Sequence record: MN794232.1
Reading direction: 5' to 3' (one strand)
DNA: 64,000 nt
In this document: positions 1 through 64,000 of the stretch, piece after piece
Layout of the letters: each line of letters begins with the position of its first letter
Numbering within the stretch: position 1 is the stretch's first letter
Notes under the pieces: model-generated
Database searches by the model: none
Seen by the model: only the letters and a program-made list of their open reading frames with translations
What the model was told of the DNA's origin: nothing
Translations under genes and position numbers: made by a program

Positions 1-106
1 TGCGAAGTGACACGCTCGTATCAATGCGCGAAAGCGTAACGAACGAAATCATGGCAGAACGTTACGAGAAAATTGCTCGTGACTTAAAACACATTGTAGG
101 TGCGTA

Positions 107-589
107 ATGAAAGTAATTGCAATTCACATTAACAACTTAACAACCGGTATGATGTGCGGGTCGCCACTCGCACAAGGTTCTTTCAATCTAATCGTTGATC
201 GTCTACCTAGCGAAGCAGTGTATGAACGACACGGGAGATTTCTGATCAGCAACACAGACGGTGTTTGGCGTCACTTTACAATCGGCGAACAAGGCGGATT
301 TGCAGGTCGTACGTTCAAACTACGCATGAAGGGTGGTACTGTATTCAAGAACAAAGGTTATCATTATGAAGAATTCAAAGGTAATCTGTGGGATACTGCT
401 GCGGGATTGCAAAAGTGTATGGAACTTGCTGGCGGTCCCTTGATGAGCGTTTCATTGCGTAGTTGTCGAGACAATGGCTGTTTCATTGGTGGATATTACT
501 TCAGTCAAGAAGAAGTTCTTTTGAAGTTCAGTCACTTGATTCGTTTTGCACCATCGACTCAAAACAGCGCGATTACATTCGGTGAGTAA
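107..589 (+). CDS. hypothetical protein
   Basis: 160-aa ORF in a co-oriented gene run; overlaps upstream stop. Confidence 0.7.
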   Translation: MKVIAIHINNLTTGMMCGSPLAQGSFNLIVDRLPSEAVYERHGRFLISNTDGVWRHFTIGEQGGFAGRTFKLRMKGGTVFKNKGYHYEEFKGNLWDTAAGLQKCMELAGGPLMSVSLRSCRDNGCFIGGYYFSQEEVLLKFSHLIRFAPSTQNSAITFGE

Positions 590-590
590 T

Positions 591-1223
591 ATGAAGATCA
601 ACAAGTTTCAAGTAGACGGCAAGCCGTTCTTGATGATTGATGACTTTCTACCTAGTGAAGTTGTTGATGAAATCGAGAACACGTTAAAATCAATTAACGA
701 TTGGGATCACGCCGACAACATCTTTGACTTCAATACGATTGTCAAAGACAAAACCGCGATACTGCAAGGTGACCAATATCGTTTGCGAACGGGTGTGTTA
801 GCTGAACTCGCAGAATCGACGCTCGACCGAATTCTTGAAATACTCGAAATTGAATTCGGGTGCAAGTATGACAAGTCAGAACTTCGCAAAATAAACGAAT
901 GGGAATATGCGTTTCGTTTTAATACATCGTATTATGAAAAAGTAAACGATGAAATGTTGTTTCATTATGACAGCAAAGGCGTAACATTCATGTATATGCC
1001 ATGTGAACAACACGACGACGGTACGTATTTCTTCGCTGACGGTGATCGTGACAAGCACGTATACACACTGAAACATAAGCGCGGGTCAGTTGCGATATTC
1101 AATGCAAGCGATATTATGCATTGTAGCGCAAAACCGTCGCCGCTTGATGACTACCGATACACTATGGTATGGCAGTTTGTGTTCCCGTCTCATCTTAAAC
1201 CAATTAGAGAAGTAATCGCATGA
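591..1223 (+). CDS. 2OG-Fe(II) oxygenase superfamily protein
   Basis: HxD (FHYD) ... H (DIMH) triad, DGTYF and G-S-V-A-I-F-N strands of the DSBH fold; start moved to MKINK. Confidence 0.75.
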   Translation: MKINKFQVDGKPFLMIDDFLPSEVVDEIENTLKSINDWDHADNIFDFNTIVKDKTAILQGDQYRLRTGVLAELAESTLDRILEILEIEFGCKYDKSELRKINEWEYAFRFNTSYYEKVNDEMLFHYDSKGVTFMYMPCEQHDDGTYFFADGDRDKHVYTLKHKRGSVAIFNASDIMHCSAKPSPLDDYRYTMVWQFVFPSHLKPIREVIA

Positions 1224-1834
1224 AATACGACAAATTTCAAATCGACGGGTGCGCGTTTGTATTGATTGAAGACCTATTGCCAGAAGATTTAGTTGAAAAA
1301 CTCGACAAAGCAATGAAGAAAGAACTTGCATGGCAACACGACGACAACATTTTTAAGTTTTGTCATTACGTTAAAGACCGTTCTGCAACGCTTCAAGGTG
1401 ACATGTTCGAACTTGCCGATGACCAAGAGTTGACTGAACTTTCAAATCAACTTTTACAGCATGTTCTGAATTTCATCAAATCCGAGTTCAATCACGAGTT
1501 CACGATTGAAGAACTAAAGCCAATATTTTCACGTGAACGAATTCACCGATACAAGCCGCATTACTACGACAATGCAAAAGGTAACCTGCTGTATCATAAA
1601 GATGCATGGATGACTATTTTCTACATGCCAGATGCGTATGCAGATGAAGGCACTCATTTTTATGCAAATGAAGACCCAGAGCAGCTTGTGTACACGCTGA
1701 AGCACAAACGTGGTATGATCGCATTATTCAACGGTGACATTCTACACGCACCAGCTAAGATGTCAGAAACAGACACGAATCGAATTGTGTTGACTATGCA
1801 GTATCATACCCACATTCAAGACATAATCTCATAG
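1220..1834 (+). CDS. 2OG-Fe(II) oxygenase, paralog of upstream gene
   Basis: YHKD ... DILH, EGTHF, YTLKHKRG shared with 591..1223. Confidence 0.75.
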   Translation: MKYDKFQIDGCAFVLIEDLLPEDLVEKLDKAMKKELAWQHDDNIFKFCHYVKDRSATLQGDMFELADDQELTELSNQLLQHVLNFIKSEFNHEFTIEELKPIFSRERIHRYKPHYYDNAKGNLLYHKDAWMTIFYMPDAYADEGTHFYANEDPEQLVYTLKHKRGMIALFNGDILHAPAKMSETDTNRIVLTMQYHTHIQDIIS

Positions 1835-1841
1835 GTGATAC

Positions 1842-2369
1842 ATGAACAGCCACAGAGCAGAGATCATCCAATTGAAACGACGTGTTTCTAAGCTAGAAGA
1901 ATTGGTGAAAACTCTCATAAATCGTGACGTTACACCCCGTAACGTTTTCGATGAAGAAGACGAGCACATTTCATTACATCCCGTTGATGACACATTCGAT
2001 ATGTTTCGAATCAAACGTGAGCTATTGCAAGCAATGTCTCAACAATCTGTGCGTTATCTCGATATTACGTTCGAGAACTACCCTGACGTAGCTAGACACA
2101 AAGTGTATCAGAACCATCTAATGCAAGATGTCGGTATGTCAGATGCCGACCGCAAGAAACTTGCAAAGACTCGTTACATGATTGCCGATGAAATGTCAGT
2201 GGGTGATGAGTTCGAATGTCCTGGATGTGGTGAGAAAGTCATTAAGAAATCTTACCAGCATCGTTTCTGTGGTGTGAAGAAACAAGGTCAGAGCAATTGC
2301 AAAGACTTTATCAACAATTGGTTTAATCCAAAGCGTTTAGAACGCACACTCGAATGGCTTGAAAAATGA
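1842..2369 (+). CDS. hypothetical protein with C-terminal Cys zinc-finger motif
   Basis: CPGC...RFC...C motif; N-terminal coiled coil. Confidence 0.7.
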   Translation: MNSHRAEIIQLKRRVSKLEELVKTLINRDVTPRNVFDEEDEHISLHPVDDTFDMFRIKRELLQAMSQQSVRYLDITFENYPDVARHKVYQNHLMQDVGMSDADRKKLAKTRYMIADEMSVGDEFECPGCGEKVIKKSYQHRFCGVKKQGQSNCKDFINNWFNPKRLERTLEWLEK

Positions 2370-2614
2370 AGACAAGAATAGTAAGATTTGAAGACGGTAC
2401 GGGAAAATCACTGTATCGCATACAGTTCAAGAATTGGTATTGGCCATTCTGGACATTTTACAAACGCATGAATGAAGCGGGAAGTGAAGGCATTGTTGAG
2501 TGTGAGACTATTGAAGGTGCAATTGAGTGTCTTCAATGCGACGCTCAACGAGAACTATACAAACAACGCGAGTTCAAAGAAGTTGTAGGAATTTATGATG
2601 ATCAAATCCGTTAA
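2366..2614 (+). CDS. hypothetical protein
   Basis: ORF overlapping the previous stop (ATGA). Confidence 0.65.
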   Translation: MKTRIVRFEDGTGKSLYRIQFKNWYWPFWTFYKRMNEAGSEGIVECETIEGAIECLQCDAQRELYKQREFKEVVGIYDDQIR

Positions 2615-2948
2615 AGCTTTATTCAGTAAACGCAAATGGAATGTGGTAGGTCGTTCTGAAAATCTCGATTTATGGACAGTGACTACTCGCAGACCACAAG
2701 TGAAATGTCGATTACTATTGAAAGAAGATCAGTACGGGAATCGTGATTATGAACTTGACATGCTCGACGACTCTCCTGTTAATTACAATAGTTCAATTCG
2801 CTATTGCATGATTGACCAAATCATCCCGCGTGAATACATTCACAAGTTCTTGAAAGGTTGGTCAGTAGACAAAATCAACCGCATTTACGGGAAGACTGTC
2901 TTTACCATTGAGAAAACGCCATACGAGTCTTTCAAAGACTGGCGTTAA
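2595..2948 (+). CDS. hypothetical protein
   Basis: ORF followed by terminator. Confidence 0.65.
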   Translation: MMIKSVKALFSKRKWNVVGRSENLDLWTVTTRRPQVKCRLLLKEDQYGNRDYELDMLDDSPVNYNSSIRYCMIDQIIPREYIHKFLKGWSVDKINRIYGKTVFTIEKTPYESFKDWR

Positions 2949-2949
2949 T

Positions 2950-2976
2950 AAAAGCCCCTTAATTGGGGCTTTTTTA
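2950..2976 (+). terminator. intrinsic terminator
   Basis: AAAAGCCCC-TTAATT-GGGGCTTTTTT. Confidence 0.85.
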
Positions 2977-3069
2977 GGTTTGATGAAAATAATTGAAAAA
3001 AGTTATTGACGAGTGTTTAGAATTTGCCTAATATGTGTCTATCGAAACGAAACAACGAAAGAGAAAATT

Positions 3070-3399
3070 ATGACTACAATCACATTTACGAGCGACACGC
3101 ACTTCAGTCACGCTTCTGTTTCTTCAAATGATCTAGTGACTAAGCTGTTCAAAGAGATTCTTCGTCAGAACAACATTAGCTATCGCAAATTGTACCGCGA
3201 GAAACGCACGTCAACGCATCGTAGCAACATTAGCGGCAAGAGCGTACGATTCGTCGGGATTAGTCATACAATCGCTGAGAAGCGCATACAAGACGTTTTA
3301 AACGAGTTCAACGCTATCATGCCAGATACTTACGTTGTTGAGTACAACAAGCCATGGTGTCGTTATGCATGTGCATCATTTCAAATTTTTAAGAAGTAG
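3070..3399 (+). CDS. hypothetical early protein
   Basis: AGAGAAAATTATG RBS; upstream TTGACG..TAATAT promoter. Confidence 0.7.
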   Translation: MTTITFTSDTHFSHASVSSNDLVTKLFKEILRQNNISYRKLYREKRTSTHRSNISGKSVRFVGISHTIAEKRIQDVLNEFNAIMPDTYVVEYNKPWCRYACASFQIFKK

Positions 3400-3402
3400 A
3401 TT

Positions 3403-3750
3403 ATGATTAAAAAAGACGTTAGTCGCCTCACGGTAGGCGACATCAATTACGACACTGATTGGACGAGTACTATCATCTTAGATGAAGGCGTCTACAAACT
3501 TTCAGGTGTTCAAAAAGACGGTGAGAAACTGCCTGACTTTGAGCACGAAGAACTTGAACACGTGATCGCGGTTGTTAATCAATCAATCGCTGATAGAACA
3601 AGCGGATCATTCATGCGACAGTTCAATCGTCACATTGTCATTGAATCGACAAACAGCTTGCTGCATGTTCGCTTAGGTTACGGTTCGTATGATAGTAAAT
3701 CACCAATGCATTACTTGCACGAGATTAAAATCGAGGTTAAAAATGACTAA
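3403..3750 (+). CDS. hypothetical protein
   Basis: ORF in operon. Confidence 0.65.
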   Translation: MIKKDVSRLTVGDINYDTDWTSTIILDEGVYKLSGVQKDGEKLPDFEHEELEHVIAVVNQSIADRTSGSFMRQFNRHIVIESTNSLLHVRLGYGSYDSKSPMHYLHEIKIEVKND

Positions 3751-4177
3751 AGGTTGGTCAGATTACGAGCTTGAAGGTCGCTCAAAACAAGAACCTGTTC
3801 GACACAAGATGCAAGATTCAGTCGATGAAATGTGTCGTATTATGCGAGACGAGCATGATCGTTTCAGCGTCTCGACTCACACGGTTGATTTCGACAATGG
3901 TATTGAGTTATGGCGCAGCGATATGACTTGCATTTGGACTGATAGAACTACTCAAAAGGTATTCACGTGGGACCAAGCAAAACAGCTTCGTGATGCATAT
4001 GACGACGGTATGCAGACTAAGAAGACTAAAGCACAAGAAGAAATCGAACGCAAATTCTTGCGCAAAAAACAACGTCCTCAAGAGCCAGTAGCTGAGAAAA
4101 ACAGTGATCGTGGCATTGGCGTCGAAATGGTTGGGATTAAGAAGTCAGATAAACGCTGGTGGGAGTTTTGGAAATGA
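3743..4177 (+). CDS. hypothetical protein
   Basis: GAGG RBS, start MTKGW. Confidence 0.65.
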   Translation: MTKGWSDYELEGRSKQEPVRHKMQDSVDEMCRIMRDEHDRFSVSTHTVDFDNGIELWRSDMTCIWTDRTTQKVFTWDQAKQLRDAYDDGMQTKKTKAQEEIERKFLRKKQRPQEPVAEKNSDRGIGVEMVGIKKSDKRWWEFWK

Positions 4178-4638
4178 AATCACAAGAAGAATTTGCACGT
4201 CAAGCAATGCGCGTAAGAGCAGCCGTTGGCTTGTTTGATACAGACATTAGCTTCCAAGAAGCATTAAACGATGATTTGTCTCATCGTGGTCAGCGTGTCA
4301 TGTCAGCGTTACCAGACAACATTCAGTTCATGTGGCAGAAACGCGACGAAATGAACGAAAAGATTTTAGCTGAAATCAGTTGTATCGAAAAGCGCATTGA
4401 CAAAACGCTATGCGAAATCAACGATCCGTTATATGCAATCGGCAAATACGTAGCGAAGAAATCAGGCAAGCCGTTTAAAGGCGGCGAAGATATTGTCAAA
4501 GTGACGGGTATTACAAGACACCCTCACGTCGATGGGTATGCGTTTACTTACAACTACTCAGAAGAAGACGGTACACTGGCACAATCATACATTCACACAG
4601 CTATGGTAATTATCAACTATTCTAGTTTGAAATTATGA
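4174..4638 (+). CDS. hypothetical protein
   Basis: ATGA overlap with previous stop. Confidence 0.65.
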   Translation: MKSQEEFARQAMRVRAAVGLFDTDISFQEALNDDLSHRGQRVMSALPDNIQFMWQKRDEMNEKILAEISCIEKRIDKTLCEINDPLYAIGKYVAKKSGKPFKGGEDIVKVTGITRHPHVDGYAFTYNYSEEDGTLAQSYIHTAMVIINYSSLKL

Positions 4639-5105
4639 TCATTTATGAAAACGGGATCCCCGTCAAGACTCACGAACATCAACCAGAGAGTAAAACAATG
4701 TTAGAAAAAGTAAACGAATTTGTAAAAGCAAAGCCACTTGTATCACTTGCACTTGCCGTTGCAATCGGTGTAATTGGTACTAAAGTGATTCAATCTGATC
4801 CACTTGCTGAAAAACCGCTATTGAAATACCGCGTCGTGTACGAATACAACAAAGATTACGGCCGTGATTGTGGTGATTTAGGCGACGGTTACTACTGGTA
4901 CACGCAAGAACTCAACGAAGGCATCATCTTCGATAACTGGAAGCCAAGTGGCTGGTGTTCAGAAACTGAATCAGGTGCGCGTGAGTTGGCAGAAAGCGCG
5001 ATTAAAAAGCGCATCGAAACTGAAAACTCGAAAGCGCGTGTATATCAAGCATGGGCAACTAAGGAAGACTCGGTTCGTTTCGAGCCTCTAAAGGTGACTG
5101 AATGA
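4635..5105 (+). CDS. hypothetical membrane-anchored protein
   Basis: hydrophobic stretch LVSLALAVAIGVIG. Confidence 0.65.
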   Translation: MIIYENGIPVKTHEHQPESKTMLEKVNEFVKAKPLVSLALAVAIGVIGTKVIQSDPLAEKPLLKYRVVYEYNKDYGRDCGDLGDGYYWYTQELNEGIIFDNWKPSGWCSETESGARELAESAIKKRIETENSKARVYQAWATKEDSVRFEPLKVTE

Positions 5106-5431
5106 TCTCACTAGGTACATTGATTGCACTGTTCGCAGTGCATTTCATTGCAGATTTCTTCGTACAAACTGAACATCAAGCAATGAACAAGAGCAAAGAC
5201 ATATGGCCATTAGCTAGACACTGCCTAACATACGCACTGTGCTTCTTGCCATTTGGTATTATGTTCGCAATCGTAACTGGTATGCTGCACATGGTTGTCG
5301 ATTACATGACTTCAAGAATGACAAGCTCACTTTGGGCGAAAGGTGAAACTCGTAAATTCTTCCAAGTCATCGGGTTCGATCAGTTCTTACATGCAGTTAG
5401 TTTAGTAACGATGTACGTAATTTTGAATTAA
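5102..5431 (+). CDS. DUF3307-like membrane protein
   Basis: HFIADFFVQT...H...H..VDY...GFDQFLH pattern. Confidence 0.65.
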   Translation: MISLGTLIALFAVHFIADFFVQTEHQAMNKSKDIWPLARHCLTYALCFLPFGIMFAIVTGMLHMVVDYMTSRMTSSLWAKGETRKFFQVIGFDQFLHAVSLVTMYVILN

Positions 5432-5438
5432 TTAAAGA

Positions 5439-5474
5439 AAAGTGGTTGCTCTATGCAGCCACTTTCTGTATTAT
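5439..5474 (+). promoter_or_regulatory. sigma70-type early promoter overlapping a terminator-like hairpin
   Basis: TTGCTC-17-TATTAT; -35 lies in stem AAAGTGGTTGC/GCAGCCACTTT. Confidence 0.6.
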
Positions 5475-5513
5475 AGCTACATCAAGTGACGAGTTAAACA
5501 AAAAGAGAACATT

Positions 5514-5762
5514 ATGAAAATCAATCTTCGCAAACTTCTAATGTGGTGGGACGAAAACGAACAAGCTGCTGACGAGTTCACGAACTTCGTGCTTGAGTAT
5601 GCAATGAAAGCTGGTAGTGACAACTTCATTTCAGATTATGCAACTCACTTGCGTGATTCTGGCAAGTACACTGTACCAAATCTAGCTGATTTAGAATCTC
5701 TTCTTCGTCATGCGGGATTAAAATCTGAGTTTGATGGTCGTCACACTCGCATCGTTCTATAA
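5514..5762 (+). CDS. hypothetical early protein
   Basis: AGAGAACATTATG start motif. Confidence 0.7.
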   Translation: MKINLRKLLMWWDENEQAADEFTNFVLEYAMKAGSDNFISDYATHLRDSGKYTVPNLADLESLLRHAGLKSEFDGRHTRIVL

Positions 5763-5771
5763 GAGGTCAAT

Positions 5772-6191
5772 ATGTTAAAGAAAATATGGCAAACATTATT
5801 TCCAGACCCTGAATGGAAAGTAGCAGCATACACAGCTCAGAAGTCGTTCGATGTATCTAGCTCTTGGTGTAATAAAGGGGTTATTAAGTGTCGTGCAGTT
5901 ATTCTAGTAGACAAGCATGACCGCCGACAAGTCAGAGTCGTATTCGATGAGTACGATTATGGTCGAGAAATATCAGCGTACAATGAGAACTTAATTCGAA
6001 AAATCTTATCGAGTAATAGTCTGGCATTGATTCGAGGCTCGATGAGTACCAGAAAGTTGAATAGCTATGATGGATTTGATCTGTGCGAACACCACGAAGC
6101 ATTCTACGATTGGGAAACATTCAAGAATAACTTCATTTATGGTGAAGTTGATTTATGCGGGAACTTAATTGAGAAAAGCGAAGCGGAATAG
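5772..6191 (+). CDS. hypothetical protein
   Basis: GAGG RBS. Confidence 0.65.
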   Translation: MLKKIWQTLFPDPEWKVAAYTAQKSFDVSSSWCNKGVIKCRAVILVDKHDRRQVRVVFDEYDYGREISAYNENLIRKILSSNSLALIRGSMSTRKLNSYDGFDLCEHHEAFYDWETFKNNFIYGEVDLCGNLIEKSEAE

Positions 6192-6271
6192 CCAACTGAG
6201 GCGGAAAAATTCCGCATCATCTTAGTAGAATTAGTGGTTTTAGTGAAGTTAGTAATATTAGGAGTATTAGA

Positions 6272-6967
6272 ATGAAGAAGCTCGTACTTGTAGCTGCCGC
6301 TGCTGTAGCTCTTGTTGGATGTGGTGAATTGCCACGTCTGGAAACTAAGACAGACAAGAAATTCACCACGGTTAATGCAGTTGTGAACAAAAAAGAGCGT
6401 GAAATGATTAACTACTGGATGGCAGATGCTGACGGTAGTAACTATCTTTACAACAAGCTTTGGACTGCTCTTGCTACTCGTAACAAATACGGTTCTAATG
6501 CTGTGCGTCGTTCAGATGATGAAGTCCCGTTCTGTGATGTCATTGTAGCCCTTGCTAAATCTGAAGAAGGTATTCGAAGCACGTACGAGCGCACATTTAA
6601 CAATCAGTGGCGAACTCAATACGGCATTAGTCTTAATCAGCAATGTGGTTATACTCCACCAGAAACACTCGAAGAGCAAGCAGAGCGCATTGAGCAACTT
6701 GAAATGCAAGCTGATTTGAAAAAGCGTGAGCAACAAGCACAGAGTATTGAAACACTTGATGACGTTGCCGACGCGACGACTGAGCTACTTGATCCGCATG
6801 AATACGACTATCTGATCGAATCGGCACGCGAGTGTAATCGAGCCAAAACCAAATTGCTTGAACTAACGCAAGCAGGCAAACCTCTGACACAAGCTGACGG
6901 CTCAGATGCACGTAAGCTAATTATCGAATGCAAAATGCATAAACTTGAAGTTGAATTGAATAAGTGA
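6272..6967 (+). CDS. putative lipoprotein (paralog of 18811..19530)
   Basis: signal peptide with lipobox LVGC; shared EVPFCDVI, CNRAK, KLEVELNK. Confidence 0.75.
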   Translation: MKKLVLVAAAAVALVGCGELPRLETKTDKKFTTVNAVVNKKEREMINYWMADADGSNYLYNKLWTALATRNKYGSNAVRRSDDEVPFCDVIVALAKSEEGIRSTYERTFNNQWRTQYGISLNQQCGYTPPETLEEQAERIEQLEMQADLKKREQQAQSIETLDDVADATTELLDPHEYDYLIESARECNRAKTKLLELTQAGKPLTQADGSDARKLIIECKMHKLEVELNK

Positions 6968-6974
6968 GAAAAGC

Positions 6975-7757
6975 ATGTTGAGAACAAATATTGCGATTGA
7001 AGAACTGAAAATCCGAATGCATCCGTTCGATCAAGTTGCGAACGCAAACAACGACGATAGCTCAGTTCGCGACTGGCGGCAAATCCCTGACGTTGCTAAT
7101 GACAATATCCTGAAGAACTCGGTTCTACCGTCGTGGGTAATTCGAGAGTTTCACTGGCGTGATATTTCATTCAATCAACCATCAATGGGTGATCTGCCCG
7201 TTGAGTACAAAACAGAAGCAGGTGAAATTGGTAAGTGCCAATCGCATTATCTCGGTGAACTTGATGATTGCAAGTTCTGGCGCCCTGACATTGTATCTTT
7301 GAATGCTCAGTTCATTGATTCAAAAGACGTTGATAAAGCCCTTGCCGAATTGCAAGCCGTTGATGTGTTTGACGCTTCACAAGGATTCGCTGACGGTCGA
7401 CCTGACCCGGTTAGTCACAATGAACACGGTATCACCGATGATGAGCTTGAAGCTGCAATCGTCGAAGCTGAAATGGCAGCGGCTGTGGATGCTTTAAAAG
7501 TTGAGTCGCAATCGTTGTTCGATCCAGATCATGTTTATTACATGAATGAAAAGTATTATATTATCGGTGACGACCCGTTTGACGAAAATTACTGCTATGC
7601 GTTGAATGCTGCAAAATACCCACAGCGTATTGCAAAATCTCAACTCGTAACCGATGAGCAATACAAAGAAGCTGAAGTTTTGAAGAGTCAGTTCCCACAG
7701 ATGTGGACTGCTCAAGATTACGCAAAGCTTGCTAAGTTCATTCGCAGCAAAAAGTAG
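6975..7757 (+). CDS. hypothetical acidic protein
   Basis: 260-aa ORF. Confidence 0.7.
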   Translation: MLRTNIAIEELKIRMHPFDQVANANNDDSSVRDWRQIPDVANDNILKNSVLPSWVIREFHWRDISFNQPSMGDLPVEYKTEAGEIGKCQSHYLGELDDCKFWRPDIVSLNAQFIDSKDVDKALAELQAVDVFDASQGFADGRPDPVSHNEHGITDDELEAAIVEAEMAAAVDALKVESQSLFDPDHVYYMNEKYYIIGDDPFDENYCYALNAAKYPQRIAKSQLVTDEQYKEAEVLKSQFPQMWTAQDYAKLAKFIRSKK

Positions 7758-7785
7758 TTCCGATGCGGGTTGTTACGACATCCCG

Positions 7786-7793
7786 CATAAATA
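7786..7793 (+). promoter_or_regulatory. T4-type late promoter variant
   Basis: CATAAATA (consensus TATAAATA) 32 nt before ATG 7826. Confidence 0.6.
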
Positions 7794-7825
7794 GTTCTAT
7801 ATGGACTAACAAGGAAATTACGACA

Positions 7826-8356
7826 ATGCCAACTCCTACAACAGGTGCGATTTCAATCGGTACCGTTCGTGATTATTTCAGTAGAACCGGCGCTGCTTCA
7901 TTGTCTCAGTACTACAGAGGCGGCGGTATTGTTCCTGATATTACTGAAAATGCTCACGTACCAACTTCAGGCGCGATTAGCTTGAATGACTTGCGCGGTG
8001 TATATCGCTTGTCAACGTATACGACATCGTTTACGACAACATACAACACCACGGTTTCGACATCGAATACGACTTCGCGTAGTACGTCAAGAAGTACAAC
8101 TAGAAGTACTGCATACAATACAACTCGCTCGACTGCGTATACTACTACTTGGACAACTAGCCGAACTACGTCGGTGACTAAAGGTTCGTATTCGACATCA
8201 TACACGACTTCTCGTGCTACATCACGTTCAACATCATATAGCACGACACGTTCAACAGCTTATACGTCTACGTGGACAACATCATGGACAACTACGTACA
8301 ACACAACAATATCAACATCAAACACAACCTCGCGAAGCACGCAAGTTGCAGTTTAA
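7826..8356 (+). CDS. Ser/Thr-rich repeat protein, putative virion/tail-tip adhesin
   Basis: AAGGA RBS; N-terminal PTTGAIS...SLSQYYRGG...VPTSGAISL domain; 74 of 110 C-terminal residues are S/T. Confidence 0.75.
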   Translation: MPTPTTGAISIGTVRDYFSRTGAASLSQYYRGGGIVPDITENAHVPTSGAISLNDLRGVYRLSTYTTSFTTTYNTTVSTSNTTSRSTSRSTTRSTAYNTTRSTAYTTTWTTSRTTSVTKGSYSTSYTTSRATSRSTSYSTTRSTAYTSTWTTSWTTTYNTTISTSNTTSRSTQVAV

Positions 8357-8368
8357 CAGGGTTAAATT

Positions 8369-8587
8369 ATGAGCTACAATGAAGAACACGAGAACCGAAT
8401 CAACGAGCTTGAGAACAAGGTTTCAAAGCTTGAGTCGATAATTGAAAATCTGGTTGAGTCAATGACTTCGAACAGCGAAGCTATTATCGAACATATTGCA
8501 TCACTTGAGACCGAGAGAGATTCGATTCTTGCATCATATGATGACAAACTTAATGAGATCGTGACCAAATATGAACCCAAGCAATAG
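8369..8587 (+). CDS. small coiled-coil protein
   Basis: heptad pattern INELENKVSKLESII. Confidence 0.7.
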   Translation: MSYNEEHENRINELENKVSKLESIIENLVESMTSNSEAIIEHIASLETERDSILASYDDKLNEIVTKYEPKQ

Positions 8588-9425
8588 AGAAATGACTGGG
8601 TTCAATAACATTTCTCGCACCGGTAAGTTGAAATTACAAGCCGATGCAGACAACGTCCGTGCCATGTGTATGGACGTTGTTCGTTTATTGAACTCCAAAA
8701 ATATACCATCTAACTTCGACATCAATCACAATGACGGTGGTAACATCGGCGTGCATGAATGGGTGTCACAAATCCGCTTCATTCACTTGAAATACATGAA
8801 CGTTAATTTCCAAACGAAGATTTTCAAGCATGCCTATCATAACACTGAAAACGTCGTTGACTATTTTGACACGTTCAAACATTCTGACAAATATCATCTT
8901 TCAGCGAAGCCTCGATTCTTAGAATATGAAAACGTCGTATTTCTATGCGGATCGAATGTACTTGAAGTGGCAATTGACTTTGACAAGATTGATGCGTTGG
9001 TCGAACAATATCCCGATTTAGTGATCAAACCTCATCCGATTACGACGCTGTATTACATCAATATGCTTAAAACTCGATATGGATCGAATCGCGTGCTTTC
9101 TCAGAAGATCAGCGGTGTTGATGTTCTTAAATCTGCTAAACGTGTTTGGCTGCCTTCAACGTCTGAGTTCTGGTTTAGTGCCTTGAACTACGACAAAGAA
9201 ATCGGGTTTATCTCTAAAGATGGTTTCTGTGGAACGTACACGTCAATCATCAACGCAGTATGGGAATTGCATGAAGAAACCGGTGAGCCATTGAAAGATA
9301 TTGTGAATAAAATTATCTCGTCACCTTACTCAGGTCTGTATGGTAGTATGGCAGACTTTGAAGAGCATCACGAGAAATACTGTAATGTGATTCTAGAACT
9401 AGGGGGTAATTTCGATAATGTATGA
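8571..9425 (+). CDS. GT-B fold glycosyltransferase-like (capsule-synthesis/KpsS-like C-terminus)
   Basis: LVIKPHP and AKRVWLPSTSEFWFSALNYDKEI resemble KxHP and D-V-x-T-x-x-S-T/S-x-x-x-E-A-L motifs. Confidence 0.5.
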   Translation: MNPSNREMTGFNNISRTGKLKLQADADNVRAMCMDVVRLLNSKNIPSNFDINHNDGGNIGVHEWVSQIRFIHLKYMNVNFQTKIFKHAYHNTENVVDYFDTFKHSDKYHLSAKPRFLEYENVVFLCGSNVLEVAIDFDKIDALVEQYPDLVIKPHPITTLYYINMLKTRYGSNRVLSQKISGVDVLKSAKRVWLPSTSEFWFSALNYDKEIGFISKDGFCGTYTSIINAVWELHEETGEPLKDIVNKIISSPYSGLYGSMADFEEHHEKYCNVILELGGNFDNV

Positions 9426-10050
9426 TTATGTAATTCACACTTCGATTAGTGACAAAAGTCAGTTAAACCAACTAGCAATGTTTGTCGGGTCTTTCATCGA
9501 GACGCACAAAAAAGGTCGCGTGGTCTGCGTGACTGATCTTGAACTTGATTTCACGATGCCTCGATTGTCATTTGAGAAAAAACTACCCGAAGAGTACGTT
9601 TTCATTTCAGTTGACAATCTATTTTTGCAAAAAACGTACGGTGTGGTTAGCTACATTGATAGCGGCACTTGGCGATGTACTTGGCAAAAGAATGATCATG
9701 ATGAGTTCGTTATTAAAAAGCATGGCGAAAGAAGCGGGTTGATTCACCCTGATATTGCAATTGCAAATTACAATGTTTCTAGACATGGCGATCTCGACAT
9801 GTATTACAACGCGCTTCGTTATATTGAGAACGCCATCACGATCAACTGCAAAGACTTTGCTCCTGCTGCTGAGAATAAAATCAACAGCTTTTACACGCTT
9901 GTATTTCCATGGGAGATTTATTTTCACGTCATGATCACTTACCAAGAGTATATTGATTCTGAATACGTTGAGCGAGTTCGCGCTAACTGTCATAAGTTCG
10001 CACACTCAGTTTATTACAGAAAATCGGGGTTGTTGCGTGATGGGTTATGA
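9418..10050 (+). CDS. hypothetical, possibly GT-A-like transferase
   Basis: N-terminal beta-alpha-beta pattern (YVIHTSISD...VVCVTD); weak. Confidence 0.35.
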   Translation: MYDYVIHTSISDKSQLNQLAMFVGSFIETHKKGRVVCVTDLELDFTMPRLSFEKKLPEEYVFISVDNLFLQKTYGVVSYIDSGTWRCTWQKNDHDEFVIKKHGERSGLIHPDIAIANYNVSRHGDLDMYYNALRYIENAITINCKDFAPAAENKINSFYTLVFPWEIYFHVMITYQEYIDSEYVERVRANCHKFAHSVYYRKSGLLRDGL

Positions 10051-10723
10051 TGAGATAATTTTAGTATCTGGGCTTGATAGCTTAGTTCTATACGAATTTC
10101 TTGAACGAAAGCCACACCCTGTTTACTTTAAATGGGGATTTGCTATCGACGAACTTGAAATGGCTTCTTTGCCTGAAGAAACAACTATCATAGAAATGCC
10201 AGAGATTTTGCATTTGAAACATGATCCGTATGAGTTCAAGACGCCACGAAATCCCGATTTGATTGGTCGGAATACGTTGATGTTTAACTCAGTTTTTCAT
10301 GCATTCAGACCGAACGTAATTTATCGCGGGATGTTGAAGGGTGATGATTTCTATTACGACGCATCGCCTACGCATTCAGATGAAATCGCAGCTATGTGGT
10401 CGAAAATGCTGAATAAAGATTGTCGAATTGAACAACCGTTCAAAGACAAAACGAAACGTGACATAATGCAAATGGCGGTTGAATACGGGATTGACGCGAA
10501 TTCATTGCAGCATTGTTACAATCGAGAACATAACTGTGGTCGATGTAGCAAGTGTGTGGATGCACATGTTAATTCTATGTACACCGACAACCCAGACATC
10601 ATGTGGCTGAAACGAATAGTTAATGACTCGGGTATGGCATCATTGGCTAATCACATGTTTGGTGTTGATACAGTTGACAGAATAAAGGAATTTCTAGATG
10701 AATTTGATCGAACAGACTGCTGA
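10040..10723 (+). CDS. QueC-like PP-loop adenylyltransferase family protein
   Basis: VSGLDS PP-loop, RNTLM, PFKDKTKRDI, C..C-G-R-C-S-K-C zinc motif. Confidence 0.7.
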   Translation: MGYDEIILVSGLDSLVLYEFLERKPHPVYFKWGFAIDELEMASLPEETTIIEMPEILHLKHDPYEFKTPRNPDLIGRNTLMFNSVFHAFRPNVIYRGMLKGDDFYYDASPTHSDEIAAMWSKMLNKDCRIEQPFKDKTKRDIMQMAVEYGIDANSLQHCYNREHNCGRCSKCVDAHVNSMYTDNPDIMWLKRIVNDSGMASLANHMFGVDTVDRIKEFLDEFDRTDC

Positions 10724-11591
10724 TAAATTCGAGCATAGTTACCGAGAAGACGTTCAAGGTGTACAGTGGTATTTCGGTAGTCGAACGCATGATTTTTATC
10801 TGTATGGAATAGACTCTCTTATTGATAAAGTCAAAGACTGTGATTTTATTGAAATCAAGCATGTTCAAGAGGGTACGCTGGTTAAACGAGGCGAAGCTGC
10901 GGTCACGGTTACGATTACAGATCATAGTCGTATCGCATATGGGAACATGATTGAAACATTGTTGTACAATGAGTTGTGGTATTCGAGCACGGTCGGTACG
11001 ATTTTACACCGTTGTCTTGATGTGTTGCATGAAAACGGCTATGACGCTCGTTCAGCATACCCTCAAATCGGACGGGCGAGTTCAACGCCAGAACAGTCAG
11101 CTAAAGCAAGGGATGTGTTCGCACGTATATTTTATCAATCGTCGAATGAGAAAATACCCGTTGCGATGCACAGTGATATTCTAATCAACGGCGAGGAATA
11201 TTGCATGGAACATTATAACGGCATCATGATTGATACTTTCGATAAGCAAGCTTGCATTGACTTGATCAACAAGAAAGACTTTCGAGGGACTGTGATGGTT
11301 GACTCTCAGCCAATAATTGAAACAATTGAGAGAGTTCTAGCTGAAACAAAATGCTTTGTTGCACAAGCTGAAAGTGTTACACTCGATGAGTGGATAGAGA
11401 TAGTGCGACATTTTAAAGGCAATAAGCGAATTTTCTACGGGATTGGTAGCTTTGCATTTAGCAATATATCACGAGACACATTTGGTTTGATTTACAAAGT
11501 GTGTGCAGTTAAGAAAAACGACAACTGGATCGGAGTTTCAAAGATGACGACAGGTAAACAAACATCGGCTGGTTATAAGGTTATAGGTTAG
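10698..11591 (+). CDS. divergent NAPRTase/NAMPT-family phosphoribosyltransferase
   Basis: VQEGTLV, IETLL...LWYSSTVGT, MHS, IDTFD, VDS, GIGS, RDTFGLIYK parallel nadV motifs; short (297 aa). Confidence 0.65.
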   Translation: MNLIEQTADKFEHSYREDVQGVQWYFGSRTHDFYLYGIDSLIDKVKDCDFIEIKHVQEGTLVKRGEAAVTVTITDHSRIAYGNMIETLLYNELWYSSTVGTILHRCLDVLHENGYDARSAYPQIGRASSTPEQSAKARDVFARIFYQSSNEKIPVAMHSDILINGEEYCMEHYNGIMIDTFDKQACIDLINKKDFRGTVMVDSQPIIETIERVLAETKCFVAQAESVTLDEWIEIVRHFKGNKRIFYGIGSFAFSNISRDTFGLIYKVCAVKKNDNWIGVSKMTTGKQTSAGYKVIG

Positions 11592-11593
11592 TT

Positions 11594-12583
11594 ATGAATT
11601 ATTGTATAGCGCCGTTTACATCGCCGTCTATTACACCAGACGGTTTTAAAATTTGCAGCATGCCAGGTCAGAAAGTATACCCTGATATTTCATTCTGGAA
11701 TAGTGATGAAGTGATCAAGATTCGCGAACAGATTATCGCTGGTGAAATTCCTGAATCGTGCAAGGCATGTCGTAGTATGCGTGACGGGTTGATTGTGTCA
11801 AAAGAAAAACCAACTGATACTCATGTTGACTTGAATTTCAAAGCTCTTTACATTGCGCGGTCGAACAAGTGTGAATATGCTTGTGAAATGTGCAGTTCAT
11901 CAATCTCACATAGCTATGACAAGAAATACAATGACGGTAAGTTGGGGATTATTGAGAATGACTTTGATGTTATTCCGTATCTGCACGAAACACAAGCCGT
12001 TGCTATTTCGGGCGGGAACCCTGTCATTGACAAAAAGGTTGCAGAGATTCTTGAGAATCTAGACCCTGACGTGGTAGAACGTTTCATTATTACTTCAAAT
12101 GGGACAGTCTTTCCAGACAGATTCTTGAATGCAATTAAGAGATTGAAATGTGACGCGACTTTGATATTCTCTATGGACGGACCGAAAGAGTTTAATGAAG
12201 TGGTTCGATCTGGTGCGAAGCAAGAGAGAATCTATCGCACCATTAATCGAGTTCTTGACGAGATTGAAGATTACCCAAACTTGCATGTGGCAATTGAGTA
12301 TACTTTCACGAATAAGTCAATTCATCACTACGTTGATTTGTATGATGAAATGCTCTTCGAGATCAACCCGAAGCATTTGAAAAACAACTCAGTTAAAGTG
12401 ATTGCGAATATGTGTACATACCCGCATCACCTTAGCGTTACAACTGTTCCCAAAACCGTCATTGATGACATATTGTTCAATCAGTTGCCGTATTTGAGAC
12501 AGCAACCCAGCCCATTGTCAAATCAATTCAAACTTGGCTATGATAAGTTTTTGACTCAGTATCACAACAGCGTGATTATGTGA
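11594..12583 (+). CDS. radical SAM protein with N-terminal SPASM/twitch-like Cys domain
   Basis: CEYACEMC; ISGGNP; N-terminal CIAPF...C...CKAC. Confidence 0.85.
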   Translation: MNYCIAPFTSPSITPDGFKICSMPGQKVYPDISFWNSDEVIKIREQIIAGEIPESCKACRSMRDGLIVSKEKPTDTHVDLNFKALYIARSNKCEYACEMCSSSISHSYDKKYNDGKLGIIENDFDVIPYLHETQAVAISGGNPVIDKKVAEILENLDPDVVERFIITSNGTVFPDRFLNAIKRLKCDATLIFSMDGPKEFNEVVRSGAKQERIYRTINRVLDEIEDYPNLHVAIEYTFTNKSIHHYVDLYDEMLFEINPKHLKNNSVKVIANMCTYPHHLSVTTVPKTVIDDILFNQLPYLRQQPSPLSNQFKLGYDKFLTQYHNSVIM

Positions 12584-13700
12584 TCAGATCATACGCTTTG
12601 ATATGTGAGTAAAACTCTGGACACGCAGACGATAAATTAGTTTTCGTCTTCGTGTCTATTCTTTTGTTAAGAACAAAGAATTCAGGGTTGAATTTACAAA
12701 CACTGTGTTCCAGAGTAAGACATTCAGCAACGTGCTTAAATGGTCTAGCCAAATCCTCACGCCCATCTTTTAAATACGCTTCTTCTTTCACTTTGAATCT
12801 TGATAATAGCTGGTCTCGAAATGCAACTGGAATGTTGTAAATTGAGTATGGATTATCAGGCTCACCGACGACATGCACAGACAAACGTACACGTTTACCA
12901 TCATAAAGCGAATCAAAATCTGAAACCAATGTTTCAAGATGTTCAAGAGTCACGTTTGACACGGTCGCAGTGATAACTACATCAAAGTGTTGCTTGATGA
13001 CTTCAATGTTTGATTTGACTTTTTTGATGTCTGCAAACAATCGAATATAATCTTGGTATTCTCGTAGACCGTCGATTGATACGAACACCGTTGATGCATT
13101 AGCTTCTTTAAGCGATTTGATGAGATCTGAGCCATCGGCTAACACTAGTGATGAGCCATTCGTGAAAATATTCACTGCGGCTTTAATGTCGCCTACGTTG
13201 CGAAGAACTTCAGGAGCATTTGACGAGCGGGTAATTTCACCGCCTAGAATTGTCAATGACGAAAGTCCTTTGCTGATTGTGTTGATTGTCGTACTCAAAT
13301 CATTGAATCGAGTACTTGAATCTTCTTCATTGAACAATCTAGCCTTCAAGTCTGATAATTTGCTGTAGCAGTAACGACAAGCTTGATTACATTCATTACT
13401 AGGGAATACTTGTAGCCAGCGAACTGAATCAGCGGGCATAATAGGTGAAACTTCAGAATCGTGTTCTGTTAGACGCTGTGGGTCATTATCAGTAATGCAC
13501 ATTTGACATGCCTTTGACAGCTTGCTCATGTCGTGGTTTAGCATTGCTTCACGATAAGCGACAAGCTTTTCATCATTCCAAGCGTCTGCTAGTGTTTTTT
13601 CATCAGTAAACCATTCATAATCAGCCGAACAGCAAAACGTAATTTGATTGTTTGCTCGTGTGATGAACTGCTTGAACGGCATATAACATAGTGGTTTCAT
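12576..13700 (-). CDS. radical SAM protein with N-terminal SPASM/twitch-like Cys domain
   Basis: CNQACRYC; LGGE; CYMPF...CC...CQMC. Confidence 0.85.
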   Translation of the reverse strand: MKPLCYMPFKQFITRANNQITFCCSADYEWFTDEKTLADAWNDEKLVAYREAMLNHDMSKLSKACQMCITDNDPQRLTEHDSEVSPIMPADSVRWLQVFPSNECNQACRYCYSKLSDLKARLFNEEDSSTRFNDLSTTINTISKGLSSLTILGGEITRSSNAPEVLRNVGDIKAAVNIFTNGSSLVLADGSDLIKSLKEANASTVFVSIDGLREYQDYIRLFADIKKVKSNIEVIKQHFDVVITATVSNVTLEHLETLVSDFDSLYDGKRVRLSVHVVGEPDNPYSIYNIPVAFRDQLLSRFKVKEEAYLKDGREDLARPFKHVAECLTLEHSVCKFNPEFFVLNKRIDTKTKTNLSSACPEFYSHIKAYDLIT

Positions 13701-13710
13701 GTTTCTGTCC

Positions 13711-14283
13711 TTAGTTAAAAATGCTACTTGTATATATAGCAGTCTTCAGGGCATTGAAATGATCGTCAACTCTATTCACGTGTATGCATTCAATGTCAAA
13801 TCTTTCTTGGATTTCTCGGATGTTGTCTAGCGAGTCGTCGATGAAGTATTTCACCTCATGCAGTTCACACAGCTTCTCGACATACTTTGCCTTCGAGTCG
13901 AAGTACTCAATCGAAATCACCTCACTTATCATCCCTGGGAATAACGCATTTAGATTATACACGCGATTTGACCATGAAGTTCTACTCATGCTGAACTTGG
14001 TTAGTGCAATGATGTTATATCGGTCTGAGAGTTCGCGTAACGCATCGTAAGCGTCTTCATATGCGGGTATGTACTTTGCACACTCATGTTCATTGTATGC
14101 GCCTATAAGCTTTCCTAGTTGCATGTCACTCACGTTAATAAATAAAGAGCGTGCATCGGTATCAGTATTTGAACCGTTGATATTCAAATTATCAAGCATG
14201 CCTAATTGCATCATGAAGAATGGCAAGTTGGCTTTCCAGTTAAGCAAAACCCCGTCTACATCTATGATGATCGTCTTTTTCAT
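13711..14283 (-). CDS. HAD-family phosphatase (5'-nucleotidase-like, T4 30.2-like)
   Basis: DVDGVL motif I; FIDDS motif IV. Confidence 0.8.
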   Translation of the reverse strand: MKKTIIIDVDGVLLNWKANLPFFMMQLGMLDNLNINGSNTDTDARSLFINVSDMQLGKLIGAYNEHECAKYIPAYEDAYDALRELSDRYNIIALTKFSMSRTSWSNRVYNLNALFPGMISEVISIEYFDSKAKYVEKLCELHEVKYFIDDSLDNIREIQERFDIECIHVNRVDDHFNALKTAIYTSSIFN

Positions 14284-14416
14284 TACTACCTCGAAAAAAA
14301 TTAAAATTTTTCGAAAAAAAGTATTGACACTTAGTTTCGTTCATGTAATACTTATCTCAACTTAACGAAACAAGTTAAACAAACAAGACAACATTTAATC
14401 AAAAAAGGAAATACAC

Positions 14417-14653
14417 ATGAAAAACTTCAAATCAATCGCAACTGCACTTCTTCTAACTATGACTTTCTCTGCTGGTGCTTTCGCACACGGCTCAGGCGGT
14501 ACGCTAGGTGGTAACCTTGGCATCGAAATGTGCAAAATCGGAGCAATCAACTGCGGCTTCCCTAAACAAGAAGTTAAAGTTGAAAAAGAAGCACCAAAAG
14601 CTGAAAAGGCTGAGGTGAAAGAAGTTAAGCTGGCAACTGATCTGACAGCTTAA
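14417..14653 (+). CDS. small secreted protein
   Basis: signal peptide ending AFA; own promoter TTGACA..TAATAC at about 14324-14352. Confidence 0.7.
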   Translation: MKNFKSIATALLLTMTFSAGAFAHGSGGTLGGNLGIEMCKIGAINCGFPKQEVKVEKEAPKAEKAEVKEVKLATDLTA

Positions 14654-14752
14654 TTGAAATGTGCAGATTCGTCTGCACATTTTGTTTAATAACGACTCAT
14701 CGAGACATATACTAAAGTCTCACACAATCAAGCATAAAATGGGAGCCATACA

Positions 14753-16246
14753 ATGCTAAATCTTAATCAAAATATCGCAATCGCAACTGACAGCTACAAA
14801 GTTTCACACTGGTCTCAATTCCCTCGTGGTCTAGAGTACAGCCAATATTACGTCGAAAGCCGGGGTGGTAAGTTCGACAAAATTATGGTCGATGGTATGG
14901 CATACATGTGTCGTATTCTCGAAAAAGGTGTTTCGATGAACGATGTCAAGCGTGCGAAACGTCTGTTCAAAAAGCACTTCGGTTCTGAAGTCTTCAATGA
15001 CAAGGGTTGGGACATCATCGTTAACGAACTGAAAGGCAAACTGCCTATTAAGATTCGTGCGGTCAAAGAAGGTACTGTAGTACCAGTTAAACACCCTATC
15101 TTGACGATTGAGAACACTGATCCACGTTTTGGTTGGCTGCCTGGCTATCTTGAAACGTTCATCTTGCGTGCTCTTTGGTACCCGACGACTGTAGCAACGA
15201 TCTCGTTCGAAGTGAAGAAAATCATTCGCCAATTCATGAAGAAAACGGTTGATGATGAACGCATTGCAGAACAAGAGCCATTCAAACTTCACGACTTTGG
15301 TTCTCGTGGTGTATCAAGTGGCGAATCTGCGGCTATCGGCGGCTCTGCTCACTTGAAAAACTTCTTGGGTACTGACACTGTAGAAGCACTTGTTGCAGTT
15401 GAAGAACTTTACGCTGAAGATGTTGAAGACTTCATTGCAGGATTCTCAATCCCTGCACGTGAACACTCAACAACTACAATCTACAAAGAAGCTGGTGAAG
15501 ACCAAGCATTCTTGAACTCTATTGAGCAATGGGGTGCTGCATTATACGCTTGTGTAATGGACAGCTACGACTACGAAGCAGCAATGAATCGTGTCTCGAC
15601 TGGTCGCTTCAAAGAGCTAATCATCAGCAAAGGCGGTACGTTTGTTGCTCGTCCTGACTCTGGTGTGCCTGTAGATGTAGTAATGAAAGGTCTTGAGATT
15701 CTTGGTAAAAACGTTGGTTATACAATCAACAGCAAGGGTTACAAAGTATTGCACCCTAGCTACCGTATCATTCAAGGTGACGGCGTGAACATCGAAGAAA
15801 TTCGTCGAATCTTGTCTTACATGGAAAGTAAAGGCTGGTCGGCAGAAAATATTGCATTCGGTATGGGTGGCGGGTTGCTTCAACAACTTGACCGTGATAC
15901 TCAACGCTTTGCAATGAAAATGTCAGCGGCAATCATCAACGGCGAATACGTTAGCGTGTTCAAAATGCCGAAGACTGATCCGACAAAAGCATCAAAAGCA
16001 GGTTTCTTGGATTTGATTGCAGTTGATGCAGACAATCCGAACCCAGCGGCTCGTGGTTACGTGACGTTCTCTTCTGAAGATTACGACAATCGCGTTCACC
16101 CGAAAAGCGTGATGCAGACAATCTTCGAAGACGGTGTAACAGTTGCTGACTTCTCACTCGAAGAAGCTCGTAAACTGTCTGACGTACAAGCTGATTTCCT
16201 GAACGAAGGTGAATGGAAAATCGCGAAAAAGATTCAAACTGCGTAA
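14753..16246 (+). CDS. nadV: nicotinamide phosphoribosyltransferase
   Basis: TDSYKVSHW, LHDFGSRG, PAREHS, RPDSG, IIQGDG, FGMGGGLLQ...RDT motifs. Confidence 0.95.
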   Translation: MLNLNQNIAIATDSYKVSHWSQFPRGLEYSQYYVESRGGKFDKIMVDGMAYMCRILEKGVSMNDVKRAKRLFKKHFGSEVFNDKGWDIIVNELKGKLPIKIRAVKEGTVVPVKHPILTIENTDPRFGWLPGYLETFILRALWYPTTVATISFEVKKIIRQFMKKTVDDERIAEQEPFKLHDFGSRGVSSGESAAIGGSAHLKNFLGTDTVEALVAVEELYAEDVEDFIAGFSIPAREHSTTTIYKEAGEDQAFLNSIEQWGAALYACVMDSYDYEAAMNRVSTGRFKELIISKGGTFVARPDSGVPVDVVMKGLEILGKNVGYTINSKGYKVLHPSYRIIQGDGVNIEEIRRILSYMESKGWSAENIAFGMGGGLLQQLDRDTQRFAMKMSAAIINGEYVSVFKMPKTDPTKASKAGFLDLIAVDADNPNPAARGYVTFSSEDYDNRVHPKSVMQTIFEDGVTVADFSLEEARKLSDVQADFLNEGEWKIAKKIQTA

Positions 16247-16279
16247 AACGTGACATTGATCACTAAAAATCGTAAATTT

Positions 16280-16312
16280 AGGGTTGCTTCGGCAGCCCTT
16301 TTTTCGTATTAT
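16280..16312 (+). promoter_or_regulatory. terminator hairpin overlapping early promoter
   Basis: AGGGTTGC-TTCG-GCAGCCCT-T-run; TTGCTT-17-TATTAT. Confidence 0.65.
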
Positions 16313-16353
16313 AGCTACATCGAAACGAGATACGAAAACAAAGAGAGAACATT

Positions 16354-16680
16354 ATGCAACTAACTTCTAAAATGACTAAAGCTCAAAAAACTAAAGTTGT
16401 TGAAGGTTTCAACTTCGAGCGTGAAACAGGTCAAAGTCAATACAAATACCGCAACGGTACTTACAACATGGAAGGCGGTGATGTTGCACGTCGATTCAAT
16501 CTAATCTCTACTATCGTGACTGGTAAGCCAGCGATTATTCCTGAAGCGACAGTTGCTGATTTTGATCGCATTGTTCTTATGCAAGCAATGACTGATCAGT
16601 TCTTAACAATGAGTGCTGGTAAAGCTTCTCTTGAAGAATCTAACGAATTTGGTAAAAAAGTGCTTGCACACTTCGCTTAA
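16354..16680 (+). CDS. hypothetical early protein
   Basis: AGAGAACATTATG. Confidence 0.7.
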   Translation: MQLTSKMTKAQKTKVVEGFNFERETGQSQYKYRNGTYNMEGGDVARRFNLISTIVTGKPAIIPEATVADFDRIVLMQAMTDQFLTMSAGKASLEESNEFGKKVLAHFA

Positions 16681-16721
16681 TTCAATTAGAATACTTACAT
16701 CAACTGAGAAGAGAGAACATT

Positions 16722-16964
16722 ATGAAAGCAACTATCCCACAGCTTAAAAAGAAAATCAATTCACTTGCTGACCGATACGGTTACGCTTTTGACAAAAACG
16801 CACCGTACTACGTAAACGACGGTCGCATCAAAGCAATCGAAGCTGCCATCATTACTGTCAAAGAAGACGGTGAAGCGAATCCAACTCGTCGCTACGAAAT
16901 CAGCGAAAAGCAGCTTGTATCATTGAACAATTGGGTTCGTGATTTGAAACACAAATATCTGTGA
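16722..16964 (+). CDS. hypothetical early protein
   Basis: AGAGAACATTATG. Confidence 0.7.
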   Translation: MKATIPQLKKKINSLADRYGYAFDKNAPYYVNDGRIKAIEAAIITVKEDGEANPTRRYEISEKQLVSLNNWVRDLKHKYL

Positions 16965-16970
16965 GGTAGT

Positions 16971-17210
16971 ATGTACGCAATACAAGCAACTAGTCATTTC
17001 GTTCAATTCGTTCTAAAGAGCGTGAGCGTAAATGGCTTCCCGAAATACGTGCCAATGTATACGTTTAATTTGGGAATCATAACAACATTCGCAACTCTTG
17101 AAGAATGTCAAAAGTTCATCGACGAGTACGATCCCAACCCCGACGCATGTCTGCCATGGCGTGCATATAAACTACACGATCTTGAAATCGCTCAACTGGA
17201 GACAAAATAA
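16971..17210 (+). CDS. hypothetical protein
   Basis: GAGG RBS. Confidence 0.6.
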   Translation: MYAIQATSHFVQFVLKSVSVNGFPKYVPMYTFNLGIITTFATLEECQKFIDEYDPNPDACLPWRAYKLHDLEIAQLETK

Positions 17211-18478
17211 TGGGTTCATTTAACACTACTTGCGCAATCACTCGTACACCAATTCAAGAAGGCGGTCTTGCGCGTGTCTTTTTCTTAGAAATGGACGCAT
17301 TTGCAACAAACTATTACGGTCGTCAAGGTCTGTTTAAGAACATCATGATGGGATGTGGTTGCTACCCATGGGATAATTTCAAGATCATCGGTTACCCGCT
17401 GCTCGGCAAATATGCCGATTACAACAATTACGAGTTTGAAGATGCAGATATGGCTAATATGACGCTGGCTGCAATCAACAAACGATACGTACCAAATCGA
17501 GTAGCTGAAGGCAAGACGCTTGAAGATTACAATGAATATCATGATTACATGGAAATCGACGAGATTTCAGACATGAGTCAGCTTCAAGACATGGAACACA
17601 GTGGTTCGCTTCGAGTTAAAGGCGCGCATGGTAATGTAACTGCGGTTGTTAAAATGGCAATGCATGAAGAAGTGTACCAAATGATGCTTGAAGGTAACGT
17701 GACTGAGGGTTGGGGTGATGATGCGAAGACATATTCATTTGCCGACGATTTGAAACGTCTCACAGATAAGTATAGTGGTTCAGTATCAGGTTTTGATGCA
17801 TTAACCGAGCAACAACAGAAGCGAATGAATGACATGCGTGATGAGCTTTACGCTAAGGCTGACGCGGGCGAAATCAATGAACGCACTGGCGAACCATATA
17901 CTCGTGAACATGCTGACAAGAGCTTCGAACAAATGGTTGAATGGCTTGCTGAAGACCGTATTGAGCTTGGCGGCGAACGCGCTGAATGGTTTGCACATCA
18001 ATCTCATAGCCGAGATATGGCAGATCTTAAAGACAATCAAGAACTAGTTCACAAACTAGCTGAAGCAGTCGTAGGTGCAAAATGGTGTGCTCGATGGATG
18101 ATGCGTAACAACTACGAATTTGCACCTGTGATGACATGCGGTCAAGATTACGATACTGCTTCTCATGCGTCGCGTCTTCGTAAGCTTGCTGACATCATCG
18201 AATCGAAGAAAAACAAATATCACTACGAAGAGCACGTTGAACTTGATGTAGTTCGTTCTGAGCGCGTTGAACTGTCTCTAAGTAATCTGAAAGAGCGTTT
18301 TGCTGATTGGTACGATGAAGGTGATGAAGAATACCAAGATTTACTGTCAGTGATTGAAAGTGTAAAAGAACAATCAAGCTTTGTTTACGGTGATGGTTCT
18401 ATTTTCGATAAATTCATTGAAGCATACGACGTTCTACGTGATGTTGAAGAAAATACACAAATTCATTTCAAAAAGTAG
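17210..18478 (+). CDS. hypothetical protein
   Basis: 422-aa ORF, MGSFNTTCAIT start. Confidence 0.75.
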   Translation: MGSFNTTCAITRTPIQEGGLARVFFLEMDAFATNYYGRQGLFKNIMMGCGCYPWDNFKIIGYPLLGKYADYNNYEFEDADMANMTLAAINKRYVPNRVAEGKTLEDYNEYHDYMEIDEISDMSQLQDMEHSGSLRVKGAHGNVTAVVKMAMHEEVYQMMLEGNVTEGWGDDAKTYSFADDLKRLTDKYSGSVSGFDALTEQQQKRMNDMRDELYAKADAGEINERTGEPYTREHADKSFEQMVEWLAEDRIELGGERAEWFAHQSHSRDMADLKDNQELVHKLAEAVVGAKWCARWMMRNNYEFAPVMTCGQDYDTASHASRLRKLADIIESKKNKYHYEEHVELDVVRSERVELSLSNLKERFADWYDEGDEEYQDLLSVIESVKEQSSFVYGDGSIFDKFIEAYDVLRDVEENTQIHFKK

Positions 18479-18538
18479 TTGACAAGGTGCGTGAGTGGCT
18501 GTAATATGTCACTCAACGCCTAACGAGAGAACAATATT

Positions 18539-18799
18539 ATGAAAGATGAAATTACTCTGCACATTAAGAATCATTGGTTGCACCGTCGCGCACATTTCGT
18601 ACTTTACAATAAACCGATGAAATTCAGAAAGAAAGCATTGGCTGAGTGGGAAGAAAAACGCAGTGAATTTTGGTACGTAGTTCAACGACTTAATCCTGAG
18701 TTTTTCGAGCAATGTCCTGACGGTATGCAACCGTATTTGACTTGCGTACCAACACCGCGCACTGGCGCACAATACTTCTACATCAAATTTGACAAATAA
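18539..18799 (+). CDS. hypothetical early protein
   Basis: upstream TTGACA..TAATAT, GAGAGAAC RBS. Confidence 0.65.
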   Translation: MKDEITLHIKNHWLHRRAHFVLYNKPMKFRKKALAEWEEKRSEFWYVVQRLNPEFFEQCPDGMQPYLTCVPTPRTGAQYFYIKFDK

Positions 18800-18810
18800 G
18801 AGAGAACAAC

Positions 18811-19530
18811 ATGAAAAAATTAATCGCAATCGTAGCACTAGCAGCATCAGTAGCAATGACTGGTTGTACTGACACCATCGACAATTCAGCAACTGATCAG
18901 CTAAAAGCAGCTATGCCAGTTCTTTCTCAAACTGAAAAAGATATGCTGAACGTATTCGCTGCTCCGAACTTCTTGAGCCGTTACGACAACATGTATGCAG
19001 AAGTGGTCAAAAATCGCGTACACTTCGGTCAGAAGCCGATCCCTCGTGCAGATACAGAAGTTCCTTTCTGTGATGTAATCGACGCTGTAATCGCAGCAGA
19101 ACGCGAAAACAATCTAACAGAACGTGATTACTCACTGAGCAATCAATGGAAGATGAAATACGGCATCACACTTCTTGAGCAATGTAATCAATCAGACCGT
19201 GCTCGTATTGAAATGCAGATCGCTAAAGCAAAAGCCGATGCTGAAGCAGCTAAAGATCGCGTAATCATCGAAGAACAAGAATTCAGCAAGAAAGAAATCA
19301 AAGCTGAGAAAATCATCGAAGACACCGTTGTAATCAAAGATGATGTGCTACTATCACCTGAACTTGTTCGCGAACTACGTGGATCAGTTAAAGACTGTAA
19401 TCGCGCTAAAGTCAAGCTAATGAGTGTAGTTGATGCTGGTGAGCAGCTAACTACAAAGCACTACGACGAAGTTAAAGGTCTAGTTCTACAGTGTGAAATG
19501 TTGAAACTAGAAGTCGAACTCAACAAATAA
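18811..19530 (+). CDS. putative lipoprotein (paralog of 6272..6967)
   Basis: lipobox MTGC; shared motifs. Confidence 0.75.
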   Translation: MKKLIAIVALAASVAMTGCTDTIDNSATDQLKAAMPVLSQTEKDMLNVFAAPNFLSRYDNMYAEVVKNRVHFGQKPIPRADTEVPFCDVIDAVIAAERENNLTERDYSLSNQWKMKYGITLLEQCNQSDRARIEMQIAKAKADAEAAKDRVIIEEQEFSKKEIKAEKIIEDTVVIKDDVLLSPELVRELRGSVKDCNRAKVKLMSVVDAGEQLTTKHYDEVKGLVLQCEMLKLEVELNK

Positions 19531-19545
19531 CATGACTTGAATAAC

Positions 19546-19571
19546 AAAAAGCCCCAATTAAGGGGCTTTTT
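19546..19571. terminator. bidirectional intrinsic terminator
   Basis: AAAAAGCCCC-AATTAA-GGGGCTTTTT between convergent genes. Confidence 0.85.
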
Positions 19572-19575
19572 CGTT

Positions 19576-20628
19576 TCAATTTACCATTTTGATTTGAATT
19601 TGATTGTCCATGTAAGCCATTTTCTTTTCAAATTCAACATCATATTCTGGTCGATGTTCGTATTCGACTGAAAGCATTTGCTTCAGACAACGGTACAATT
19701 CCGACTTGTAATACCCTTCTTTCATTCCCTTCATCTGTTCATATTGCTTTTTCATAGCAGCTTTGATTATCTTCGGGTCCATGAATTTGATTGACATTTC
19801 TCGCGGTGCTTTTACTGTGCCAAAGTCAACAAACACCTGAGCCTTTTCAGCTACTTGAATGAAGTCATAAATCGTGTCATAACTCATTCGACTTAGCGTG
19901 TGGTGCATACAAACATGTTTGCTATGTTCTTTTAGCAACGGTACATTTGCAAGCATCAAGTCGTGGTCGATGTTCTGACGAATGTATTCGTTGCGCTCTT
20001 TTCCGCCGTCACATGAAATTGTAAACACTAGACGATGTTTGTACTTTTTACATATGGCTAGAATCTTCTTCGCAAGTGGCGTATGCAACACAGTACCATT
20101 TGTCAGGATGTAAACTTCCGCGTTTGTTTCTTCCATGACTTCAGTCAGAACTTCGACTGTTCTCTTGTCCATGAACGGTTCGCCGCCGTATAGCACAACA
20201 GTTTCAACACCCTTCGGGATGCTGAAATCGAGTTGTGTGTAATCGTAGTGGTCGTCAATGTCATACAAGTCCATGTATGTTTTGCTATTCTTGCCATAGC
20301 ACATTCGACACGCTAGGTTACATTTGTTTGACATCAATATTTGAATTGTTCTAGGATGCTCTTCGAGTGCTTCATATTCGAAGTACTTCTGATCAGACAA
20401 TTCGCCATAACTCATACATTCTTTGCAGTATTCTGGTAAAGTGTCATACTCAAACATTTTGGCACGATGTTCATTGATGATGTCACTGTGCCACCAGTCT
20501 TCAACGTTCGGGAATGGTTCACTTAGCTGAGAACAGCAAATGTGATACCCATCTGGTTTTGCGTCACGTGTATTAAAGGGAGAGCCACAAAGTGGTCTCT
20601 TCCCGTCTTTAAATCCGAATTTATCCAT
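19576..20628 (-). CDS. radical SAM protein with N-terminal SPASM/twitch-like Cys domain
   Basis: CNLACRMC; YGGEP; CGSPF...CC...CKEC. Confidence 0.85.
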   Translation of the reverse strand: MDKFGFKDGKRPLCGSPFNTRDAKPDGYHICCSQLSEPFPNVEDWWHSDIINEHRAKMFEYDTLPEYCKECMSYGELSDQKYFEYEALEEHPRTIQILMSNKCNLACRMCYGKNSKTYMDLYDIDDHYDYTQLDFSIPKGVETVVLYGGEPFMDKRTVEVLTEVMEETNAEVYILTNGTVLHTPLAKKILAICKKYKHRLVFTISCDGGKERNEYIRQNIDHDLMLANVPLLKEHSKHVCMHHTLSRMSYDTIYDFIQVAEKAQVFVDFGTVKAPREMSIKFMDPKIIKAAMKKQYEQMKGMKEGYYKSELYRCLKQMLSVEYEHRPEYDVEFEKKMAYMDNQIQIKMVN

Positions 20629-20900
20629 TAATCTATCTCATCGAGAAGTGATTGAAATTCTTCGTCGCGTTCAGCGTCGATTGTGCCAGTCATCAACTCT
20701 GTTAGAGTCTTCAACGACTTGATCTCTGGTGGTTGAGGGCGTAGATCTTCGAGAATGTGAATGATTGACTCGGCTGGGAGATCGTGATTTACGATCTCAT
20801 CTGGCAGGTGGTGTTTGTAAACGCAGTCGTCGCCCCAATCAATAACTACTGCATGTTCCCATTTGTCGATTTCTAGTATTTTAAAATTTGGTTTCATCAT
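20628..20900 (-). CDS. hypothetical protein
   Basis: ORF coupled to both neighbours; start MMKPNF. Confidence 0.6.
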   Translation of the reverse strand: MMKPNFKILEIDKWEHAVVIDWGDDCVYKHHLPDEIVNHDLPAESIIHILEDLRPQPPEIKSLKTLTELMTGTIDAERDEEFQSLLDEID

Positions 20901-21898
20901 AAGCCCCAGAGTTCTTTCCAATGTGTTTTAGCATCTTGTCGATACTTCTCAATGTCAAATTTTTGATATTTCTGTTCGATTGCATCATCAATGACGCGAA
21001 TCAACGTATCATTGTTTATATCAGCACGAATCACTGGGAAAATAAAATCCCTTGTGTAAGGTGCGTCATGCTGAACAATACAAGGTATGTACTGACATGC
21101 TTCTAATAACGCATATGGCATAATCTCGATTCGAGACATGTGAAGCAAAACTTTACTTTTCATCATATGTGCTATGACTCGCTCACGCCGTTGACAAGTT
21201 TCGACTATACAATCAACCCCACTCGGGATTCTTATTGATTCGGTTGTGAATAGACGAATTTTAAGACCGCTGTATGCAAGCGCGTTTAGCATTTCGGGTA
21301 TCTGCTTACGTTTGTATGCACCTGACACGATAATCACGTCAGACGCTTCAGCAGCGTCAATATCAGCTTGTGATATAGACGGAAGCTCAAATGGTTCAAA
21401 TGCAGTCACATGTTTGCCACCAATTACTTCTCGACCCCATTGTGCAATCCCGTTCGATTGAGCAATGTTAGTGACTAATGACGTTGACATCATGTGTCGC
21501 CATTGAGGTAAATTGTAAATTTGATGAATGTCCATGTATTCGCGATATGAATCTGGTACTATCAAGTCACCGAAATGATGTTGGTTGTAACAACGGCGCT
21601 TCGCTTCGATACATGCGCGGAGTGCTTCATATGAATGCGTGTAGATAATCGCTTCGCTATCAATCGCGTTGATAACCATTGCGTTTGCCTTGTAGTCTTT
21701 ATAAGACCGTTTCGTTAAAATGAAGTCACACTCGAAATCCCATTTACTCACGTGTGGACACGATTCGTCTCCGAGTACAATAACTTTGACATCACAGTTT
21801 AGTGATTGCATTAAACGAACGTGATCTTGAATGAATGTGTAAATACCGCCGCCAATTCCCAACATAAAGTCAGTTACTACGTAGCGAACTTTTTTCAT
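20897..21898 (-). CDS. GT4-family glycosyltransferase
   Basis: N-terminal GIGGG; C-terminal SRIEIMPYALLEA (E-x7-E). Confidence 0.7.
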   Translation of the reverse strand: MKKVRYVVTDFMLGIGGGIYTFIQDHVRLMQSLNCDVKVIVLGDESCPHVSKWDFECDFILTKRSYKDYKANAMVINAIDSEAIIYTHSYEALRACIEAKRRCYNQHHFGDLIVPDSYREYMDIHQIYNLPQWRHMMSTSLVTNIAQSNGIAQWGREVIGGKHVTAFEPFELPSISQADIDAAEASDVIIVSGAYKRKQIPEMLNALAYSGLKIRLFTTESIRIPSGVDCIVETCQRRERVIAHMMKSKVLLHMSRIEIMPYALLEACQYIPCIVQHDAPYTRDFIFPVIRADINNDTLIRVIDDAIEQKYQKFDIEKYRQDAKTHWKELWGL

Positions 21899-21967
21899 AA
21901 AAAGTGTTGACTCCTACTGTGTTTGTCTGTAGACTAATTGTATCTCAAGCAGACTGGGAATTAAACA

Positions 21968-22174
21968 ATGCGACTATTATCTCAAGACCTAGTTCGCTTA
22001 CGTGTAGAAGAGCTACCGTTCGTGAATTTAAGTGTTGAAACGCAGATCAAAATATGCGATTATCTCAACACGCTCGACGATGAGACTATTTACTCGCTTG
22101 AGAAGCATACTGAGACACCGCAAGGTGCAAGAAAACTATTAAACTTTTTATTAAAGAAGATTGGAGACACATAA
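21968..22174 (+). CDS. hypothetical protein
   Basis: ORF with RBS. Confidence 0.55.
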   Translation: MRLLSQDLVRLRVEELPFVNLSVETQIKICDYLNTLDDETIYSLEKHTETPQGARKLLNFLLKKIGDT

Positions 22175-22175
22175 T

Positions 22176-22652
22176 ATGGCATATGAATCAGTTTTTAACG
22201 GTACAAACCGTTACAAAGTTCTACGTGAGGGTCGTGAATACATCAACAAAGTTGCGCATCGTCATGGCGCAGTTGACAAAGGTATTTACGTCACTATGGA
22301 CTATCATGTGATAGATCGCATCATGGATCACTCGTTCCCTGCACGTGTATTTGAAATCATCGTTGGTCGATTGATCAAAAATCACCAAGACGAGATTTTG
22401 AAAATCGCGAATATGCCAGCAGAAGAACGACCGAAGCACATCAATGTGTACGGCAACAAGCCAGATTCGCCGTACATGGTTGGCATTACAATCAACAAAG
22501 CGCAAACAGGTAAAGTTTATGTGAACTTGAGAACGTGCTATAAAGAACGCAACAGCAAATACCGTCAACGCATCATCGAAGCATACAAGATTCGTGTAAA
22601 ATCTTCTTCAGAACTTGAAGGCGCAGAAAGTGAGGTTGATTCAGATCAATAA
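22176..22652 (+). CDS. hypothetical protein
   Basis: GGAG RBS, start MAYES. Confidence 0.7.
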   Translation: MAYESVFNGTNRYKVLREGREYINKVAHRHGAVDKGIYVTMDYHVIDRIMDHSFPARVFEIIVGRLIKNHQDEILKIANMPAEERPKHINVYGNKPDSPYMVGITINKAQTGKVYVNLRTCYKERNSKYRQRIIEAYKIRVKSSSELEGAESEVDSDQ

Positions 22653-22681
22653 ATAGAAAACAATTAACAAACGAGGGAATT

Positions 22682-24910
22682 TTGATGCTTGTAGTGAAGT
22701 CTTCTGGCATTACAGAAGAATTTGAAGAAAGTAAATTGATGCGCGTACTTGGTGACGCATGTAAGAATACGACAATTGATCCACATCAATTACTTGCCCG
22801 CGTGAAAGCTCAACTTAGCGACGGGATGACGAGCAAAGACATTCAAAAGGCAGCGATCAAAATCGCTGCCGATAGCATTTCAGTAGAAGAGCCAGATTAT
22901 CAATACGTCGCGGCTCGACTGGCTATGTATGGTCTTCGCAAAGATGTATATGGTCAATTCGACCCTATTCCATTCAAACAACTCATTGAAAGAAACACTG
23001 CAATCGAAGTTTACGATTCAGAGATTCTTGAAAAATGGTCAGACTCAGAACTAGAATACCTAGAATCTCAAGTCAAGCATGAACGCGACTTTGATTTTGC
23101 ATATGCAGGTGTAATGCAATTCAAAGAAAAATACTTGTGCAAAAACCGTGGTACAGGTGCGATTTACGAAACACCGCAATATGCTTACATGCTCATTGCT
23201 ATGTGTTTGCACCAAGAAGAGAAATTCGACCGATTAAAGCACGTTATTGACTTTTACAACGCTGTTTCGACTCAAAAACTTTCACTACCTACACCGATTA
23301 TGGCAGGCGTTCGTACCCCGACACGTCAATTTAGCTCGTGTGTGAAAATCGAATCTGGCGACTCGCTGCGTTCGATCAACAAGGTATCTGAAGCTATCGT
23401 TGATTACATCAGTAAGCGTGCGGGTATTGGCGTAAACGGTGGTGCAATTCGAGCAGAGGGTTCGGTTGTACGTGCGGGCGAAATTCGTCACACTGGTGTG
23501 ATTCCGTTCTGGAAACACTTTCAGACTGCGGTTAAATCGTGTTCTCAAGGTGGTGTGCGTGGCGGTGCTGCGACTCTGACTTACCCGATCTGGCACTTAG
23601 AAGTAGAAAAGCTTCTTGTTCTGAAGAACAACAAAGGTGTTGAAGAGAACCGTATTCGTCATCTTGACTACAGCGTATCAATTAACCGATTGATGATGCA
23701 ACGTCTGGTTAATAACGAATACATCACGTTATTCAGCCCCGATGAGCGTCACGGTGCTCTTTACGGTGAGTATCACACAAACCCAGAAGAGTTTGAGCGT
23801 CTTTACCTAGAGCTTGAAGCTGATCCGAAAGTGCGCAAGAAACGCATCAAAGCAACTGAACTATTCAGTATCTTTGGTCAAGAGCGTTCAAGTACGGGTC
23901 GTATCTACCCGATCTTCGTAGATAACTTGAATGCACAGTCACCGTACATCGAAGCGATCAAGCAATCGAACTTGTGTATGGAAATCGCTCTACCTACGTA
24001 CCCGCTTGGTACTTCATATGAAGAAATCGCACTTTGTACGCTTGCTGCTTACAACTTAGGTGCAATCGAATCGCCAAGTGAATTTGCTCGACTGGCGCCA
24101 ATCGTTATTCGTGCGCTTGATAATCTACTAGATTACCAAGATTATCCAGTAGAAGCCGCTGAAAAAGCAAAATATCGTCGCGCATTGGGTATCGGTATCA
24201 CTAACTTTGCATATTTCTTGGCAAAGAACTTCGTCGGATACGACTCATCAGCTAAGTATCTCGTGCATGAATGGATGGAAGCAATGTCTTACTACAACAT
24301 TCAAGCATCAATGATGTTAGCAAAAGAGCGTGGTGCGAACAAATGGCATCGTAAGACGCGCTGGGCTAAAGGTCAGTTGCCAATTGACTGGTACAATAAA
24401 AATGTTGATAAGCTTGTCAAGCCGAATTATAATCTAGACTGGGAAGCACTTCGCGCTGACGTAATTCGTTACGGTATGCGAAATGACACCACTTCAGCTT
24501 TCATGCCATGTGAAAGTAGTTCTCAGATTAGCAACAGCACGAACGGTATTGAGCCACCTCGTGGTCTAGTATCGACTAAGCAATCAAAAGACGGCGTTTT
24601 CAACCAAGTTGTGCCTGAAGTTGACTTGCTGAAAGATGAATACGGACTTGCGTGGAAAGTTTGCGAAAAGGATAACTTTGGTTATCTGACGCTAGTTGCA
24701 ATCATGCAGAAGTTTGTTGATCAAAGCATTTCAGCGAACCAATATTACGATCCTTCTAAATTCCCAAATGGGAAGATTCCGATGGAACGTATTTTTGAAG
24801 AACTAGCGTTCTGTAGCCATTACGGTATCAAGACTCTTTATTATTCTAACACTCGTGACGGTGCTGACGGCACTGAAGACGGGGAAGACTGTGACGGTTG
24901 CAAAGTTTAA
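22682..24910 (+). CDS. nrdA: class Ia ribonucleotide reductase alpha subunit
   Basis: ATP cone, PTRQFSSC, QSNLCMEI, CTLA, TLYY, C-terminal CDGC; TTG start. Confidence 0.97.
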   Translation: MMLVVKSSGITEEFEESKLMRVLGDACKNTTIDPHQLLARVKAQLSDGMTSKDIQKAAIKIAADSISVEEPDYQYVAARLAMYGLRKDVYGQFDPIPFKQLIERNTAIEVYDSEILEKWSDSELEYLESQVKHERDFDFAYAGVMQFKEKYLCKNRGTGAIYETPQYAYMLIAMCLHQEEKFDRLKHVIDFYNAVSTQKLSLPTPIMAGVRTPTRQFSSCVKIESGDSLRSINKVSEAIVDYISKRAGIGVNGGAIRAEGSVVRAGEIRHTGVIPFWKHFQTAVKSCSQGGVRGGAATLTYPIWHLEVEKLLVLKNNKGVEENRIRHLDYSVSINRLMMQRLVNNEYITLFSPDERHGALYGEYHTNPEEFERLYLELEADPKVRKKRIKATELFSIFGQERSSTGRIYPIFVDNLNAQSPYIEAIKQSNLCMEIALPTYPLGTSYEEIALCTLAAYNLGAIESPSEFARLAPIVIRALDNLLDYQDYPVEAAEKAKYRRALGIGITNFAYFLAKNFVGYDSSAKYLVHEWMEAMSYYNIQASMMLAKERGANKWHRKTRWAKGQLPIDWYNKNVDKLVKPNYNLDWEALRADVIRYGMRNDTTSAFMPCESSSQISNSTNGIEPPRGLVSTKQSKDGVFNQVVPEVDLLKDEYGLAWKVCEKDNFGYLTLVAIMQKFVDQSISANQYYDPSKFPNGKIPMERIFEELAFCSHYGIKTLYYSNTRDGADGTEDGEDCDGCKV

Positions 24911-24919
24911 GGTAGATAC

Positions 24920-26044
24920 ATGTCTAAGACGATTTTCAATAAAAATAAGGTTGACCATCTTGGTCAACCTCTTTTCTTGGGCGAAGACCCAAACATTTCA
25001 CGATTCGAAACGGTAAAACACGGCGTATTCGAACAGCTTACTGAAAAACAACTTTCATTCTTCTGGCGTCCAGAAGAAGTCGATTTGACTCTTGACTCTC
25101 AAGAATTTGATCGAATGCCTGAACACTGGAAACACGTGTTCACGCAAAATCTGAAGTATCAATCACTGCTAGACTCAGTGCAGGGTCGTGCGCCTAATAT
25201 CGCGTTCTTGCCTATCTGTAGTGACAACTCGCTTGAAAACTGGATCACTACGTGGGACTTCAGTGAAACTATTCACAGTCGCTCTTACACGCACATCATG
25301 CGTAACTTGTATTCAAACCCGAGTGCGGTGTTTGACGAGATTGTACTCGACAAGTCAATCATGGCACGTGCTGAAGCAGTTACCGAGCATTATGACAAGC
25401 TAATTGCCGAAACGCAAAAGCTAAATCAGCTCAAAACTATGAATCTAGATGAAGCTCACATTCTTATGCAAGAGAGTGCAGTGAAAGAAGCTCTTTATCT
25501 GTGTATGCACGCAGTAAATGCGCTTGAAGCTATTCGATTCTACGTTTCATTCGCGTGTACGTTCAACTTTGCCGAGCAAGGCATTATGGAAGGTAACGCT
25601 AAAGTAATGAAGCTGATTGCTCGTGATGAACAGCTTCACTTGAAAGGTACACAAGCGTTAATCAGCATCTGGCAGAACTACAAAGACGACCCGGAAATGG
25701 CAGAAATTTCGCTTCGCCTTCAACCAGAAGCCGAAAAGATTTTCATGCAAGTCGTTGATCAAGAGAAAGAATGGGCACATTCTCTGTTCTCACAAGGTAC
25801 AGTTCCAGGTCTAAACGCTCAAATTCTTTGTGAATATGTTGAATATCTTGCAGATAGTCGTATGCGTTCAGTTGGTTTGAATAGTCCGTACCCTCGACGT
25901 AAACACCCACTTCCGTGGATTCGTAAGTGGCTAAATAGTGATTCAGTACAAGTGGCAGCGCAAGAAGCTGAACTTAGTTCGTACCTTGTTGGTCAGATTG
26001 ATTCGACAGTACGCCCTGAATTCCTAAAAACGTTAGAGGTGTAA
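24920..26044 (+). CDS. nrdB: ribonucleotide reductase beta subunit
   Basis: FWRPEEVD, DSVQGR, ETIHSRSY, EAIRFYVSF, RDEQLH. Confidence 0.97.
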   Translation: MSKTIFNKNKVDHLGQPLFLGEDPNISRFETVKHGVFEQLTEKQLSFFWRPEEVDLTLDSQEFDRMPEHWKHVFTQNLKYQSLLDSVQGRAPNIAFLPICSDNSLENWITTWDFSETIHSRSYTHIMRNLYSNPSAVFDEIVLDKSIMARAEAVTEHYDKLIAETQKLNQLKTMNLDEAHILMQESAVKEALYLCMHAVNALEAIRFYVSFACTFNFAEQGIMEGNAKVMKLIARDEQLHLKGTQALISIWQNYKDDPEMAEISLRLQPEAEKIFMQVVDQEKEWAHSLFSQGTVPGLNAQILCEYVEYLADSRMRSVGLNSPYPRRKHPLPWIRKWLNSDSVQVAAQEAELSSYLVGQIDSTVRPEFLKTLEV

Positions 26045-26045
26045 T

Positions 26046-26345
26046 TTGGTAGAAATATTTGGTTGGGACGAAAGCGATTTTCGCTGCGTTCCTTGCTTGA
26101 AAGCAAAACGACTAGCTGAAACACGCGGCATGATCTTTGACTTCATTCCGCTTGCAAAAGAAAAGGTAACAGACGCACACAAACACAATCGAGAAGAACT
26201 AGAAAGGCGAATGCATGAAATGGGTAAAGAGCTAAAGACTCTCCCTCAAGTGTTCTTCGACGGTGTTCATGTGGGTGGTTTTGACGACTTCAAGGCTAAG
26301 ATACATTCCATTGAAGAAGCTCGTTGGGATGCACGCATCAAATAA
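26046..26345 (+). CDS. nrdC: glutaredoxin
   Basis: CVPC active site, TLPQVF, GGFDDF; TTG start. Confidence 0.85.
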   Translation: MVEIFGWDESDFRCVPCLKAKRLAETRGMIFDFIPLAKEKVTDAHKHNREELERRMHEMGKELKTLPQVFFDGVHVGGFDDFKAKIHSIEEARWDARIK

Positions 26346-26419
26346 TTAAAGAAAAGGGTTGACACATGTCAGCCCTTTTTTGTATGCTTCGTTTGCTAAA
26401 TCGACAAGGAGTGAGAAAT

Positions 26420-26992
26420 ATGAAAAAGCTAATGACACTGCTTCTAGCAGTTTGCGCGTTCAATGCATCTGCAAGCAATGTATGTCACGTCAAGTTCAAC
26501 GGTCAAGAACTATCCGAGAAGCAATGGCACAATGTTCGTGCTGTGTTCATCAACGGTTGGTACAATGACTTGAGTTGGTCACTTGCTGCTATCGCTATTG
26601 TCGAATCTAGTGCTGGTGAGCAAATGATTAACAATCGAACGAAAGATTATGGTTTGATGCAAAACAACATCAAAACTGCGACTGCTCGATTGAAACGTTG
26701 GGAGAAAGCAGGTCGAGACTTCGGTCCCTATGATCTCAACAATCCAGAAGATGTAAAAACAATATTGCTTACTGACCGTACGGTTTCCGTTCAGCTTGCA
26801 ATTGAAGAGCTTGAATACTGGAAGAAGATACGCGGTAAAAACAACTGGCGTGAAATCTATGCGAGTTACAATGGGGGTTTTTACAAAGATAAAACATGGG
26901 AAGCGCGTGCTGAAAAGTACTCTGACAAAATTGTAATGACTATGCGCAAACTAAAACCTTGCAAAGAGCAACTATTGAGAGGGTTATACTAA
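26420..26992 (+). CDS. lytic transglycosylase (SLT-like) with signal peptide
   Basis: AIAIVESS, YGLMQ, ASYNGG. Confidence 0.75.
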   Translation: MKKLMTLLLAVCAFNASASNVCHVKFNGQELSEKQWHNVRAVFINGWYNDLSWSLAAIAIVESSAGEQMINNRTKDYGLMQNNIKTATARLKRWEKAGRDFGPYDLNNPEDVKTILLTDRTVSVQLAIEELEYWKKIRGKNNWREIYASYNGGFYKDKTWEARAEKYSDKIVMTMRKLKPCKEQLLRGLY

Positions 26993-27177
26993 TGGGACAG
27001 ATATTAATTTGGGCAACTGCATGGGCTATTGTGATGAACAATCAGTGGATGTTGAAAATCTTTTGTGCGTTTAATTGGCACACATGGGAATATACGAAAG
27101 GCAGTAAGCGCGTATGTAAGCATTGCCAGAAGCGTCAAAGCCTAATTCGTGTCGGTAATGACACTGAATGGAAATAA
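26989..27177 (+). CDS. small hypothetical protein
   Basis: GAGG RBS; C..H.W...CKHC motif. Confidence 0.55.
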   Translation, partial: LMGQILIWATAWAIVMNNQWMLKIFCAFNWHTWEYTKGSKRVCKHCQKRQSLIRVGNDTEWK

Positions 27178-27278
27178 ATTTAAAAAAAAATGAAAAAAGT
27201 GGTTGCGTTGGTCTCAAAAATCATTAATATAGACGGTGTTGAAGAGAACAACGCAACTAACTAAAGAGAGAACATTAT

Positions 27279-28283
27279 ATGCAAGCTATCATCACTAACG
27301 CACTTTACCGCAACACTGAAATCAACGGCACTTACACTCTAATCGAGAAAGTTTGGAATAGCTCAGACGCAGCACCAAAAAATGGTCGTATGAAAATCAT
27401 GCTTGACGGTGCAGTACGTACTATTCGCGTTAACAAAGAAGACGTGCAATACGTTGATGAAGCTGACGCATCACAAACAGCAATCCCTGCACTTGCACCA
27501 GTGATTGAAGCTGAAACTGAAGAGCAAATCGCACAACGCATCACTGAAGCGTTTGAAGCAATGGACATTTTCACAATCGGTGCTATCGCTGGTCACGTTA
27601 AATCACTAATTATCTCTGGTGCAGCAGGTGTTGGTAAGACGTTCACACTTGAGCGCGAACTAAACAAAGCTCAAGATCGCGGTGACATCAACTTCAAGAA
27701 AGTTGCTGGTACATGTTCTGGTATCGGTCTGTTCACTAAGCTTTGGGAATGTCGCAACCCAGGTGATGTTCTTCTTCTAGATGACGTAGACGTTTTCAAA
27801 GACGAAGATCAACTAAACCTTCTTAAAGCAGCACTAGACACTGGTGAAGAGCGTTGGGTTTCTTGGATGAAAGCAAGTTCTTACCTAGAAGAGCAAGGTA
27901 TCGAACAAGAATTCTTGTTTGAAGGTACAGTAATCTTTATCTCAAACAAAGACTTCGACCGCGAACTTGATGCAAACACAAAGTTATCACCGCACTTCAG
28001 CGCACTGATTTCACGTAGCATCTACCTTGACCTTGGTGTTCACACTAAAGAAGAAATCATGGTTCGCATCAAGCAAGTTGTTACAGCAACTACAATGCTA
28101 GAAGACCTTGGTCTAAACGGCGAGCAGATTGCTGAAATGCTAGTGTGGATTGAAAAGCACATGCTTGAACTGCGTACACTATCACTACGCACATGTTTAC
28201 ACATTGCAGACATGATGCTAACATCGCCTACTAAATGGGAAATGCTTGCGAAGATGACTATGCTATCTAAGAAGCGTAAATAA
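27279..28283 (+). CDS. AAA-family P-loop ATPase
   Basis: Walker A GAAGVGKT, Walker B LLLDD, SR sensor. Confidence 0.85.
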   Translation: MQAIITNALYRNTEINGTYTLIEKVWNSSDAAPKNGRMKIMLDGAVRTIRVNKEDVQYVDEADASQTAIPALAPVIEAETEEQIAQRITEAFEAMDIFTIGAIAGHVKSLIISGAAGVGKTFTLERELNKAQDRGDINFKKVAGTCSGIGLFTKLWECRNPGDVLLLDDVDVFKDEDQLNLLKAALDTGEERWVSWMKASSYLEEQGIEQEFLFEGTVIFISNKDFDRELDANTKLSPHFSALISRSIYLDLGVHTKEEIMVRIKQVVTATTMLEDLGLNGEQIAEMLVWIEKHMLELRTLSLRTCLHIADMMLTSPTKWEMLAKMTMLSKKRK

Positions 28284-28328
28284 ACTCTTTGAGGGGCTGA
28301 AAAGCCCCGTTTTTCATATGAGGGATAT

Positions 28329-29615
28329 ATGCAACGTACACTATCAAGTATCGTTAATGACGAAGCGTTAGAATACGCTATGTATACCATCGAGAACCGC
28401 GCACTGGCAAACGGGATTGATGGTCTTAAACCTGTTCAGCGATTTGTTCTGTACAACGTGATTAAAGACGCTAGTACATCGTTTGACAAGGTCGCAGCGT
28501 TAGGTAGCTCAGTGTCAAAGATTGGTTACAATCACGGTGAGACTTCGGCACAAGACGCTCTAGCACTAATGGCAGCAGAATGGCAGAACAATGTCCCGAT
28601 TGTACAAGGTCGCGGCAACTTCGGTTCTCGAATGGTTAAAGAGTCGGCTTCTGCTCGTTACGTTTATGCAAAACTGCATGACAATTTTGATCTGTACTTC
28701 AAAGACATTCACTTGTCGCCTGAACATAAAGATCTCGAACACGTACCGCCACAGTTTTATGTGCCTGTACTTCCGATGATTCTCATGAACGGTGTTCAAG
28801 GGATTGCGACGGGTTTCGCGTGTAACATTCTACCCCATGACCCTGAGTGGGTTAAGAAAGCTGTTCTTGAATATCTAGCGGGTAAAGAAATCAGCGAACC
28901 AGTTGTTAAGTTCCCTGAGTTTTACGGCAAGATTGAAAAGCTCGAACATAACAAATATGCTCAGATTGGTACAGTTGAAATTAGCGGTCTGACTGCGGTT
29001 GTTACTGAAATCCCGACAGGATTCGATCACGCGAAATACATCATTGAACTTGACAAACTCGTTGAGAAAGGTAAAATCAGTAGCTACGTAGACGAGACTA
29101 GCGAAACGTTTCAGTTTCGTGTGCGATTCAAACGTGGCGCGAAGATGACTGAAGAATCTGTAATCAAGACTCTGAAGCTGCAAAGCACATTCACGCAGAA
29201 CATCAACGTCATCGACGAGAACTATCAAATTCGTCATTTTGACGACGTGAGAGAACTTGTGAAGTGGTTTGTTGATTTTCGCATGTCGTTCTTACCTAAA
29301 CGCATTCAAGACTCGACAGAGCGCACAGAGAAGCGTGCTTCTCTAGCAATTGCAAAAGTTGAGTTTATCAAACGTGTTGTTTCGGGTACAATTATATTAT
29401 TCGGTAAGAAGCGTGCTGAAGTAGCAGCAGAACTTAAAGCCGATGAAGCATTTTCTGAGCATGTTACAGAGCTTCTAAATATGTCGGTCGACAAAATGAC
29501 TGACGATGAGATTGCTCGTCTTGAGAAAGATGCCGCAGTAGCTCAGAAAGAACTTTCCTACTGGCAGAAAACAACTGCACAGAAAGAGTTTATCAAAGAC
29601 ATCAAGGCAATATAA
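28329..29615 (+). CDS. 52: DNA topoisomerase II medium subunit (gp52)
   Basis: DGLKPVQR, YNHGETS, GNFGSR, ASARY catalytic Tyr, GIATGF. Confidence 0.95.
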   Translation: MQRTLSSIVNDEALEYAMYTIENRALANGIDGLKPVQRFVLYNVIKDASTSFDKVAALGSSVSKIGYNHGETSAQDALALMAAEWQNNVPIVQGRGNFGSRMVKESASARYVYAKLHDNFDLYFKDIHLSPEHKDLEHVPPQFYVPVLPMILMNGVQGIATGFACNILPHDPEWVKKAVLEYLAGKEISEPVVKFPEFYGKIEKLEHNKYAQIGTVEISGLTAVVTEIPTGFDHAKYIIELDKLVEKGKISSYVDETSETFQFRVRFKRGAKMTEESVIKTLKLQSTFTQNINVIDENYQIRHFDDVRELVKWFVDFRMSFLPKRIQDSTERTEKRASLAIAKVEFIKRVVSGTIILFGKKRAEVAAELKADEAFSEHVTELLNMSVDKMTDDEIARLEKDAAVAQKELSYWQKTTAQKEFIKDIKAI

Positions 29616-29857
29616 TGAACATAATCGTCGAAAACGGCAACATTTTGCCGACTGATCAAGCGACGTTATTTGCTGACGAAGAAGTATTGAGAGTGCCTGG
29701 CACTTTCAATCTTACTGACTTGGTTTGTCATCTTGGTCTTTACAAATCAAAATCACAAGCCAGACAAGCGAATCGTGTCGGTGAAATCCCGACTGGTTAC
29801 ACTGAATTCAAAGGCAATAAGAAAACGCCTTTGTACGTCTGGAATCCAACAGAGTAA
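29615..29857 (+). CDS. small protein with S4-like RNA-binding motif
   Basis: LVCHLGLYKSKSQARQ resembles the S4 signature L..xGL..SKSEARR. Confidence 0.45.
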   Translation: MNIIVENGNILPTDQATLFADEEVLRVPGTFNLTDLVCHLGLYKSKSQARQANRVGEIPTGYTEFKGNKKTPLYVWNPTE

Positions 29858-29865
29858 GGTAAATT

Positions 29866-30747
29866 ATGCAGGTAAGATGGACAGAAATGTTTTACAGCAT
29901 TCAAGGCGAAGGGAAATACACTGGTCAAGCTAGTTTATTCTTTCGCTTCTGGGGTTGTAACTTAGAATGTCACGGCTTCGGGCAAGAAGATCCGACGAAT
30001 AAAGATACATGGGTATTAGACTTCAAAGACTACGACCCGAAAGCTAACAACGTGACTTCAGTCGAAGATCTGCCTGTATGGACTCGTGGATGTGACTCTT
30101 CTTACACGTGGGCTAAAAAGTATGCTCATCTTGCTTCAAAGTCTGAAGTTGCAGACGTATGCGAAGCAATGCTTGAGAAACTGCCTAATCGAGTTTGGGG
30201 AGATATTCATTGGGTAATTACAGGTGGTGAGCCGATGATGAATCAAGCTCAAATCATCGAAATGATGAATTACTTCATCAAAATTGACAATTATCCAAAA
30301 CATGTCACGATTGAAACTAATGGTACGCGAGAACTCAAGCCAGAATTTGCAGAGCGTTGGGCGCTAATTCAGTGGAATACGCATCGTAATGTTCACTTGA
30401 GTTTCAGCGTGTCAGTTAAGTTGTACAACGTAACGGGCGAAGTGCATGAAAAAGCAATCAAGCCAAAAGTTGTCAACAAGTATGCACGCATCGGAGAAGT
30501 CTGGCTCAAGCCAGTCGTCGTAGACAAGGAAGCGTGTTGGGACGAGCTTGATGCTGTGATCGCACAGTTCAAAGCAGAACGCAACTTACACAACGTTCCA
30601 GTGTATATCATGCCATGTGGTGCTACTCAAGAAGAGCAAGAGCAAGATGGTTATATGGCGTCAATCGCAGGGAAAGCATTGGCGCGTGGTTACAACGTTT
30701 CTGTACGAACACACGTATGGATTTGGGGTAACGCGGTGGGCACGTAA
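29866..30747 (+). CDS. queE: 7-carboxy-7-deazaguanine synthase (QueE-like radical SAM)
   Basis: FYSIQGEG, FWGCNLEC...CDS, ITGGEP, IETNG, SVRTH. Confidence 0.8.
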   Translation: MQVRWTEMFYSIQGEGKYTGQASLFFRFWGCNLECHGFGQEDPTNKDTWVLDFKDYDPKANNVTSVEDLPVWTRGCDSSYTWAKKYAHLASKSEVADVCEAMLEKLPNRVWGDIHWVITGGEPMMNQAQIIEMMNYFIKIDNYPKHVTIETNGTRELKPEFAERWALIQWNTHRNVHLSFSVSVKLYNVTGEVHEKAIKPKVVNKYARIGEVWLKPVVVDKEACWDELDAVIAQFKAERNLHNVPVYIMPCGATQEEQEQDGYMASIAGKALARGYNVSVRTHVWIWGNAVGT

Positions 30748-30782
30748 GTGCCCTTTTATTCCCTTTGAAGTGAGAAATTATT

Positions 30783-31037
30783 ATGATTCTATTTGGTCAC
30801 GTGGTTGGTACAATCGGTATGATTCTAATCTGTCTAGCATTCTGGATGGTGACGAGTGAAAAATATAAGCCTACCGATGATAAGTACTTGTGGACTAATA
30901 TGTCGGGTGCTATACTGCTTACGATTAGCTTGCTAATCAACTTCAATCTCGGTAGCTTCATGATTGAGCTATTCTGGATTTACATTAGCGGCACCGCGCT
31001 ATACAAGAACTACAAATTGCGAAAAAACGCTAAATAG
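30783..31037 (+). CDS. small multi-pass membrane protein
   Basis: three hydrophobic segments. Confidence 0.7.
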   Translation: MILFGHVVGTIGMILICLAFWMVTSEKYKPTDDKYLWTNMSGAILLTISLLINFNLGSFMIELFWIYISGTALYKNYKLRKNAK

Positions 31038-31102
31038 TAGTTGATAAGCTTGTCGATTCGTGTATAATCAACTGCGAATCGACAAACAAACTGGAGAATC
31101 TA

Positions 31103-31261
31103 ATGTCTAAAAATAAAAAGCCAAGCAATAAGCCACAAAACTTCGTTGCAAAGCACATGAATACTTTCAATCATGCTTCAGTTGAAGAAGATAGAAAGAA
31201 GAAATCAAAGCGTTTAACTAAGCGCAAAATGAAACACAAAGGGAAAGCCTATGATGAATGA
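31103..31261 (+). CDS. small basic protein (not in ORF track)
   Basis: GGAG RBS; MSKNKK...NFVAKHMN..., 52 aa. Confidence 0.6.
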   Translation: MSKNKKPSNKPQNFVAKHMNTFNHASVEEDRKKKSKRLTKRKMKHKGKAYDE

Positions 31262-31550
31262 TGTTTTAGCTGGTATACCCATGCCGCCTCAGAAACCCAA
31301 GTTCATCCCAGAATCTGACGACCATCAATTCTTTCACGATTGTGCTGGGTTTGATTGGTTCTATCAATTCAGTGATGATCACAGCGTATATCTTCGCGGT
31401 GAACGTGAATTGTCTAAGCTAAAGTCGCGAATGACAAACGAACGCAGAAATAAAATCTATGAAGCGTGGTGTCAGTATATGTTCAGCGGTCCCAATTTCG
31501 GGCTAGAGCAGCACCCTGAACCAAAGTGGGAAGATTTTAAAGATGCATAA
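31251..31550 (+). CDS. hypothetical protein
   Basis: ORF in operon. Confidence 0.65.
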   Translation: MMNDVLAGIPMPPQKPKFIPESDDHQFFHDCAGFDWFYQFSDDHSVYLRGERELSKLKSRMTNERRNKIYEAWCQYMFSGPNFGLEQHPEPKWEDFKDA

Positions 31551-31812
31551 AGATGTACTCGGCAATGTAATCGAAATGAAAGATATTGTGTTTCGTCTTT
31601 CGAAAGAGAGATTATGCGTCGAACCGTGCATCGTAACCGGGTTTACACAGTACAAAGTGCTGTTAAATGATGGTCTTCAATGCGACCCAAATCGTGTCGT
31701 CGTTGTGACCGAACAAATTCAAAATAACGGTATCGACTTGTGGTCAAACACACTCGAATTCAAATATCGTGAGTATATCATCAAAGGCTATAAACGCCTG
31801 CAAAATAAGTGA
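31543..31812 (+). CDS. hypothetical protein
   Basis: ORF in operon. Confidence 0.65.
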   Translation: MHKDVLGNVIEMKDIVFRLSKERLCVEPCIVTGFTQYKVLLNDGLQCDPNRVVVVTEQIQNNGIDLWSNTLEFKYREYIIKGYKRLQNK

Positions 31813-31819
31813 GAAAAAC

Positions 31820-32092
31820 ATGACATTCTTTCAAAAACTAGTAGCAATCTTCACCAACACTCCTCGTCCAACAGAAGACATTCTGGAAGACATGAATCAG
31901 AAAGCGAACGAACTTCGCGCACGTGCTCAATTTGACCAAGAACAAATTGAGGCAAACGAAGCTGAAGAGCGTCGCGCACGTGAAGAAGTCGAGCGTCGTG
32001 CGCAAGAACTGGCAGCGCGAAATGCAGTACATGCGCAGTCTAAAGAGCGTGCAGAACGTGTTGCGAAGCGAGTTGAAGAATTTACTGCGTAA
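31820..32092 (+). CDS. coiled-coil protein
   Basis: start MTFFQKL; E/R/A-rich helix. Confidence 0.65.
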   Translation: MTFFQKLVAIFTNTPRPTEDILEDMNQKANELRARAQFDQEQIEANEAEERRAREEVERRAQELAARNAVHAQSKERAERVAKRVEEFTA

Positions 32093-32206
32093 TGTTCTAG
32101 AAACGTAACATAATACCTAAAAAGCCCCGTTAATGTGCTCATTCAGTAACATTATCACGGGGCTTTTTTGTGTCTGTCATAAATACAAATAAAATGTGAG
32201 GATGCA

Positions 32207-33325
32207 ATGAAAAATCTAAAATCTTTTATGGAAGAACTTCAATCATTGAACGAAGTCTTCATTCGTGGCGGTCGACCACGAAACGGGTCTAAGGTTCTTG
32301 CGAACGGCAAGAATATTTGGGTATGGAATAGCGATAGAGAGTTCGAACGTCTAGCGCCATTTATCAATCGCGAACTCGGAACCGACTTTGAAGAAGAGTA
32401 CGATCTAGACTCTTGGTACGAAGAGGGCGCACAAGCGGTATACGCGACGATTGAAAACGGCAAGCTAGATATGCAAGGGCAATCATCTTATCGCCCGTCT
32501 GTAGCGTCTGACACGCTTCGCAAGACTATTAAAGCCCTTAACCTGAACGGCGTGACTCGTCGAACGCAATCATTTAACCCTGATTACGATGAAGTTGAGC
32601 ACGATTTCGAGACCGACCGTCGAGAATTCAACAAGAAACTGTCTCAGAAGACGTTCTATCACGGTACATCGACTACGTTCATCGAATCAATGTTGAAATT
32701 TGGTCTGAAACCGAATCCGAATGAAACTCAATTCGATAATATTGAACATGCTGATAAAGTCTTTATTACAACAGAACTTGACAAAGCAATGTTCCACGCG
32801 ACACACTCAGCGAACCGAAACAACTCGTTCCCTGTGATTATCGAGCTACGCATTCCAGACGAAAGCAAGCTTGTATCTGACTATGACGTTGTAATTGATG
32901 TTCTGGGCGCTAATTCAGAAGAAGCATCCGAGCTTGGGTATGCTGACATCTTCTATCAAATGCCACATTCGCGTGGTGACGGTACGAAGTATCACCGAGA
33001 CGACATCGAAAGTCGATTTGGTAAACGTCTAGGCGGATTGAGTACTCGCATCGGTATCTTCGGGTACAAAGGTCGAATCCCTGCAAGTCATTTCAATTTC
33101 ATCTACGCTGACGGTGACGTGATCGAAGAGTCAATGCCAGAAATGTATTGGGAAATGGACGGCGAATTCGACATGGCAGAAATGCGTACTGAATCAGTCA
33201 ACCATCGTTCGTTCGACTACTGGGATCAATTCAAACCCACTAAATTCATTGCTCACTTCGAAGAACTTTGGGATGATCTCAAAGATGAATACGAAGACGA
33301 GGAAGAAGACGAAGATTGGGACTAA
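32207..33325 (+). CDS. ADP-ribosyltransferase-fold protein, probably capsid-packaged
   Basis: FYHGTS...GLKP...VFITT...PVIIEL; N-terminus MKNLKSFMEE; upstream CATAAATA. Confidence 0.6.
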   Translation: MKNLKSFMEELQSLNEVFIRGGRPRNGSKVLANGKNIWVWNSDREFERLAPFINRELGTDFEEEYDLDSWYEEGAQAVYATIENGKLDMQGQSSYRPSVASDTLRKTIKALNLNGVTRRTQSFNPDYDEVEHDFETDRREFNKKLSQKTFYHGTSTTFIESMLKFGLKPNPNETQFDNIEHADKVFITTELDKAMFHATHSANRNNSFPVIIELRIPDESKLVSDYDVVIDVLGANSEEASELGYADIFYQMPHSRGDGTKYHRDDIESRFGKRLGGLSTRIGIFGYKGRIPASHFNFIYADGDVIEESMPEMYWEMDGEFDMAEMRTESVNHRSFDYWDQFKPTKFIAHFEELWDDLKDEYEDEEEDEDWD

Positions 33326-33366
33326 ATACTAGGGAGCAATAACGCTCCCTTTTTTAGGACTGAATC

Positions 33367-33852
33367 ATGTATAAATGTAAACATTTCAAAATCCAAGAGC
33401 TTGTAACTCCACAAATGCACGCTGCATGGGGTGAAAGATGTTGGTCACTTTTCGACGACCGTCTATTACGCACGCTAGACGCGCTCAGAGAACGTTTCGG
33501 TCCCTGCACCATAAACGATTGGAGTTGGGGCGGATCGTTCAAATACAGCGGTTTCAGAGACGAAAACTTCTACGGATCGACACAAAAGTACCTTGATAGC
33601 CGTTCTCAGCACAAATACGGTCGTGCAGCCGACTGCAAATTCAGAAATCACACCGCAGATCAAGTGCGTAAATACATCTTAGAGAACCCAGAAGAATTCC
33701 CTTATGTGAAATTCATTGAATGTAGCCCGCTTGCAAACGGAACATCTATGTCATGGGTTCACATCGACGTACGTAACAGCGAAGATGTTCAATGTTGGTC
33801 TCCAAAAGAAGGCTTTATTGATGCTGACGAAGTAATCCGCAGAAAACTTTAG
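33367..33852 (+). CDS. peptidase M15 family (probable endolysin)
   Basis: SGFR, SQHKYGRAAD, WVHID zinc ligands. Confidence 0.85.
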   Translation: MYKCKHFKIQELVTPQMHAAWGERCWSLFDDRLLRTLDALRERFGPCTINDWSWGGSFKYSGFRDENFYGSTQKYLDSRSQHKYGRAADCKFRNHTADQVRKYILENPEEFPYVKFIECSPLANGTSMSWVHIDVRNSEDVQCWSPKEGFIDADEVIRRKL

Positions 33853-33916
33853 TTTATCTGCCGATACATTGCCGTTACTATAAATCTGTCAAACAACACA
33901 ACAAAAGGTCTACTAC

Positions 33917-34624
33917 ATGGGCAAAAAGAAGAACTCTGAAGAACGCACACTACAACGCATTGAGTTACTGACCTTCAACCAAGAGCAATACGCGGCTGCA
34001 TTGCAGGAAGAAGTCGGTGAAGACGGCTCAGGTGCATTTGTATTTGCGATTGGTTCTGCGGGTACAGGTAAGACATGGCTTGCAACGACTCTAGGTGCAG
34101 ACATGTACTCAGCTTTTGACTACACCGAATTCATCATCTTGAAGCCGACGCTTTCATGCGGTGAAGAACTCGGTTACTTACCCGGTACTCTTGAAGAAAA
34201 GATGGAACCTTGGATTCAAACAGTAACGCAGCCATTGAAAGACCGACTAGGCGCAGATAAATTCAAATGCGACTGGAACAAACGCATTCACGCTGAACCT
34301 ATTCAATTCGTTCGAGGCAAGACATTCGACAACTGTTTCATCGTCGTCGATGAAGCTCAGAACTTAACTAAAACTGAAATTCAGACCATCATGACTCGTA
34401 TCGGCGAGAATACGAAAATGGTTTTCTGCGGCGACTTGAAACAAGACGACCATAAGATGATCTATCGTACTGGTCAGAAAGAAATCAGTGGTCTAGCGTG
34501 GATGGTAAATGAAATTCGTAATCAGCAACGCTCAGGCATCGAGATTATTGAGTTCACAAACAAGGACGTAGTTCGTTCTGGTGCTTGTAAGCTTGCTCTT
34601 GACATCATCGACAAGGCTCAATAA
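33917..34624 (+). CDS. phoH: PhoH-like ATPase
   Basis: GSAGTGKT, LGYLPG, RGKTF, VDEAQN, GDLKQ, VVRS. Confidence 0.93.
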   Translation: MGKKKNSEERTLQRIELLTFNQEQYAAALQEEVGEDGSGAFVFAIGSAGTGKTWLATTLGADMYSAFDYTEFIILKPTLSCGEELGYLPGTLEEKMEPWIQTVTQPLKDRLGADKFKCDWNKRIHAEPIQFVRGKTFDNCFIVVDEAQNLTKTEIQTIMTRIGENTKMVFCGDLKQDDHKMIYRTGQKEISGLAWMVNEIRNQQRSGIEIIEFTNKDVVRSGACKLALDIIDKAQ

Positions 34625-34932
34625 TGGGAAAAATGATTGTAAATCAGACTGTGAAAATCACTGATACAGGCAATTTCAATACACTAGTCAAGCACTGGTA
34701 TTCAGTCGGCGGAACTAACGATTCGGTTGAGCTTCAATTAGAAGTCGGCGAAATCGTTAACATCAAGTCGTTCCAAGACCCAACAGTTCCTGGTGGCGTG
34801 TATTCTCACATCACAAAAACTTCGAAACATTACACGAACGTGCTAGGCGTTTTAATTCAAGACCGTAATTCACCGGATTACGACATGAAGAAAGACCGAC
34901 ATAGAATTCAGGTAACTTCGAAACTCAATTAA
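34624..34932 (+). CDS. hypothetical protein
   Basis: coupled to phoH. Confidence 0.65.
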   Translation: MGKMIVNQTVKITDTGNFNTLVKHWYSVGGTNDSVELQLEVGEIVNIKSFQDPTVPGGVYSHITKTSKHYTNVLGVLIQDRNSPDYDMKKDRHRIQVTSKLN

Positions 34933-35166
34933 CAAAGCGCCTCCGGGCGCTTTTTTTGTTTAGAACTCCCTAAACTTACATTAAAATATCTAGACGGGAG
35001 GTGTCGATGAAAGACAAGCAACAATTGAAAGTTCGATGTTCTATTCATATCGCAGAACAACTAATGCAGTTACCCGAATTTCGTGACATGTCGGTTACGA
35101 AAATCTTCCAAACACTATCTACAGATTATCTCAACAAGAGTGCGTTTCAGCACGTCGGGGCGATTA

Positions 35167-35898
35167 ATGGAAAGAGCAGAAATCATCATTCCTACGAAAA
35201 GTGTAAGGAATGCGGGGTATGAGTTCGAAGTGATCGATACTAGCAAACTCGATCACTATCACGTGCGCTGTGTTACAAACACACTGTACGATAATAGAAT
35301 CAAAGGGTCAAAACTAGATGGGTTCAGAGCAGAAATTACGCTAATGGACGCGGAATCACTAGTTTTTTTAAACTCGATGAATCTATATGCTAACTTCACT
35401 GAATCTAACAGAGCAAACAACGGCATGAAGCGTATCAAATCGGCAAGATACGACTATCATCATTATTATCAGCAACAAGAAGATTGGTTCAAATCAATAT
35501 TACGTCAACACAAAATCAAAGTGAAATATCCAAACGGAGAGACTCGCGAGAAATTACCGATGTTCTACACGTGCGGATTGCGACTTTCGAACGTTCGACG
35601 TTCAGCGGATAAAGCATGTGCAATGCTCGTTCTAGATGAGAATCAAAAGCCGAAGCTGTATGCATTTGCAATAGGTAAACTTAGGTATGTTGTAGACGCT
35701 TATGACAAGACCGCTAACCTAAACTGTCCAGCGCAGATCGGGAAGAAGACGGTTGACGTTATTGAGTGTTTAGACTATAATGATGAAGACGATTGGAATG
35801 ATGAAAATGAACTCGAAGAAGTTCACAAAAAGATTGTTATTCCAGATGTATCCGATTTAGATAAAGTATTAATGTCGTTAGACGAAGAAGAGTTTTAA
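35167..35898 (+). CDS. hypothetical protein
   Basis: start MERAEII; acidic C-terminus. Confidence 0.7.
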   Translation: MERAEIIIPTKSVRNAGYEFEVIDTSKLDHYHVRCVTNTLYDNRIKGSKLDGFRAEITLMDAESLVFLNSMNLYANFTESNRANNGMKRIKSARYDYHHYYQQQEDWFKSILRQHKIKVKYPNGETREKLPMFYTCGLRLSNVRRSADKACAMLVLDENQKPKLYAFAIGKLRYVVDAYDKTANLNCPAQIGKKTVDVIECLDYNDEDDWNDENELEEVHKKIVIPDVSDLDKVLMSLDEEEF

Positions 35899-35901
35899 TT
35901 T

Positions 35902-36201
35902 ATGAAAGAAGTATCAACAACAACTTACAAAAGCACTCCAGAACTGGCTCTTGATATTGCAGCATATGCATCACTGTTAGTCAAGATGGGATATGATGAG
36001 TGTGTCACAAATCAGAAACTCTTTGTTGAAATGTGCAATGAAGCAGGATTTAGAACTACAACGGGCAAAGAATTCACGCAGATGTCGTTTCGACAGATGT
36101 TTGCTCGTCTTCCGCAAGGGACTAAGCGCGAAGTTCGTGAATCGTTCTCGTGGGGTAATGTCCCGCAAGGTGAATCAATTTTAGAAAGCATTTATGTTTA
36201 A
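35902..36201 (+). CDS. asiA: anti-sigma70 factor AsiA homolog
   Basis: ASLLVKMG...NQKLFVEMCNEAG...QMSFRQM parallels T4 AsiA ASILIKFS...NRANFIAFLNEIG...QNSFRK. Confidence 0.8.
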   Translation: MKEVSTTTYKSTPELALDIAAYASLLVKMGYDECVTNQKLFVEMCNEAGFRTTTGKEFTQMSFRQMFARLPQGTKREVRESFSWGNVPQGESILESIYV

Positions 36202-36209
36202 GGTAAATT

Positions 36210-36506
36210 ATGAATTTTGGAAATGCACTTGAATCTTTAAAAGCCGGTCGAAAAATCTCACGCGAAGGTTGGAATGGTAAGGGTATGTTTATCGTTCTTA
36301 TGCCAGCACTTTACTTGCCGCCTTTTAGCACGCAAGACACAATGCGAAAAGTCAATGATCGAACTGCAAAACACATCGGCGAAGATACGCCACTAGACAG
36401 TCAACCGTATATTGCAATGTTCACGGCTGAACAGAAATGGCAACCGGGATGGGTAGCGTCTCAGGCTGATATTTTAGCTGAAGATTGGGTAGTTCACGAC
36501 GAATAA
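36210..36506 (+). CDS. DUF2829 / Tad2-like anti-defence sponge protein
   Basis: MNFGNALESLKAGRKISREGWNGKGMF...PYIAM...GWVASQADILAEDW. Confidence 0.85.
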   Translation: MNFGNALESLKAGRKISREGWNGKGMFIVLMPALYLPPFSTQDTMRKVNDRTAKHIGEDTPLDSQPYIAMFTAEQKWQPGWVASQADILAEDWVVHDE

Positions 36507-36509
36507 AGA

Positions 36510-36545
36510 AAAGGGAGAGTACAACTGTTACTCTCCCTTTTTTTG
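36510..36545. terminator. bidirectional terminator
   Basis: AAAGGGAGAGTA...TACTCTCCCTTTTTT. Confidence 0.8.
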
Positions 36546-36546
36546 G

Positions 36547-37122
36547 TCACTGTACTTTCTTAGTTCGCTTGTCAATCTCGTGAACTTTACTTTCAAGATT
36601 GTCAATACGAGTATTAAGCATTTCTCCATCTTTCCCTGTAAAGCGGTCAGTTGAATCAATGTTAATCAATGTCTCGACTCTGGCTAAATCAGTCTCAATC
36701 TTAGAGTAACGTGAATGGGTACTGTCTATCTTAGTAATAATGGCGTTCTGAGTACTTTTAATACTCTCCACTGAGTTTACTAGATTTTTGTCGCCCAACT
36801 CCGACGCACTCCTCAATGCTCTTACTTCGCTCTCAAGACTACCATAGTTTACAAGCACTTGATCTTGCTTTTTAACGATAAGAGCTTGCGCCCCTTCTAA
36901 GCCAATCAGTTGTTGTGCCTGCGTTGCGTTTGTTAGTTTGATGTCAGTTATTTCTTGCATGATTTTAGCGTTTTGAGCAACTGCGGTTTTACCTTGTTCT
37001 TGGACAACTTGTAATGCTTCTTGCATACTACCGTAGTTTGTCGCAACGCTCATTGAGGTGATAGCCAGAGGGATAAGAATAGTACCTATAACAGCTAACA
37101 AAAATTGCGCCATTTTACTCAT
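36547..37122 (-). CDS. membrane-anchored coiled-coil protein, late (position of holin in T4-like gene order)
   Basis: N-terminal TM; exact late promoter upstream. Confidence 0.55.
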   Translation of the reverse strand: MSKMAQFLLAVIGTILIPLAITSMSVATNYGSMQEALQVVQEQGKTAVAQNAKIMQEITDIKLTNATQAQQLIGLEGAQALIVKKQDQVLVNYGSLESEVRALRSASELGDKNLVNSVESIKSTQNAIITKIDSTHSRYSKIETDLARVETLINIDSTDRFTGKDGEMLNTRIDNLESKVHEIDKRTKKVQ

Positions 37123-37169
37123 AGTATTGGTTCCTATGTTGGTTTATCTTATTCTCTGACTGTCAGGTG

Positions 37170-37177
37170 TATTTATA
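37170..37177 (-). promoter_or_regulatory. T4 late promoter
   Basis: TATAAATA on minus strand. Confidence 0.75.
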
Positions 37178-40100
37178 AACGAAGCAACTTCTTCCACCAT
37201 GGGCGTTTAAGCTCTTGTACTTCGTTCTGAAGCGTGTCTACTTTTGCATTAAGCTCTTTAATAGCTTCAATCAAAAGACCGTTCATATTGCCGTACGCGA
37301 CTGATAGAATACGATCTTCGTCGTCACTTTCCATCACTGCTTCTGGCAGTACTTTTTCCACTTCTTGCGCAATCACACCCGTTTCACGAATATATTCGTC
37401 GGAATCGAATGAACTACGCTTGTCATATGTATACCCGTTTAATTCACCTACTTTATTGAGTGCATTGTCAATAAGCTTGATGTTTTTCTTCAAACGTCGG
37501 TCTGAGTACGCTGTCACGTTACCTGGAGCAGTGAAGTTACCAGTTGAATACTGAAATGACCACTGCTTAGTCGTTGAGCTATTCAGAGACGATACGATCT
37601 GAGCCGTATGCGCTCCCGAAGAACTCAAAATTGCACCGAATGAGTGCTGATAACGACCACCCGAGTGGTTAATATCACCTTTCATGAAAGCATGATATTC
37701 ACTACTACCCGAACTTGATTTGTAGTGGTAAAACGGAGCTTGTGACGTGTAATGCGAAGCATATGCATATGATGCCGCAGATCCGTAAGCCGTCATCCTA
37801 CCCGTAGACAACAATGCACTTTGAACTGTTACATCAGTAAAGTCATTCCCATAGTTGACAATCAAGTTTGACGTTGTACCAACCAATGCTCTCTTATCAC
37901 GAATCTTGAAATCTTGACCGCCATTTGAGCTAATCAAAGAAGACCCGAGATAGGTTGCTGTGGTAGCAGTCGTAGCCGATGTCGCCGTCGTAGCCGATGT
38001 CGCGTTGCCACTCAGAGAACCCACGAATGTCGGCGCTGTTACACTATGCGCAAACACCGCAGTTCCGTTTTCGTTCAACCTGAAGTCATCAGATGCACTA
38101 CCGTTGTATCTAAACGCCATGACGCCGTTTTGATGGTCAAGCTGCCAGTAGTTATCGCTGTACGTACTGTCCATCAAGTTCAATTGAACATTCGTGTGTC
38201 GAATCGTCAACTGTCCATTGATCGTATCCCCTGCTTTGCTAACCGCACCAATTTCAGCTAATGACCATGCAACGTTAGCAGATCCGTTTACTGATTTGCC
38301 AGTGTTACCGATTGTCAATGTACGAGCCGTTGTCCATGTGTCGGCATTCGGGTGATAAATGTCGGTGAATACCTGAGCCCATGATTTCCATATACCATTT
38401 TCTTGCGTTCGAACAAACCATTTATTCAAACGCCAGTCACTTGCCAGTTGAGTTTGCCACAAATCACTATAGGATTGTGTCAAAACTGCATGATCTTGAC
38501 CCGACGGCTTATTAGTAGCAGTTGACGTAGCATACATGAATGAATATCCGCTACCATCACCCGCTGTATCGAGGTTGCTCGTGCTAATGTTAGACAAATA
38601 TGGCGTTAAGATTCTTCCAGTGAATGTATCCCCTGCAACATTCGCGAATCGAGCATCAGATTCAGCTTCAGTGTAGTATCGACCATCGTGAGTATGAGAG
38701 TCATTTGCCACGGTAACTGTCATTGTCGCATTTGAGCTACCGTCAAACGAAACTGCGCCACTTACATCGCCGTTTAGCGTCAGCGTACGAGCAGTTGTCC
38801 ATTTGTCAGCATTCGGATGATAACCGTCATGAAATACATTGTTGCTTCCGTATTTCAAAGTACCGTCAATCGAAGATAAAACCCCATCAATACCCCAGAA
38901 ATTAGGGTGATAGTTGCCGCCAGTATTGACAAACTCATGGTAAACTTCAACAGTATAGTTCGATGTGTGCCATGTCGAAACAGCAGGATCCCCATCTACA
39001 TCAATGAAGAAATTGATTCTATTACTACTTGCCGCAGATTGAGTAGTATTAACAACTGTCCATGCTCCGTTGATATTAGTGAATGTCGCGCTAGATGCCG
39101 AGTCAGTAGTTCCAGTGCCCGTAATTACAGCTCGTACACGGATAGAGCCTTGCGTAATCGCAGCCCCATTTTGGTCTAACAACTTAGCAGGAGCATTGAT
39201 GTTTACTGCATAGTCTCTGCGATACTTGTACATCCCGCCGTAGAAATCACCCGTGATCTCTTTAGCTGTCCATGTTACATTACTCGTACCATCTACTGAC
39301 TTACCAGTGTTACCGATTGTCAACGTTCTTGCAGTTGTCCATTTGTCAGCATTCGGGTGATAAGCATCGTGAAACACACGTTGGTTTACTTTCGCGAAAA
39401 TCTCACCTTCAACTTCAAGACCAGCAGGTGAAGCAACACCGCCATTCTGACGCAGAATCAATGCCTGACCATTACCACCAGCCGTGTTAATATCACCGTC
39501 AGTGATCTCGTGAATCAACTCAAGGTTTTGACCAGCACTTGTAATCCAGTTGATGCCTGAATTGTTGTTTGCGTAATCAGTTTCATTGAAACTCAAACGC
39601 CCGCCAGCTTTGCTAATTGCAACGTTACCAGTGAACGTATCGCCAGCCACGTTAGCAAAACGAGCATCAGATTCTGTTTCAGTGTAGTAACGACCATCAT
39701 GCGTGTGTGAATCGTTCGCTACAGTCGCTGTAACGGTCACAGTTGCGTTAGCCGACCCATCAATCGTCATAGACGCAGAACCGCTTACATCGCCCGTTAG
39801 AGTCGTTGTGAGCGTGCGTGCAGTTGTCCACTTATCAGCATTTGGATGATAACCGTCGTGAAACACATTGTTATCTTTGTACTTGATCGCAGTTGTATTA
39901 ACAACAAACCCACTTGCAGTCGCTGAACCGACTTGCAACGTACCATCAGTACGAACTAGAGACGAGCCGAAGTATACCCCAGTTGTAAATGCGGCTTGGT
40001 CATTGATTCTCAACCATGAATCAAATCCGCGAAATGCAGTTTTCGCGTTGATGTCAATGTTCTCAATGCCGAAGTTTGCTGCCGTTGCATCAATACGAAA

Positions 40101-40502
40101 TCGAGTTGTCGCTGTATCATTTTCACGTAAACTAAAATTACCACCATCGTTGATCAGATACCAACGCTTTGTACCGTCATTATCTTGAAGCAACAGACGC
40201 GGAGAACCACCTCGAATCTCAATTTCATTCGCCGTATTTGTCAGTTTACCCGTCATCGTATCGCCGATCTTTTGAACGTAGCCACCGCCCGCAATCGGGG
40301 CAAATCGAGCATCAGATTCAGCTTTTGTAAATGCAGAAGTCGTCCCACCGTTACCTAGTTCGCCTGGCAGTGGTGTGTCGTGTTCTGTGTAAATTTTGTA
40401 GCCTTGGTAGCGGATAGTCTCGCCTTGCGGGTCAAAGCGAAGATTTCCTCCGTGCCAGACTATATTACCACCAATTGCGGTAGTTGATCTTAGTTCTGCC
40501 AT
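37173..40502 (-). CDS. long tail fibre distal subunit (gp37-like) with C-terminal peptidase S74 chaperone
   Basis: fibre repeats; YSDRRLKKNI...GVIAQEV...VAYGNM. Confidence 0.9.
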   Translation of the reverse strand: MAELRSTTAIGGNIVWHGGNLRFDPQGETIRYQGYKIYTEHDTPLPGELGNGGTTSAFTKAESDARFAPIAGGGYVQKIGDTMTGKLTNTANEIEIRGGSPRLLLQDNDGTKRWYLINDGGNFSLRENDTATTRFRIDATAANFGIENIDINAKTAFRGFDSWLRINDQAAFTTGVYFGSSLVRTDGTLQVGSATASGFVVNTTAIKYKDNNVFHDGYHPNADKWTTARTLTTTLTGDVSGSASMTIDGSANATVTVTATVANDSHTHDGRYYTETESDARFANVAGDTFTGNVAISKAGGRLSFNETDYANNNSGINWITSAGQNLELIHEITDGDINTAGGNGQALILRQNGGVASPAGLEVEGEIFAKVNQRVFHDAYHPNADKWTTARTLTIGNTGKSVDGTSNVTWTAKEITGDFYGGMYKYRRDYAVNINAPAKLLDQNGAAITQGSIRVRAVITGTGTTDSASSATFTNINGAWTVVNTTQSAASSNRINFFIDVDGDPAVSTWHTSNYTVEVYHEFVNTGGNYHPNFWGIDGVLSSIDGTLKYGSNNVFHDGYHPNADKWTTARTLTLNGDVSGAVSFDGSSNATMTVTVANDSHTHDGRYYTEAESDARFANVAGDTFTGRILTPYLSNISTSNLDTAGDGSGYSFMYATSTATNKPSGQDHAVLTQSYSDLWQTQLASDWRLNKWFVRTQENGIWKSWAQVFTDIYHPNADTWTTARTLTIGNTGKSVNGSANVAWSLAEIGAVSKAGDTINGQLTIRHTNVQLNLMDSTYSDNYWQLDHQNGVMAFRYNGSASDDFRLNENGTAVFAHSVTAPTFVGSLSGNATSATTATSATTATTATYLGSSLISSNGGQDFKIRDKRALVGTTSNLIVNYGNDFTDVTVQSALLSTGRMTAYGSAASYAYASHYTSQAPFYHYKSSSGSSEYHAFMKGDINHSGGRYQHSFGAILSSSGAHTAQIVSSLNSSTTKQWSFQYSTGNFTAPGNVTAYSDRRLKKNIKLIDNALNKVGELNGYTYDKRSSFDSDEYIRETGVIAQEVEKVLPEAVMESDDEDRILSVAYGNMNGLLIEAIKELNAKVDTLQNEVQELKRPWWKKLLRL

Positions 40503-40548
40503 GTTATTCTCTCATTGAGTACGTTTATCATGTATTTATGAAGATACA

Positions 40549-40572
40549 AAAAAAGCTCCCGAAGGAGCTTTT
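40549..40572 (-). terminator. intrinsic terminator
   Basis: AAAAGCTCC-TTCG-GGAGCTTTTT on minus strand. Confidence 0.85.
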
Positions 40573-40573
40573 A

Positions 40574-43500
40574 TTAACTTAGTAGTGCTTCTAGTCTAGC
40601 GATTCGTTCTTCAAGAGCTTCGCGTTTGCGCTTCTCTTCTTTAATACCCTCAATCAATAGACCAACCATGTTTCCATATGCAACTGCATAGTGACCGTCA
40701 GCATCGCCACCTGATTCAACAACAGCTTCTGGTAGAACTTCAAGAACTTCTTGAGCAATCACACCAGTTTGTCGTGGACATTCAACGTCTGTACGATCAT
40801 ATGTATAACCGTTCAGGCGGTCAATCTTCTCAAGCGGATTTGTGATTCGCTCAACGTTAGTCTTGACTCGCGCATCCGAGTATGCTGTAATATTACCAGC
40901 AGATTGAATGCTTTGGTAGTAGTAGAAACCACTCGTCGCATCAGTTGAGTTATGAATCCATGATGTATTACGAGCACCGAAATGCCATGTCTTGCCGTTG
41001 TCAGAACGGAAAACCCAACTACCTTCGTTTGCCGAGTTTTGCATATAACGTGTCGTATCGCCACCCAATGCAATGACGTTCTTAACCATCAGGTTACCAC
41101 CAGTCGTCAACGACATTGCACCATCAGTTGCTGCGTCACCCTCATCACGCCACAAGAATCCACGATCCGTATCGTTGTTCATTGTGAACGTCATTGCGTA
41201 GTCATTCAACCAACCAAAGGATTGTGCGCTTGCCATGCCGATTGTATATGAACCACTAGACCACACTCGAATCTTATCATAAGAAGAAACACCAGTTGAG
41301 ATCAATGTCCCATTGACTGTGAAGCTCCCATCAGAATGAGTATGATTATGTGAATCATCAGCAACCGCAACAGATAATGTAACGTTTGCACTACCGTCGA
41401 TTGAAGCTGAACCACTTACATCACCATTCAGTGTCAGAGTACGAGCAGTAGTCCATTTATCAGCCAATGGGTGATATGATGAGTTGTAGTTCGCACGCCA
41501 TCCCGGTGAATACCCGGACCCATTATCAATGTAAATGAATTCTTGTCTAGCCGTCGCACCCGAAGCAGTTGTAGGTGTAATGACTTTGATTGTGCAGTTT
41601 GTTGTTGAAGTACCATGAACTTCAATCACAGAACCCGCAGTACCAAACACACCAAATCCCGTGTCTACTGTCACCTGAGCAGCATACGACCAGCTACCAC
41701 GACATGTCCAGTACCAAGTTGAGAACGCGCCTCGTGCAGACAGTAATGAAATAAATTCAGCCGTCGTTACGCGGTTATTTGACCCAAATGAAATTTGCCC
41801 TGCACCGTTAGTACCTGTAACTTCTTGAGTCGACCATGATACGTTCGCAGTACCATCTACGGACTTAGCAGTTTTCCCGATTGTCAACGTACGAGCAGTT
41901 GTCCACTTCGTCGCCTGTGTAGCTGAAGTCGCAGATGTCGCAGTCGTAGCGTTACCACTCAATGCCCCGATGAATGTCGGTGCTGTGATATTGACAGTCG
42001 ATGTAATTGAAGTACTCTTCACTGAAAACTGTTTGTTGTCAGCTAGTATACCGCCCACACCAAGAGCAATTTCACCCGCCGCATTCGAGTTGTGCAAATA
42101 CACAGCACCGCGGTTACCAATCAATCCGAACTTATCAACTTTAATCGTCTCAGATGCAGGAGCAGTATTACCAGCAGAGTCAGTGATGATCAATGATGAA
42201 CTCATCGTATCACCGGTTTTCTGCACGTAGCCACCACCCGCAATAGGCGCGAATCTTGCGTCAGCTTCAGTCTCGGTGTAGTAACGACCATCGTGAGTGT
42301 GCGAGTCATTAGCAACCACAACAGACAATGTAACGTCTGAACTACCGTCAATTGAAGCTGAACCGCTAACGTCGCCATTCAACGTCAACGTTCTTGCAGT
42401 TGTCCACTTATCAGCCAACGGGTGATATTCATCATCAAAGATCTTCATCCACGCTGAACTAACACCAGACTCTCTACGTTTCCACCATAGGCGATTCGTA
42501 TTCTGACCCATTGCAAGAGTCATTGCATAACCGTTGCCGTTGTTGTGCTCAGTATGAACACCCCACATCCAGCCAGTCTCTTCAGCAGGCGTACCAGTTA
42601 TCGAACTATTTACATCAATGAAGCCGCTTCGTTGATAATCATCAATGTCACCAGACGATAGCTGCATCGAGCCGATTTTACCCGCAGATGTTCCACCGAA
42701 ACCGTAAACCACGTTACTAGACTGAGCTTGAGTAGTAGGCACGTTCAAGTAACCAGTCATCGTATCGCCAGTTGAGTTTACGAAACGAGCATCGGATTCT
42801 GCTTCGGTGTAGTAACGACCATCGTGAGTATGAGAGTCGTCAGCAACTGTAACTGCGAGTGAAATATTCGAGCTACCATCAAACGAAACTGATCCACTAA
42901 CATCACCAGATAACGTTAACGTTCTTGCAGTTGTCCACTTATCGGCTTCTGGGTGGTAGCCAGTATGGTACATGTAAACCCAGTCTTCCCACACGTCTGC
43001 GTATCTCGTACGAAGTGCAATTGTACCTGAGTTGCCAGATATACCATATGGATAAGCAACTTGAGTCGCGTTAGTAGTCGAACCATATGTCATTGTCTGA
43101 GCATACCAGTAACCAGTAAACCCAGCAGGTCGATTTAGACCTTGTGACAACTTGTTGTAAAATCCACCACGATAAAGAGTATCCCAGTCCACTGTAGTAT
43201 CAACACCCGATAGAGTACGCCCTGTAGCGATATACTCTGGGTTACTCGCGCTCAGACCGACTTCAGCGTATGTCGTATGATTCGGGACAACTGTGCTGAT
43301 CGTGACGTTTGAACTACCATCAATTGAAACTGAACCAGTTACTTCGCCTGATAGAGTAAGCGTTCTTGCAGTCGTCCATTTATCGGCATTTGGGTGATAG
43401 TTGTCTGCAAAAATTCGCTGCGTTGTGTTTAGATACCCAATACCGTTGATAACAACGTTGTTGTTTGATCTAGAACCGTACATGACAACCGATTCAGAAT

Positions 43501-43849
43501 TCGATTCACGTCTGATAATCTGCCATTGATTGACATCACCATCATAGTGATAACGCACACCGTGATTTCCGTTGTCTTCCGTTAGATATAGACTAGCATC
43601 GGTGTTTGCAGTACTGCTCAAATGCAATTGCGCAGTCGATTTAGCGATTTGCAAATCGCCACTCATGACATCACCCGCACGTTTAACAACAGACTCGGTT
43701 AAATCTGTATGAGGGTCTGGCTTGTCATTTTCTGTATAAAGTTTGTAGCCATTGTAAAGTACTGTTTCTCCTTGCGGATCGAAACGCAAATTACCGCCAT
43801 GCCAAACTATGTTACCGCCAATCGCGGTTGTTGAACGTAATTCTGCCAT
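40574..43849 (-). CDS. second long tail fibre distal subunit (gp37-like) with S74 chaperone
   Basis: same 29-aa N-terminus MAELRSTTAIGGNIVWHGGNLRFDPQGET; YSDARVK...GVIAQEV...VAYGNM. Confidence 0.9.
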   Translation of the reverse strand: MAELRSTTAIGGNIVWHGGNLRFDPQGETVLYNGYKLYTENDKPDPHTDLTESVVKRAGDVMSGDLQIAKSTAQLHLSSTANTDASLYLTEDNGNHGVRYHYDGDVNQWQIIRRESNSESVVMYGSRSNNNVVINGIGYLNTTQRIFADNYHPNADKWTTARTLTLSGEVTGSVSIDGSSNVTISTVVPNHTTYAEVGLSASNPEYIATGRTLSGVDTTVDWDTLYRGGFYNKLSQGLNRPAGFTGYWYAQTMTYGSTTNATQVAYPYGISGNSGTIALRTRYADVWEDWVYMYHTGYHPEADKWTTARTLTLSGDVSGSVSFDGSSNISLAVTVADDSHTHDGRYYTEAESDARFVNSTGDTMTGYLNVPTTQAQSSNVVYGFGGTSAGKIGSMQLSSGDIDDYQRSGFIDVNSSITGTPAEETGWMWGVHTEHNNGNGYAMTLAMGQNTNRLWWKRRESGVSSAWMKIFDDEYHPLADKWTTARTLTLNGDVSGSASIDGSSDVTLSVVVANDSHTHDGRYYTETEADARFAPIAGGGYVQKTGDTMSSSLIITDSAGNTAPASETIKVDKFGLIGNRGAVYLHNSNAAGEIALGVGGILADNKQFSVKSTSITSTVNITAPTFIGALSGNATTATSATSATQATKWTTARTLTIGKTAKSVDGTANVSWSTQEVTGTNGAGQISFGSNNRVTTAEFISLLSARGAFSTWYWTCRGSWSYAAQVTVDTGFGVFGTAGSVIEVHGTSTTNCTIKVITPTTASGATARQEFIYIDNGSGYSPGWRANYNSSYHPLADKWTTARTLTLNGDVSGSASIDGSANVTLSVAVADDSHNHTHSDGSFTVNGTLISTGVSSYDKIRVWSSGSYTIGMASAQSFGWLNDYAMTFTMNNDTDRGFLWRDEGDAATDGAMSLTTGGNLMVKNVIALGGDTTRYMQNSANEGSWVFRSDNGKTWHFGARNTSWIHNSTDATSGFYYYQSIQSAGNITAYSDARVKTNVERITNPLEKIDRLNGYTYDRTDVECPRQTGVIAQEVLEVLPEAVVESGGDADGHYAVAYGNMVGLLIEGIKEEKRKREALEERIARLEALLS

Positions 43850-43913
43850 TAGTTTCATTCCATTTATTGAAATTTTTCATATGACAGTATTTATTATGCC
43901 GTAAAAAAGGGCG

Positions 43914-44438
43914 CTATTTGCGCCCTTTACGATTTGCCTTATTTGCTTTTCTTTTTGCTCTACGCAATTCTTTGCGTTTTGCGATTTTGTCTGCACGTCT
44001 AACTGCATCATAATCCGCAGCACACGACGCAGCAAACGCATCAGGCTTGAAAACGGGTTCTTGACCCACGTATCCCAAGATAGTGCCCTTAGCTTCGTTA
44101 TACGCAACGTGTGAACGATGGGATGGATCTGGGTTGATGTCAACGTGAACTTCAAACCCACGAGTACCACACATTGGCTTAACACGCAGAGCAGTTTCAC
44201 CTGCTTTATAGACTTCATTCATCAAACGACTACGAATACCATCTTTACAAGACATGTACGCTGGTTCAGTTTCGATAGATTTGAATACTTGAGCGCCTTT
44301 ACTACCCTCAAGGTGAATGATGATTACAGTAGCGTAACTAATCATATCACTCTTACGCTTGCTATCACACCCAACATAAATCGTACTGTTCGGATGACTG
44401 TTATTGATAGCTGTTTCAATTGCTTCCCAATCGAACAT
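43914..44438 (-). CDS. RNase H-like YkuK (DUF458) family protein
   Basis: IYVGCDS, YATVIIIH, RLMNEV, EVHVDIN, KPDAFAASCAAD. Confidence 0.8.
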   Translation of the reverse strand: MFDWEAIETAINNSHPNSTIYVGCDSKRKSDMISYATVIIIHLEGSKGAQVFKSIETEPAYMSCKDGIRSRLMNEVYKAGETALRVKPMCGTRGFEVHVDINPDPSHRSHVAYNEAKGTILGYVGQEPVFKPDAFAASCAADYDAVRRADKIAKRKELRRAKRKANKANRKGRK

Positions 44439-44489
44439 TTTCACCTCTGTACAAAAAAAGGGCAGCACAATGCCGCCCTTATCACTTAT

Positions 44490-45929
44490 TTAAAAGCTGT
44501 AGCGATCAACGCCTACAGTTTTCAGCATGATCTTGACTGGCTCAAGCTCACCACCTAACAATGAAGTCAGGATAGATGGGCTACAACCCGATACCAGTGC
44601 AGTACCCGCTTCGCCAGCTTTAACCGGAACGTTGCCAAGACGACCACGAATGTTCCAGAAGACTAGTTGTGGCATTTCATAGCCAGCACGTGCGTACATA
44701 GCTTTGATTGCGTCGAAGTTTGCACGTTCGCCGCGACCGTACCAACCACCACCAGTATTTGCTTGGTCGAATTCCATGTCGCTCATGATAAGCAACTTAG
44801 TTGGCATTTCTTCTTGTGAAAGATTTGCACGTTTTGCACGCTCTAACAGAACGTTGAAGCACTTACCGATGTTTGTGCTCATGTCTTCACCTGAGCGATT
44901 CATGTTGTCAAGACGCTCTTTTAGTGAGCTACCGCGCAACTGGTGGAAGTGCGGATCGCTTGAGAACGAAATGAACTGATCTTTGAAGATTCCTTCATTG
45001 CGTTCAGCAACATAGATGCCAAGAGACATTGCAACTTGCTTACAAGTCACGCCAGAACGATCTGTACCTGCGTTGATTGGCGTGCTCATAGAGCCAGATA
45101 CGTCAACAACAGGGATGATGCGCTCATCAGAGCCTTCCATGTAGTTCGGCAGAGCTTTCCATTGCTCGTTCGCTACAGACGCATTGCCATGACTAACGCT
45201 CTTAACGACATCATATGGGAACAATGCACCAGCGTTGATCTTCGCTTCACCTTTTTGAAGTGACTCGATGTAGCTTGTGTAACGAGCAGAAGCGTTACGA
45301 CCGAATGCTTGTTGATAACGAGCAGACGCTACAGATGGCAACTTACCAAAGTCGATTGCATCCCATTCTTGCGCACACATCTTCTGTTCAACAGTGTCAG
45401 ACAAAAGTGCTAGAATCTTACGCCACTGCTTCGCAGTTACACCAAGAGACTTGATTGTGCGCTTGAACACATGACCGTTTTTGCTGTTTTCACGTGGGAA
45501 CCACTTAGCAGCAAGACTATTCTTGTCGTTTACAATCGCGTTTGACCACAATGTGATCGCGTCTTTCTCAAGTCTTGTACCGAACGCAGAAATCAAGTCG
45601 TCGAAACGACCTAGTTCTGGAATTTTCGACATTACAGCACGAGCTACGTCAGGCTGCTCATTACAAAGCTTAGTGAATAGAGTACGGAAAGTACCACGTT
45701 CACCCGCACCACCGCGAACATCACGAGACCACAAAAGAATGCGTGTCGCTAGTTCTGGGTTTTCTGCAAACGCACGACCGAACAGTGTTTTAGACTGATC
45801 GTTGCCACGCATAGCAGCAATACCGAAGAACAAGTTTAGACACTCGTTACCTGAAGTGCTGTGAGTAACTGCACCGTTTGCTGTACGTGAATCGTTTGAT
45901 TGCATAGCGTTCATAAATAGACTAGTCAT
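44490..45929 (-). CDS. TROVE-like DUF2828 / vWA protein (Ro60-related architecture)
   Basis: TANGA...SG..CLNLFF, RDVRGGAGER, AAKWFPR, MIDAS DVSGSM, MSTN, SDMEFD, VFWN; start set by GGAG SD. Confidence 0.8.
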   Translation of the reverse strand: MTSLFMNAMQSNDSRTANGAVTHSTSGNECLNLFFGIAAMRGNDQSKTLFGRAFAENPELATRILLWSRDVRGGAGERGTFRTLFTKLCNEQPDVARAVMSKIPELGRFDDLISAFGTRLEKDAITLWSNAIVNDKNSLAAKWFPRENSKNGHVFKRTIKSLGVTAKQWRKILALLSDTVEQKMCAQEWDAIDFGKLPSVASARYQQAFGRNASARYTSYIESLQKGEAKINAGALFPYDVVKSVSHGNASVANEQWKALPNYMEGSDERIIPVVDVSGSMSTPINAGTDRSGVTCKQVAMSLGIYVAERNEGIFKDQFISFSSDPHFHQLRGSSLKERLDNMNRSGEDMSTNIGKCFNVLLERAKRANLSQEEMPTKLLIMSDMEFDQANTGGGWYGRGERANFDAIKAMYARAGYEMPQLVFWNIRGRLGNVPVKAGEAGTALVSGCSPSILTSLLGGELEPVKIMLKTVGVDRYSF

Positions 45930-45962
45930 TGCTGTAAGCTCCATTATCAAGGATCAAAAAAT

Positions 45963-46565
45963 ATGTTTCACATTGTATATCAAATCACAAACTTAATAAA
46001 CAATAAAATTTACGTCGGTAAACATTCAACAGAGAACATCTACGACGATTACATGGGCTCGGGTAAATTGTTAACCAGAGCCATTTCAAAGTACGGTAAA
46101 GAAAATTTCATCAAAGAGATATTATTCGTTTCACATGATGAGACTGAAGCATATCACAAAGAGTCTGAAATTGTCAACGAAAACTTTGTTTTGCGTCAAG
46201 ACACATACAATTTAAAAATCGGTGGTCTTGGTGGATCATCAGGAATCGAATCACCATGTAAAGGTCGTGCGTTGAGTGAAGATACTAAACGAAAAATGAG
46301 AAAAAGTAAACAATTTTCTCAAAATCATTTAGATTATCTGTCAGATAAGTTAACATCATACAACAAATCTCGCACAGGACAATCAAGAGACGACCTTAAA
46401 GGGTGTTCGAACCCGATGCATAAAGGAATGTGGGTTACACCCGCAGGTAAATTTGAATCGTCCAGCGAAGCTGCATTGGTGAACAATTGCAGTCAATCAA
46501 CTGTAGTTCGACGCTGCAAAAACCCAAATTTCGACGATTGGTTTATCGAAAATTCATCCGAGTGA
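45963..46565 (+). mobile_element. GIY-YIG (Seg-like) homing endonuclease
   Basis: IVYQITNLINNKIYVGKH...YMGSG...YNLKIGG; antisense to neighbours; CATAAATA at 45912. Confidence 0.9.
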
Positions 46566-46857
46566 GATTCGTACCGTTTTCGTAAATCTCAACGAGAACA
46601 CGACCGCCCGTTTCGTAAGACGTGCGAAGAGAACGATAACCATGTTCTTCAAAGAATGCACGAATAATCGACGCGCCACGCTTGTCTTTATCAGCAGCGT
46701 GAATAGGCACTTTCACGATGATAGGGAAAGTAGAACCCGACTCAACGGCGTGCATGAATTCTTTATCACATTCGCTCGTGTAATGCTCGGTAAGAATTCG
46801 TTTTTCTTCTGCTTCACGAGCGTGAATTTGTTGTTTGAGTTCATTATGATTAATCAT
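46543..46857 (-). CDS. hypothetical protein
   Basis: ORF in minus-strand operon. Confidence 0.6.
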   Translation of the reverse strand: MINHNELKQQIHAREAEEKRILTEHYTSECDKEFMHAVESGSTFPIIVKVPIHAADKDKRGASIIRAFFEEHGYRSLRTSYETGGRVLVEIYENGTNLTRMNFR

Positions 46858-47189
46858 TGAAACCCCGCTTGTTTGTTTTCTCGAATTGTCAATTTGACAA
46901 AAGAATATGAGTAATCTCTCATATCACGCGGATCGCCAGAGTAATGTCCGAACTGTGCGTCGAAGTTATGAAAACCCTCGCGTCGCATGACGCCTTTGAT
47001 GAGAGACATCATTTCATCACAACATTCATTGCGGTCAACATTCACCTGAATCGTGATTGGAAACTGAAACCCAGCAACGCCACCGATTTTGCGCTCGATT
47101 GCTTTGCGCATTTCAACTACGAAGAGTTCTTCACGAGTTGAGCGATTCTGTTTGACTTTTTGAATTAATGTATCGTATAAATTACCCAT
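46854..47189 (-). CDS. hypothetical protein
   Basis: start MGNLY; loosely similar to downstream ORF (FP-I-x-x-x-V). Confidence 0.6.
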   Translation of the reverse strand: MGNLYDTLIQKVKQNRSTREELFVVEMRKAIERKIGGVAGFQFPITIQVNVDRNECCDEMMSLIKGVMRREGFHNFDAQFGHYSGDPRDMRDYSYSFVKLTIRENKQAGFQ

Positions 47190-47556
47190 CAATATATTCC
47201 TTAATCGGCTTAGAAAAGTGACGAATACAAGAACTGTCAAGACGCTTGCGACCATCACCGTCTATATCTGGTAGCGTGTAATCGTCATTGAATGGCTGAC
47301 CGCTTTCTTTCGCAATCTCATAGGCATCGGCTCGATTGAAGTATTCACCACAATAGTTGATAAACCCTTGACCGCGATCACCAAGTTCGCTTCGATGTTC
47401 ATACGTGCAGCCAAGCTCTTTCAATAGCTTGAAGACTGATTGCATGTTTCGACCGAAATGACAGCTATCGGCAACAACAATGTCGCGCACTTCACCGTTC
47501 GGTAGTGTTACTCGAATTGCATTAGCAGCAGACGATATTACATTGACGTGCGACAT
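47182..47556 (-). CDS. hypothetical protein
   Basis: RH...QGFIN..GEYFNR..AY.IA motif common in phage proteins. Confidence 0.65.
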   Translation of the reverse strand: MSHVNVISSAANAIRVTLPNGEVRDIVVADSCHFGRNMQSVFKLLKELGCTYEHRSELGDRGQGFINYCGEYFNRADAYEIAKESGQPFNDDYTLPDIDGDGRKRLDSSCIRHFSKPIKEYIDG

Positions 47557-47897
47557 GTATCGTACCTCATAAAAATTGAACCAACGCGCTTATACTGACC
47601 AGAGTGAGAAAGCAACAGAGCCATTTTACTATGACCAACGGGATTACTTGTCACTAGAACAACAGTGCGCGGAAAATTACGATGATCAATCGCATGAGAG
47701 AGAATATCGTATCCCTCTCTACCAACATCATCACCTAGATCGTTGTCCATGAATAGCGTGATGTCAGTTAGATTTGTGTGCTTGACGAAATTCATACCGT
47801 CTTCGAATGTTCGAAGCACGAGTTTTTCACCATCACGTACGTAATCAGACGTGAACTTATCAATATCACGCAGATCATCAATCATAACATAAAACAT
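47538..47897 (-). CDS. cyclic-phosphate-processing receiver-like domain protein
   Basis: IDDLR, DNDLG, GYD, TSNPVG motifs. Confidence 0.7.
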   Translation of the reverse strand: MFYVMIDDLRDIDKFTSDYVRDGEKLVLRTFEDGMNFVKHTNLTDITLFMDNDLGDDVGREGYDILSHAIDHRNFPRTVVLVTSNPVGHSKMALLLSHSGQYKRVGSIFMRYDTCRTSM

Positions 47898-47934
47898 ATA
47901 AATACTCTTGTTATCATCAAACAGGACGGTCTAC

Positions 47935-48480
47935 ATGAACTATTTGAAAATTTATGACAGTATAGTGAAACGAGCACAAAAACGCAAGACAATTTCAGGG
48001 TATTTTGAAAGCCATCACATTTTACCGAGGTGTATGGGAGGCAATAACAAAAAATCAAACATCGTTAGATTGACCGCAAAGGAGCACTACATTTCACACT
48101 TATTGTTAGCTAAGATTCACAACACTCGCGGTTTATGGTTAGCCGTCGCATCAATGAGGGGATGCAATGGCGGAGGTGTGAGATTTACAGGATCTATGTA
48201 CGAAACTGCAAAACGAAAAATTTCCGAAAGTATCCGAGGTGAGAATAACCCGAATTACGGTGGTCTCAGAGAAGAAACAAAACAAAAACTTTCAATCAAA
48301 GCCACTGGCAGAAAACACTCACAAGAGACTAAAGATGCTATGAGCAAAAATCGTCGAGGTGAGAATAACGGCATGTACGGAAAGAAACAACCTACCGAAA
48401 CATGCATTCACTGTGGAAAGATTGCGTCGAAATCAAACATCAAACGCTGGCACAATGATAACTGCAAGTTAAATACATGA
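47935..48480 (+). mobile_element. HNH (Mob-like) homing endonuclease with NUMOD3-like repeats
   Basis: ESHHILPRCMGG...NIVRLTAKEHYISH; exact TATAAATA at 47897-47904; antisense. Confidence 0.9.
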
Positions 48481-48506
48481 TACAGTATCAACAAACGGAA
48501 GTCAAC

Positions 48507-48878
48507 ATGAAAGACGAAAAAATTATTTCTTTCGATGAATATCTAAATGAAGGATGGTTTGAGAGGCAATGGTCTCGATACAAAGCAGGGGAAGATGCAC
48601 GCAGCATAAAGAAACTAGCTAAGATGCATACCAAGCTTCTGCACATCGAACAGAAAGCAAAGCAAAACAAATACCGATACGAAGCCGTACGGTTCAACTA
48701 CGAACACATCAAAATGAATGTGCTCGATGCCAAGAAGCTAATTAACAAGCTGCGATACAAGAAAGGGATTAGTCAAGAGCTAGTTCAGGCAATGGATAAA
48801 CTAGACATTGAACTTGATAGACTCAACGACTTTGCCGTTGAGGGATTGCATGAGCTAATGATTCAACATAAGCTATAA
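48507..48878 (+). CDS. hypothetical protein, possible internal head protein
   Basis: IISFDEYLNE N-terminal motif. Confidence 0.6.
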   Translation: MKDEKIISFDEYLNEGWFERQWSRYKAGEDARSIKKLAKMHTKLLHIEQKAKQNKYRYEAVRFNYEHIKMNVLDAKKLINKLRYKKGISQELVQAMDKLDIELDRLNDFAVEGLHELMIQHKL

Positions 48879-48908
48879 AAGAAAAGCCCCGTTTTGGGGC
48901 TTTTTTGT

Positions 48909-49121
48909 TTAATGTGAGTGGCGTAACTTCTTTTCGATCATTCGATCTACAATCGTGGAGTACATAAGATGCTCTTTGTAGTATTTCTCATCAACTCGAT
49001 TGCACTGGAATTGTCGAAAATCTTTGCGTAAGCGGGCAATGAATTTATTAAGTGCTTTGCGCACTTTGCAAACTTCAGACAGTTCCATGCTTTTTAGTGT
49101 ATCTTCAGAAAGTATTTCCAT
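48909..49121 (-). CDS. hypothetical protein
   Basis: GAGG RBS. Confidence 0.6.
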   Translation of the reverse strand: MEILSEDTLKSMELSEVCKVRKALNKFIARLRKDFRQFQCNRVDEKYYKEHLMYSTIVDRMIEKKLRHSH

Positions 49122-49150
49122 GATTGTTCACCTCTTAGTTAATAGAATAC

Positions 49151-49195
49151 GGGAGACACGGGAATCGAACCCATTGCCTTGACCACATATCTCCC
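49151..49195 (-). pseudogene. tRNA minihelix remnant (acceptor + T arm only)
   Basis: GGGAGAT/GTCTCCC stem, ATGGG-TTCGATT-CCCGT; no CCA. Confidence 0.6.
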
Positions 49196-49219
49196 ACTGA
49201 GAGTTACGCCAATCTGATT

Positions 49220-49444
49220 TTAATGTGCTAGACTCATCAAACGGCGCATACGTTCGCGTTCTGAAAGCTCATCCAAATTATCTACTTTCACCTCTTTGAC
49301 TTCTTCTTTCGGCTCTTCTGGCTCATCTTTTTTACGAGCATCAGGACCGATGTTTTTCCAAAGTGGACTATTGCGCCAGTTGTCGTTGAAACCATTGCCT
49401 AGACCACGACCTTCGCGTGCGTGCGATTTGTTATGAATGCTCAT
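49220..49444 (-). CDS. hypothetical protein
   Basis: coupled ORF. Confidence 0.6.
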   Translation of the reverse strand: MSIHNKSHAREGRGLGNGFNDNWRNSPLWKNIGPDARKKDEPEEPKEEVKEVKVDNLDELSERERMRRLMSLAH

Positions 49445-49647
49445 TATTCGTTTGATTTCTTTGTTACTTGTCTTGCAATACCTACAGCAGCAGCACCAGC
49501 AGCTACTTTAGCACCTGTCTTTGCCGCTTTACCGGCTTTCTTTGCACCAGATTTGACTCGATCTTTGATAGAACGTTTCTTTTTCTTATCTTCTGGTCGA
49601 GATTCTTCAATTTCTGACATGAATTTGTCAAAGGTCTTTTCACTCAT
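49444..49647 (-). CDS. small basic protein, possible internal head protein
   Basis: MSEKTFDKFMSE; K/A-rich. Confidence 0.65.
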   Translation of the reverse strand: MSEKTFDKFMSEIEESRPEDKKKKRSIKDRVKSGAKKAGKAAKTGAKVAAGAAAVGIARQVTKKSNE

Positions 49648-49754
49648 GACTCTTATCTCCAGTTAGTTGAGTTCATCTGTATTTAGAAGATATTTCACAT
49701 CATTCACTCTATGATGATAAATACATAAAGTAAACAATAAAAGAGAATCGAAAA

Positions 49755-50093
49755 ATGGCATTCACTAAGATCGAACTCCCCGCAAAGAGAAGCAGAAGAA
49801 GCATTTATATACCTGCGGGTCAGTACTATGCAGATCTAGACATGACACACCCACAACAACGAGACGGTAATTATTTTTCAGTTCTTGCAACGTTTGGGGA
49901 TGTGCAGATTGCATTCGGCGGGAGATGGTATGACAAGAAAAATCCACAAGACCCCGATGACCCGTTGCCTTCATTCCCTGAAGATTTCATTTTAGTTTCG
50001 TATAATGGACATTATGAAGCACAAGGCAATTTATTCAACACGAGCACTAGAATTTGGTTTAGTTCGATTTCTGGCTGCACACTACTATATTAA
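49755..50093 (+). CDS. hypothetical late protein
   Basis: GATAAATA upstream. Confidence 0.65.
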   Translation: MAFTKIELPAKRSRRSIYIPAGQYYADLDMTHPQQRDGNYFSVLATFGDVQIAFGGRWYDKKNPQDPDDPLPSFPEDFILVSYNGHYEAQGNLFNTSTRIWFSSISGCTLLY

Positions 50094-50102
50094 GGACACA
50101 AA

Positions 50103-51818
50103 ATGAGTTCTATCAATTTACCTGGCGGAGGACAACCTCTACCAAAATACGTAGAAGAAGCGCCTGCAAATGGGTTGCTATATGGACGTAAAGATGAGAC
50201 ATGGGAGCCGATTCCTGAAGACTCACTAACGCCGTTTCCATTAGGTGCGACCCCTAATTCATTCGATGCAAGAACCGGCGACAGAGACGCAGCAATCGCT
50301 CTAAGAGACGCTCATGCATCAGAAAACCCGTCGTGGGTTGCGTTTTATGTAAACAACCCGACATCGGCGATTGACCTTGTATATGAAGACATTTCGGTTG
50401 GCGGAACCGTTGCTGAAAGACAAACGTATACAGGAACACAATGGATTTCACAGCGTATTGTTGAAGGCATACCAGGTCCGATTGGGCCATCAGGTGAAGG
50501 GTCAATTCCCCCATTCGCGTCGATTGCCGAGCGAGATTCATTCTTCGCGTCATCGGGGAATAAATCACTATTGAAAAAAGGTTTGCCTGTATTCGTTCAA
50601 GAATTTGAAGGTCGAGCAAGCTCATATTATTGGAGAGGCGAGACAAACCCAAATACGTACGATGCTTCTAAGTTCTCACTAGCCGCAGTTCAATCAGGGA
50701 ACGGTGATTTATACTTAGCAAATACGCATAGAATATCTTCGTCAGGACAGAATATAGCAGTAACTAATATCATCGACAACGTGAGCTTTCACCCCGTATG
50801 GCAGACATATGAAGAAGGGAATACTGCAACGGTACGTGTGCGTTCTATCGAGTCTGTCAATGAATACTCAGATAAATCAGCACAGATAACTAACCCAAGA
50901 TGGGAACTAATGCAGATGCCAAACAACAGAACGTTATACTCAGTTGTAGTTGATTTTGTCAATGCATACGCTGAAATTGATGTTGTCGTTTATAAAAACA
51001 CAGATGAATATTATCAAACTAAAATATTCGATATTACACCAGGAGAAGTTGATGTATTAATCGAGCCACCGTTTGACATTCGTTCAATGGACACACTTGA
51101 GATTGAGTTGCGCAACCCGAACTTAGATGTTGTAGTATGGGGTAACTTATCAACAGGCATCCCATGGAATAAACCAACAACACGTGATTTTACCGACGAG
51201 ACGGTTGTAATTCAATCTGATTTAGATGCAGTCGAAACAAGAGTAAGTGACATCGAAGCAAACGCGATTGTCATCGGGGATAATGTTTCTAAGCTGACAA
51301 ATGACGCGGGATATATTAGCGACAAAGACATCATTTTCCAGAAGAGCAATAATACAGGAACTAATGTGTTAACGCTAAACGGGGCAGGTGATGAGGGTAC
51401 TATCCCACTATCACAAACCGATGAAAACGGTGTGTTATTCGAATACTCGTCAACTACTGGCAATTTCAGACCGCTTGAAGATAAACCAATGCACATTAAA
51501 CTTAGAATAAGTATTGATCGTTCTGGGGGTGGGTCAAATCCTGAGATTATAACGTGGGTTGAATCAGCAGCGACAGACACGACAGTTCCTAATGCTTTCA
51601 CACAAGAAACATCGGCATTTCGCATGGATGACCTGCAAACCGACCGTACATTATTTTTAATTGATACGATTTTAAATATGAACTCAAGTCGTTATTATCG
51701 CATAAGACTTCGTAATTTAAACGGCGATAATTTTGATGTTGATACATTCGGCCCGTTTGCAACAAGTTCGGGTAATGATATTTTTGCACCCGCAGTTGAG
51801 TTTATGATTAGTAGATAA
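50103..51818 (+). CDS. fibre-like virion protein with N-terminal foldon-like motif
   Basis: YVEEAPANGLLYGRKDETW; GIPGPIGPSG; coiled coil; VSKLTNDAGY. Confidence 0.7.
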   Translation: MSSINLPGGGQPLPKYVEEAPANGLLYGRKDETWEPIPEDSLTPFPLGATPNSFDARTGDRDAAIALRDAHASENPSWVAFYVNNPTSAIDLVYEDISVGGTVAERQTYTGTQWISQRIVEGIPGPIGPSGEGSIPPFASIAERDSFFASSGNKSLLKKGLPVFVQEFEGRASSYYWRGETNPNTYDASKFSLAAVQSGNGDLYLANTHRISSSGQNIAVTNIIDNVSFHPVWQTYEEGNTATVRVRSIESVNEYSDKSAQITNPRWELMQMPNNRTLYSVVVDFVNAYAEIDVVVYKNTDEYYQTKIFDITPGEVDVLIEPPFDIRSMDTLEIELRNPNLDVVVWGNLSTGIPWNKPTTRDFTDETVVIQSDLDAVETRVSDIEANAIVIGDNVSKLTNDAGYISDKDIIFQKSNNTGTNVLTLNGAGDEGTIPLSQTDENGVLFEYSSTTGNFRPLEDKPMHIKLRISIDRSGGGSNPEIITWVESAATDTTVPNAFTQETSAFRMDDLQTDRTLFLIDTILNMNSSRYYRIRLRNLNGDNFDVDTFGPFATSSGNDIFAPAVEFMISR

Positions 51819-52149
51819 AAGAGCCTTTCGGCTCTTTTAATTTGCAGAAACAAAAAAACCTGCTCAAGGCAGGTTTAGATGTGCAATACACAGACATTCG
51901 AGAATTGTTTTATCGTCTTTCCTTAAATCTCAATTGACTATCTCGATGTTTCTCATCAAGAGAATACCCATGATTCGGCATGAGACCTATTTCGTTTTAC
52001 AGTACGAACACCGTCTTAATGGTCATTTCCTACCACGAGAATGCGACAGGCTCACGTCATCACTGAGAAAGCAGCTAGTGCGCCTCATTACTATTAAAGT
52101 TTGCTTCTTTGATTAGTAATAGTTGCTGTACAATGTCTTATTGCGAATT

Positions 52150-52238
52150 TGGCGGAGATACTGGGAATCGAACCCAGAGAACGCTATTAACGTCCGACAC
52201 CTTAGCAGGGTGCTGTCATACCTTTAGACCATATCTCC
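52150..52238 (-). tRNA. tRNA-Ser(GCT)
   Basis: cloverleaf, long variable arm, CCA. Confidence 0.93.
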
Positions 52239-52243
52239 GTAGA

Positions 52244-52423
52244 TTATTTTTTACCACGCTCTGCTTTGCTAATCTCGACAGCAGCGATTTGTGCGTTTGC
52301 TTCTTTCTCAGTATCATGAGTACCAAGTACTCTACCTTTAGATGAAAGAGCAACCCATTTGTCGCCACGCTTCTCGACTTTCTCAACAAGCTTGTGATAT
52401 TCATCAAATGTTTTAAGTTTCAT
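52244..52423 (-). CDS. 59-aa probable internal head protein (not in ORF track)
   Basis: MKLKTFDEYHKLVE...; GAGG RBS; TATAAATA at 52449-52456. Confidence 0.7.
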   Translation of the reverse strand: MKLKTFDEYHKLVEKVEKRGDKWVALSSKGRVLGTHDTEKEANAQIAAVEISKAERGKK

Positions 52424-52625
52424 GTGTCATCCCTCAGTTAGTTTATTGTATTTATAACTGAACGACTTTTAAACAGTGGCATGCTGCTCTCATGCTCAGA
52501 CACATATTTGCTCTTATTGCAGGCGTGTGCCACGCGCAGCGCAGATCCCTTTTGATAATTTAATGACCAGCGGGACTCTTAGCAGGTCTATTCACTCTCT
52601 TTCGATTCGCGTTGCTAAGTGAATT

Positions 52626-52702
52626 TGGTGCCCAACCCGAGATTCGAACTCGGAACTTCTAGTGTTTGAAACTAGCGACTCTGCCAATTGGCCTAGTTGG
52701 GC
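52626..52702 (-). tRNA. tRNA-Leu(CAA), short variable loop
   Basis: CTAGT-TTCAAAC-ACTAG; CCA. Confidence 0.88.
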
Positions 52703-52706
52703 TTGA

Positions 52707-52809
52707 ATAAGCTGCCGCAACTCTTTAATCCCTAACACCTGTCAGCTTTCGCTCGGCTGAGACCGTTTTTCAACGGCGGTAGTCTAGCTTCGTATAGAAC
52801 GCGGCTTAT
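52707..52809 (-). ncRNA. candidate structured RNA
   Basis: closing ATAAGC/GCTTAT stem; two GAAA-capped hairpins. Confidence 0.45.
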
Positions 52810-52818
52810 GCTAGAGTT

Positions 52819-52895
52819 TGGTACGCACGGGCGGATTCGAACCGCCATCCCTGAGATTTTAAGCCTCATGCCTCTGCCAATTGGACCACGTGCGC
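52819..52895 (-). tRNA. tRNA-Leu(TAA), short variable loop
   Basis: TGAGG-CTTAAAA-TCTCA; CCA. Confidence 0.88.
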
Positions 52896-52897
52896 AT

Positions 52898-52971
52898 TGG
52901 AGCCCGAACAGAGAATCGAACTCTGACCGCGGGATTTGCAATCCCTCATACTTCCATTATACGATTCGGGC
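52898..52971 (-). tRNA. tRNA-Cys(GCA)
   Basis: cloverleaf, CCA. Confidence 0.92.
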
Positions 52972-53074
52972 AATATGTTAGTGCATTGCATGAGCTACTG
53001 GCGATCTTAATGGGTATTTCAAGCATTCAGAATTCCCATGCGCTACTACAATGCTTTTTTCGCTAAATGCACTT

Positions 53075-53151
53075 TGGGGTGACAGACGGGGATCGAACCC
53101 GCATCTTCCGGAATCACAACCCGGGGGTATTTCCACTTCACCCACTGCCAC
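53075..53151 (-). tRNA. tRNA-His(GTG)
   Basis: cloverleaf, C73; position -1 is T. Confidence 0.9.
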
Positions 53152-53205
53152 ACCAAAGTACACTTTGGGATGTTTACGACATCAAACGAATGCGCTCCCT
53201 GTGCA

Positions 53206-53448
53206 TTAATCAGATTTCTTTAAGTAGATACTATCAGGCGATAATTCTCTTGTAAACATATTTTTGAAATAAATTTCAATGTCTGCTTCAGTTGTTGAAG
53301 ACTCAATTTCAAGAGCACGCTCAAGAATCTTGTTACGCTTAAACCCAGCTCGCCAACAATCAAACATAAGTCTGTCCATACGTTGAAGCTTTTCAATTTG
53401 ATTCGAGTTTACGTATTCGTGAGTTTCAAGTAATGCAGGCGTATTCAT
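53206..53448 (-). CDS. hypothetical protein
   Basis: ORF between tRNAs, start MNTP. Confidence 0.55.
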   Translation of the reverse strand: MNTPALLETHEYVNSNQIEKLQRMDRLMFDCWRAGFKRNKILERALEIESSTTEADIEIYFKNMFTRELSPDSIYLKKSD

Positions 53449-53472
53449 AATATAGTTCTCATCATAAAAGAA

Positions 53473-53546
53473 TGGTAGCCCCTGACGGATTCGAGCCGTC
53501 TCTACTTCTGTGTAAAAGAAGCGTACTCCCATTATACTAAGGGGCT
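53473..53546 (-). tRNA. tRNA-Val(TAC)
   Basis: cloverleaf, CCA. Confidence 0.9.
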
Positions 53547-53552
53547 AGAATT

Positions 53553-53628
53553 TGGAGCGTCTACACGGATTCGAACCGAGACGAGTGACTTGGAAGGACA
53601 CCATGCTACCAATTGACATCATAGACGC
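53553..53628 (-). tRNA. tRNA-Gly(TCC)
   Basis: cloverleaf, CCA. Confidence 0.9.
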
Positions 53629-54053
53629 ATTGTTAATCTGAAGCATCAAACAAATCACGTATAGCACGTAGATTTGTAAGCTCTACTGTAAGTGTTCTAA
53701 TAAAGAACGGGTTGGTCTCTTTTGCGAGACGTTTTTCAACATCACGAATTTTATCGCGAATGTTGCCCTTGCTTAGTGTAAAGTAGTCATGCTTCTTTCT
53801 CTTCGTTTGAGGTTAAAATCAGGTTAACGTGCTCATTCACTTCTTGCTCGATTTGCCACTGTTCGTAGACATACTCAGCGTATAAAAGTGTTTCGTACAT
53901 GTTCACCCTTTTTGAATGAATTTAAGCTTACGTTTAAGCTTGCCACGAGATTTATGTCGCTTACACAGTTTAGCACCGTGATAGCTATGATATTGATAAA
54001 AGCTAGTTAGCTTCTTATACAATGATTTCATGCATACCTCATGTTTTTGAATT

Positions 54054-54129
54054 TGGTGGAGACACCGATACTCGAAATCGGATCTAATGGCTTATGAGAC
54101 CATTGCTCTACCACTTGAGCTACATCTCC
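54054..54129 (-). tRNA. tRNA-Met(CAT), probably elongator
   Basis: cloverleaf, CCA. Confidence 0.85.
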
Positions 54130-54155
54130 AAAATCAGTAATTAACTCATTTAATC

Positions 54156-54475
54156 GCACACGGGCTGACACCATATATTTATGGTCTGAGCGAGGAACCA
54201 CATAGTGGGTACTGTCACCTCATCTTAGTTTTGATTGTTTTACATGACGATAACTAGAAACGTTCATAATAATGCCACGCGATACTTCCTGTATCACGGC
54301 TAACTGAGTTAGCAAACTTGCCTTGCGGCTGTAGTGTCGTTTCCGACGAATTAAGTACAGACAATACCGAAGTGTTTTTTCGTCTTTTGCATTAATCGGA
54401 GTTGACTAGCTTATTGATTCTCAACAAGCAAATATCGTCTGTTTCAGCGACGCGCCTATCTGACTATTTCTAGGC
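54156..54475 (-). ncRNA. candidate large structured ncRNA (about 320 nt)
   Basis: no ORF; at least 8 hairpins incl. C(UUCG)G, GAAA and GCAA tetraloops. Confidence 0.6.
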
Positions 54476-54576
54476 AGAGAGAATCTTTCCTTTCAAGCTG
54501 CGCCGAAGCACTACCCAGGTTAAGATCATCACTTCTTTTAAGTAATTTTCAATTGTTTGCTGTATATTGTCTCTCT
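54476..54576 (-). ncRNA. CAGCAA-module RNA G
   Basis: AGAGAGA/TCTCTCT closing stem, ATACAGCAAACAAT. Confidence 0.6.
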
Positions 54577-54634
54577 AATCATACTCATGATATGCCGAAG
54601 CAAAGTATCATTCGCCGCATGATAGAGCTTAATT

Positions 54635-54710
54635 TGGCATCCCCAGAGGGATTTGAACCCACAACCCACGACTTAGAAGGTCGTTGCTCTTCCAATTGAG
54701 CTATGAGGAC
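54635..54710 (-). tRNA. tRNA-Arg(TCT)
   Basis: cloverleaf, CCA. Confidence 0.93.
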
Positions 54711-54786
54711 ATTAAAAGAATTCGATCCATGAGCTATTGCGCAGACGATGGTAGTAAAGAGACTCTGCACTCATGTGATCGAAATT

Positions 54787-54861
54787 TGGTGGACACGCAG
54801 GGAGTCGAACCCTATCCTCCTCATTGCAAGTGAGGCGCTTTCCCAATTAAGCTAACGGCCC
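54787..54861 (-). tRNA. tRNA-Ala(TGC), imperfect acceptor stem
   Basis: G3-U70 present; stem pairs only with a bulge. Confidence 0.75.
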
Positions 54862-54871
54862 AATGTTCGTT

Positions 54872-55081
54872 TTACAACTGTGTGATTGAGATATGATCCC
54901 ATCCGTATAAACCTTCAAGTTCTTCAATAGGCTCACAAACAATGTCAGAAATATATTCAGCAACTTTTGCTTCAATTTCTTCATCAGATAGCTTTTCATC
55001 AATTGCAAAAGCATCTTCATTATTGTTGCCACCGAAATAGCCGCCAATGTCATATTCACACCATACTGAAATATAGTTCAT
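54872..55081 (-). CDS. hypothetical acidic protein
   Basis: GAGAATAACATG; MNYISVWCEYD. Confidence 0.65.
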   Translation of the reverse strand: MNYISVWCEYDIGGYFGGNNNEDAFAIDEKLSDEEIEAKVAEYISDIVCEPIEELEGLYGWDHISITQL

Positions 55082-55105
55082 GTTATTCTCACAGTTGTTT
55101 GAAAA

Positions 55106-55181
55106 TGGTGCCCTGACACGGATTTGAACCGCGAACCTGCTCATTACAAGTGAGCTGCACTGCCAGTTGTGCTATCAGGGC
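55106..55181 (-). tRNA. tRNA-Thr(TGT)
   Basis: cloverleaf, CCA. Confidence 0.93.
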
Positions 55182-55187
55182 GTTACT

Positions 55188-55300
55188 GAGTGTTATTACT
55201 TGCGTCGTCCAGACCAGAGATACCAACTCTGAAAGGGAATCGAACCCCAAACATTTCTTTTCGTAAGAAGAATATTAGTAATTGTTTGCTGAAAACACTC
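55188..55300 (-). ncRNA. circularly permuted tRNA mimic (YrlA-like) RNA F
   Basis: terminal stem, CAGCAAACA bulge, inner stem, variable-like hairpin, T arm, capped acceptor hairpin, D-like hairpin. Confidence 0.75.
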
Positions 55301-55309
55301 TTCGGTATT

Positions 55310-55383
55310 TGGCAGGGGATAACGGATTCGAACCGGTACTGCGTGAGTCAAAGTCACGTATGCTGCCTTTACATCAATCCCCT
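55310..55383 (-). tRNA. tRNA-Gln(TTG)
   Basis: cloverleaf, CCA. Confidence 0.92.
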
Positions 55384-55402
55384 ATTATTCTTAAATTATC
55401 TT

Positions 55403-55478
55403 TGGCGGAACCGACGGGGCTTGAACCCGCTTCCTTTCCCGTGACAGGGGAATATGCACCCAGTTACACCTCGGCTCC
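55403..55478 (-). tRNA. tRNA-Asp(GTC)
   Basis: cloverleaf, CCA. Confidence 0.93.
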
Positions 55479-55550
55479 CCAAAGACAACTTAAAGTAGTT
55501 GCTTTGTTTTTTTTTCAAGTTCACACTTAACGGCAGTGACTCTCCGAATT

Positions 55551-55626
55551 TGGCGGACCGCCCGAGACTCGAACTCGGAACTCCTCGCTTAACAGGCGAG
55601 CACTCTAACCATTGAGTTAGCGATCC
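55551..55626 (-). tRNA. tRNA-Asn(GTT)
   Basis: cloverleaf, CCA. Confidence 0.93.
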
Positions 55627-56000
55627 ATATTCTTTTGTAATGCGTGTTCTTCACGATGGCAGTTAGAACAAAGCATAATGCACTTATCTAACTCAGTTTC
55701 GATTCTCGACCATGATATAGTCTGACTAGAGATACCGAAATCTTTCTCGTTTGGATCAAGATGATGAAACTCTAATGCTTCAATGCATCTATCATACCCG
55801 CATCGTTCACAACAACCACCTTTATATTCAACGGCTCTTAGTTTAGCACGCTTTCTATAAGAAATGACTGCTTCTTTATTCTTTCGTTTTCGTTCAGCAT
55901 CAGTGTGCTTTCGTCGATTCTTACCGTTGTATAAACCAGCACATCGACGACTACAGAATTTATTAAGTGCGTCTGCACCACACTCTAAGCATTTATTCAT
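55617..56000 (-). mobile_element. HNH endonuclease in tRNA cluster
   Basis: CLEC..CSRRC; CERCG...LEFHHLDP...LCSNCHREEH. Confidence 0.85.
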
Positions 56001-56144
56001 TTTTTGAGTTACCTATTTAAGTTTAAAAGATAACTCAGTGATAAAGTGTTTAGGCGCCACATTCGTAAGTGAATGACTCTATTACTACTTAGCAATTACA
56101 TTCAAGCGTTACCAAGAATCATGCCACGTAGCTTTAAATTAAAC

Positions 56145-56202
56145 AGCAATCCTTTTCTCTTTTTGCAAATAAAAGTTTTGTATTGTTTGCTGAAAGATTG
56201 CT
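56145..56202 (-). ncRNA. minimal CAGCAA-module RNA H
   Basis: AGCAATC/GATTGCT stem, TTTCAGCAAACAAT. Confidence 0.55.
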
Positions 56203-56208
56203 TAATTC

Positions 56209-56282
56209 TGGCAGGGACATAGAGATTCGAACTCTAACGAACGGGTTTGGAATCCGCCATGCTGCCGTTACATCATGTCCCT
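56209..56282 (-). tRNA. tRNA-Trp(CCA)
   Basis: cloverleaf, CCA. Confidence 0.9.
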
Positions 56283-56288
56283 AAAATT

Positions 56289-56362
56289 TGGTAGCCCCAG
56301 ACAGACTCGAACTGTCAACGTGCGATTATCGGTCGCGTGTTTTACCGTTAAACTATGGAGCT
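56289..56362 (-). tRNA. tRNA-Ile(GAT), C at position 33
   Basis: loop CCGATAA. Confidence 0.85.
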
Positions 56363-56426
56363 AAAGTGAGCACATTTCAGTGCTCGTGTTAATCGGTTAA
56401 GTGACTAAACTTCCCGGTTAACTAAT

Positions 56427-56525
56427 TGGCGGAAGACTAGGGATTCGAACCCTAACATCACCTCCCGGTGACCGACGGTTTTCAAGACCGTTGCCGCTAC
56501 CCAGAATCTTTCGGCTAAGCCTTCC
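56427..56525 (-). tRNA. tRNA-Ser(TGA), enlarged D loop
   Basis: 99 nt, long variable arm, CCA. Confidence 0.88.
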
Positions 56526-56532
56526 ATTAATT

Positions 56533-56608
56533 TGGTAGCGAGTGCCAGAATCGAACTGACCTAAACTAGCTTATGAGACTAGTGAGTTCACCAGAACTCT
56601 AACTCGCA
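56533..56608 (-). tRNA. tRNA-Met(CAT), initiator-like
   Basis: 1:72 mismatch and A11-U24; lacks the three G-C anticodon-stem pairs. Confidence 0.75.
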
Positions 56609-56710
56609 ATTATTCAACAGCTTGCGTTCTTTGGTCTGTTTATCGCTGTCTGAACTGAGTTCGCCGAGCGATCAATAGATTAAGTTGAATTGCAGTATGC
56701 AAGCTAAATT

Positions 56711-56796
56711 TGGTGGAGCGTAGAGGAATCGAACCTCTCTTCCCATTACGGGACACGGATTTACAGTCCGCTGCCGCACCTTGCGGCTTACGCTCC
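56711..56796 (-). tRNA. tRNA-Tyr(GTA)
   Basis: cloverleaf, variable arm, CCA. Confidence 0.93.
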
Positions 56797-56802
56797 AGAA
56801 TT

Positions 56803-56876
56803 TGGTACTCGATACGGGAGTCGAACCCGTCCTACTTCCTTGAAAGGGAAGTGACCTACCGATAGTCGAATCGAGC
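56803..56876 (-). tRNA. tRNA-Glu(TTC)
   Basis: cloverleaf, CCA. Confidence 0.92.
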
Positions 56877-56939
56877 ATTAAATTGTATATTGATTTGCAA
56901 GCTAATCAACTCGCAAAGCGATACACAATGTATCTAATT

Positions 56940-57016
56940 TGGTACGCCGCCCTGGACTCGAACCAGACACCTGAGAGTTAAAAGCTCCCTGCTCTTCCAT
57001 GATGAGCTACCGACGC
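56940..57016 (-). tRNA. tRNA-Lys(TTT)
   Basis: cloverleaf, CCA. Confidence 0.92.
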
Positions 57017-57027
57017 ATTATAAAATC

Positions 57028-57102
57028 TGGTGGGTCGCAAGAGATTCGAACTCTCACCGTTCTGGTTAAAAGCCAGATGTACTACCGTTATACGAACGAC
57101 CC
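57028..57102 (-). tRNA. tRNA-Lys(TTT), second copy
   Basis: cloverleaf, CCA. Confidence 0.92.
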
Positions 57103-57108
57103 AGAATG

Positions 57109-57183
57109 TGGTGCACCCCCTCGGAATCGAACCGAGCACTGCGGGACTTCAATCCGTCGCTTTTCCTGATAAGCTAAGGGTGC
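57109..57183 (-). tRNA. tRNA-Phe(GAA), distorted anticodon arm
   Basis: GGA-TTGAAG-TCC gives a 6-nt loop, or a mismatched stem with a 7-nt loop. Confidence 0.65.
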
Positions 57184-57184
57184 A

Positions 57185-57262
57185 TGGTACGCAAGAAGAG
57201 ATTCGAACTCTTAACTTCTGGTTTCTAAGACCAGTGCCTCTGCCAGATTGGGCTACTTGCGC
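57185..57262 (-). tRNA. tRNA-Leu(TAG), short variable loop
   Basis: CTGGT-CTTAGAA-ACCAG; CCA. Confidence 0.88.
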
Positions 57263-57297
57263 ATTGTTTGTTTTTGAACGTTACTTCGTTCTTCTTC

Positions 57298-57418
57298 ATT
57301 GTACATGATGTTTATATCGTTGTAAACATCTTTTTTGAAAAACTTTTCATTAACTTTTGAATGATATTTCGCTTTTCTCTATTGTACATGATGTTTATAT
57401 CGTTGTAAACATCTTTTT
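57298..57418 (-). repeat. exact 38-bp direct repeat = tandem promoters
   Basis: 57298-57335 and 57381-57418; TTTACA-17-TACAAT with 8-bp inverted repeat. Confidence 0.85.
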
Positions 57419-57574
57419 AAATTTATTTTGAAGAACTTAACGTTTTCATTTTTCTATGTGTTAATCTTAACACTCGCTCAAGACATCTTAAACACTAATT
57501 TGTGAAAAAGTTCGTTAAATTCTATCATCACGACAGTACTTAACGAGATACGGTCCTAAGCGTATCAAATTAAT

Positions 57575-57700
57575 TCAGAATGGTGAGACTTGAACTCACT
57601 TCGAGTAATAGCGTAAACTAACAGTTGTTGCCAGAGGCTATCAATTATTCTCTACCGAGTATGTTGCAACTCTGCATTTCCCCATTTCTAGGCATTCTGA
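57575..57700 (-). ncRNA. tRNA-like RNA E (acceptor + T arm, expanded core, no CCA)
   Basis: TCAGAATG/CATTCTGA; GTGAG-TTCAAGT-CTCAC. Confidence 0.6.
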
Positions 57701-57704
57701 AATA

Positions 57705-57780
57705 TGGCACCCCACAGAAGATTCGAACTTCTAACCTGCGCCTTCGTAGGACGCTGCTCTTCCAATTGAGCTAGTAGGGC
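57705..57780 (-). tRNA. tRNA-Arg(ACG)
   Basis: cloverleaf, CCA. Confidence 0.93.
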
Positions 57781-57787
57781 ATTAAAC

Positions 57788-57864
57788 TGGTCCGTGACAA
57801 GCGATTCGAACGCTTAACTTCTCCGCCCCAAACGGAGTACTCTACCAGATTGAGCTAGTCACGG
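57788..57864 (-). tRNA. tRNA-Pro(TGG)
   Basis: cloverleaf, CCA. Confidence 0.93.
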
Positions 57865-57873
57865 ATTTTAAAT

Positions 57874-57947
57874 TGGTCGGGACGAAGAGACTCGAACTCT
57901 TACCACATGCTCCCAAAGCATGAACGCTACCTTTACGCCACGTCCCG
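57874..57947 (-). tRNA. tRNA-Pro(TGG), second copy
   Basis: cloverleaf, CCA. Confidence 0.92.
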
Positions 57948-58079
57948 TTTGTTCTTTAACTTTGTTTATCATACTCTGCTTTCAAAGTACGTTAAACAAA
58001 ATTTTTGATTTTCTTTCGCCCATAAAAAAGGACGCTACGTGCGTCCTCAAGTATACTTCTATGTTATACTATTGGACTA

Positions 58080-58206
58080 CGTTTGTGGAGACCACTCTTG
58101 TTTCGCACACGGATTCGCTAGATACACAAATTCTGAGCGCAGAAAATCGCTGCGTAAAATCATATCAGAATGTGTATTCGAATGTGTCATGGAAACTCTC
58201 TAAACG
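58080..58206 (-). ncRNA. candidate rod-shaped ncRNA
   Basis: nested stems CGTTT/AAACG, ATACACA/TGTGTAT, TTCTGA/TCAGAA, CGCAG/CTGCG; downstream terminator at about 58025-58049. Confidence 0.5.
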
Positions 58207-58315
58207 TTAAAATAAAAATGTTTTTGTTTGTATAATAGTACTTATAACACCAAATTTGACGATTTGCGGTATTTTCGCAGAAAATTGAAAAAAAAATCAA
58301 CTTTCTGCGATTTTC

Positions 58316-58561
58316 TTATCGACCTAGGTGTTTTCGCTTGTTCATTTCAACGAGGATTTCATCGTTGTAATGACGGTTCAGTTCAACATACTTCTTGTGC
58401 TGATCTGAAGTCAACTCGTTGGTGTCATTCAGATGTTTCAAGAATCCAAGAGGTTTGCGAAACGACTTGCGATATTCGTTCAGACGCTCGTCCGTTAGAT
58501 TATGCAGTTGTTTCGGAGTCAGTAACGTTTTATTGATGTCAAAACTCATGTTGTACCTCAC
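58316..58561 (-). CDS. hypothetical protein
   Basis: GAGG RBS before MSFD. Confidence 0.6.
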   Translation of the reverse strand: MRYNMSFDINKTLLTPKQLHNLTDERLNEYRKSFRKPLGFLKHLNDTNELTSDQHKKYVELNRHYNDEILVEMNKRKHLGR

Positions 58562-58574
58562 TTGTTATTAAAAT

Positions 58575-58690
58575 TGGTAGTCGGGGCTGGATTCGAACCA
58601 GCGACCACGTGCTTAACAGGCAATTGAAGGAGTGCTGGAGCGATACTTGACAGTATCATTCTTCGTGCTCTACCACTGAGCTACCCGACT
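58575..58690 (-). ncRNA. tRNA-Asn-like RNA A with 41-nt insertion in anticodon stem
   Basis: removing the insert gives a perfect 75-nt tRNA-Asn(GTT) with CCA. Confidence 0.85.
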
Positions 58691-58695
58691 ATGAA

Positions 58696-59217
58696 TTATT
58701 TAACTTTGAACTTCAAATTACGCCAGTCAAAGTTTCGTTTGTTCTTTGTGTTGTAGAACGTGCCCCAATCAATAGCAATCGGACAGTTCTTACTACCTAC
58801 ACGAGCGATAAAGACATCGTGAGTCTCGCTGTAACGCTCTCTAAGCTCTTTTAAACGCTTATCGTAGTTAGCGATATACTCTGCACACGCTTTGTTGTAA
58901 GCTGCTTTAGAGAAGCGTTCGTCACTCGAAAATACATTACCCAGATAAGGTCGAATAACACGAACTCGTTCTTTAGACCAACCCATACTAAAGCTGTTTT
59001 CAATCTCACCTGAGATTTCACCAGTCTTCTTACATCTAGCAAGAATGACCCAGCAACGTTCACGCCGAAAATCTTTTCGTACGTACACGTTAACGTGCTT
59101 GTCAATGTACTCTTGATAACGAGCGTTATACTCAGCACGCAGTTTATTGCGCACTTCAGGCGACATTGCAGCCCGTTCTTCTTTCGAAAACGCTTGTGCG
59201 AATTTCAATGGTTTCAT
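58696..59217 (-). CDS. hypothetical basic protein
   Basis: GAGGA RBS, start MKPL. Confidence 0.65.
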   Translation of the reverse strand: MKPLKFAQAFSKEERAAMSPEVRNKLRAEYNARYQEYIDKHVNVYVRKDFRRERCWVILARCKKTGEISGEIENSFSMGWSKERVRVIRPYLGNVFSSDERFSKAAYNKACAEYIANYDKRLKELRERYSETHDVFIARVGSKNCPIAIDWGTFYNTKNKRNFDWRNLKFKVK

Positions 59218-59230
59218 TATAATTTCCTCT

Positions 59231-59470
59231 TGGCGCCGCTCGTGTGAATCGAACACACGTCAAACACAACACCTCGTCCACCCAATTAGAGTTTCGAAGT
59301 AAGAGCTAATCAGCATTTCGGAGCAGTCGAGCGTTATTTCTACGAGTGAGCTTTCGACAACTCACACGCACTTTCTACCCGGTCCCAGTGATTCGGTACC
59401 AACGCAGGTTGCGAACCTACGTCTGCACTAATGCTGGGAAAACACTGCGTATTGTACACCAGTTAGCGGC
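59231..59470 (-). ncRNA. 240-nt RNA I with tRNA-like ends and CCA
   Basis: GCCGCT/AGCGGC-G-CCA; GTGTG-TTCGATT-CACAC. Confidence 0.75.
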
Positions 59471-59472
59471 AT

Positions 59473-59703
59473 TTAAAGATAGCTATCAAAGACAGCATCA
59501 TCAACTTCTTCAATATTGATGTCAGCGTAACACTCATTCGCAATTGCTTGAATTTCATCTATTGAAACTGTACCTGCGTACAATACAACAGCGTCGTTCG
59601 GAATCACGACATCACACATGTATTTGTTAAACATTGCAGTTCTGAAATCAGAATCAACAGAGTAACCGTGCATTGATGTGATAACTAGCAATTTATGTGA
59701 CAT
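59473..59703 (-). CDS. hypothetical protein
   Basis: GAGGA RBS; upstream TTGACA promoter. Confidence 0.65.
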   Translation of the reverse strand: MSHKLLVITSMHGYSVDSDFRTAMFNKYMCDVVIPNDAVVLYAGTVSIDEIQAIANECYADINIEEVDDAVFDSYL

Positions 59704-59782
59704 AATGTTTTCCTCGTGTAGTTGATAATGTGTATACTACACGTTGATGAAACGCCTGTCAACAACTTTTTCAAATTATTTT

Positions 59783-59859
59783 TGGTAGCCCCTCTCGGAT
59801 TCGAACCGAGAACCTGACGATTATGAGTCGTCTGCTACTACCGTTACAGCTAAGGGGCT
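59783..59859 (-). tRNA. tRNA-Ile2-like (CAT)
   Basis: AGCCCCT acceptor and GACTCATAATCG arm resemble enterobacterial Ile2. Confidence 0.8.
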
Positions 59860-60226
59860 ATCGTTCTAGAAATCTACCGACTTTAGCAGCGAAGATGTTT
59901 GCTTCTTCTGCAATCAAAGCAGTTGATTTCATTTGATGAAAAGCGTCTTGTTGATGCAGAACATCTAGTTTACCAGCGCATTTCATCAGTTCTTTTACTG
60001 ATTGCATAATCTCAATGTTATCAAGCTGACTCGTGTCAGGGTGATGATTGAGACTATCCAAGACAGGGAGTACTTGTTGATAGTAACCCATGCCGATGAA
60101 GTTTATCATAAGTCTGTACTGCATTTCAACAGCAAATGTACAATATTTTCGAAGATTGCGTTTTACAATCTCACAGCGATGTAAGATACAATCAAGTTCG
60201 TCATTTATGTCATCAAACTTATTCAT
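59858..60226 (-). CDS. hypothetical protein
   Basis: GAGG RBS, start MNKFDD. Confidence 0.6.
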   Translation of the reverse strand: MNKFDDINDELDCILHRCEIVKRNLRKYCTFAVEMQYRLMINFIGMGYYQQVLPVLDSLNHHPDTSQLDNIEIMQSVKELMKCAGKLDVLHQQDAFHQMKSTALIAEEANIFAAKVGRFLER

Positions 60227-60240
60227 AAAACCTCGAAAAT

Positions 60241-60360
60241 TGGTGGAGAGTGATGGATTTGAACCACCGACCAAAAGATTTACCAGTTAAGGTTTGCAGC
60301 ATGAATGCTTGTCAGTATTCTTTAACATTCTTTTGCTCTACCAGACTGAGCTAACTCTCC
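60241..60360 (-). ncRNA. tRNA-like RNA B with 50-nt structured anticodon loop
   Basis: canonical acceptor, D and T arms and CCA; AAAGA/TCTTT stem encloses module. Confidence 0.85.
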
Positions 60361-60365
60361 ATTGT

Positions 60366-60476
60366 ATTACTACTTTGTTTCGCTTGTCAGGGCGTCGAAA
60401 CGCTACCTAACCAAGGATTCGAACCTTTTAACCAACACCTCGCGAAAATTATTTTTCTCGTTGGCAAAGTAGTAAT
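60366..60476 (-). ncRNA. second permuted tRNA mimic RNA J
   Basis: 12-bp terminal stem, hairpin, AAGG-TTCGAAT-CCTT T arm, UUCG-capped hairpin. Confidence 0.6.
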
Positions 60477-60487
60477 GTAAAAACATA

Positions 60488-60613
60488 TAGTTGCGGGTGC
60501 AGGATTCGAACCTACATCACGATCTTATGAATGATATGCGAAATTGATTGCCGTACAGATTCTTATCAGAATCAGTTTTGTGCTACGTGTGCTACCACTT
60601 ACACCAACCCGCA
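60488..60613 (-). ncRNA. tRNA-like RNA C with module insertion
   Basis: D and T arms canonical; 15-bp terminal stem 60484-60621; ends ACTA, not CCA. Confidence 0.8.
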
Positions 60614-60882
60614 ACTATATGCTTTCGGGATGCTTACGCAGGTTCTTCTCTACGTAAGCACAGTTCCTCAATGTATATTTTGCCTTAGCCAATCACAACA
60701 CAACCCAACCCAATATCGTGCGCTTTAATTACGGGATTGATGACCCGTTCGCATGTGATTAGCGTAAAAGTATGATTACGCACCTTTTCTTCTTCAATGT
60801 CCAAGGCAAAGAGGACTATGAATACTAGTGCGAGAAGATATACAATCAAATTGCTCACCTCGCTTAATAAGTGAGAGTACAT

Positions 60883-61005
60883 TGGTCGAGTGTAACGGAA
60901 TCGAACCGTTCCCACGATCTCCCTATGATATGCGTAAATTGGTTGCTGAATATAATCATGTCTGATTACAGTATGCTACGTGTGCTGCCACTACACCAAC
61001 ACTCG
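60883..61005 (-). ncRNA. tRNA-like RNA D with module insertion
   Basis: paralog of C; CCA present; 21-bp perfect inverted repeat 60873-60893/60999-61019. Confidence 0.82.
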
Positions 61006-61020
61006 ACCAATGTACTCTCG

Positions 61021-61172
61021 ATATTTTAAATGTGCGCTACTTGCACGCCGACTGAGCGAATTTTAACTCAGCTAGTTTTTGATTGAGACCTCGTCCGCTA
61101 AGACTATTCCCTGCACGCCAGAACTTATACTGGCTCTATGTATTCATTGCGGCTAACGCACATTTAAAATAT
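61021..61172 (-). ncRNA. candidate 152-nt structured RNA
   Basis: 16-bp perfect closing stem, internal GCCAG/CTGGC and CTGAG/CTCAG hairpins; strand inferred from cluster. Confidence 0.55.
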
Positions 61173-61284
61173 TACTCATCTTCAGCGAAGAGACAGAAAC
61201 GATGAGTCTAGTCTGTTTAATCAATGTTGTTCATCTTCAAGAAGAGGCGAGAACGATGAACTCAGCTCGCTTAATCAACTGTGT

Positions 61285-61410
61285 TAATCTTATCAGCTTC
61301 TCAGCGAAAGTCAACATCTTTTTCAAATATTTCATCGAGTTGAAAGTTTGTTTTCTGTCTCTCGACTCGATGAAATACATTCTACATCCTTTTCAGATGA
61401 AGTCAACAAC
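61285..61410 (-). promoter_or_regulatory. tandem sigma70-type promoters heading the tRNA/ncRNA cluster
   Basis: TTGACT-17-TAGAAT and TTGACT..TAAGAT with A-rich UP regions. Confidence 0.65.
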
Positions 61411-61422
61411 TATTTTAACTTT

Positions 61423-61677
61423 TTAAACGGAAATGATAATGCCGCTTTCAGTCTCACCTCGTTCAAGCGCAGCGTGCTTGATCTGAAGTTGTGATACTGC
61501 TTGCTGAAGTTCAATAATAGCTTTGTCATAAAGCTTGTTGTTCTCTTTAAGCAAAGCAATCTGATCGGTCTGCATACCAATGATGTACGTTAGTAGAACA
61601 ACGTTCTCATCAGTCGTCAGCGTTTCAGGCGCTTCATTGTACTTCTTCAGCACCGCTTCGGTAGATAGATCAGTCAT
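61423..61677 (-). CDS. hypothetical coiled-coil protein
   Basis: coupled to 57B. Confidence 0.65.
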   Translation of the reverse strand: MTDLSTEAVLKKYNEAPETLTTDENVVLLTYIIGMQTDQIALLKENNKLYDKAIIELQQAVSQLQIKHAALERGETESGIIISV

Positions 61678-62125
61678 TATTAGCAACCCATTCTAGATCT
61701 AGTGGTTCGATATATTCATCGACAAGGCGAACCTCTGTATTGATGAACATAGGTGTGATTACGTCGTCATAAGATAATGTGACGTGCGGAGTATAGTCAG
61801 GGTAATCGTGAGTACCACCGATAGAGATAAGGTCTTCGTGACGTTCTACAAGAGCAGGACATGACATCTTAGCAACGACCGCGTGTTTACCGTCTTGCGT
61901 TTTCCAACAGTCAACTTGTTCAACAGTGGCAACGAAAGTGGTATCTACAACAGGCACATCAATTTGCTTACGACTATAAAGCACAGTCACGTGAAATTTA
62001 TCTGGATCTAACGGATTTTTTAGACGAAGCGTTTTTTGCAAGCGAACTAGCTCTTGCTTACTTGCTTCGTCTAATTTGATACCAACGTAAGTTCCCTGAC
62101 TCTCAAGGAACTTAGATAGTTTCAT
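61670..62125 (-). CDS. 57B: gp57B / Acb1-like 2H phosphoesterase
   Basis: two HxT motifs (HVTVLYS, HVTLSY); synteny with 57A and 1. Confidence 0.88.
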   Translation of the reverse strand: MKLSKFLESQGTYVGIKLDEASKQELVRLQKTLRLKNPLDPDKFHVTVLYSRKQIDVPVVDTTFVATVEQVDCWKTQDGKHAVVAKMSCPALVERHEDLISIGGTHDYPDYTPHVTLSYDDVITPMFINTEVRLVDEYIEPLDLEWVANND

Positions 62126-62391
62126 TATTCAGCTTCTTTCTCTTTTTCGCCGTCGCCTTCTACAGGGCGTTCAGCTTTACCGGTTAGATAAGCGACTTCA
62201 TCAACATAGTTCTGTAGAGAACTTGCTTTTTCTTGATCGAAGTCTAGCAGTTGAGCTAGTACACCAACGAATTGACCAAATGAATTGCGTTCAGCTTGAA
62301 GTGCTTCTTGCAAGTCAAATGTACGAACTTTCAGATCTTTGATTTGCGCTTCTTTCTGTTCGATTACTTGTTCTGGAGTTTGTTGTGACAT
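62125..62391 (-). CDS. 57A: tail fibre chaperone gp57A
   Basis: MSQQTPEQ...LKVRTFDLQ similar to T4 gp57A; synteny. Confidence 0.8.
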   Translation of the reverse strand: MSQQTPEQVIEQKEAQIKDLKVRTFDLQEALQAERNSFGQFVGVLAQLLDFDQEKASSLQNYVDEVAYLTGKAERPVEGDGEKEKEAE

Positions 62392-62400
62392 TTCTTCACC

Positions 62401-63039
62401 TTAAAATAATTTGTTGATTTGTTCATGTAGTTCTTCAAGAGAACCATTATTGTCTATTTGAATTGCGTCTTCAATAAAACCCAATTCAGTATCGCTAACG
62501 TGATTAGATGCAAGCGAACCTTCTCGGTTAACTTGAAGCATCGTGCCACCAAGCTCTTGTACCAATTCTAATTCGTTTTGAAAACGAACATCAGTGATTA
62601 TAAACACCAAATCCGGGTTTTTAAACACTAGCTCATTGTATTTATTACGTGCGTAATTGATCCAATGTTGTTCATCAAGCGAACGTGCAACGTCAGTGCC
62701 AGTCATTTGCAGTAAATCACGAATGCTGAACAGTTTCGTGTGAGGGAGCAACGTGTAGTAGACATAATCATAATCAGCGTCTACATTTGCGTACTCACAA
62801 CAAGTCAAAACAAGTTCAATTGCTTCGTCGAGGGTAAATGTCGGGACTTCTCTATCAAAATTGTTTTGCCCGTCGATGTCTGCATACTCATAGCCATATT
62901 CTTTCAATCCAATGTACAAACCCTCTTTAATCGGGTCTGCAAACTTGTAAATGTAAGCATTATCACTATGAATATCTTGAATGGCTTGAGCTACAGTATC
63001 TTTGCCTGAGCGTTTTTGTCCATTTATTCCTATTATCAT
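62401..63039 (-). CDS. 1: deoxynucleoside monophosphate kinase gp1
   Basis: GQKRSGKDT, FADPIK, RDLLQMTGT, ITDVRF.NE. Confidence 0.93.
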   Translation of the reverse strand: MIIGINGQKRSGKDTVAQAIQDIHSDNAYIYKFADPIKEGLYIGLKEYGYEYADIDGQNNFDREVPTFTLDEAIELVLTCCEYANVDADYDYVYYTLLPHTKLFSIRDLLQMTGTDVARSLDEQHWINYARNKYNELVFKNPDLVFIITDVRFQNELELVQELGGTMLQVNREGSLASNHVSDTELGFIEDAIQIDNNGSLEELHEQINKLF

Positions 63040-63271
63040 AATGAGTTACCAGTCAATAGTGTGTTTCGTCTCTTGATTATACGACGAAAGTGCTATCTTC
63101 TAAACATGCACCAGGCATACTAGTTTCTCTAATATTTCTAATATCTCTAACTTCACTAAAACTACTAATACTACTAAGATGATGCCCAATTTTTGGGCCT
63201 CAAATCCAATCCTGCCGCTTCGCTCTAGATTCAGATACAAAAAAGCCCCGAAAGGGGCTTATTGCTTTTTA

Positions 63272-63805
63272 CTAACCCATATAGGGTGTGATGACTTCTT
63301 CTTTGCCATCGACTTTATGGATCATTTCAAAGTACGAGTATTCAAACTCAACATCACACGTTACAGTTTCAACATCACCTGCTTCAGTGTAGTTCCATTC
63401 AATAGCACTTAGAGACTTTGGAAACGCATTGACAAAGCGATACGTTGCAACAATCTTGTCTTTGTTATTGTCTAAAACATGAAGCAACATAGTAACTGGA
63501 ACAATCCCGTCACTTGTACTAGCACCAGTTGGGTTATTCATAGTGATTAACCACTTGTATAACTCAGCATACGTACGCATTTCTTCATCGACTAGAAACT
63601 GAATAGACAGGTCATCGTAAGATGTACCAGAACCTGCTACATGGTTGTTTGCTAGTTTGGCATACTTGGGACCTCGTGTAATACTTGCAATTTCCATATT
63701 AACACCCGGGATAGTGGCAGTTTGAATCTGCCACTGGAACGTTTGTGTTGCGTTATTATCTGGGATGTCGATTCGGAAATTATTCTTCATCGTCAAGTTT
63801 TTCAT
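63272..63805 (-). CDS. 3: tail completion / sheath stabiliser gp3
   Basis: NFRIDIP...IPGV...YDDLSIQFLVDE.M..Y.ELY.W. Confidence 0.88.
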   Translation of the reverse strand: MKNLTMKNNFRIDIPDNNATQTFQWQIQTATIPGVNMEIASITRGPKYAKLANNHVAGSGTSYDDLSIQFLVDEEMRTYAELYKWLITMNNPTGASTSDGIVPVTMLLHVLDNNKDKIVATYRFVNAFPKSLSAIEWNYTEAGDVETVTCDVEFEYSYFEMIHKVDGKEEVITPYMG

Positions 63806-63999
63806 TAGTTCACGTTACCTCTTGTAGACGGGATCTTAGCTTCACCACTTGTAGTCAATGGACGAGTGAAGTTGGTTGTATTTTGCACTGAGCTTACAGC
63901 GTTGTTGACGAAGTTCGTCCCAACTTCTTTTGTTTGCTGTGCTGCTCTGTATGCTGCTTCACGCGCTGCTACAGCTTCTAAGATTACTGAACGCTTAAT
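63805..63999 (-). CDS. partial CDS (C-terminus) running off the window
   Basis: open frame ending ...STRGNVN-TAA overlapping gp3 ATG. Confidence 0.6.
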   Translation of the reverse strand: MKRSVILEAVAAREAAYRAAQQTKEVGTNFVNNAVSSVQNTTNFTRPLTTSGEAKIPSTRGNVN

Positions 64000-64000
64000 C

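What the first reader, a model, noticed from the sequence alone, without database searches (positions are those of the whole stretch)
45920..45945. The same CAGCAA motif sits between the SD and start codon of the TROVE-like gene: likely autoregulation
Seen: minus strand reads GGAG-CTTACAGCA-ATG (SD 45942-45939, ATG 45929), so TACAGCAAT covers the ribosome-binding site and overlaps the AUG. A weak AGCTT/AACGCT pairing could close it like element H. The hexamer alone occurs by chance every few kb, but its placement in this 9-nt window links the ncRNA motif to this gene. Inference: the protein represses its own translation and the ncRNAs titrate it.
Basis: partly seen in the sequence, partly recalled or inferred. 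Interest (0 to 1): 0.85.

Follow-up and report, generated by a model that had tools for sequence, protein, structure and literature searches.

The report
Ro60-like gene leader shares ncRNA motif
The short CAGCAA sequence at the ribosome-binding site of this Vibrio phage's Ro60-like RNA-binding gene is the remnant of a leader hairpin kept across related phages, and its core also starts several structured RNAs in the phage's tRNA cluster, which makes self-repression of translation plausible but unproven.

Summary
On the minus strand, GGAG (45942-45939), CTTACAGCA and ATG (45929) precede a 479-aa DUF2828/DUF7788 gene. Its predicted fold best matches Ro60.

In this window alone the motif is only weakly significant (p about 0.01). 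The comparative evidence is stronger:
- Thirteen of 14 distinct leaders of orthologues without the endonuclease insert, down to 58% protein identity, keep GAnAUn-NN-(A/U)CAGCA upstream of the Shine-Dalgarno sequence.
- The 5' block pairs with the start-codon region in 78 of 78 pairs, and two of the six pairs show compensatory changes.
- The extended motif occurs nowhere else in 290 kb except at two tRNA-array sites.
- The core (helix, then WWW-CAGCAA) begins at least five structured RNAs in the tRNA array. Two of these carry T-arm-like hairpins, as Y RNAs do.

In this phage a 624-nt GIY-YIG homing-endonuclease cassette replaced the promoter, the 5' half of the hairpin and the first codons. Only TTACAGCAAT remains, now between a new Shine-Dalgarno sequence and the AUG.

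Autoregulation with competition from the ncRNAs is the best reading. It is inferred, not shown.

The parts
45928..45937 (-). TTACAGCAAT: the core of the leader motif. It lies between the Shine-Dalgarno sequence and the AUG, and its last AT are the first two bases of the start codon.
   Evidence: identical 10-mer in the KVP40/PG216 leader at -27..-18
45939..45942 (-). Shine-Dalgarno GGAG, 9 nt before the AUG. It is carried by the endonuclease cassette.
44490..45929 (-). Ro60-like gene (DUF2828 + DUF7788, 479 aa): a helical ring plus a vWA domain with DxSxS.
   Evidence: Pfam; AlphaFold2 model, pLDDT 76; Foldseek top hits are all Ro60, E 1e-7 to 3e-5, TM 0.5-0.6; invariant D276, S278, S280
44458..44480 (-). 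Intrinsic terminator-like hairpin followed by a T run, directly after the gene's stop codon.
45919..46541 (.). A 624-nt homing-endonuclease cassette. It replaces the 99 nt that in PG216/KVP40 hold the early promoter, the leader hairpin and the first three codons.
45963..46565 (+). Seg-like GIY-YIG homing endonuclease ORF (200 aa), divergent from the Ro60-like gene.
   Evidence: Pfam SegE_GIY-YIG/GIY-YIG; present or absent among close relatives; relatives are Seg endonucleases
55182..55309 (-). Structured RNA in the tRNA-Gln/tRNA-Thr spacer. In order: closing stem GAGUGUU (55300-55294) / AACACUC (55194-55188), UU-CAGCAAACAAU (55293-55281), a hairpin, a T-arm-like hairpin (55248-55234), and a hairpin with a UUGGUAU loop (55231-55215).
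   Evidence: 4 pairs with compensatory changes in the two hairpins
56145..56203 (-). Hairpin RNA after tRNA-Trp. The closing stem AAGCAAUCUU/AAGGAUUGCU covaries in nt-1 and 1.081.O, with U-CAGCAAACAAU unpaired just 3' of the 5' strand.
54552..54571 (-). GACAAUAUACAGCAAACAAU: the extended motif at the start of the structured region between tRNA-Arg(tct) and tRNA-Met.
52123..52137 (-). GACAUUGUACAGCAA: the extended motif 13 nt after tRNA-Ser(gct), starting the last structured RNA of the array. It differs from the KVP40 leader block only at the variable position.
60939..60978 (-). A local hairpin (covarying between phages), then UAUUCAGCAACCAAU, followed about 35 nt later by a T-arm-like hairpin.

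Best explanation
TTACAGCAAT at the ribosome-binding site is the surviving core of a conserved RNA operator in the leader of the phage's Ro60-like gene.

Shown:
- In relatives without the endonuclease insert, the gene has its own early-type promoter.
- Their leader reads GACAUU-NN-ACAGCAA-(5-30 nt)-Shine-Dalgarno-AAUGUC. GACAUU pairs with the start-codon region, so the AUG lies in the stem and CAGCAA plus the Shine-Dalgarno sequence lie in the loop.
- The same module (a helix followed at once by two or three A/U and then CAGCAA) starts at least five structured RNAs in the tRNA array on the same strand. Two of them have T-arm-like hairpins.

Inferred:
- The array RNAs are Y-RNA-like ligands of the Ro60-like protein, released from the tRNA precursor by tRNA processing.
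- CAGCAA plays the part that the 5'-proximal GNCGAA/CGAA motif plays in bacterial and Thermus-phage Y RNAs.
- The leader copy lets surplus free protein bind its own mRNA and block initiation, while the abundant array RNAs compete for the protein.

In this phage a GIY-YIG homing-endonuclease cassette has overwritten the promoter, the GACAUU strand and codons 2-3. It brought a new GGAG and AUG. Only the single-stranded core is left, at -8 to +2, where a bound protein would directly occlude the ribosome.
For: - Conservation: 13 of 14 distinct HEG-less leaders, down to 58% protein identity, keep GA[CA]A[AT][AT]NN[AT]CAGCA while the flanking leader bases vary.
- Leader stem: 78 of 78 pairs are formed. 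Pair 3 switches C-G to A-U in three leaders and pair 6 switches U-A to A-U in one. Only 1 of 5000 partner permutations does as well. The stem appears in the minimum-free-energy fold of 8 leaders.
- Specificity: in 290 kb, both strands, the extended motif occurs only in these leaders and at two tRNA-array sites, always on the transcribed strand. The exact 11-mer CAGCAAACAAT occurs 3 times, all in the array.
- ncRNA architecture: closing stems next to the motif covary. The T-arm-like hairpin and a second hairpin covary.
- Protein: the predicted fold best matches Ro60, including a phage Ro60, over its full length, and the MIDAS DxSxS motif is invariant.
[quoted passage not shown] A phage Ro60 binds nearby Y-like RNAs through a short motif in a bulge (PMC12135203).
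- Window leader: p about 0.012 against the ncRNA-derived matrix.
Against: - There is no binding, expression or RNA-end data for any of these phages.
- The 6-bp leader stem is weak, about -3 kcal/mol. I chose its partner by eye in the three GAAAUU leaders.
- The array RNAs match no Rfam Y RNA family at E<=5. They lie 6-15 kb from the gene, not within 4 kb as for YrlA.
- Orthologues at 60% identity (L016) and at 56% identity or below, and FelixO1, show no such motif.
- In this window the helix half of the module is gone. All three HEG+ alleles share the cassette by descent, so they count as one observation. Their conserved junction is also the endonuclease's own 5' UTR.
- About 131 kb of the genome was not scanned.
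Confidence: 0.4

Rival explanations
1. The helix + CAGCAA module is real and acts at the RNA level, but another factor reads it. Candidates are a host or phage endoribonuclease that sets the 5' ends of the spacer RNAs and trims tRNA 3' trailers (RNase E-like, or the conserved neighbouring RNase H-like DUF458 protein), or a different RNA-binding protein. In the leader it would then control mRNA processing or stability rather than autogenous repression.
For: - In four array elements the motif lies 17-22 nt (73 nt in one) after tRNA 3' ends, at the start of spacer RNAs, where processing must happen.
- The DUF2828 gene is followed by a PF04308 RNase H-like gene in KVP40-like phages and in several metagenomic relatives.
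- Nothing ties the motif to the Ro60-like protein except its presence in that gene's leader.
Against: - The one mRNA leader found to carry the extended motif belongs to the one predicted RNA-binding protein of the region.
- A cut between the Shine-Dalgarno sequence and the AUG in this phage would simply inactivate the mRNA.
- The architecture (a 5'-proximal motif next to a closing stem, plus T-arm-like hairpins) matches protein-bound Y RNAs.
Confidence: 0.2
2. In this particular phage the motif copy does nothing. It is a leftover of the ancestral leader at the cassette junction, or a chance match. The junction is conserved because it holds two back-to-back ribosome-binding sites (for the endonuclease and the Ro60-like gene) and the endonuclease's 5' UTR.
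For: - The helix strand GACAUU and the promoter are gone.
- The p value in the window is only about 0.01.
- All HEG+ alleles descend from one cassette.
- The + strand reads AAGGA-N9-ATG for the endonuclease and has a CATAAATAG resembling a T4 late promoter.
- CAATG is shared with the ancestral start context in any case.
Against: - The 10-mer is identical to the KVP40 leader core, yet the bases on both sides of it are unrelated to the ancestral leader. A simple relic would need two separate rearrangements.
- The core is the one leader block kept in every lineage, including D479, whose leader has otherwise diverged.
- Ro60 proteins can recognise the 5' strand without a helix.
Confidence: 0.25
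3. The motif matters at the DNA level, as the recognition or cleavage site of the homing endonuclease or as a recombination hotspot, and this explains why it sits at the cassette edge.
For: - The cassette ends 9-18 nt from the motif. The allele differences (AATGTCAGCA against AATGACTAGTCTA) cluster there, as expected for a site made immune to cleavage.
- Endonuclease genes also sit in the tRNA array (HNH; NUMOD3 protein in 1.081.O).
Against: - A homing site exploits conservation; it does not create it.
- The motif is kept in leaders at 58-80% protein identity that have no endonuclease nearby.
- It is strictly on the transcribed strand, and it is flanked by covarying RNA helices.
- This endonuclease is found only at this locus.
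Confidence: 0.07

Closest known systems
Ro60/Rsr with Y RNAs (bacterial YrlA/YrlB; Thermus phage phiLo Ro60 with Yrl1/Yrl2)
   Same: - The predicted protein fold is a Ro60-like ring plus a vWA domain.
- The RNAs are encoded on the same strand near the gene.
- There is a 5'/3' closing stem with a short conserved motif on the 5' strand.
- T-arm-like hairpins are present, in the order motif, hairpin, T-arm, further hairpins, as in YrlA (PMC4201824, PMC12135203).
   Different: - The protein hits Pfam DUF2828/DUF7788, not TROVE.
- The motif is CAGCAA, not GNCGAA/CGAA.
- No Rfam Y RNA model matches.
- The RNAs are spacers inside a 27-tRNA array 6-15 kb away.
- I found no Y RNA system reported to have a copy of the motif in the Ro60 mRNA leader.
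Autogenous translational repression by mimicry of the protein's RNA ligand (E. coli ThrRS/thrS operator, ribosomal-protein operators, T4 gp32, gp43 and RegA). This comparison rests on my own knowledge; only listed the T4 review PMC3014915, which I did not open.
   Same: A sequence and structure shared with the presumed primary ligand lies in the leader, and the hairpin includes the Shine-Dalgarno sequence and AUG. Competition between ligand and mRNA would set the protein level.
   Different: Repression is untested here. The protein family has no known case. In this window the operator is cut down to a single-stranded core by a mobile element.
T4 Seg-type free-standing GIY-YIG homing endonucleases
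   Same: It has a GIY-YIG domain. It is intergenic, is present or absent between near-identical phages, and is accompanied by a short tract of changed flanking sequence in the neighbouring gene.
   Different: Here the cassette replaces a regulatory leader and supplies a substitute ribosome-binding site and start codon for the host gene. Its cleavage site is unknown.

Membership tests
Ro60 / TROVE proteins | Ring of helical (HEAT-like) repeats followed by a vWA domain | tested here: met
   AlphaFold2 model, pLDDT 76. The nine best PDB matches are all Ro60 chains, aligned over the full length, E 1e-7 to 7e-4. This is a predicted structure, not a solved one.
Ro60 / TROVE proteins | Sequence match to TROVE (Pfam) or to solved Ro60 chains | tested here: not met
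   Pfam gives only DUF2828 and DUF7788. phmmer against PDB sequences finds no Ro60.
Ro60 / TROVE proteins | MIDAS motif (DxSxS) in the vWA domain | tested here: met
   D276, S278 and S280 (DVSGS) are invariant in 33 homologues, as are T352 and D384.
Ro60 / TROVE proteins | Binds Y RNA | not testable with these tools
   Needs EMSA or RIP.
Y RNA / YrlA-like RNAs | Match to an Rfam Y RNA covariance model | tested here: not met
   No Y RNA family among the matches at E<=5 in 44000-64000.
Y RNA / YrlA-like RNAs | 5'/3' closing stem with a conserved short motif on the 5' strand near the 5' end | tested here: met
   Seen in the Gln-Thr spacer RNA and the post-Trp hairpin. The motif is CAGCAA rather than GNCGAA.
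Y RNA / YrlA-like RNAs | tRNA-like T-arm (and D-arm) module | tested here: inconclusive
   Covarying GGTTCGAnTCC hairpins occur in two elements. A UUGGUAU-loop hairpin could be D-like. No full tRNA-like model was fitted.
Y RNA / YrlA-like RNAs | Encoded within about 4 kb of the Ro60 gene on the same strand | tested here: not met
   Same strand, but 6-15 kb upstream.
Autogenous translational operators | Element overlaps the Shine-Dalgarno sequence/AUG and is conserved in orthologues | tested here: met
Autogenous translational operators | The gene's own product binds the element and lowers translation | not testable with these tools
   Needs reporters, toeprinting and binding assays.
Seg-like GIY-YIG homing endonucleases | GIY-YIG domain, and presence/absence at one locus among close relatives | tested here: met
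Seg-like GIY-YIG homing endonucleases | Cleaves the allele that lacks it | not testable with these tools
   Needs a cleavage or co-infection assay.

The most novel reading that the evidence does not exclude
A phage Ro60-like protein sets its own level through a Y-RNA mimic in its mRNA leader. A family of Y-like RNAs cut out of the spacers of the phage's tRNA array competes for the protein. A homing endonuclease has homed into this operator and left a minimal single-stranded operator between a new Shine-Dalgarno sequence and the AUG. If so, the HEG+ and HEG-less phages form a natural experiment on what the protein needs to recognise.
Probability: 0.3. Interest if true: 0.75.

Novelty: new variant of a known kind. 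Interest (0 to 1): 0.6.

Why it matters
Ro60-like genes (DUF2828) are present in more than 700 phage records, typically phages that carry many tRNAs. One of them was reported to counter a bacterial defence system (PMC11482910). What they bind and how they are controlled is unknown outside one Thermus phage.

A defined, conserved RNA motif shared by the gene's own leader and by tRNA-array spacer RNAs gives concrete candidate ligands and a testable regulatory circuit. It would be the first case I know of in which a Ro60-family protein is feedback-controlled by mimicry of its RNA partner. It also shows a homing endonuclease remodelling a regulatory leader rather than a coding target.

Tried and rejected
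- Rfam at E<=5 over 44000-64000 found no Y RNA, leader or riboswitch family at the site or in the spacers.
- A PDB sequence search found no Ro60; only the fold search did.
It was uninformative. One hit with an extended match (L039) has no DUF2828 gene or tRNAs.
- FelixO1 was used to test generality. No specific k-mer is shared between its DUF2828 leader and its tRNA spacers.
- Orthologues at 54-56% identity lack the motif.
- The spacer regions could have encoded small proteins. Candidate AUGs are not conserved (AAUG becomes AACG in nt-1; AUGAUC becomes AUUGUC), so I rejected this.
- The motif could have been a general feature of KVP40 early promoters or PeSL cassettes. It is absent from 50 kb of KVP40 rich in such elements, and published PeSL stem-loops differ (PMC4122927).
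- CAGCAA could have paired with a downstream UUGCUG in the post-Trp hairpin. In nt-1 and 1.081.O the 3' strand covaries with the block upstream of the motif instead.
- No transcriptome paper for KVP40-like phages was found.

Full report
**What the window is.** The region is 100% identical to Vibrio phage VH1_2019, a 246-kb KVP40-like T4-type phage. The gene at 44490-45929(-) carries Pfam DUF2828 and DUF7788. It is annotated "RNA-binding protein" in KVP40 and relatives. A 27-tRNA array lies upstream on the same strand at 52150-59859, and two further long tRNA-like hits extend it to 60360.

**The observation.** The minus strand reads ttgataatGGAGcttacagcaATGactagt. An in-frame ATG at 45944 is missing in phage D480, so 45929 is the conserved start.

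Taken alone, the motif is not remarkable:
- The 9-mer is expected 0.71 times in the window.
- WTWCAGCAA occurs 14 times, mostly in coding sequence.
- A weight matrix built only from 19 ncRNA sites gives the leader site a score reached by 42 of 127,972 positions. That is p about 0.012 for one leader.

**The locus is polymorphic for a homing endonuclease.** The + strand ORF 45963-46565 is a Seg-like GIY-YIG endonuclease. It is present in VH1_2019, CZ01 and part of the D48x phages. It is absent from KVP40, PG216, ValKK3, nt-1, 1.081.O and the other D48x phages such as D525 and K566.

Against PG216, whose flanks are about 98% identical, a 624-nt cassette (46541-45919) replaces 99 nt. The lost 99 nt hold an early-type promoter (GTTTACAC-N16-TATAAT), the whole leader and codons 1-3. 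The cassette brings its own GGAG, the TTACAGCAAT and ATGACTAGTCTA. In every phage that lacks the insert, homology begins only at nucleotide 12 of the ORF.

**The leader in phages without the insert.** I collected leaders from isolates and from metagenomic contigs encoding proteins 58-80% identical. Thirteen of 14 distinct leaders carry GA[C/A]A[U/A][U/A]-NN-[A/U]CAGCA, with consensus GACAUUnnACAGCAA. The motif lies 5-30 nt upstream of the Shine-Dalgarno sequence, and the bases around it vary.

The GACAUU block is complementary to AAUGUC at the start codon:
- One leader has GACAUA with UAUGUC.
- Three leaders have GAAAUU with (G/A)AUUUC just after the Shine-Dalgarno sequence.
- All 78 possible pairs form, and two of the six positions show compensatory changes.
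- Only 1 of 5000 permutations of partners does as well.
- RNAfold places this stem in the minimum-free-energy structure of eight leaders, but it is weak, about -3 kcal/mol.

So the usual form is a hairpin with the AUG (or the Shine-Dalgarno edge) in the stem and CAGCAA plus the Shine-Dalgarno sequence in the loop. Orthologues at 60% identity (L016), at 54-56% identity, and in FelixO1 lack the motif.

**The link to the ncRNAs.** In the window these are 54571-54552 and 52137-52123, always on the transcribed strand. That 290 kb includes 50 kb of KVP40 early and replication genes.

The shorter core recurs at five array sites in the window. The exact 11-mer CAGCAAACAAT appears three times. In each case the core directly follows a helix:
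- In the tRNA-Gln/tRNA-Thr spacer, an invariant closing stem GAGUGUU/AACACUC brackets the motif, a hairpin, a covarying T-arm-like hairpin (GGUUCGAnUCC loop region) and a covarying hairpin with a UUGGUAU loop.
- After tRNA-Trp, the closing stem changes from GCAAUC/GAUUGC to GUAAUC/GAUUAC and AGAAUG/CAUUCU in other phages, while UU(U/G)CAGCAA stays unpaired.
- Upstream of the long tRNA-like genes, a covarying local hairpin precedes UAUUCAGCAACCAA and a T-arm-like hairpin.

The leader is therefore a member of a family of "helix + WWW-CAGCAA" modules.

**The protein.** An AlphaFold2 model (33-sequence alignment, pLDDT 76) has a helical N-terminal part and an alpha/beta C-terminal domain. Its nine best PDB matches are all Ro60 chains aligned over the full length: Thermus phage phiLo, Xenopus and human. 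DxSxS is invariant. Sequence methods do not reach TROVE.

Published work is relevant here:
- Bacterial YrlA RNAs carry a 5'-proximal GNCGAA motif thought to be the Ro60 site. Ro60 contacts mainly that 5' strand. The order of elements is motif, V, T, AS, D (PMC4201824).
- The phiLo Ro60 binds two nearby Y-like RNAs with a CGAA motif in a bulge, and it also binds host PNPase (PMC12135203).
- A Felixounavirus Ro60-like protein next to a tRNA array counters a defence system (PMC11482910).
- I found nothing on feedback control of a Ro60 gene.

**Mechanism.** The shown facts are a conserved, structured leader element, its kinship with the array RNAs, a Ro60-like fold, and truncation by a homing cassette in this phage.

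The inference is that the protein binds the module. The array RNAs, freed by tRNA processing, would be its main ligands. The leader copy would give autogenous repression, relieved by competition. In this phage the remaining single-stranded core at -8 to +2 could still be bound and would directly block the ribosome.

I put this full chain at about 0.4. The rivals are:
- another reader of the motif, such as a processing nuclease (0.2);
- a non-functional relic or chance copy in this allele (0.25);
- a DNA-level role tied to homing (0.07).

**Caveats.**
- The three HEG+ alleles share one cassette by descent.
- Their junction is also the endonuclease's 5' UTR and is only moderately better conserved than the rest of the cassette.
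- I picked the stem partner by eye in three leaders.
- About half of the genome was not scanned.
- No expression or binding data exist.

**Verdict.** It is a new variant of known kinds: the Ro60/Y-RNA partnership, and autogenous control by ligand mimicry.

Noticed in passing
window 58578-58690 and 60244-60360 (-): Two 113-117-nt matches to the Rfam tRNA model (50-56 bits over the whole model). ARAGORN does not call them, and KVP40 annotates them as pseudo-tRNAs. They would be tRNAs with insertions of about 40 nt, or tRNA-like RNAs.
   Followed up: no
window 54790-54861 (-): A tRNA-like hit (45.7 bits) not called by ARAGORN. At the same place nt-1, D480 and 1.081.O have a normal tRNA-Ala(tgc), so this looks like a decaying tRNA-Ala.
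   Followed up: partly
L006 17225-17255 (KVP40) and the same place in ValKK3, nt-1, 1.081.O, D525, F86: The spacer between the -35 and -10 boxes of the Ro60-like gene's promoter is a dyad (ACACGG...CCGTGT). Its inner bases change in a compensating way between phages. In KVP40 it reads like a tRNA T-arm (GGTTCAAATCC). It could be an operator or an RNA hairpin of read-through transcripts. It differs from published PeSL stem-loops.
   Followed up: partly
window 43914-44444 (-): An RNase H-like (PF04308, DUF458/YkuK) gene directly follows the Ro60-like gene. The pairing recurs in metagenomic relatives (L016, L018, L019, L020), sometimes with one or two small genes between. This may be a functional pair.
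   Followed up: partly
window 55617-56000 (-): An HNH endonuclease ORF (127 aa) sits inside the tRNA array. Its last codons overlap the 5' end of tRNA-Asn. It is absent at this position in KVP40.
   Followed up: partly
window ~45907-45915 (+): The cassette's altered codons create CATAAATAG on the + strand, one base from the T4 late-promoter consensus TATAAATA. It lies about 50 nt upstream of the endonuclease ATG. HEG-less phages read CATAAATGC there.
   Followed up: no
window 46148-46177 (-): The best sigma-70-like promoter match in the region (TTGACA-18-TATGCT with TG, 10 of 12) lies antisense inside the endonuclease ORF. It could drive the Ro60-like gene now that its own promoter is lost.
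   Followed up: no
window 54130-54600 (-): About 470 nt between tRNA-Arg(tct) and tRNA-Met have no conserved ORF but do have conserved hairpins, including a GUGC-UUCG-GCGC tetraloop hairpin. This is probably a large structured RNA. A MotA-box-like TTTGCTT plus TATGAT precedes it.
   Followed up: partly
window 51990-52070 (-): The post-tRNA-Ser RNA holds a hairpin GCUG-CUUUCU-CAGU nested in a longer stem. TAGCnGCnTTCTCnGnGA is invariant across five phages.
   Followed up: partly

Follow-up and report, generated by a model that had tools for sequence, protein, structure and literature searches.

In bacteriophage T4, the genes rnaD (species 2) and rnaC (species 1) are found, in that order, directly after tRNA-Arg, and their transcripts presumably owe their release to tRNA-processing enzymes. 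RNA C and RNA D are stable RNAs that have been confirmed by Northern blotting and whose role is unknown (PMC3014915; PMC9697503). GOLLD and ROOL, which are encoded by phages and prophages and are often located near tRNA islands, likewise contain many covarying helices and are of unknown function (bioRxiv 10.1101/2024.12.08.627333).

We have identified a previously undescribed family of folded non-coding RNA that is present as two diverged copies, 2.2 kb apart, in the tRNA cluster of KVP40-type Vibrio phages. Like T4 rnaC and rnaD, its members are non-tRNA RNAs of a phage tRNA region, carried on the tRNA strand as two units per genome, and copy 1 directly follows tRNA-Arg(UCU) on that strand, as rnaD and rnaC do. 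The T4 RNAs, however, are 119 and 139 nt long and arranged in tandem, whereas the Vibrio phage copies measure 214 and 247 nt and are paralogs of each other; moreover, T4 rnaC has at its end a tRNA-like T arm, which neither Vibrio phage copy possesses. Since no homology in sequence or structure was found, we regard T4 RNA C and RNA D as analogues, the nearest in kind, and not as members of the same family. With GOLLD and ROOL the new RNAs share a phage origin and a position beside tRNA genes, a context that is insufficient for membership, and the core of ~215-250 nt, restricted to one Vibrio phage clade, compares with ~600-800 nt or more for GOLLD and ROOL. There is also some resemblance to the tRNAs among which the RNA is embedded, in that its 7-bp terminal helix, P1, abuts P6 along the 3' strand with 1 nt between them, in a manner comparable to the stack of the acceptor and T arms. 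Unlike a tRNA, it has no encoded CCA after P1, its P6 loop comprises 25 nt compared with the 7 nt of a T loop, and it is three times the size.

The window, i.e., the whole stretch of 64,000 nucleotides that was analysed, comes from Vibrio phage VH1_2019 (MN794232), with which it shares 100% identity, a KVP40-type, T4-like myovirus. It contains a cluster of ~30 tRNA genes, located entirely on the minus strand according to ARAGORN and Rfam, most of which are only a few nt apart. Degenerate tRNAs are also present in the cluster, for example at 54790-54861. An ORF-poor gap of 505 nt on the minus strand (54130-54634) separates tRNA-Arg(UCU) from tRNA-Met, and the order tRNA-Arg, gap, tRNA-Met is the same in KVP40, QD01, R11Z, VH7D, VS1, nt-1, D482, D484, F86 and 1.081.O. 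The features of both copies are collected in Table 1.

Table 1. Features of the two RNA copies and their neighbours in the window (coordinates are those of the window; features are listed in the RNA sense)
Feature	Coordinates	Strand	Description and basis
tRNA-Arg(UCU)	54635..54710	-	ARAGORN and Rfam; directly upstream of copy 1 in the RNA sense
Variable 5' leader	54573..54634	-	Local hairpins differing by lineage; poorly conserved in alignments A1 and A2
Copy 1, conserved core	54359..54572	-	214 nt; several helices within a P1-closed domain; conserved in every KVP40-type lineage (alignments A1, A2)
P1	54566..54572 with 54359-54365	-	7 bp, long-range; AGACAAU with AUUGUCU, ~200 nt apart
J1	54552..54562	-	Single-stranded motif CAGCAAACAAU (CAGCAAAC), just 3' of the P1 5' strand; kept in both paralogs
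5' domain of copy 1 (P1a, P2, P2a, P2b)	54483..54546	-	RNAalifold and pair counts
P1a hairpin	54540-54546 with 54528-54534	-	
P2	54522-54526 with 54483-54487	-	
P2a	54517-54519 with 54489-54491	-	Varies: CCU/AGG, CGU/ACG, CUC/GAG
P2b hairpin	54495-54516	-	UUCG loop; insertions in R11Z/VH7D and the D482 group
P3 hairpin	54460..54477	-	7 bp, CUGCCUA-GAAA-UAGUCAG, GNRA loop; 7/7 pairs change on both sides (A8)
P4 hairpin	54436..54452	-	CGUC/GACG, loop containing CYGAAW; 4/4 pairs covary, 98% of cells paired
P5 hairpin	54409..54429	-	GCUUGUUGA/UCAAUAAGC; 6/7 pairs covary, e.g. UUCACU/AGUGAA in 1.081.O
Junction, then P6 and its loop	54367..54408	-	Junction UAGUCAAC (unpaired, AUAGUCAAC)
P6	54396-54399 with 54367-54370	-	4 bp, CCGA with UCGG; 100% paired; CG/GC/GU and CG/AU/UA pair types
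Accessory module C	54195..54358	-	Hairpins GUCG-GAAA-CGAC, GCC-GCAA-GGC, GCUAAC/GUUAGC and GAUAC/GUAUC, and an unstructured tail
Module D	54130..54194	-	Hairpin ACCAUA/UAUGGU, then a conserved tail reaching tRNA-Met
tRNA-Met(CAU)	54054..54129	-	ARAGORN and Rfam; directly downstream of copy 1
tRNA-Ser(GCU)	52150..52238	-	ARAGORN and Rfam; the cluster ends with this tRNA, and 11 nt separate it from copy 2 downstream
Copy 2	51892..52138	-	247 nt; core paralog, diverged; found by nhmmer (HMM of copy 1 only, E = 1e-13)
Intrinsic terminator	51856..51876	-	AAACCUGC-CUUGA-GCAGGUUU and a U run; terminator scan; closes the tRNA operon right after copy 2

An earlier note, made from the letters of this DNA, had flagged 54156-54475, inside the gap, as a candidate minus-strand RNA of about 320 nt, structured and free of ORFs, next to a phage tRNA cluster. 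Its central proposal is borne out by helices that covary across orthologs and paralog and by conservation at the level of tRNA-Arg, and the flagged interval is indeed free of long ORFs, the minus strand holding only TTG-started frames of 31 and 36 aa. The limits of the proposed unit were less accurate; the strand was correct and the 3' half of the core lies inside the interval, but the conserved unit runs from 54572 to 54359 and begins 97 nt upstream of the flagged start. In its 3' half the core is about as well conserved as the neighbouring tRNA-Arg, with 84% versus 83% identity in D482. The leader that separates tRNA-Arg from the core ranges from 53 to 349 nt across lineages, and that of nt-1 is longer and contains an inserted ORF.

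The accessory ~200 nt at 54156-54358 is missing wholly or partly in F86, 1.081.O, nt-1 and VS1. Only the KVP40 group and nt-1 carry module C in full; D482 and D484 have part of it, F86 a residue and 1.081.O none. Module D is present in the KVP40 group, D482/D484 and F86 and absent from nt-1, VS1 and 1.081.O. The hairpins of both modules vary little across relatives: in module C there is one compensatory change (C3, GCUAAC/GUUAGC, in R11Z) together with one swap between GCAA and GAAA loops, and in module D a single compensatory UA>CG change in ACCAUA/UAUGGU of D482.

The helices of the core were obtained with RNAalifold and by inspection of the alignments. In the shared architecture, the 7-bp helix P1 joins the ends of a domain of ~150-270 nt and is followed by the unpaired CAGCAA and a variable 5' domain, after which the elements of the 3' domain occur in a conserved order, namely P3, AUAGG, P4, P5, AUAGUCAA and P6 with its 25-nt loop. 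P1 is fully complementary in 18 of the 18 copies examined, which comprise four sequence variants; it is 100% paired in an alignment of 13 sequences, with compensatory double changes at three positions (AU>GC in F86, CG>UA in 1.081.O and AU>UA in every copy 2). The loop of P3 is GAAA, but GUGA in F86, and the AUAGG that follows this hairpin is unpaired. The A-rich loop of P6 (UUAAUGCAAAAGACGAAAAAACACU) is nearly invariant, and across both paralogs and all lineages this loop and AGUCAA vary little or not at all.

Eight of the ten hairpins listed in the earlier note agree with this fold and with the relatives. Its GTC..GAAA..GAC corresponds to P4 and its TTGTTGA/TCAATAA to P5, while GTCG-GAAA-CGAC, GCC-GCAA-GGC, GCTAAC/GTTAGC, GATAC/GTATC, CCAC/GTGG and ACCATA/TATGGT are real local hairpins. 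The other two had been mis-assigned. The pairing GCCTA/TAGGC is not maintained in relatives, where P3 is conserved instead and AUAGG is left unpaired, and the letters read as an AC-TTCG-GT tetraloop contain UCGG, the 3' strand of P6, which pairs with CCGA 26 nt upstream and shows CG/GU/GC and CG/AU/UA covariation. Three further candidate pairings showed no covariation and were dropped: a local AGAC/GUCU hairpin around the same UUCG, which is broken in F86, a phage that keeps the long-range P1; a pairing of the J1 letters AGCAAA with UUUGCU upstream of P5, lost in F86 and 1.081.O; and a pairing of UACAG with CUGUA at the 3' end, lost in F86.

The predicted folding energy depends on the strand. 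The minus strand of the flagged interval folds better than dinucleotide shuffles (z = -2.99, with 0 of 100 shuffles as good), and z is -2.23 for the minus strand of the whole inter-tRNA gap compared with -0.47 for the plus strand; for the core of copy 1 the corresponding values are -2.74 and -0.39. By energy alone, copy 2 is not better than its shuffles (z = -0.96).

The helices are maintained by compensatory substitutions across orthologs and paralog. In a plain MAFFT alignment of seven copy-1 orthologs (A3), the 46 pairs of the structure are paired in 91.9% of cells and 18 of them undergo double changes, where the effective number of independent lineages behind this and the following counts is only 4-6 per paralog. 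None of 500 shuffles of A3 was as good, and when the partners were slid, 33-45% of cells were paired with 1-4 double-change pairs. A plain MAFFT alignment of both paralogs (A5, 13 sequences), restricted to P1 and P6, gave 11 pairs that are 99.3% paired and include five double-change pairs; 0 of 500 shuffles equalled it in pairing or in covariation score, and 3 of 500 did so in the double-change count. The third alignment (A8, 15 sequences) covers the 3' domain and was made with R1, a covariance model of that domain only, built from copy-1 sequences with no contribution from the copy-2 rows. Its 22 pairs are 91.7% paired with 19 double-change pairs, counts that are inflated because A8 was fitted to the model structure, whereas those of A3 and A5 are free of this bias. 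None of 500 shuffles of A8 was as good either, and slid partners yielded 29-43% pairing and 3-7 double-change pairs. With a core conserved in all lineages and 18-19 double-change pairs in A3 and A8, the RNA shows the conservation and covariation whose lack the earlier note had named as refuting it.

Copy 2 was recovered not only by the HMM (Table 1) but also by R1, which scores it at 75.4 bits (E = 4e-13) in the window and finds it in five lineages with E-values of 1e-13 to 7e-8. It is always situated between tRNA-Ser(GCU) and the terminator, as seen in KVP40, R11Z, nt-1, D482, F86 and, in a reduced form, 1.081.O, and a GC hairpin with a T run stands behind it in every lineage. Copy 2 retains P1 (as AGACAUU/AAUGUCU), J1, AUAGG, AGUCAA, P6 and the P6 loop. 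Its helix sequences differ from those of copy 1, and it has a 5' domain of its own (alignments A4 and A5), in which the hairpin GCUG-CUUUCU-CAGU shows U-A>C-G covariation and a second hairpin with the loop AGGAAAUG has, by inspection, the stems UGGU/ACCA, GAAGU/ACUUC and GAGU/ACUC. In 1.081.O, copy 2 is a natural minimal form of 149 nt without P3-P5 and the long P6 loop, which shows that those parts are dispensable in some copies.

Each of the six KVP40-type lineages sampled has both copies, and blastn with the two query regions found matches to both in 50 GenBank records of Vibrio phages. So far, the family is confined to KVP40-type Vibrio phages, i.e., Schizotequatrovirus, Mylasvirus and the D482 and F86 groups. 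Scanning IMG/VR for the conserved DNA pattern returned only KVP40 and VH7D themselves. The same kind of scan gave 56 chance matches in JGI metagenomes, none with the flanking motifs, and 27 in GTDB genomes, none of which passed the covariance model. Full-text literature searches, whose reach did not extend to the KVP40 genome paper, found no description of this phage RNA.

The earlier note had seen nothing linking the RNA to GOLLD, ROOL, RNase P or group I introns and had suggested an Rfam cmscan; at gathering thresholds that search of the whole window returned tRNAs only, and none of these four families appeared even at E<=10. At this relaxed threshold, the only matches beyond tRNAs in or beside the gap (53900-54800) were weak, sub-threshold ones to Plastid-ycf2, rli30 and GlsR7. 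Eight loci from relatives gave scattered sub-threshold matches, mostly over tRNA genes and over the terminator that follows copy 2, and none of the families reappeared on the core from one lineage to another. The covariance models of GOLLD and ROOL had no match at E<=10 in 53900-54800 or in the eight relative loci, and RNase P RNA, group I and II introns, tmRNA, 6S RNA and known ribozymes had none at that threshold in the gap or in either copy across six lineages. Neither ARAGORN nor the Rfam tRNA models matched within 54130-54634 or 51892-52138.

Traces of the copy 1 region were found in public RNA libraries. In two seawater RNA-seq runs, a 701-nt contig from a relative, ~88% alike, extends over 54163-54847 and spans a degenerate tRNA-Ala, tRNA-Arg, the core and module C; these data are unstranded, and DNA carry-over is possible. 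One of the two runs contains an additional 151-nt contig on tRNA-Met and module D, with the rest of the 3-kb stretch uncovered. A third RNA library, likewise unstranded and possibly subject to DNA carry-over, provided a 151-nt contig from a relative on 54354-54496, in the 3' domain. A run of unspecified type covers the 3-kb stretch more evenly. As evidence for expression of the copy 1 region, the contigs from RNA libraries are suggestive only.

We favour the reading, to which we assign a probability of about 0.6, that tRNA-processing nucleases cut each copy out of the operon transcript as a stable RNA, which acts in trans. Both copies are on the tRNA strand and would be transcribed as part of the polycistronic tRNA precursor, with no need for a promoter of their own. 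The 5' side would be set by the 3'-trailer cut after tRNA-Arg or tRNA-Ser, and the 3' side by RNase P at tRNA-Met in the case of copy 1 or by the terminator in the case of copy 2. The P1 clamp and the P1/P6 stack could then give a compact, exonuclease-resistant RNA that persists in the manner of T4 RNA C and RNA D, and the invariant unpaired blocks may serve as tertiary contacts, as a surface for a protein or RNA partner from tRNA or translation metabolism, or as both. The unpaired CAGCAA, AUAGG, AGUCAA and 25-nt loop match the tRNAs in their degree of conservation; this feature, together with the retention of two paralogs, suggests a specific partner or tertiary fold and argues for a trans-acting RNA over a spacer. 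It is only from the conservation of these unpaired nucleotides that we infer a probable action in trans.

The main rival to this reading is that the RNA is a cis-acting element of the tRNA operon, i.e., a processing guide, an insulator or a 3' stabiliser, which positions the cuts of RNase E or RNase P or blocks 3' exonucleases and is then degraded. It owes this rank to the signature of helix plus CAGCAA, which is also found in other tRNA trailers: CAGCAA with an adjoining 7-bp helix recurs after tRNA-Gln and tRNA-Trp of the same cluster, as would fit a shared processing signal. Both copies, furthermore, lie directly 3' of a tRNA, copy 2 being the last element before the terminator. However, ~200 nt with six covarying helices and a 25-nt invariant loop in two paralogs exceed what a spacer or guide needs, and most tRNAs of the cluster manage without such an element, so that we consider a purely cis-acting role unlikely. 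It is improbable that the RNA is a true homolog of T4 rnaD/rnaC, inherited with tRNA-Arg(UCU) from a T4-like ancestor and diverged beyond recognition. The position after tRNA-Arg is the same, and the tRNA-Arg genes of T-even phages are 83-85% identical to that of VH1_2019 over 59 nt, yet blastn of T4 rnaD and rnaC against the window found only T-arm-like matches to tRNAs and none to either RNA copy, and R1 had no match in rnaC or rnaD with its filters at default or off. The tRNA-like T arm of T4 rnaC also stands against such descent, since no tRNA model matches in the gap at E<=10. Finally, 44RR2.8t, TG1, S-RIM14 and GAP32, which have a similar tRNA-Arg, gave no match to the RNA, and in three of these four phages, the intermediate T4-type phages 44RR2.8t, TG1 and S-RIM14, the tRNA-Arg is followed by ORFs.

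Maturation of tRNA 3' ends has been proposed as the role of small ribozymes beside phage tRNAs, and the position of both copies immediately 3' of tRNAs and the invariant unpaired nucleotides in a compact junction could fit an RNA that processes the 3' end of the preceding tRNA by cleaving itself or by some other catalysis. Given that no Rfam ribozyme matches at E<=10 in six lineages, and that the variable leader after tRNA-Arg is unfit for a precise 3'-end cutter, we find this very improbable. We give scarcely any credence to the view that the region is non-functional, as a decayed remnant of a tRNA or mobile element, or that it consists of small protein-coding genes. Degenerate tRNAs do occur in the cluster and hypothetical proteins are annotated over the region in some GenBank records, but those annotations are inconsistent between records and overlap tRNAs, no tRNA model matches, and there is no ORF of at least 30 aa within the core on either strand, a 43-aa GTG-started ORF (54538-54669) overlapping only its 5' edge. 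Indels between lineages are not multiples of three, compensatory changes preserve the helices, and the two paralogs are kept in every lineage.

The family adds a well-delimited case, supported by covariation, to the non-tRNA RNAs of phage tRNA operons. Years or decades after they became known, T4 RNA C and RNA D, GOLLD and ROOL still have no assigned function. In the present case, the phages are lytic and cultivable and their hosts (V. parahaemolyticus, V. natriegens and V. alginolyticus) are tractable; the two paralogs and the natural minimal variants show which parts are indispensable, and the nearly invariant 25-nt loop offers a handle for pull-downs and mutagenesis. In addition, the finding corrects the annotation of ~50 GenBank genomes, in which this stretch has no annotation at all or is marked with small, spurious 'hypothetical proteins'.

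A broader proposal, which we rate as distinctly unlikely, is that the two paralogs and the smaller elements made of a 7-bp helix plus CAGCAA together form a phage-specific RNA system acting on tRNA metabolism, for example a scaffold or decoy that shields or sequesters phage tRNAs against host defences that target tRNAs, or an RNA of a new kind that is catalytic or self-assembling. If true, such a system would for the first time offer a way into the function of the non-tRNA RNAs of T4-type tRNA operons, a puzzle now 50 years old. The smaller elements lie in the trailers of tRNA-Gln and tRNA-Trp, and the motif CAGCAAMYAWT has five matches in the window compared with 0.44 expected, all of them on the minus strand and within the tRNA cluster.

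The motif CAGCAAMYAWT occurs five times in the window, where 0.44 matches would be expected across both strands, and all five lie on the strand from which the tRNA cluster is transcribed. Its occurrence 18 nt 3' of tRNA-Gln is retained in the related Vibrio phages KVP40, R11Z and 1.081.O, and in nt-1 the motif has the same surrounding sequence, with tRNA-Gln itself falling outside the nt-1 stretch compared. CAGCAAMYAWT may serve as a common processing or recognition signal. The positions of these matches and of the other features of the cluster are collected in the table.

Features of the tRNA cluster of Vibrio phage VH1_2019 and insertions in the related phage nt-1
Feature	Coordinates	Strand	Basis
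CAGCAAMYAWT matches	52118-52128, 54552-54562, 55281-55291, 56182-56192, 60938-60948	all (-)	motif count
Small structured element, tRNA-Gln/tRNA-Thr spacer	55182-55309	(-)	conserved; hairpin covariation
Small element directly 3' of tRNA-Trp	56130-56208	(-)	helix and CAGCAA-type signature
tRNA-like gene with insertion	58578-58690	(-)	Rfam tRNA model, end-to-end, 49.8 bits
tRNA-like gene with insertion	60244-60360	(-)	Rfam tRNA model, end-to-end, 55.8 bits
tRNA-like gene with insertion, no encoded CCA	about 60487-60617	(-)	by eye
tRNA-like gene with insertion	about 60882-61007	(-)	by eye
GATAC-N(5-6)-GTATC hairpins	54281-54295, 56920-56934, 58642-58657		pattern count
Apparently degenerate tRNA	54790-54861	(-)	Rfam alone, 45.7 bits
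tRNA gene scored as tRNA-Sec or tRNA-Tyr	56714-56797	(-)	Rfam, ARAGORN
83-bp tandem duplication, copies 89% identical	57272-57418	(-)	sequence repeat and promoter match
HNH endonuclease gene; 78-aa ORF	nt-1 locus L002, 534-977 and 1199-1435		cluster insertions

The element in the tRNA-Gln/tRNA-Thr spacer, for which no tRNA was called, is closed by the helix GAGUGU/ACACUC, after which comes UUCAGCAAAC. It contains two hairpins, one resembling a T arm (GGGGUUCGAUUCCC) and one resembling a D arm (CAGAG-UUGGUAU-CUCUG). Covariation was found in both hairpins when the spacer was aligned across R11Z, VS1, D482 and 1.081.O (alignment A10). The same helix-plus-motif signature is borne by the element after tRNA-Trp, in which a 7-bp helix (AGCAAUC/GAUUGCU) encloses UUUCAGCAAACAAU.

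Four tRNA-like genes have the anticodon-arm region interrupted by an insertion of 40-55 nt, and none of them was called by ARAGORN in the window. Acceptor stem, D arm and T arm are retained in all four, and CCA is encoded in three. The insertions have GAAGAAUG, ACUGNCAAG, CAGCAACCAAU and GCAUAUCAU in common. These genes may represent tRNAs that contain an intron, or else long-armed tRNA-like RNAs. Hairpins of the form GATAC-N(5-6)-GTATC number three in the window against 0.32 expected, all within the tRNA cluster; one is sited in the accessory hairpin block 3' of the first structured RNA core (module C), another in the insertion of the 49.8-bit tRNA-like gene.

Rfam and ARAGORN disagree on two individual tRNA genes. 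The degenerate gene has a KVP40 counterpart annotated as 'tRNA-Pseudo-1', and at its place ARAGORN calls tRNA-Ala(UGC) in nt-1, QD01, D482 and 1.081.O; it is apparently a tRNA-Ala that is degenerate in VH1 and KVP40. The other scores 49.2 bits with the Rfam tRNA-Sec model, slightly over the threshold of 47, and is read by ARAGORN as a tRNA-Tyr(GUA) whose variable arm is long; it is probably a tRNA-Tyr.

Directly upstream of the tRNA-Leu/Phe/Lys block, both copies of the tandem duplication bear a sigma-70-like promoter match (TTTACA-17-TACAAT), and this is a likely promoter of the sub-operon holding both structured RNA copies. Among the relatives, nt-1 has its 78-aa ORF inserted between tRNA-Arg and the structured RNA core. 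Short 'hypothetical proteins' are annotated over the RNA and tRNAs in several GenBank records (QD01, PVA8, D482), and these look like gene-caller artefacts.

What the first reader, a model, noticed from the sequence alone, without database searches (positions are those of the whole stretch)
54476..56202. Stand-alone module RNAs G (54476-54576) and H (56145-56202)
Seen: both begin with a 7-bp stem immediately followed by CAGCAAACAAT, the same 11-mer as in F, and close on the complementary strand, but have no tRNA arms. H is only 58 nt. G abuts the large structured RNA at 54475 and could be its 5' handle. Inference: minimal decoys or adaptors for the TROVE-like protein.
Basis: partly seen in the sequence, partly recalled or inferred. 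Interest (0 to 1): 0.65.

Follow-up and report, generated by a model that had tools for sequence, protein, structure and literature searches.

The report
Small partner RNAs of phage Ro60-like protein
H is a real 58-base RNA gene of a widespread, undescribed family that in very different phages sits beside the gene of a ring-shaped Ro60-like RNA-binding protein, so it is probably that protein's minimal partner RNA; G is not a separate RNA but the front end of a 214-base RNA with the same docking piece.

Summary
The window is Vibrio phage VH1_2019, a KVP40-type phage. Its tRNA cluster is on the minus strand.

H (56145-56202, minus) is confirmed. It has a 7-9 bp terminal helix, a short linker, single-stranded CAGCAA and an A/U-rich loop. 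I built a covariance model only from RNAs next to DUF2828 genes in distant metagenomic phages. It hits H end to end (35.5 bits, E 6e-6), the only significant hit in 64 kb.

Genome-wide, every model hit in four cultured phages (Staphylococcus, Listeria, Mycobacterium, Campylobacter) lies within 300 nt of their DUF2828 gene. The window's DUF2828/DUF7788 protein (44493-45929, minus) folds like Ro60; its top 13 PDB matches are all Ro60/TROVE.

G is only partly right. The covarying closure makes a 214-nt RNA (54572 to 54359), with a paralogue at 52138 to 51892.

Best reading: Y-RNA-like partners of a divergent phage Ro60. H is the minimal form. Binding and expression are untested.

H resembles Dictyostelium Class I RNAs (Rfam 27-33 bits) but stays below the threshold of 41.5.

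Earlier follow-ups in this scan reached the same system on related KVP40-type DNA. I found no paper on it.

The parts
56145..56202 (-). H RNA core: terminal helix, short linker, CAGCAA, A/U-rich loop, 3' helix strand (58 nt)
   Evidence: Model R1 hits it end to end (35.5 bits, E 6e-6). It is conserved in 30 Vibrio phage records. RNAalifold and pair counts agree on the helix.
56194..56202 (-). H helix, 5' strand (7 bp core AGCAAUC plus 2 weaker pairs)
   Evidence: 99.1% of cells are paired. One pair switches C-G to U-A between clades.
56187..56192 (-). H motif CAGCAA (CUGCAA in phage F86)
56145..56153 (-). H helix, 3' strand; followed by invariant GU, giving the ending CUGU
56133..56208 (-). 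Whole conserved H unit, starting 6 nt after tRNA-Trp. In phiST2-type phages it fills the 78-nt spacer between tRNA-Trp and tRNA-Asn.
   Evidence: Excision by tRNA processing is inferred.
54359..54572 (-). G-type RNA, 214 nt.
   Evidence: A closing 7-nt complement is found in all 16 phages examined, in three sequence versions. Consensus fold, 13 sequences. Pair counts. The MFE fold closes the same way, z -2.7.
54565..54572 (-). G-RNA helix P1, 5' strand AGACAAUA
   Evidence: Compensatory versions: AGAUAAU/AUUAUCU (1.081.O) and AGGCAAU/AUUGCCU (F86).
54557..54562 (-). G-RNA motif CAGCAA, 2-3 nt after P1
54359..54370 (-). G-RNA 3' strands of P2 (UCGG, 54370-54367) and P1 (UAUUGUCU, 54366-54359)
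54396..54399 (-). G-RNA helix P2, 5' strand CCGA; stacks on P1
   Evidence: The pair at columns 215/247 is C-G in 9, G-U in 3 and G-C in 1 sequence.
44490..45929 (-). Gene of the Ro60-like protein (Pfam DUF2828 + DUF7788), the presumed protein partner
   Evidence: Pfam. AlphaFold2 model pLDDT 81. Top 13 PDB matches are all Ro60/TROVE, E 1.6e-8 to 6e-4.
55188..55300 (-). F RNA: same module (GAGUGUU/AACACUC, linker, CAGCAA) enclosing a T-arm-like element. Related, not re-examined in depth.
51892..52138 (-). Paralogue of the G-type RNA, just 3' of tRNA-Ser(gct): P1 AGACAUU/AAUGUCU, P2 GAGA/UCUC, same conserved 3' domain

Best explanation
H is a small non-coding RNA gene. Its ends form a 7-9 bp helix, and CNGCAA is presented single-stranded a few bases after the 5' strand. 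The rest is a variable A/U-rich loop.

This 'module' defines a family of RNAs that phages encode together with a divergent Ro60-type protein (DUF2828/DUF7788: HEAT-repeat ring plus vWA domain). By analogy with Ro60 and its Y RNAs, the protein made from window 44493-45929 most likely docks on the helix-plus-CNGCAA module.

H is the module alone, like the short YrlB RNA of Salmonella beside the tRNA-like YrlA. It would occupy, stabilise or gate the protein without bringing a second function. G is the same module closing a 214-nt multi-helix RNA, whose invariant 3' domain would bring another partner or target to the protein.

In KVP40-type phages these RNAs lie inside the tRNA operon. They are probably cut out of the tRNA precursor by the tRNA-processing enzymes.

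Shown: the structures, their conservation and covariation, the gene-RNA linkage, and the Ro60 fold.
Inferred: physical binding, processing and the regulatory role.
For: (1) Model R1 was built only from 18 RNAs lying next to DUF2828 genes in metagenomic phages whose protein is 41-54% identical to the window's. It finds nothing else significant in 128 kb of searched strand.

(2) Linkage by descriptor scan. Of 75 metagenomic DUF2828 loci, 42 have a strict module (helix of 7+ bp, 2-3 nt, CNGCAA) within 500 nt downstream on the gene's strand. My estimate of the chance expectation is about 1. Hits number 92 on the gene strand and 30 on the opposite strand, against about 21 per strand in shuffles.

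(3) Linkage by model. R1 gives 74 hits in these loci, 69 of them on the gene strand.

(4) Cultured phages of Staphylococcus, Listeria, Campylobacter, Mycobacterium and Salmonella all show R1 hits beside the gene, on its strand. In whole-genome scans of the first four, all 6 hits with E<=0.01 in 434 kb lie within 300 nt of the gene.

(5) Helix sequences differ completely between lineages while the motif stays the same.

(6) No protein-coding neighbour of the window's gene recurs in the metagenomic loci. The RNA is the only conserved companion.

(7) The protein model's 13 best PDB matches are Ro60 proteins over their full length. The best is the Thermus phage phiLo Ro60, which was shown to bind two phage-encoded Y-like RNAs and host PNPase (PMC12135203).

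(8) In Mycobacterium phage Kingsolomon the gene is followed by three RNAs: a minimal module, a module enclosing a YrlA-like tRNA mimic (Rfam YrlA 37.9 bits, full-length match) and another minimal module. This is the same minimal-plus-elaborate mix as H with F and G.

(9) In KVP40-type phages the gene's own 5' leader carries the motif at the start codon. In six of eight it is a complete module enclosing the Shine-Dalgarno sequence and the AUG. That is what an autoregulatory binding site would look like.

(10) G-RNA closure: 98.7% paired, with 3 compensatory pairs.
Against: - No binding or expression data exist. No RNA sequencing run holds this region.
- In this phage H and G lie 10 and 8.5 kb from the protein gene, not beside it.
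- H shows only one compensatory pair within the KVP40 clade. Cross-lineage helix variation was partly selected by my own descriptor, although R1 also recovered non-seed members.
- The docking motif (CNGCAA) differs from that of known Y RNAs (GNCGAAN0-1G), so the Ro60 analogy could mislead about which surface binds, or whether binding occurs at all.
- A sequence profile of the long second RNAs of metagenomic loci does not detect G. G's kinship to them is architectural only.
- The 5'-leader motif is not general outside KVP40-type phages (3 of 48 leaders).
Confidence: 0.62

Rival explanations
1. The module RNAs are substrates or cis-acting signals rather than cofactors. For example, they could be mimics of misfolded RNA ends that the ring threads. 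Or they could be elements controlling stability or expression of the DUF2828 transcript, with the copies in the tRNA cluster acting only as processing spacers.
For: - In most lineages the module lies directly 3' (or 5') of the gene, often before a terminator, so it could be part of the mRNA.
- The motif sits on the gene's own translation start in KVP40-type phages.
- Ro60 is known to bind misfolded RNAs as well as Y RNAs (PMC12135203).
Against: - In KVP40-type phages H, G, F and E are 6-10 kb from the gene, inside a tRNA operon, and still strictly conserved.
- Many loci have promoter-like -10 boxes a few bases before the module's first base, and tandem arrays of two or three modules. This suggests discrete RNA genes.
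- A spacer role does not explain an invariant CNGCAA.
Confidence: 0.2
2. H belongs to the same RNA class as the Class I RNAs of Dictyostelium (common origin or transfer). Its real partner would then be of the kind that binds Class I RNAs (the RRM protein Rnp1A/CIBP or others), not necessarily DUF2828.
For: - Rfam RF01414 matches H homologues end to end: 27.5 bits (VH1), 28.4 (phiST2), 29.1 (F86) and 33.4 (nt-1). It also gives 28.2 bits for a metagenomic module.
- It is the best non-tRNA family hit for each.
- Shared features are a length near 60 nt, low G+C, a short terminal stem, UUACAGCAA next to the 5' strand, and a 5' G paired to the C of a 3' CUGU.
Against: - All scores are below Rfam's threshold of 41.5.
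- Most metagenomic and cultured-phage modules score lower still.
- A short motif plus a stem can converge.
- The published search found no Class I RNAs outside Dictyostelia (PMC7919456).
- No RRM protein is linked to the phage RNAs, and I could not test whether Dictyostelium has a DUF2828 protein.
Confidence: 0.13
3. G and H are chance repeats or decayed remnants (for example of tRNA genes or mobile elements) with no function.
For: Single-sequence folding energies are not significant (z -1.4 and -1.8). The region is A/T-rich, with homing-endonuclease insertions nearby.
Against: - The same 11-mer occurs three times exactly on one strand.
- There are compensatory changes.
- H is retained while its flanks are rearranged.
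- An independent model recognises it.
- Genome-wide, model hits fall only next to the gene.
Confidence: 0.03

Closest known systems
Bacterial Ro60 (Rsr) with Y RNAs YrlA and YrlB (Chen et al. 2014, PMC4201824)
   Same: - A ring-shaped Ro60-fold protein is encoded with small RNAs on the same strand.
- The RNA ends form a helix, with a conserved motif on the 5' strand.
- A short RNA without a tRNA-like domain coexists with a longer tRNA-like one.
- A YrlA-like domain is actually found inside one of these phage RNAs.
   Different: - Pfam's TROVE model does not recognise the protein (it hits DUF2828/DUF7788).
- The motif is CNGCAA after a 2-3 nt linker, not GNCGAAN0-1G.
- H and G get no YrlA or Y_RNA hit.
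- In KVP40-type phages the RNAs lie in the tRNA cluster, 8-10 kb from the gene.
Thermus phage phiLo Ro60 with Yrl1 and Yrl2 (PMC12135203; PDB 9KOP, 9L5Y)
   Same: It is a phage-encoded Ro60 and the best structural match of the window's protein (E 1.6e-8). It has two adjacent phage-encoded partner RNAs. Binding and a complex with host PNPase were shown experimentally.
   Different: It is a canonical TROVE protein, and its RNAs were found through a CGAA motif. Sequence identity to the window's protein is about 16% in the structural alignment.
Class I RNAs of Dictyostelium (Rfam RF01414; PMC7919456)
   Same: About 60 nt, low G+C, a short stem joining the ends, the conserved motif ...UUACAGCAA next to the 5' strand, a variable remainder, and a 5' G paired to the C of a 3' CUGU.
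   Different: They are eukaryotic nuclear genes with their own upstream promoter element, and their known binder is an RRM protein. The phage RNAs stay below the Rfam threshold, and homology is not shown.
Stable small RNAs (species 1 and 2, rnaC/rnaD) in the tRNA cluster of phage T4 (from my own knowledge, not tested here)
   Same: Non-tRNA stable RNAs co-transcribed and processed with phage tRNAs in a related phage family; their function is unknown.
   Different: No sequence or structure comparison was made. I did not check whether T4 has a DUF2828 gene.

Membership tests
DUF2828-linked CNGCAA-module RNAs (family defined here by model R1) | A terminal helix of 6-9 bp joins the 5' and 3' ends | tested here: met
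   H: 7-9 bp, 99% paired. G-RNA: 8 bp P1, 98% paired with compensatory changes.
DUF2828-linked CNGCAA-module RNAs (family defined here by model R1) | CNGCAA lies 2-3 nt after the 5' strand of the helix | tested here: met
   H: UUU then CAGCAA. G-RNA: (A)UA then CAGCAA. Variants CUGCAA and CCGCAA occur in relatives.
DUF2828-linked CNGCAA-module RNAs (family defined here by model R1) | Significant end-to-end match to the model built from gene-adjacent RNAs of other lineages | tested here: met
   H: 35.5 bits, E 6e-6. Homologues: 42.1 and 33.5 bits. G matches only with its 5' half (17.3 bits, E 0.13), because its 3' strand is 200 nt away.
DUF2828-linked CNGCAA-module RNAs (family defined here by model R1) | A DUF2828/DUF7788 gene is present in the same genome | tested here: met
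   The gene is in the window at 44490-45929. It is present in all five related phages tested.
Y RNA, YrlA type (Rfam RF02553; Chen et al. 2014) | 5' motif GNCGAAN0-1G | tested here: not met
   The motif is absent from H and G; CNGCAA stands in its place.
Y RNA, YrlA type (Rfam RF02553; Chen et al. 2014) | tRNA-like domain (T arm, D arm) | tested here: not met
   There is no tRNA or YrlA hit in 56145-56202 or 54359-54572.
Y RNA, YrlA type (Rfam RF02553; Chen et al. 2014) | Encoded within 4 kb of the Ro60 gene on the same strand | tested here: not met
   Same strand, but H is 10.2 kb and G 8.4 kb from the gene in this phage. The criterion is met by family members in other lineages.
Dictyostelium Class I RNA (Rfam RF01414) | Score at or above the curated threshold (41.5 bits) | tested here: not met
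   27.5 to 33.4 bits for H homologues.
Dictyostelium Class I RNA (Rfam RF01414) | 42-65 nt, a short stem joining the ends, a 5' G paired to the C of a 3' CUGU | tested here: met
   H is 58 nt, has the stem, and has G...CUGU invariant in 13 phages.
Dictyostelium Class I RNA (Rfam RF01414) | Conserved 11-nt motif next to the 5' strand | tested here: inconclusive
   The Rfam alignment matches UU-CAGCAA (VH1) or UUACAGCAA (phiST2 type) to the consensus CUUACAGCAA. The match is partial.
Dictyostelium Class I RNA (Rfam RF01414) | Own upstream promoter element (DUSE) about 60 nt upstream; found only in Dictyostelia | tested here: not met
   H starts 6 nt after a phage tRNA gene.
Ro60/TROVE protein (for the presumed protein partner) | HEAT-repeat ring plus vWA domain with a MIDAS motif | tested here: met
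   Full-length Foldseek matches to Ro60 structures, TM 0.5-0.6. D-x-S-x-S is invariant in 28 homologues.
Ro60/TROVE protein (for the presumed protein partner) | Match to the Pfam TROVE domain (PF05731) | tested here: not met
   Only DUF2828 and DUF7788 are hit. A profile search of PDB sequences gives TROVE chains only at E 0.24.

The most novel reading that the evidence does not exclude
The phage module RNAs and the Class I RNAs of Dictyostelium are one RNA class with one kind of partner. Class I RNAs, whose function has been open for two decades, would then be Y-RNA-like ligands of a Ro60-like protein in amoebae. A candidate is the uncharacterised pull-down protein DDB_G0281243 named in the preprint 10.1101/2020.04.05.026054. 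The class would have moved between phages or giant viruses and their amoebal surroundings.
Probability: 0.12. Interest if true: 0.9.

Novelty: new variant of a known kind. Interest (0 to 1): 0.74.

Why it matters
Ro60-Y RNA particles are known from animals, bacteria and a few phages. This work points to a much larger, unrecognised branch.
- DUF2828 proteins occur in 710 of about 50,700 cultured phage records, including Felix O1-like, Listeria P100-like, staphylococcal, campylobacter and mycobacterial phages. There are thousands of metagenomic clusters.
- Each comes with small RNAs that use a different docking motif.

H is the simplest member, so it is the natural reagent for showing what the protein recognises. 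The tRNA-like and long forms (F, G) suggest that the same handle delivers different cargo.

A working phage Ro60 system inside tRNA operons bears on how phages manage or protect RNA during infection. The experimentally studied Thermus phage Ro60 recruits host PNPase.

The close likeness to Dictyostelium Class I RNAs gives that orphan class a testable hypothesis.

Tried and rejected
- Single-sequence folding of H, G and F: z-scores -1.4, -1.8 and -0.5, not informative.
- Pfam TROVE search in 'own' genome: the assembly is not held.
- The 571-aa ORF at 50103-51818, which I first suspected to be the TROVE-like protein: no Pfam hit, not pursued.
- Sequence search of PDB with the protein or its profile: only designed armadillo repeats, with TROVE at E 0.24. 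The fold search was needed.
- RNA sequencing runs: none hold the region.
- nhmmer profile of the long second RNAs of metagenomic loci against the window: no hit on G. G's homology to them is not claimed.
- Conserved protein neighbours of the gene: none.
- 5'-leader motif as a general feature of DUF2828 genes: rejected outside KVP40-type phages (3 of 48).
- Possible pairing between G's 3' strand and F's 5' flank (16 of 18 bases in VH1): by my reading of the sequences it is not maintained in D482, F86 or 1.081.O. I regard it as paralogy or chance.
- MAFFT misaligned the 3' helix strands of some short modules. I therefore gave the structure by hand and did not use those alignments for covariation statistics.
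- Large protein word search and atlas search: these showed a huge, mostly viral family. They could not tell whether Dictyostelium has a member.
- Papers: no paper addresses DUF2828 function, none was found on KVP40 small RNAs, and nothing on DDB_G0281243 beyond the preprint. The supplement listing the phages of Chen et al. 2014 is not held.
Full report
**Where we are.** The window is Vibrio phage VH1_2019 (MN794232.1; record position = window + 124000), a KVP40-type Schizotequatrovirus. Positions 52150-60360 hold about 30 tRNA genes, all on the minus strand. Everything discussed here is read on that strand. Transcription runs from tRNA-Trp (56282-56209) through H, an HNH endonuclease gene (56000-55617), tRNA-Asn, Asp and Gln, then F, tRNA-Thr and tRNA-Arg (54710-54635), then G and on to tRNA-Met (54129-54054).

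**The observation.**
- CAGCAAACAAT occurs exactly three times, all on the minus strand, in G, F and H.
- H at 56145-56202 reads AGCAAUC-UUU-CAGCAA, then a 35-nt A/U-rich stretch, then GAUUGCU.
- The stem is therefore real, but the motif is 3 nt from it, not adjacent.
- Folding energies of single sequences are not significant, so I turned to comparison.

**H in relatives.**
- H is present in 30 Vibrio phage records.
- It is kept as a unit while its flanks change. In VH1 it starts 6 nt after tRNA-Trp and is followed by an inserted HNH gene. In KVP40 an extra annotated ORF lies between tRNA-Trp and H. In phiST2-type phages H simply fills the 78-nt spacer between tRNA-Trp and tRNA-Asn.
- On an alignment of 13 phages, RNAalifold predicts exactly one helix, the terminal one, with the rest open.
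- 99.1% of cells pair. One pair switches C-G to U-A between clades. Slid controls pair at 23-73%.
- The 3' strand is always followed by GU, giving an invariant CUGU ending.
- In phage F86 the motif is CUGCAA, both in H and in the G-type RNA.

**G re-read.**
- The helix that directly precedes AUA-CAGCAA is AGACAAU. Its complement AUUGUCU lies 200 nt downstream at 54365-54359.
- All 16 phages examined have such a closing pair, in three versions: AGACAAU/AUUGUCU, AGAUAAU/AUUAUCU (phage 1.081.O) and AGGCAAU/AUUGCCU (F86).
- Together with a stacked 4-bp helix (CCGA/UCGG) it is 98.7% paired, with three compensatory pairs. Slid controls pair at 24-47%.
- The consensus fold has 43 pairs, 14 of them with compensatory changes, in several internal hairpins. 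The minimum-energy fold of the 214-nt VH1 RNA closes the same way (z -2.7).
- G is therefore the 5' end of a 214-nt RNA (54572 to 54359). The CAGCAA motif sits in the junction next to the closing helix. The 3' domain is invariant (GAUAGUCAA ... AAAGACGA(A/U)AAAACA).
- A paralogue with covarying P1 (AGACAUU/AAUGUCU) and P2 (GAGA/UCUC) and the same 3' domain lies at 52138 to 51892.

**The protein.**
- Notes from earlier follow-ups of this scan pointed to a DUF2828 protein, and I checked this myself.
- The ORF at 44490-45929 (minus) matches Pfam DUF2828 and DUF7788 but not TROVE.
- I predicted its structure with an alignment of 28 homologues translated from fetched loci. The AlphaFold2 model has mean pLDDT 81 and pTM 0.80.
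- Its 13 best Foldseek matches in the PDB (E 1.6e-8 to 6e-4, full length, TM 0.5-0.6) are all Ro60 proteins: Thermus phage phiLo, Xenopus, Deinococcus and human. The next matches are unrelated.
- The vWA metal-site motif D-x-S-x-S is invariant.
- Homologues occur in 710 cultured phage records. Some are annotated 'Ro-like RNA binding protein'.

**Linkage of RNA and gene.**
- I fetched 78 non-KVP40 viral contigs encoding homologues that are 41-54% identical.
- A strict descriptor (helix of 7+ bp, 2-3 nt, CNGCAA, closure within 160 nt) gave 92 hits on the gene strand and 30 on the other. Shuffled sequence gives about 21 per strand.
- 42 of 75 loci have a hit within 500 nt downstream of the stop codon, where I estimate about one by chance. 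55 of 78 have one either upstream or downstream.
- The hits fall into a 53-65 nt class (H-like) and a 110-176 nt class.
- Helices differ entirely between lineages: UGGUUCC, AGAUUCC, GGGUUAU, AGGAAGG, AGGCUUC, GGGAUAA and others.
- I built covariance model R1 from 18 of the short ones, none from KVP40-type phages.
- In the window R1 finds H end to end at 56145-56202 (35.5 bits, E 6e-6). After that come only the motif halves of G, F and E (E 0.13 to 4).
- Over the 78 loci it gives 74 hits, 69 on the gene strand, including non-seed members.
- In cultured phages it finds:
  - three tandem modules right after the gene in a Staphylococcus phage;
  - three right before it in a Listeria phage;
  - one right before it in Campylobacter phage CPX;
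  - one after it in Mycobacterium phage Kingsolomon;
  - a weaker one in a Felix O1-like Salmonella phage.
- Scanning the whole genomes, all six hits with E<=0.01 in 434 kb lie within 300 nt of the gene.
- In whole KVP40-type genomes the only hits are the H loci: nt-1 42.1 bits, phiST2 33.5 bits, and a 25.3-bit hit in 1.081.O.
- No protein-coding neighbour of the window's gene recurs in the metagenomic loci.

**Minimal and elaborate forms together.**
- In many metagenomic loci the short RNA is followed at once by a second, 166-257 nt RNA. It has its own covarying terminal helix and UA-CAGCAA, then a terminator.
- In Kingsolomon the order is:
  1. a minimal module;
  2. a module enclosing a tRNA mimic that matches Rfam YrlA over its full length (37.9 bits, below the threshold of 69);
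  3. another minimal module;
  4. a terminator.
- This is the same mix as H (minimal), F (with a T arm) and G/E (long) in the window. It recalls the short YrlB beside the tRNA-like YrlA in Salmonella (PMC4201824).
- A sequence profile of the long metagenomic RNAs does not find G. I therefore claim shared architecture for G, not homology.

**A hint of direct recognition.**
- In KVP40, VH7D, phiST2, nt-1, 1.081.O and F86 the gene's 5' leader, behind an early-type promoter, is itself a 40-nt module: GACAUU, NUN, CAGCAA (CAGCAU in F86), a loop holding the Shine-Dalgarno sequence, and AAUGUC holding the AUG.
- VH1 and D482 have a different leader, which again has UUACAGCAA running into the AUG.
- This is the layout of an autogenous translational operator. 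It would make free module RNAs such as H competitors for the protein.
- It is not seen in other lineages (3 of 48 leaders).

**Known families.**
- YrlA-type Y RNAs are defined by proximity to Ro60, a GNCGAAN0-1G motif and a tRNA-like domain. H and G meet none of the RNA criteria and get no Rfam Y-RNA hit.
- The system works like Ro60-Y RNA but is a different branch.
- The nearest experimental precedent is the Thermus phage phiLo Ro60, which binds two adjacent Y-like RNAs and host PNPase (PMC12135203).
- Rfam's Dictyostelium Class I model matches H homologues end to end at 27.5-33.4 bits, below its threshold of 41.5.
- H shares the published defining features: size, G+C, terminal stem, motif next to the 5' strand, and G...CUGU ends. 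It lacks the promoter element, and the published search found the class only in Dictyostelia.
- I treat this as a striking resemblance of unknown meaning.

**Limits.** There are no expression or binding data, since no RNA run holds the region. The covariation within H is thin. The cross-lineage helix diversity was partly selected by my descriptor. The roles proposed (gate, stabiliser, titrator for H; tether for G) are inference from Ro60 biology.

**Prior notes and literature.** Earlier follow-ups in this scan described the same system on related KVP40-type DNA. My tests agree with them. They add the corrected boundaries of G, H's status as the family's canonical minimal form, the whole-genome specificity tests in cultured phages, the Kingsolomon array with a YrlA-like member, and the leader modules. 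I found no paper addressing DUF2828 function.

Noticed in passing
window 45927-45937 (minus); L017, L018, L097, L098, L100, L101 just upstream of the DUF2828 start codon: The Ro60-like gene's own 5' leader carries the motif at the start codon. In six KVP40-type phages it is a complete 40-nt module enclosing the Shine-Dalgarno sequence and the AUG. In VH1 and D482 it reads GGAGC-UUA-CAGCAAUG. This looks like an autoregulatory operator.
   Followed up: partly
window 51892-52138 (minus): A 247-nt paralogue of the G-type RNA lies directly after tRNA-Ser(gct). Its P1 and P2 covary with those of the G-RNA, and it has the same invariant 3' domain.
   Followed up: partly
An example is a hairpin GACCA...UGGUC followed by AGCCCGUGUGC-GAUUAAAU. 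It has no Rfam match and looks like a separate RNA.
   Followed up: no
window 54573-54634 (minus): The 62-nt spacer between tRNA-Arg and the G-type RNA contains a hairpin with a CGAA-type loop. It is conserved in KVP40-type phages but differs in nt-1 and CZ01.
   Followed up: no
window 54359-54385 versus 55290-55308 (minus): The 3' end of the G-type RNA (AAAACAC-UUCGGUAUU) is complementary to the 5' flank of F (AAUACCGAAGAGUGUUUU) in 16 of 18 bases. By my reading of the sequences this is not maintained in D482, F86 or 1.081.O.
   Followed up: partly
window 54790-54861 (minus): Rfam's tRNA model finds a tRNA-like gene here (45.7 bits) that ARAGORN does not. It is annotated as a pseudo-tRNA in KVP40.
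   Followed up: no
window 55617-56000 (minus): An HNH homing endonuclease gene is inserted between H and tRNA-Asn in VH1 and PG216. It is absent in KVP40, which instead has an extra annotated ORF between tRNA-Trp and H.
   Followed up: partly
L104 1474-2025 and 5858-7069 (Listeria phage LP-Mix_6.2): A ROOL RNA match (87.4 bits, threshold 99.1) lies just upstream of the three module RNAs and the DUF2828 gene. An RtcB-type RNA ligase gene lies 1.3 kb downstream, which recalls the rsr-yrlBA-rtcBA operon of Salmonella.
   Followed up: no
L103 4480-4800 (Mycobacterium phage Kingsolomon): After the 'Ro-like RNA binding protein' gene come three tandem RNAs, all starting UGGAC and ending GUCCAG, then a terminator. 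The middle one encloses a YrlA-like tRNA mimic.
   Followed up: yes
L059 2135-3930 and L071 3650-3880 (metagenomic viral contigs): Arrays of module RNAs enclosing a T arm followed by a D arm (permuted tRNA-like, as in F) lie directly upstream of the DUF2828 gene.
   Followed up: no
window 43914-44468 (minus): An RNase H-like (PF04308) gene lies directly downstream of the Ro60-like gene. This neighbourhood is not conserved in other lineages.
   Followed up: partly
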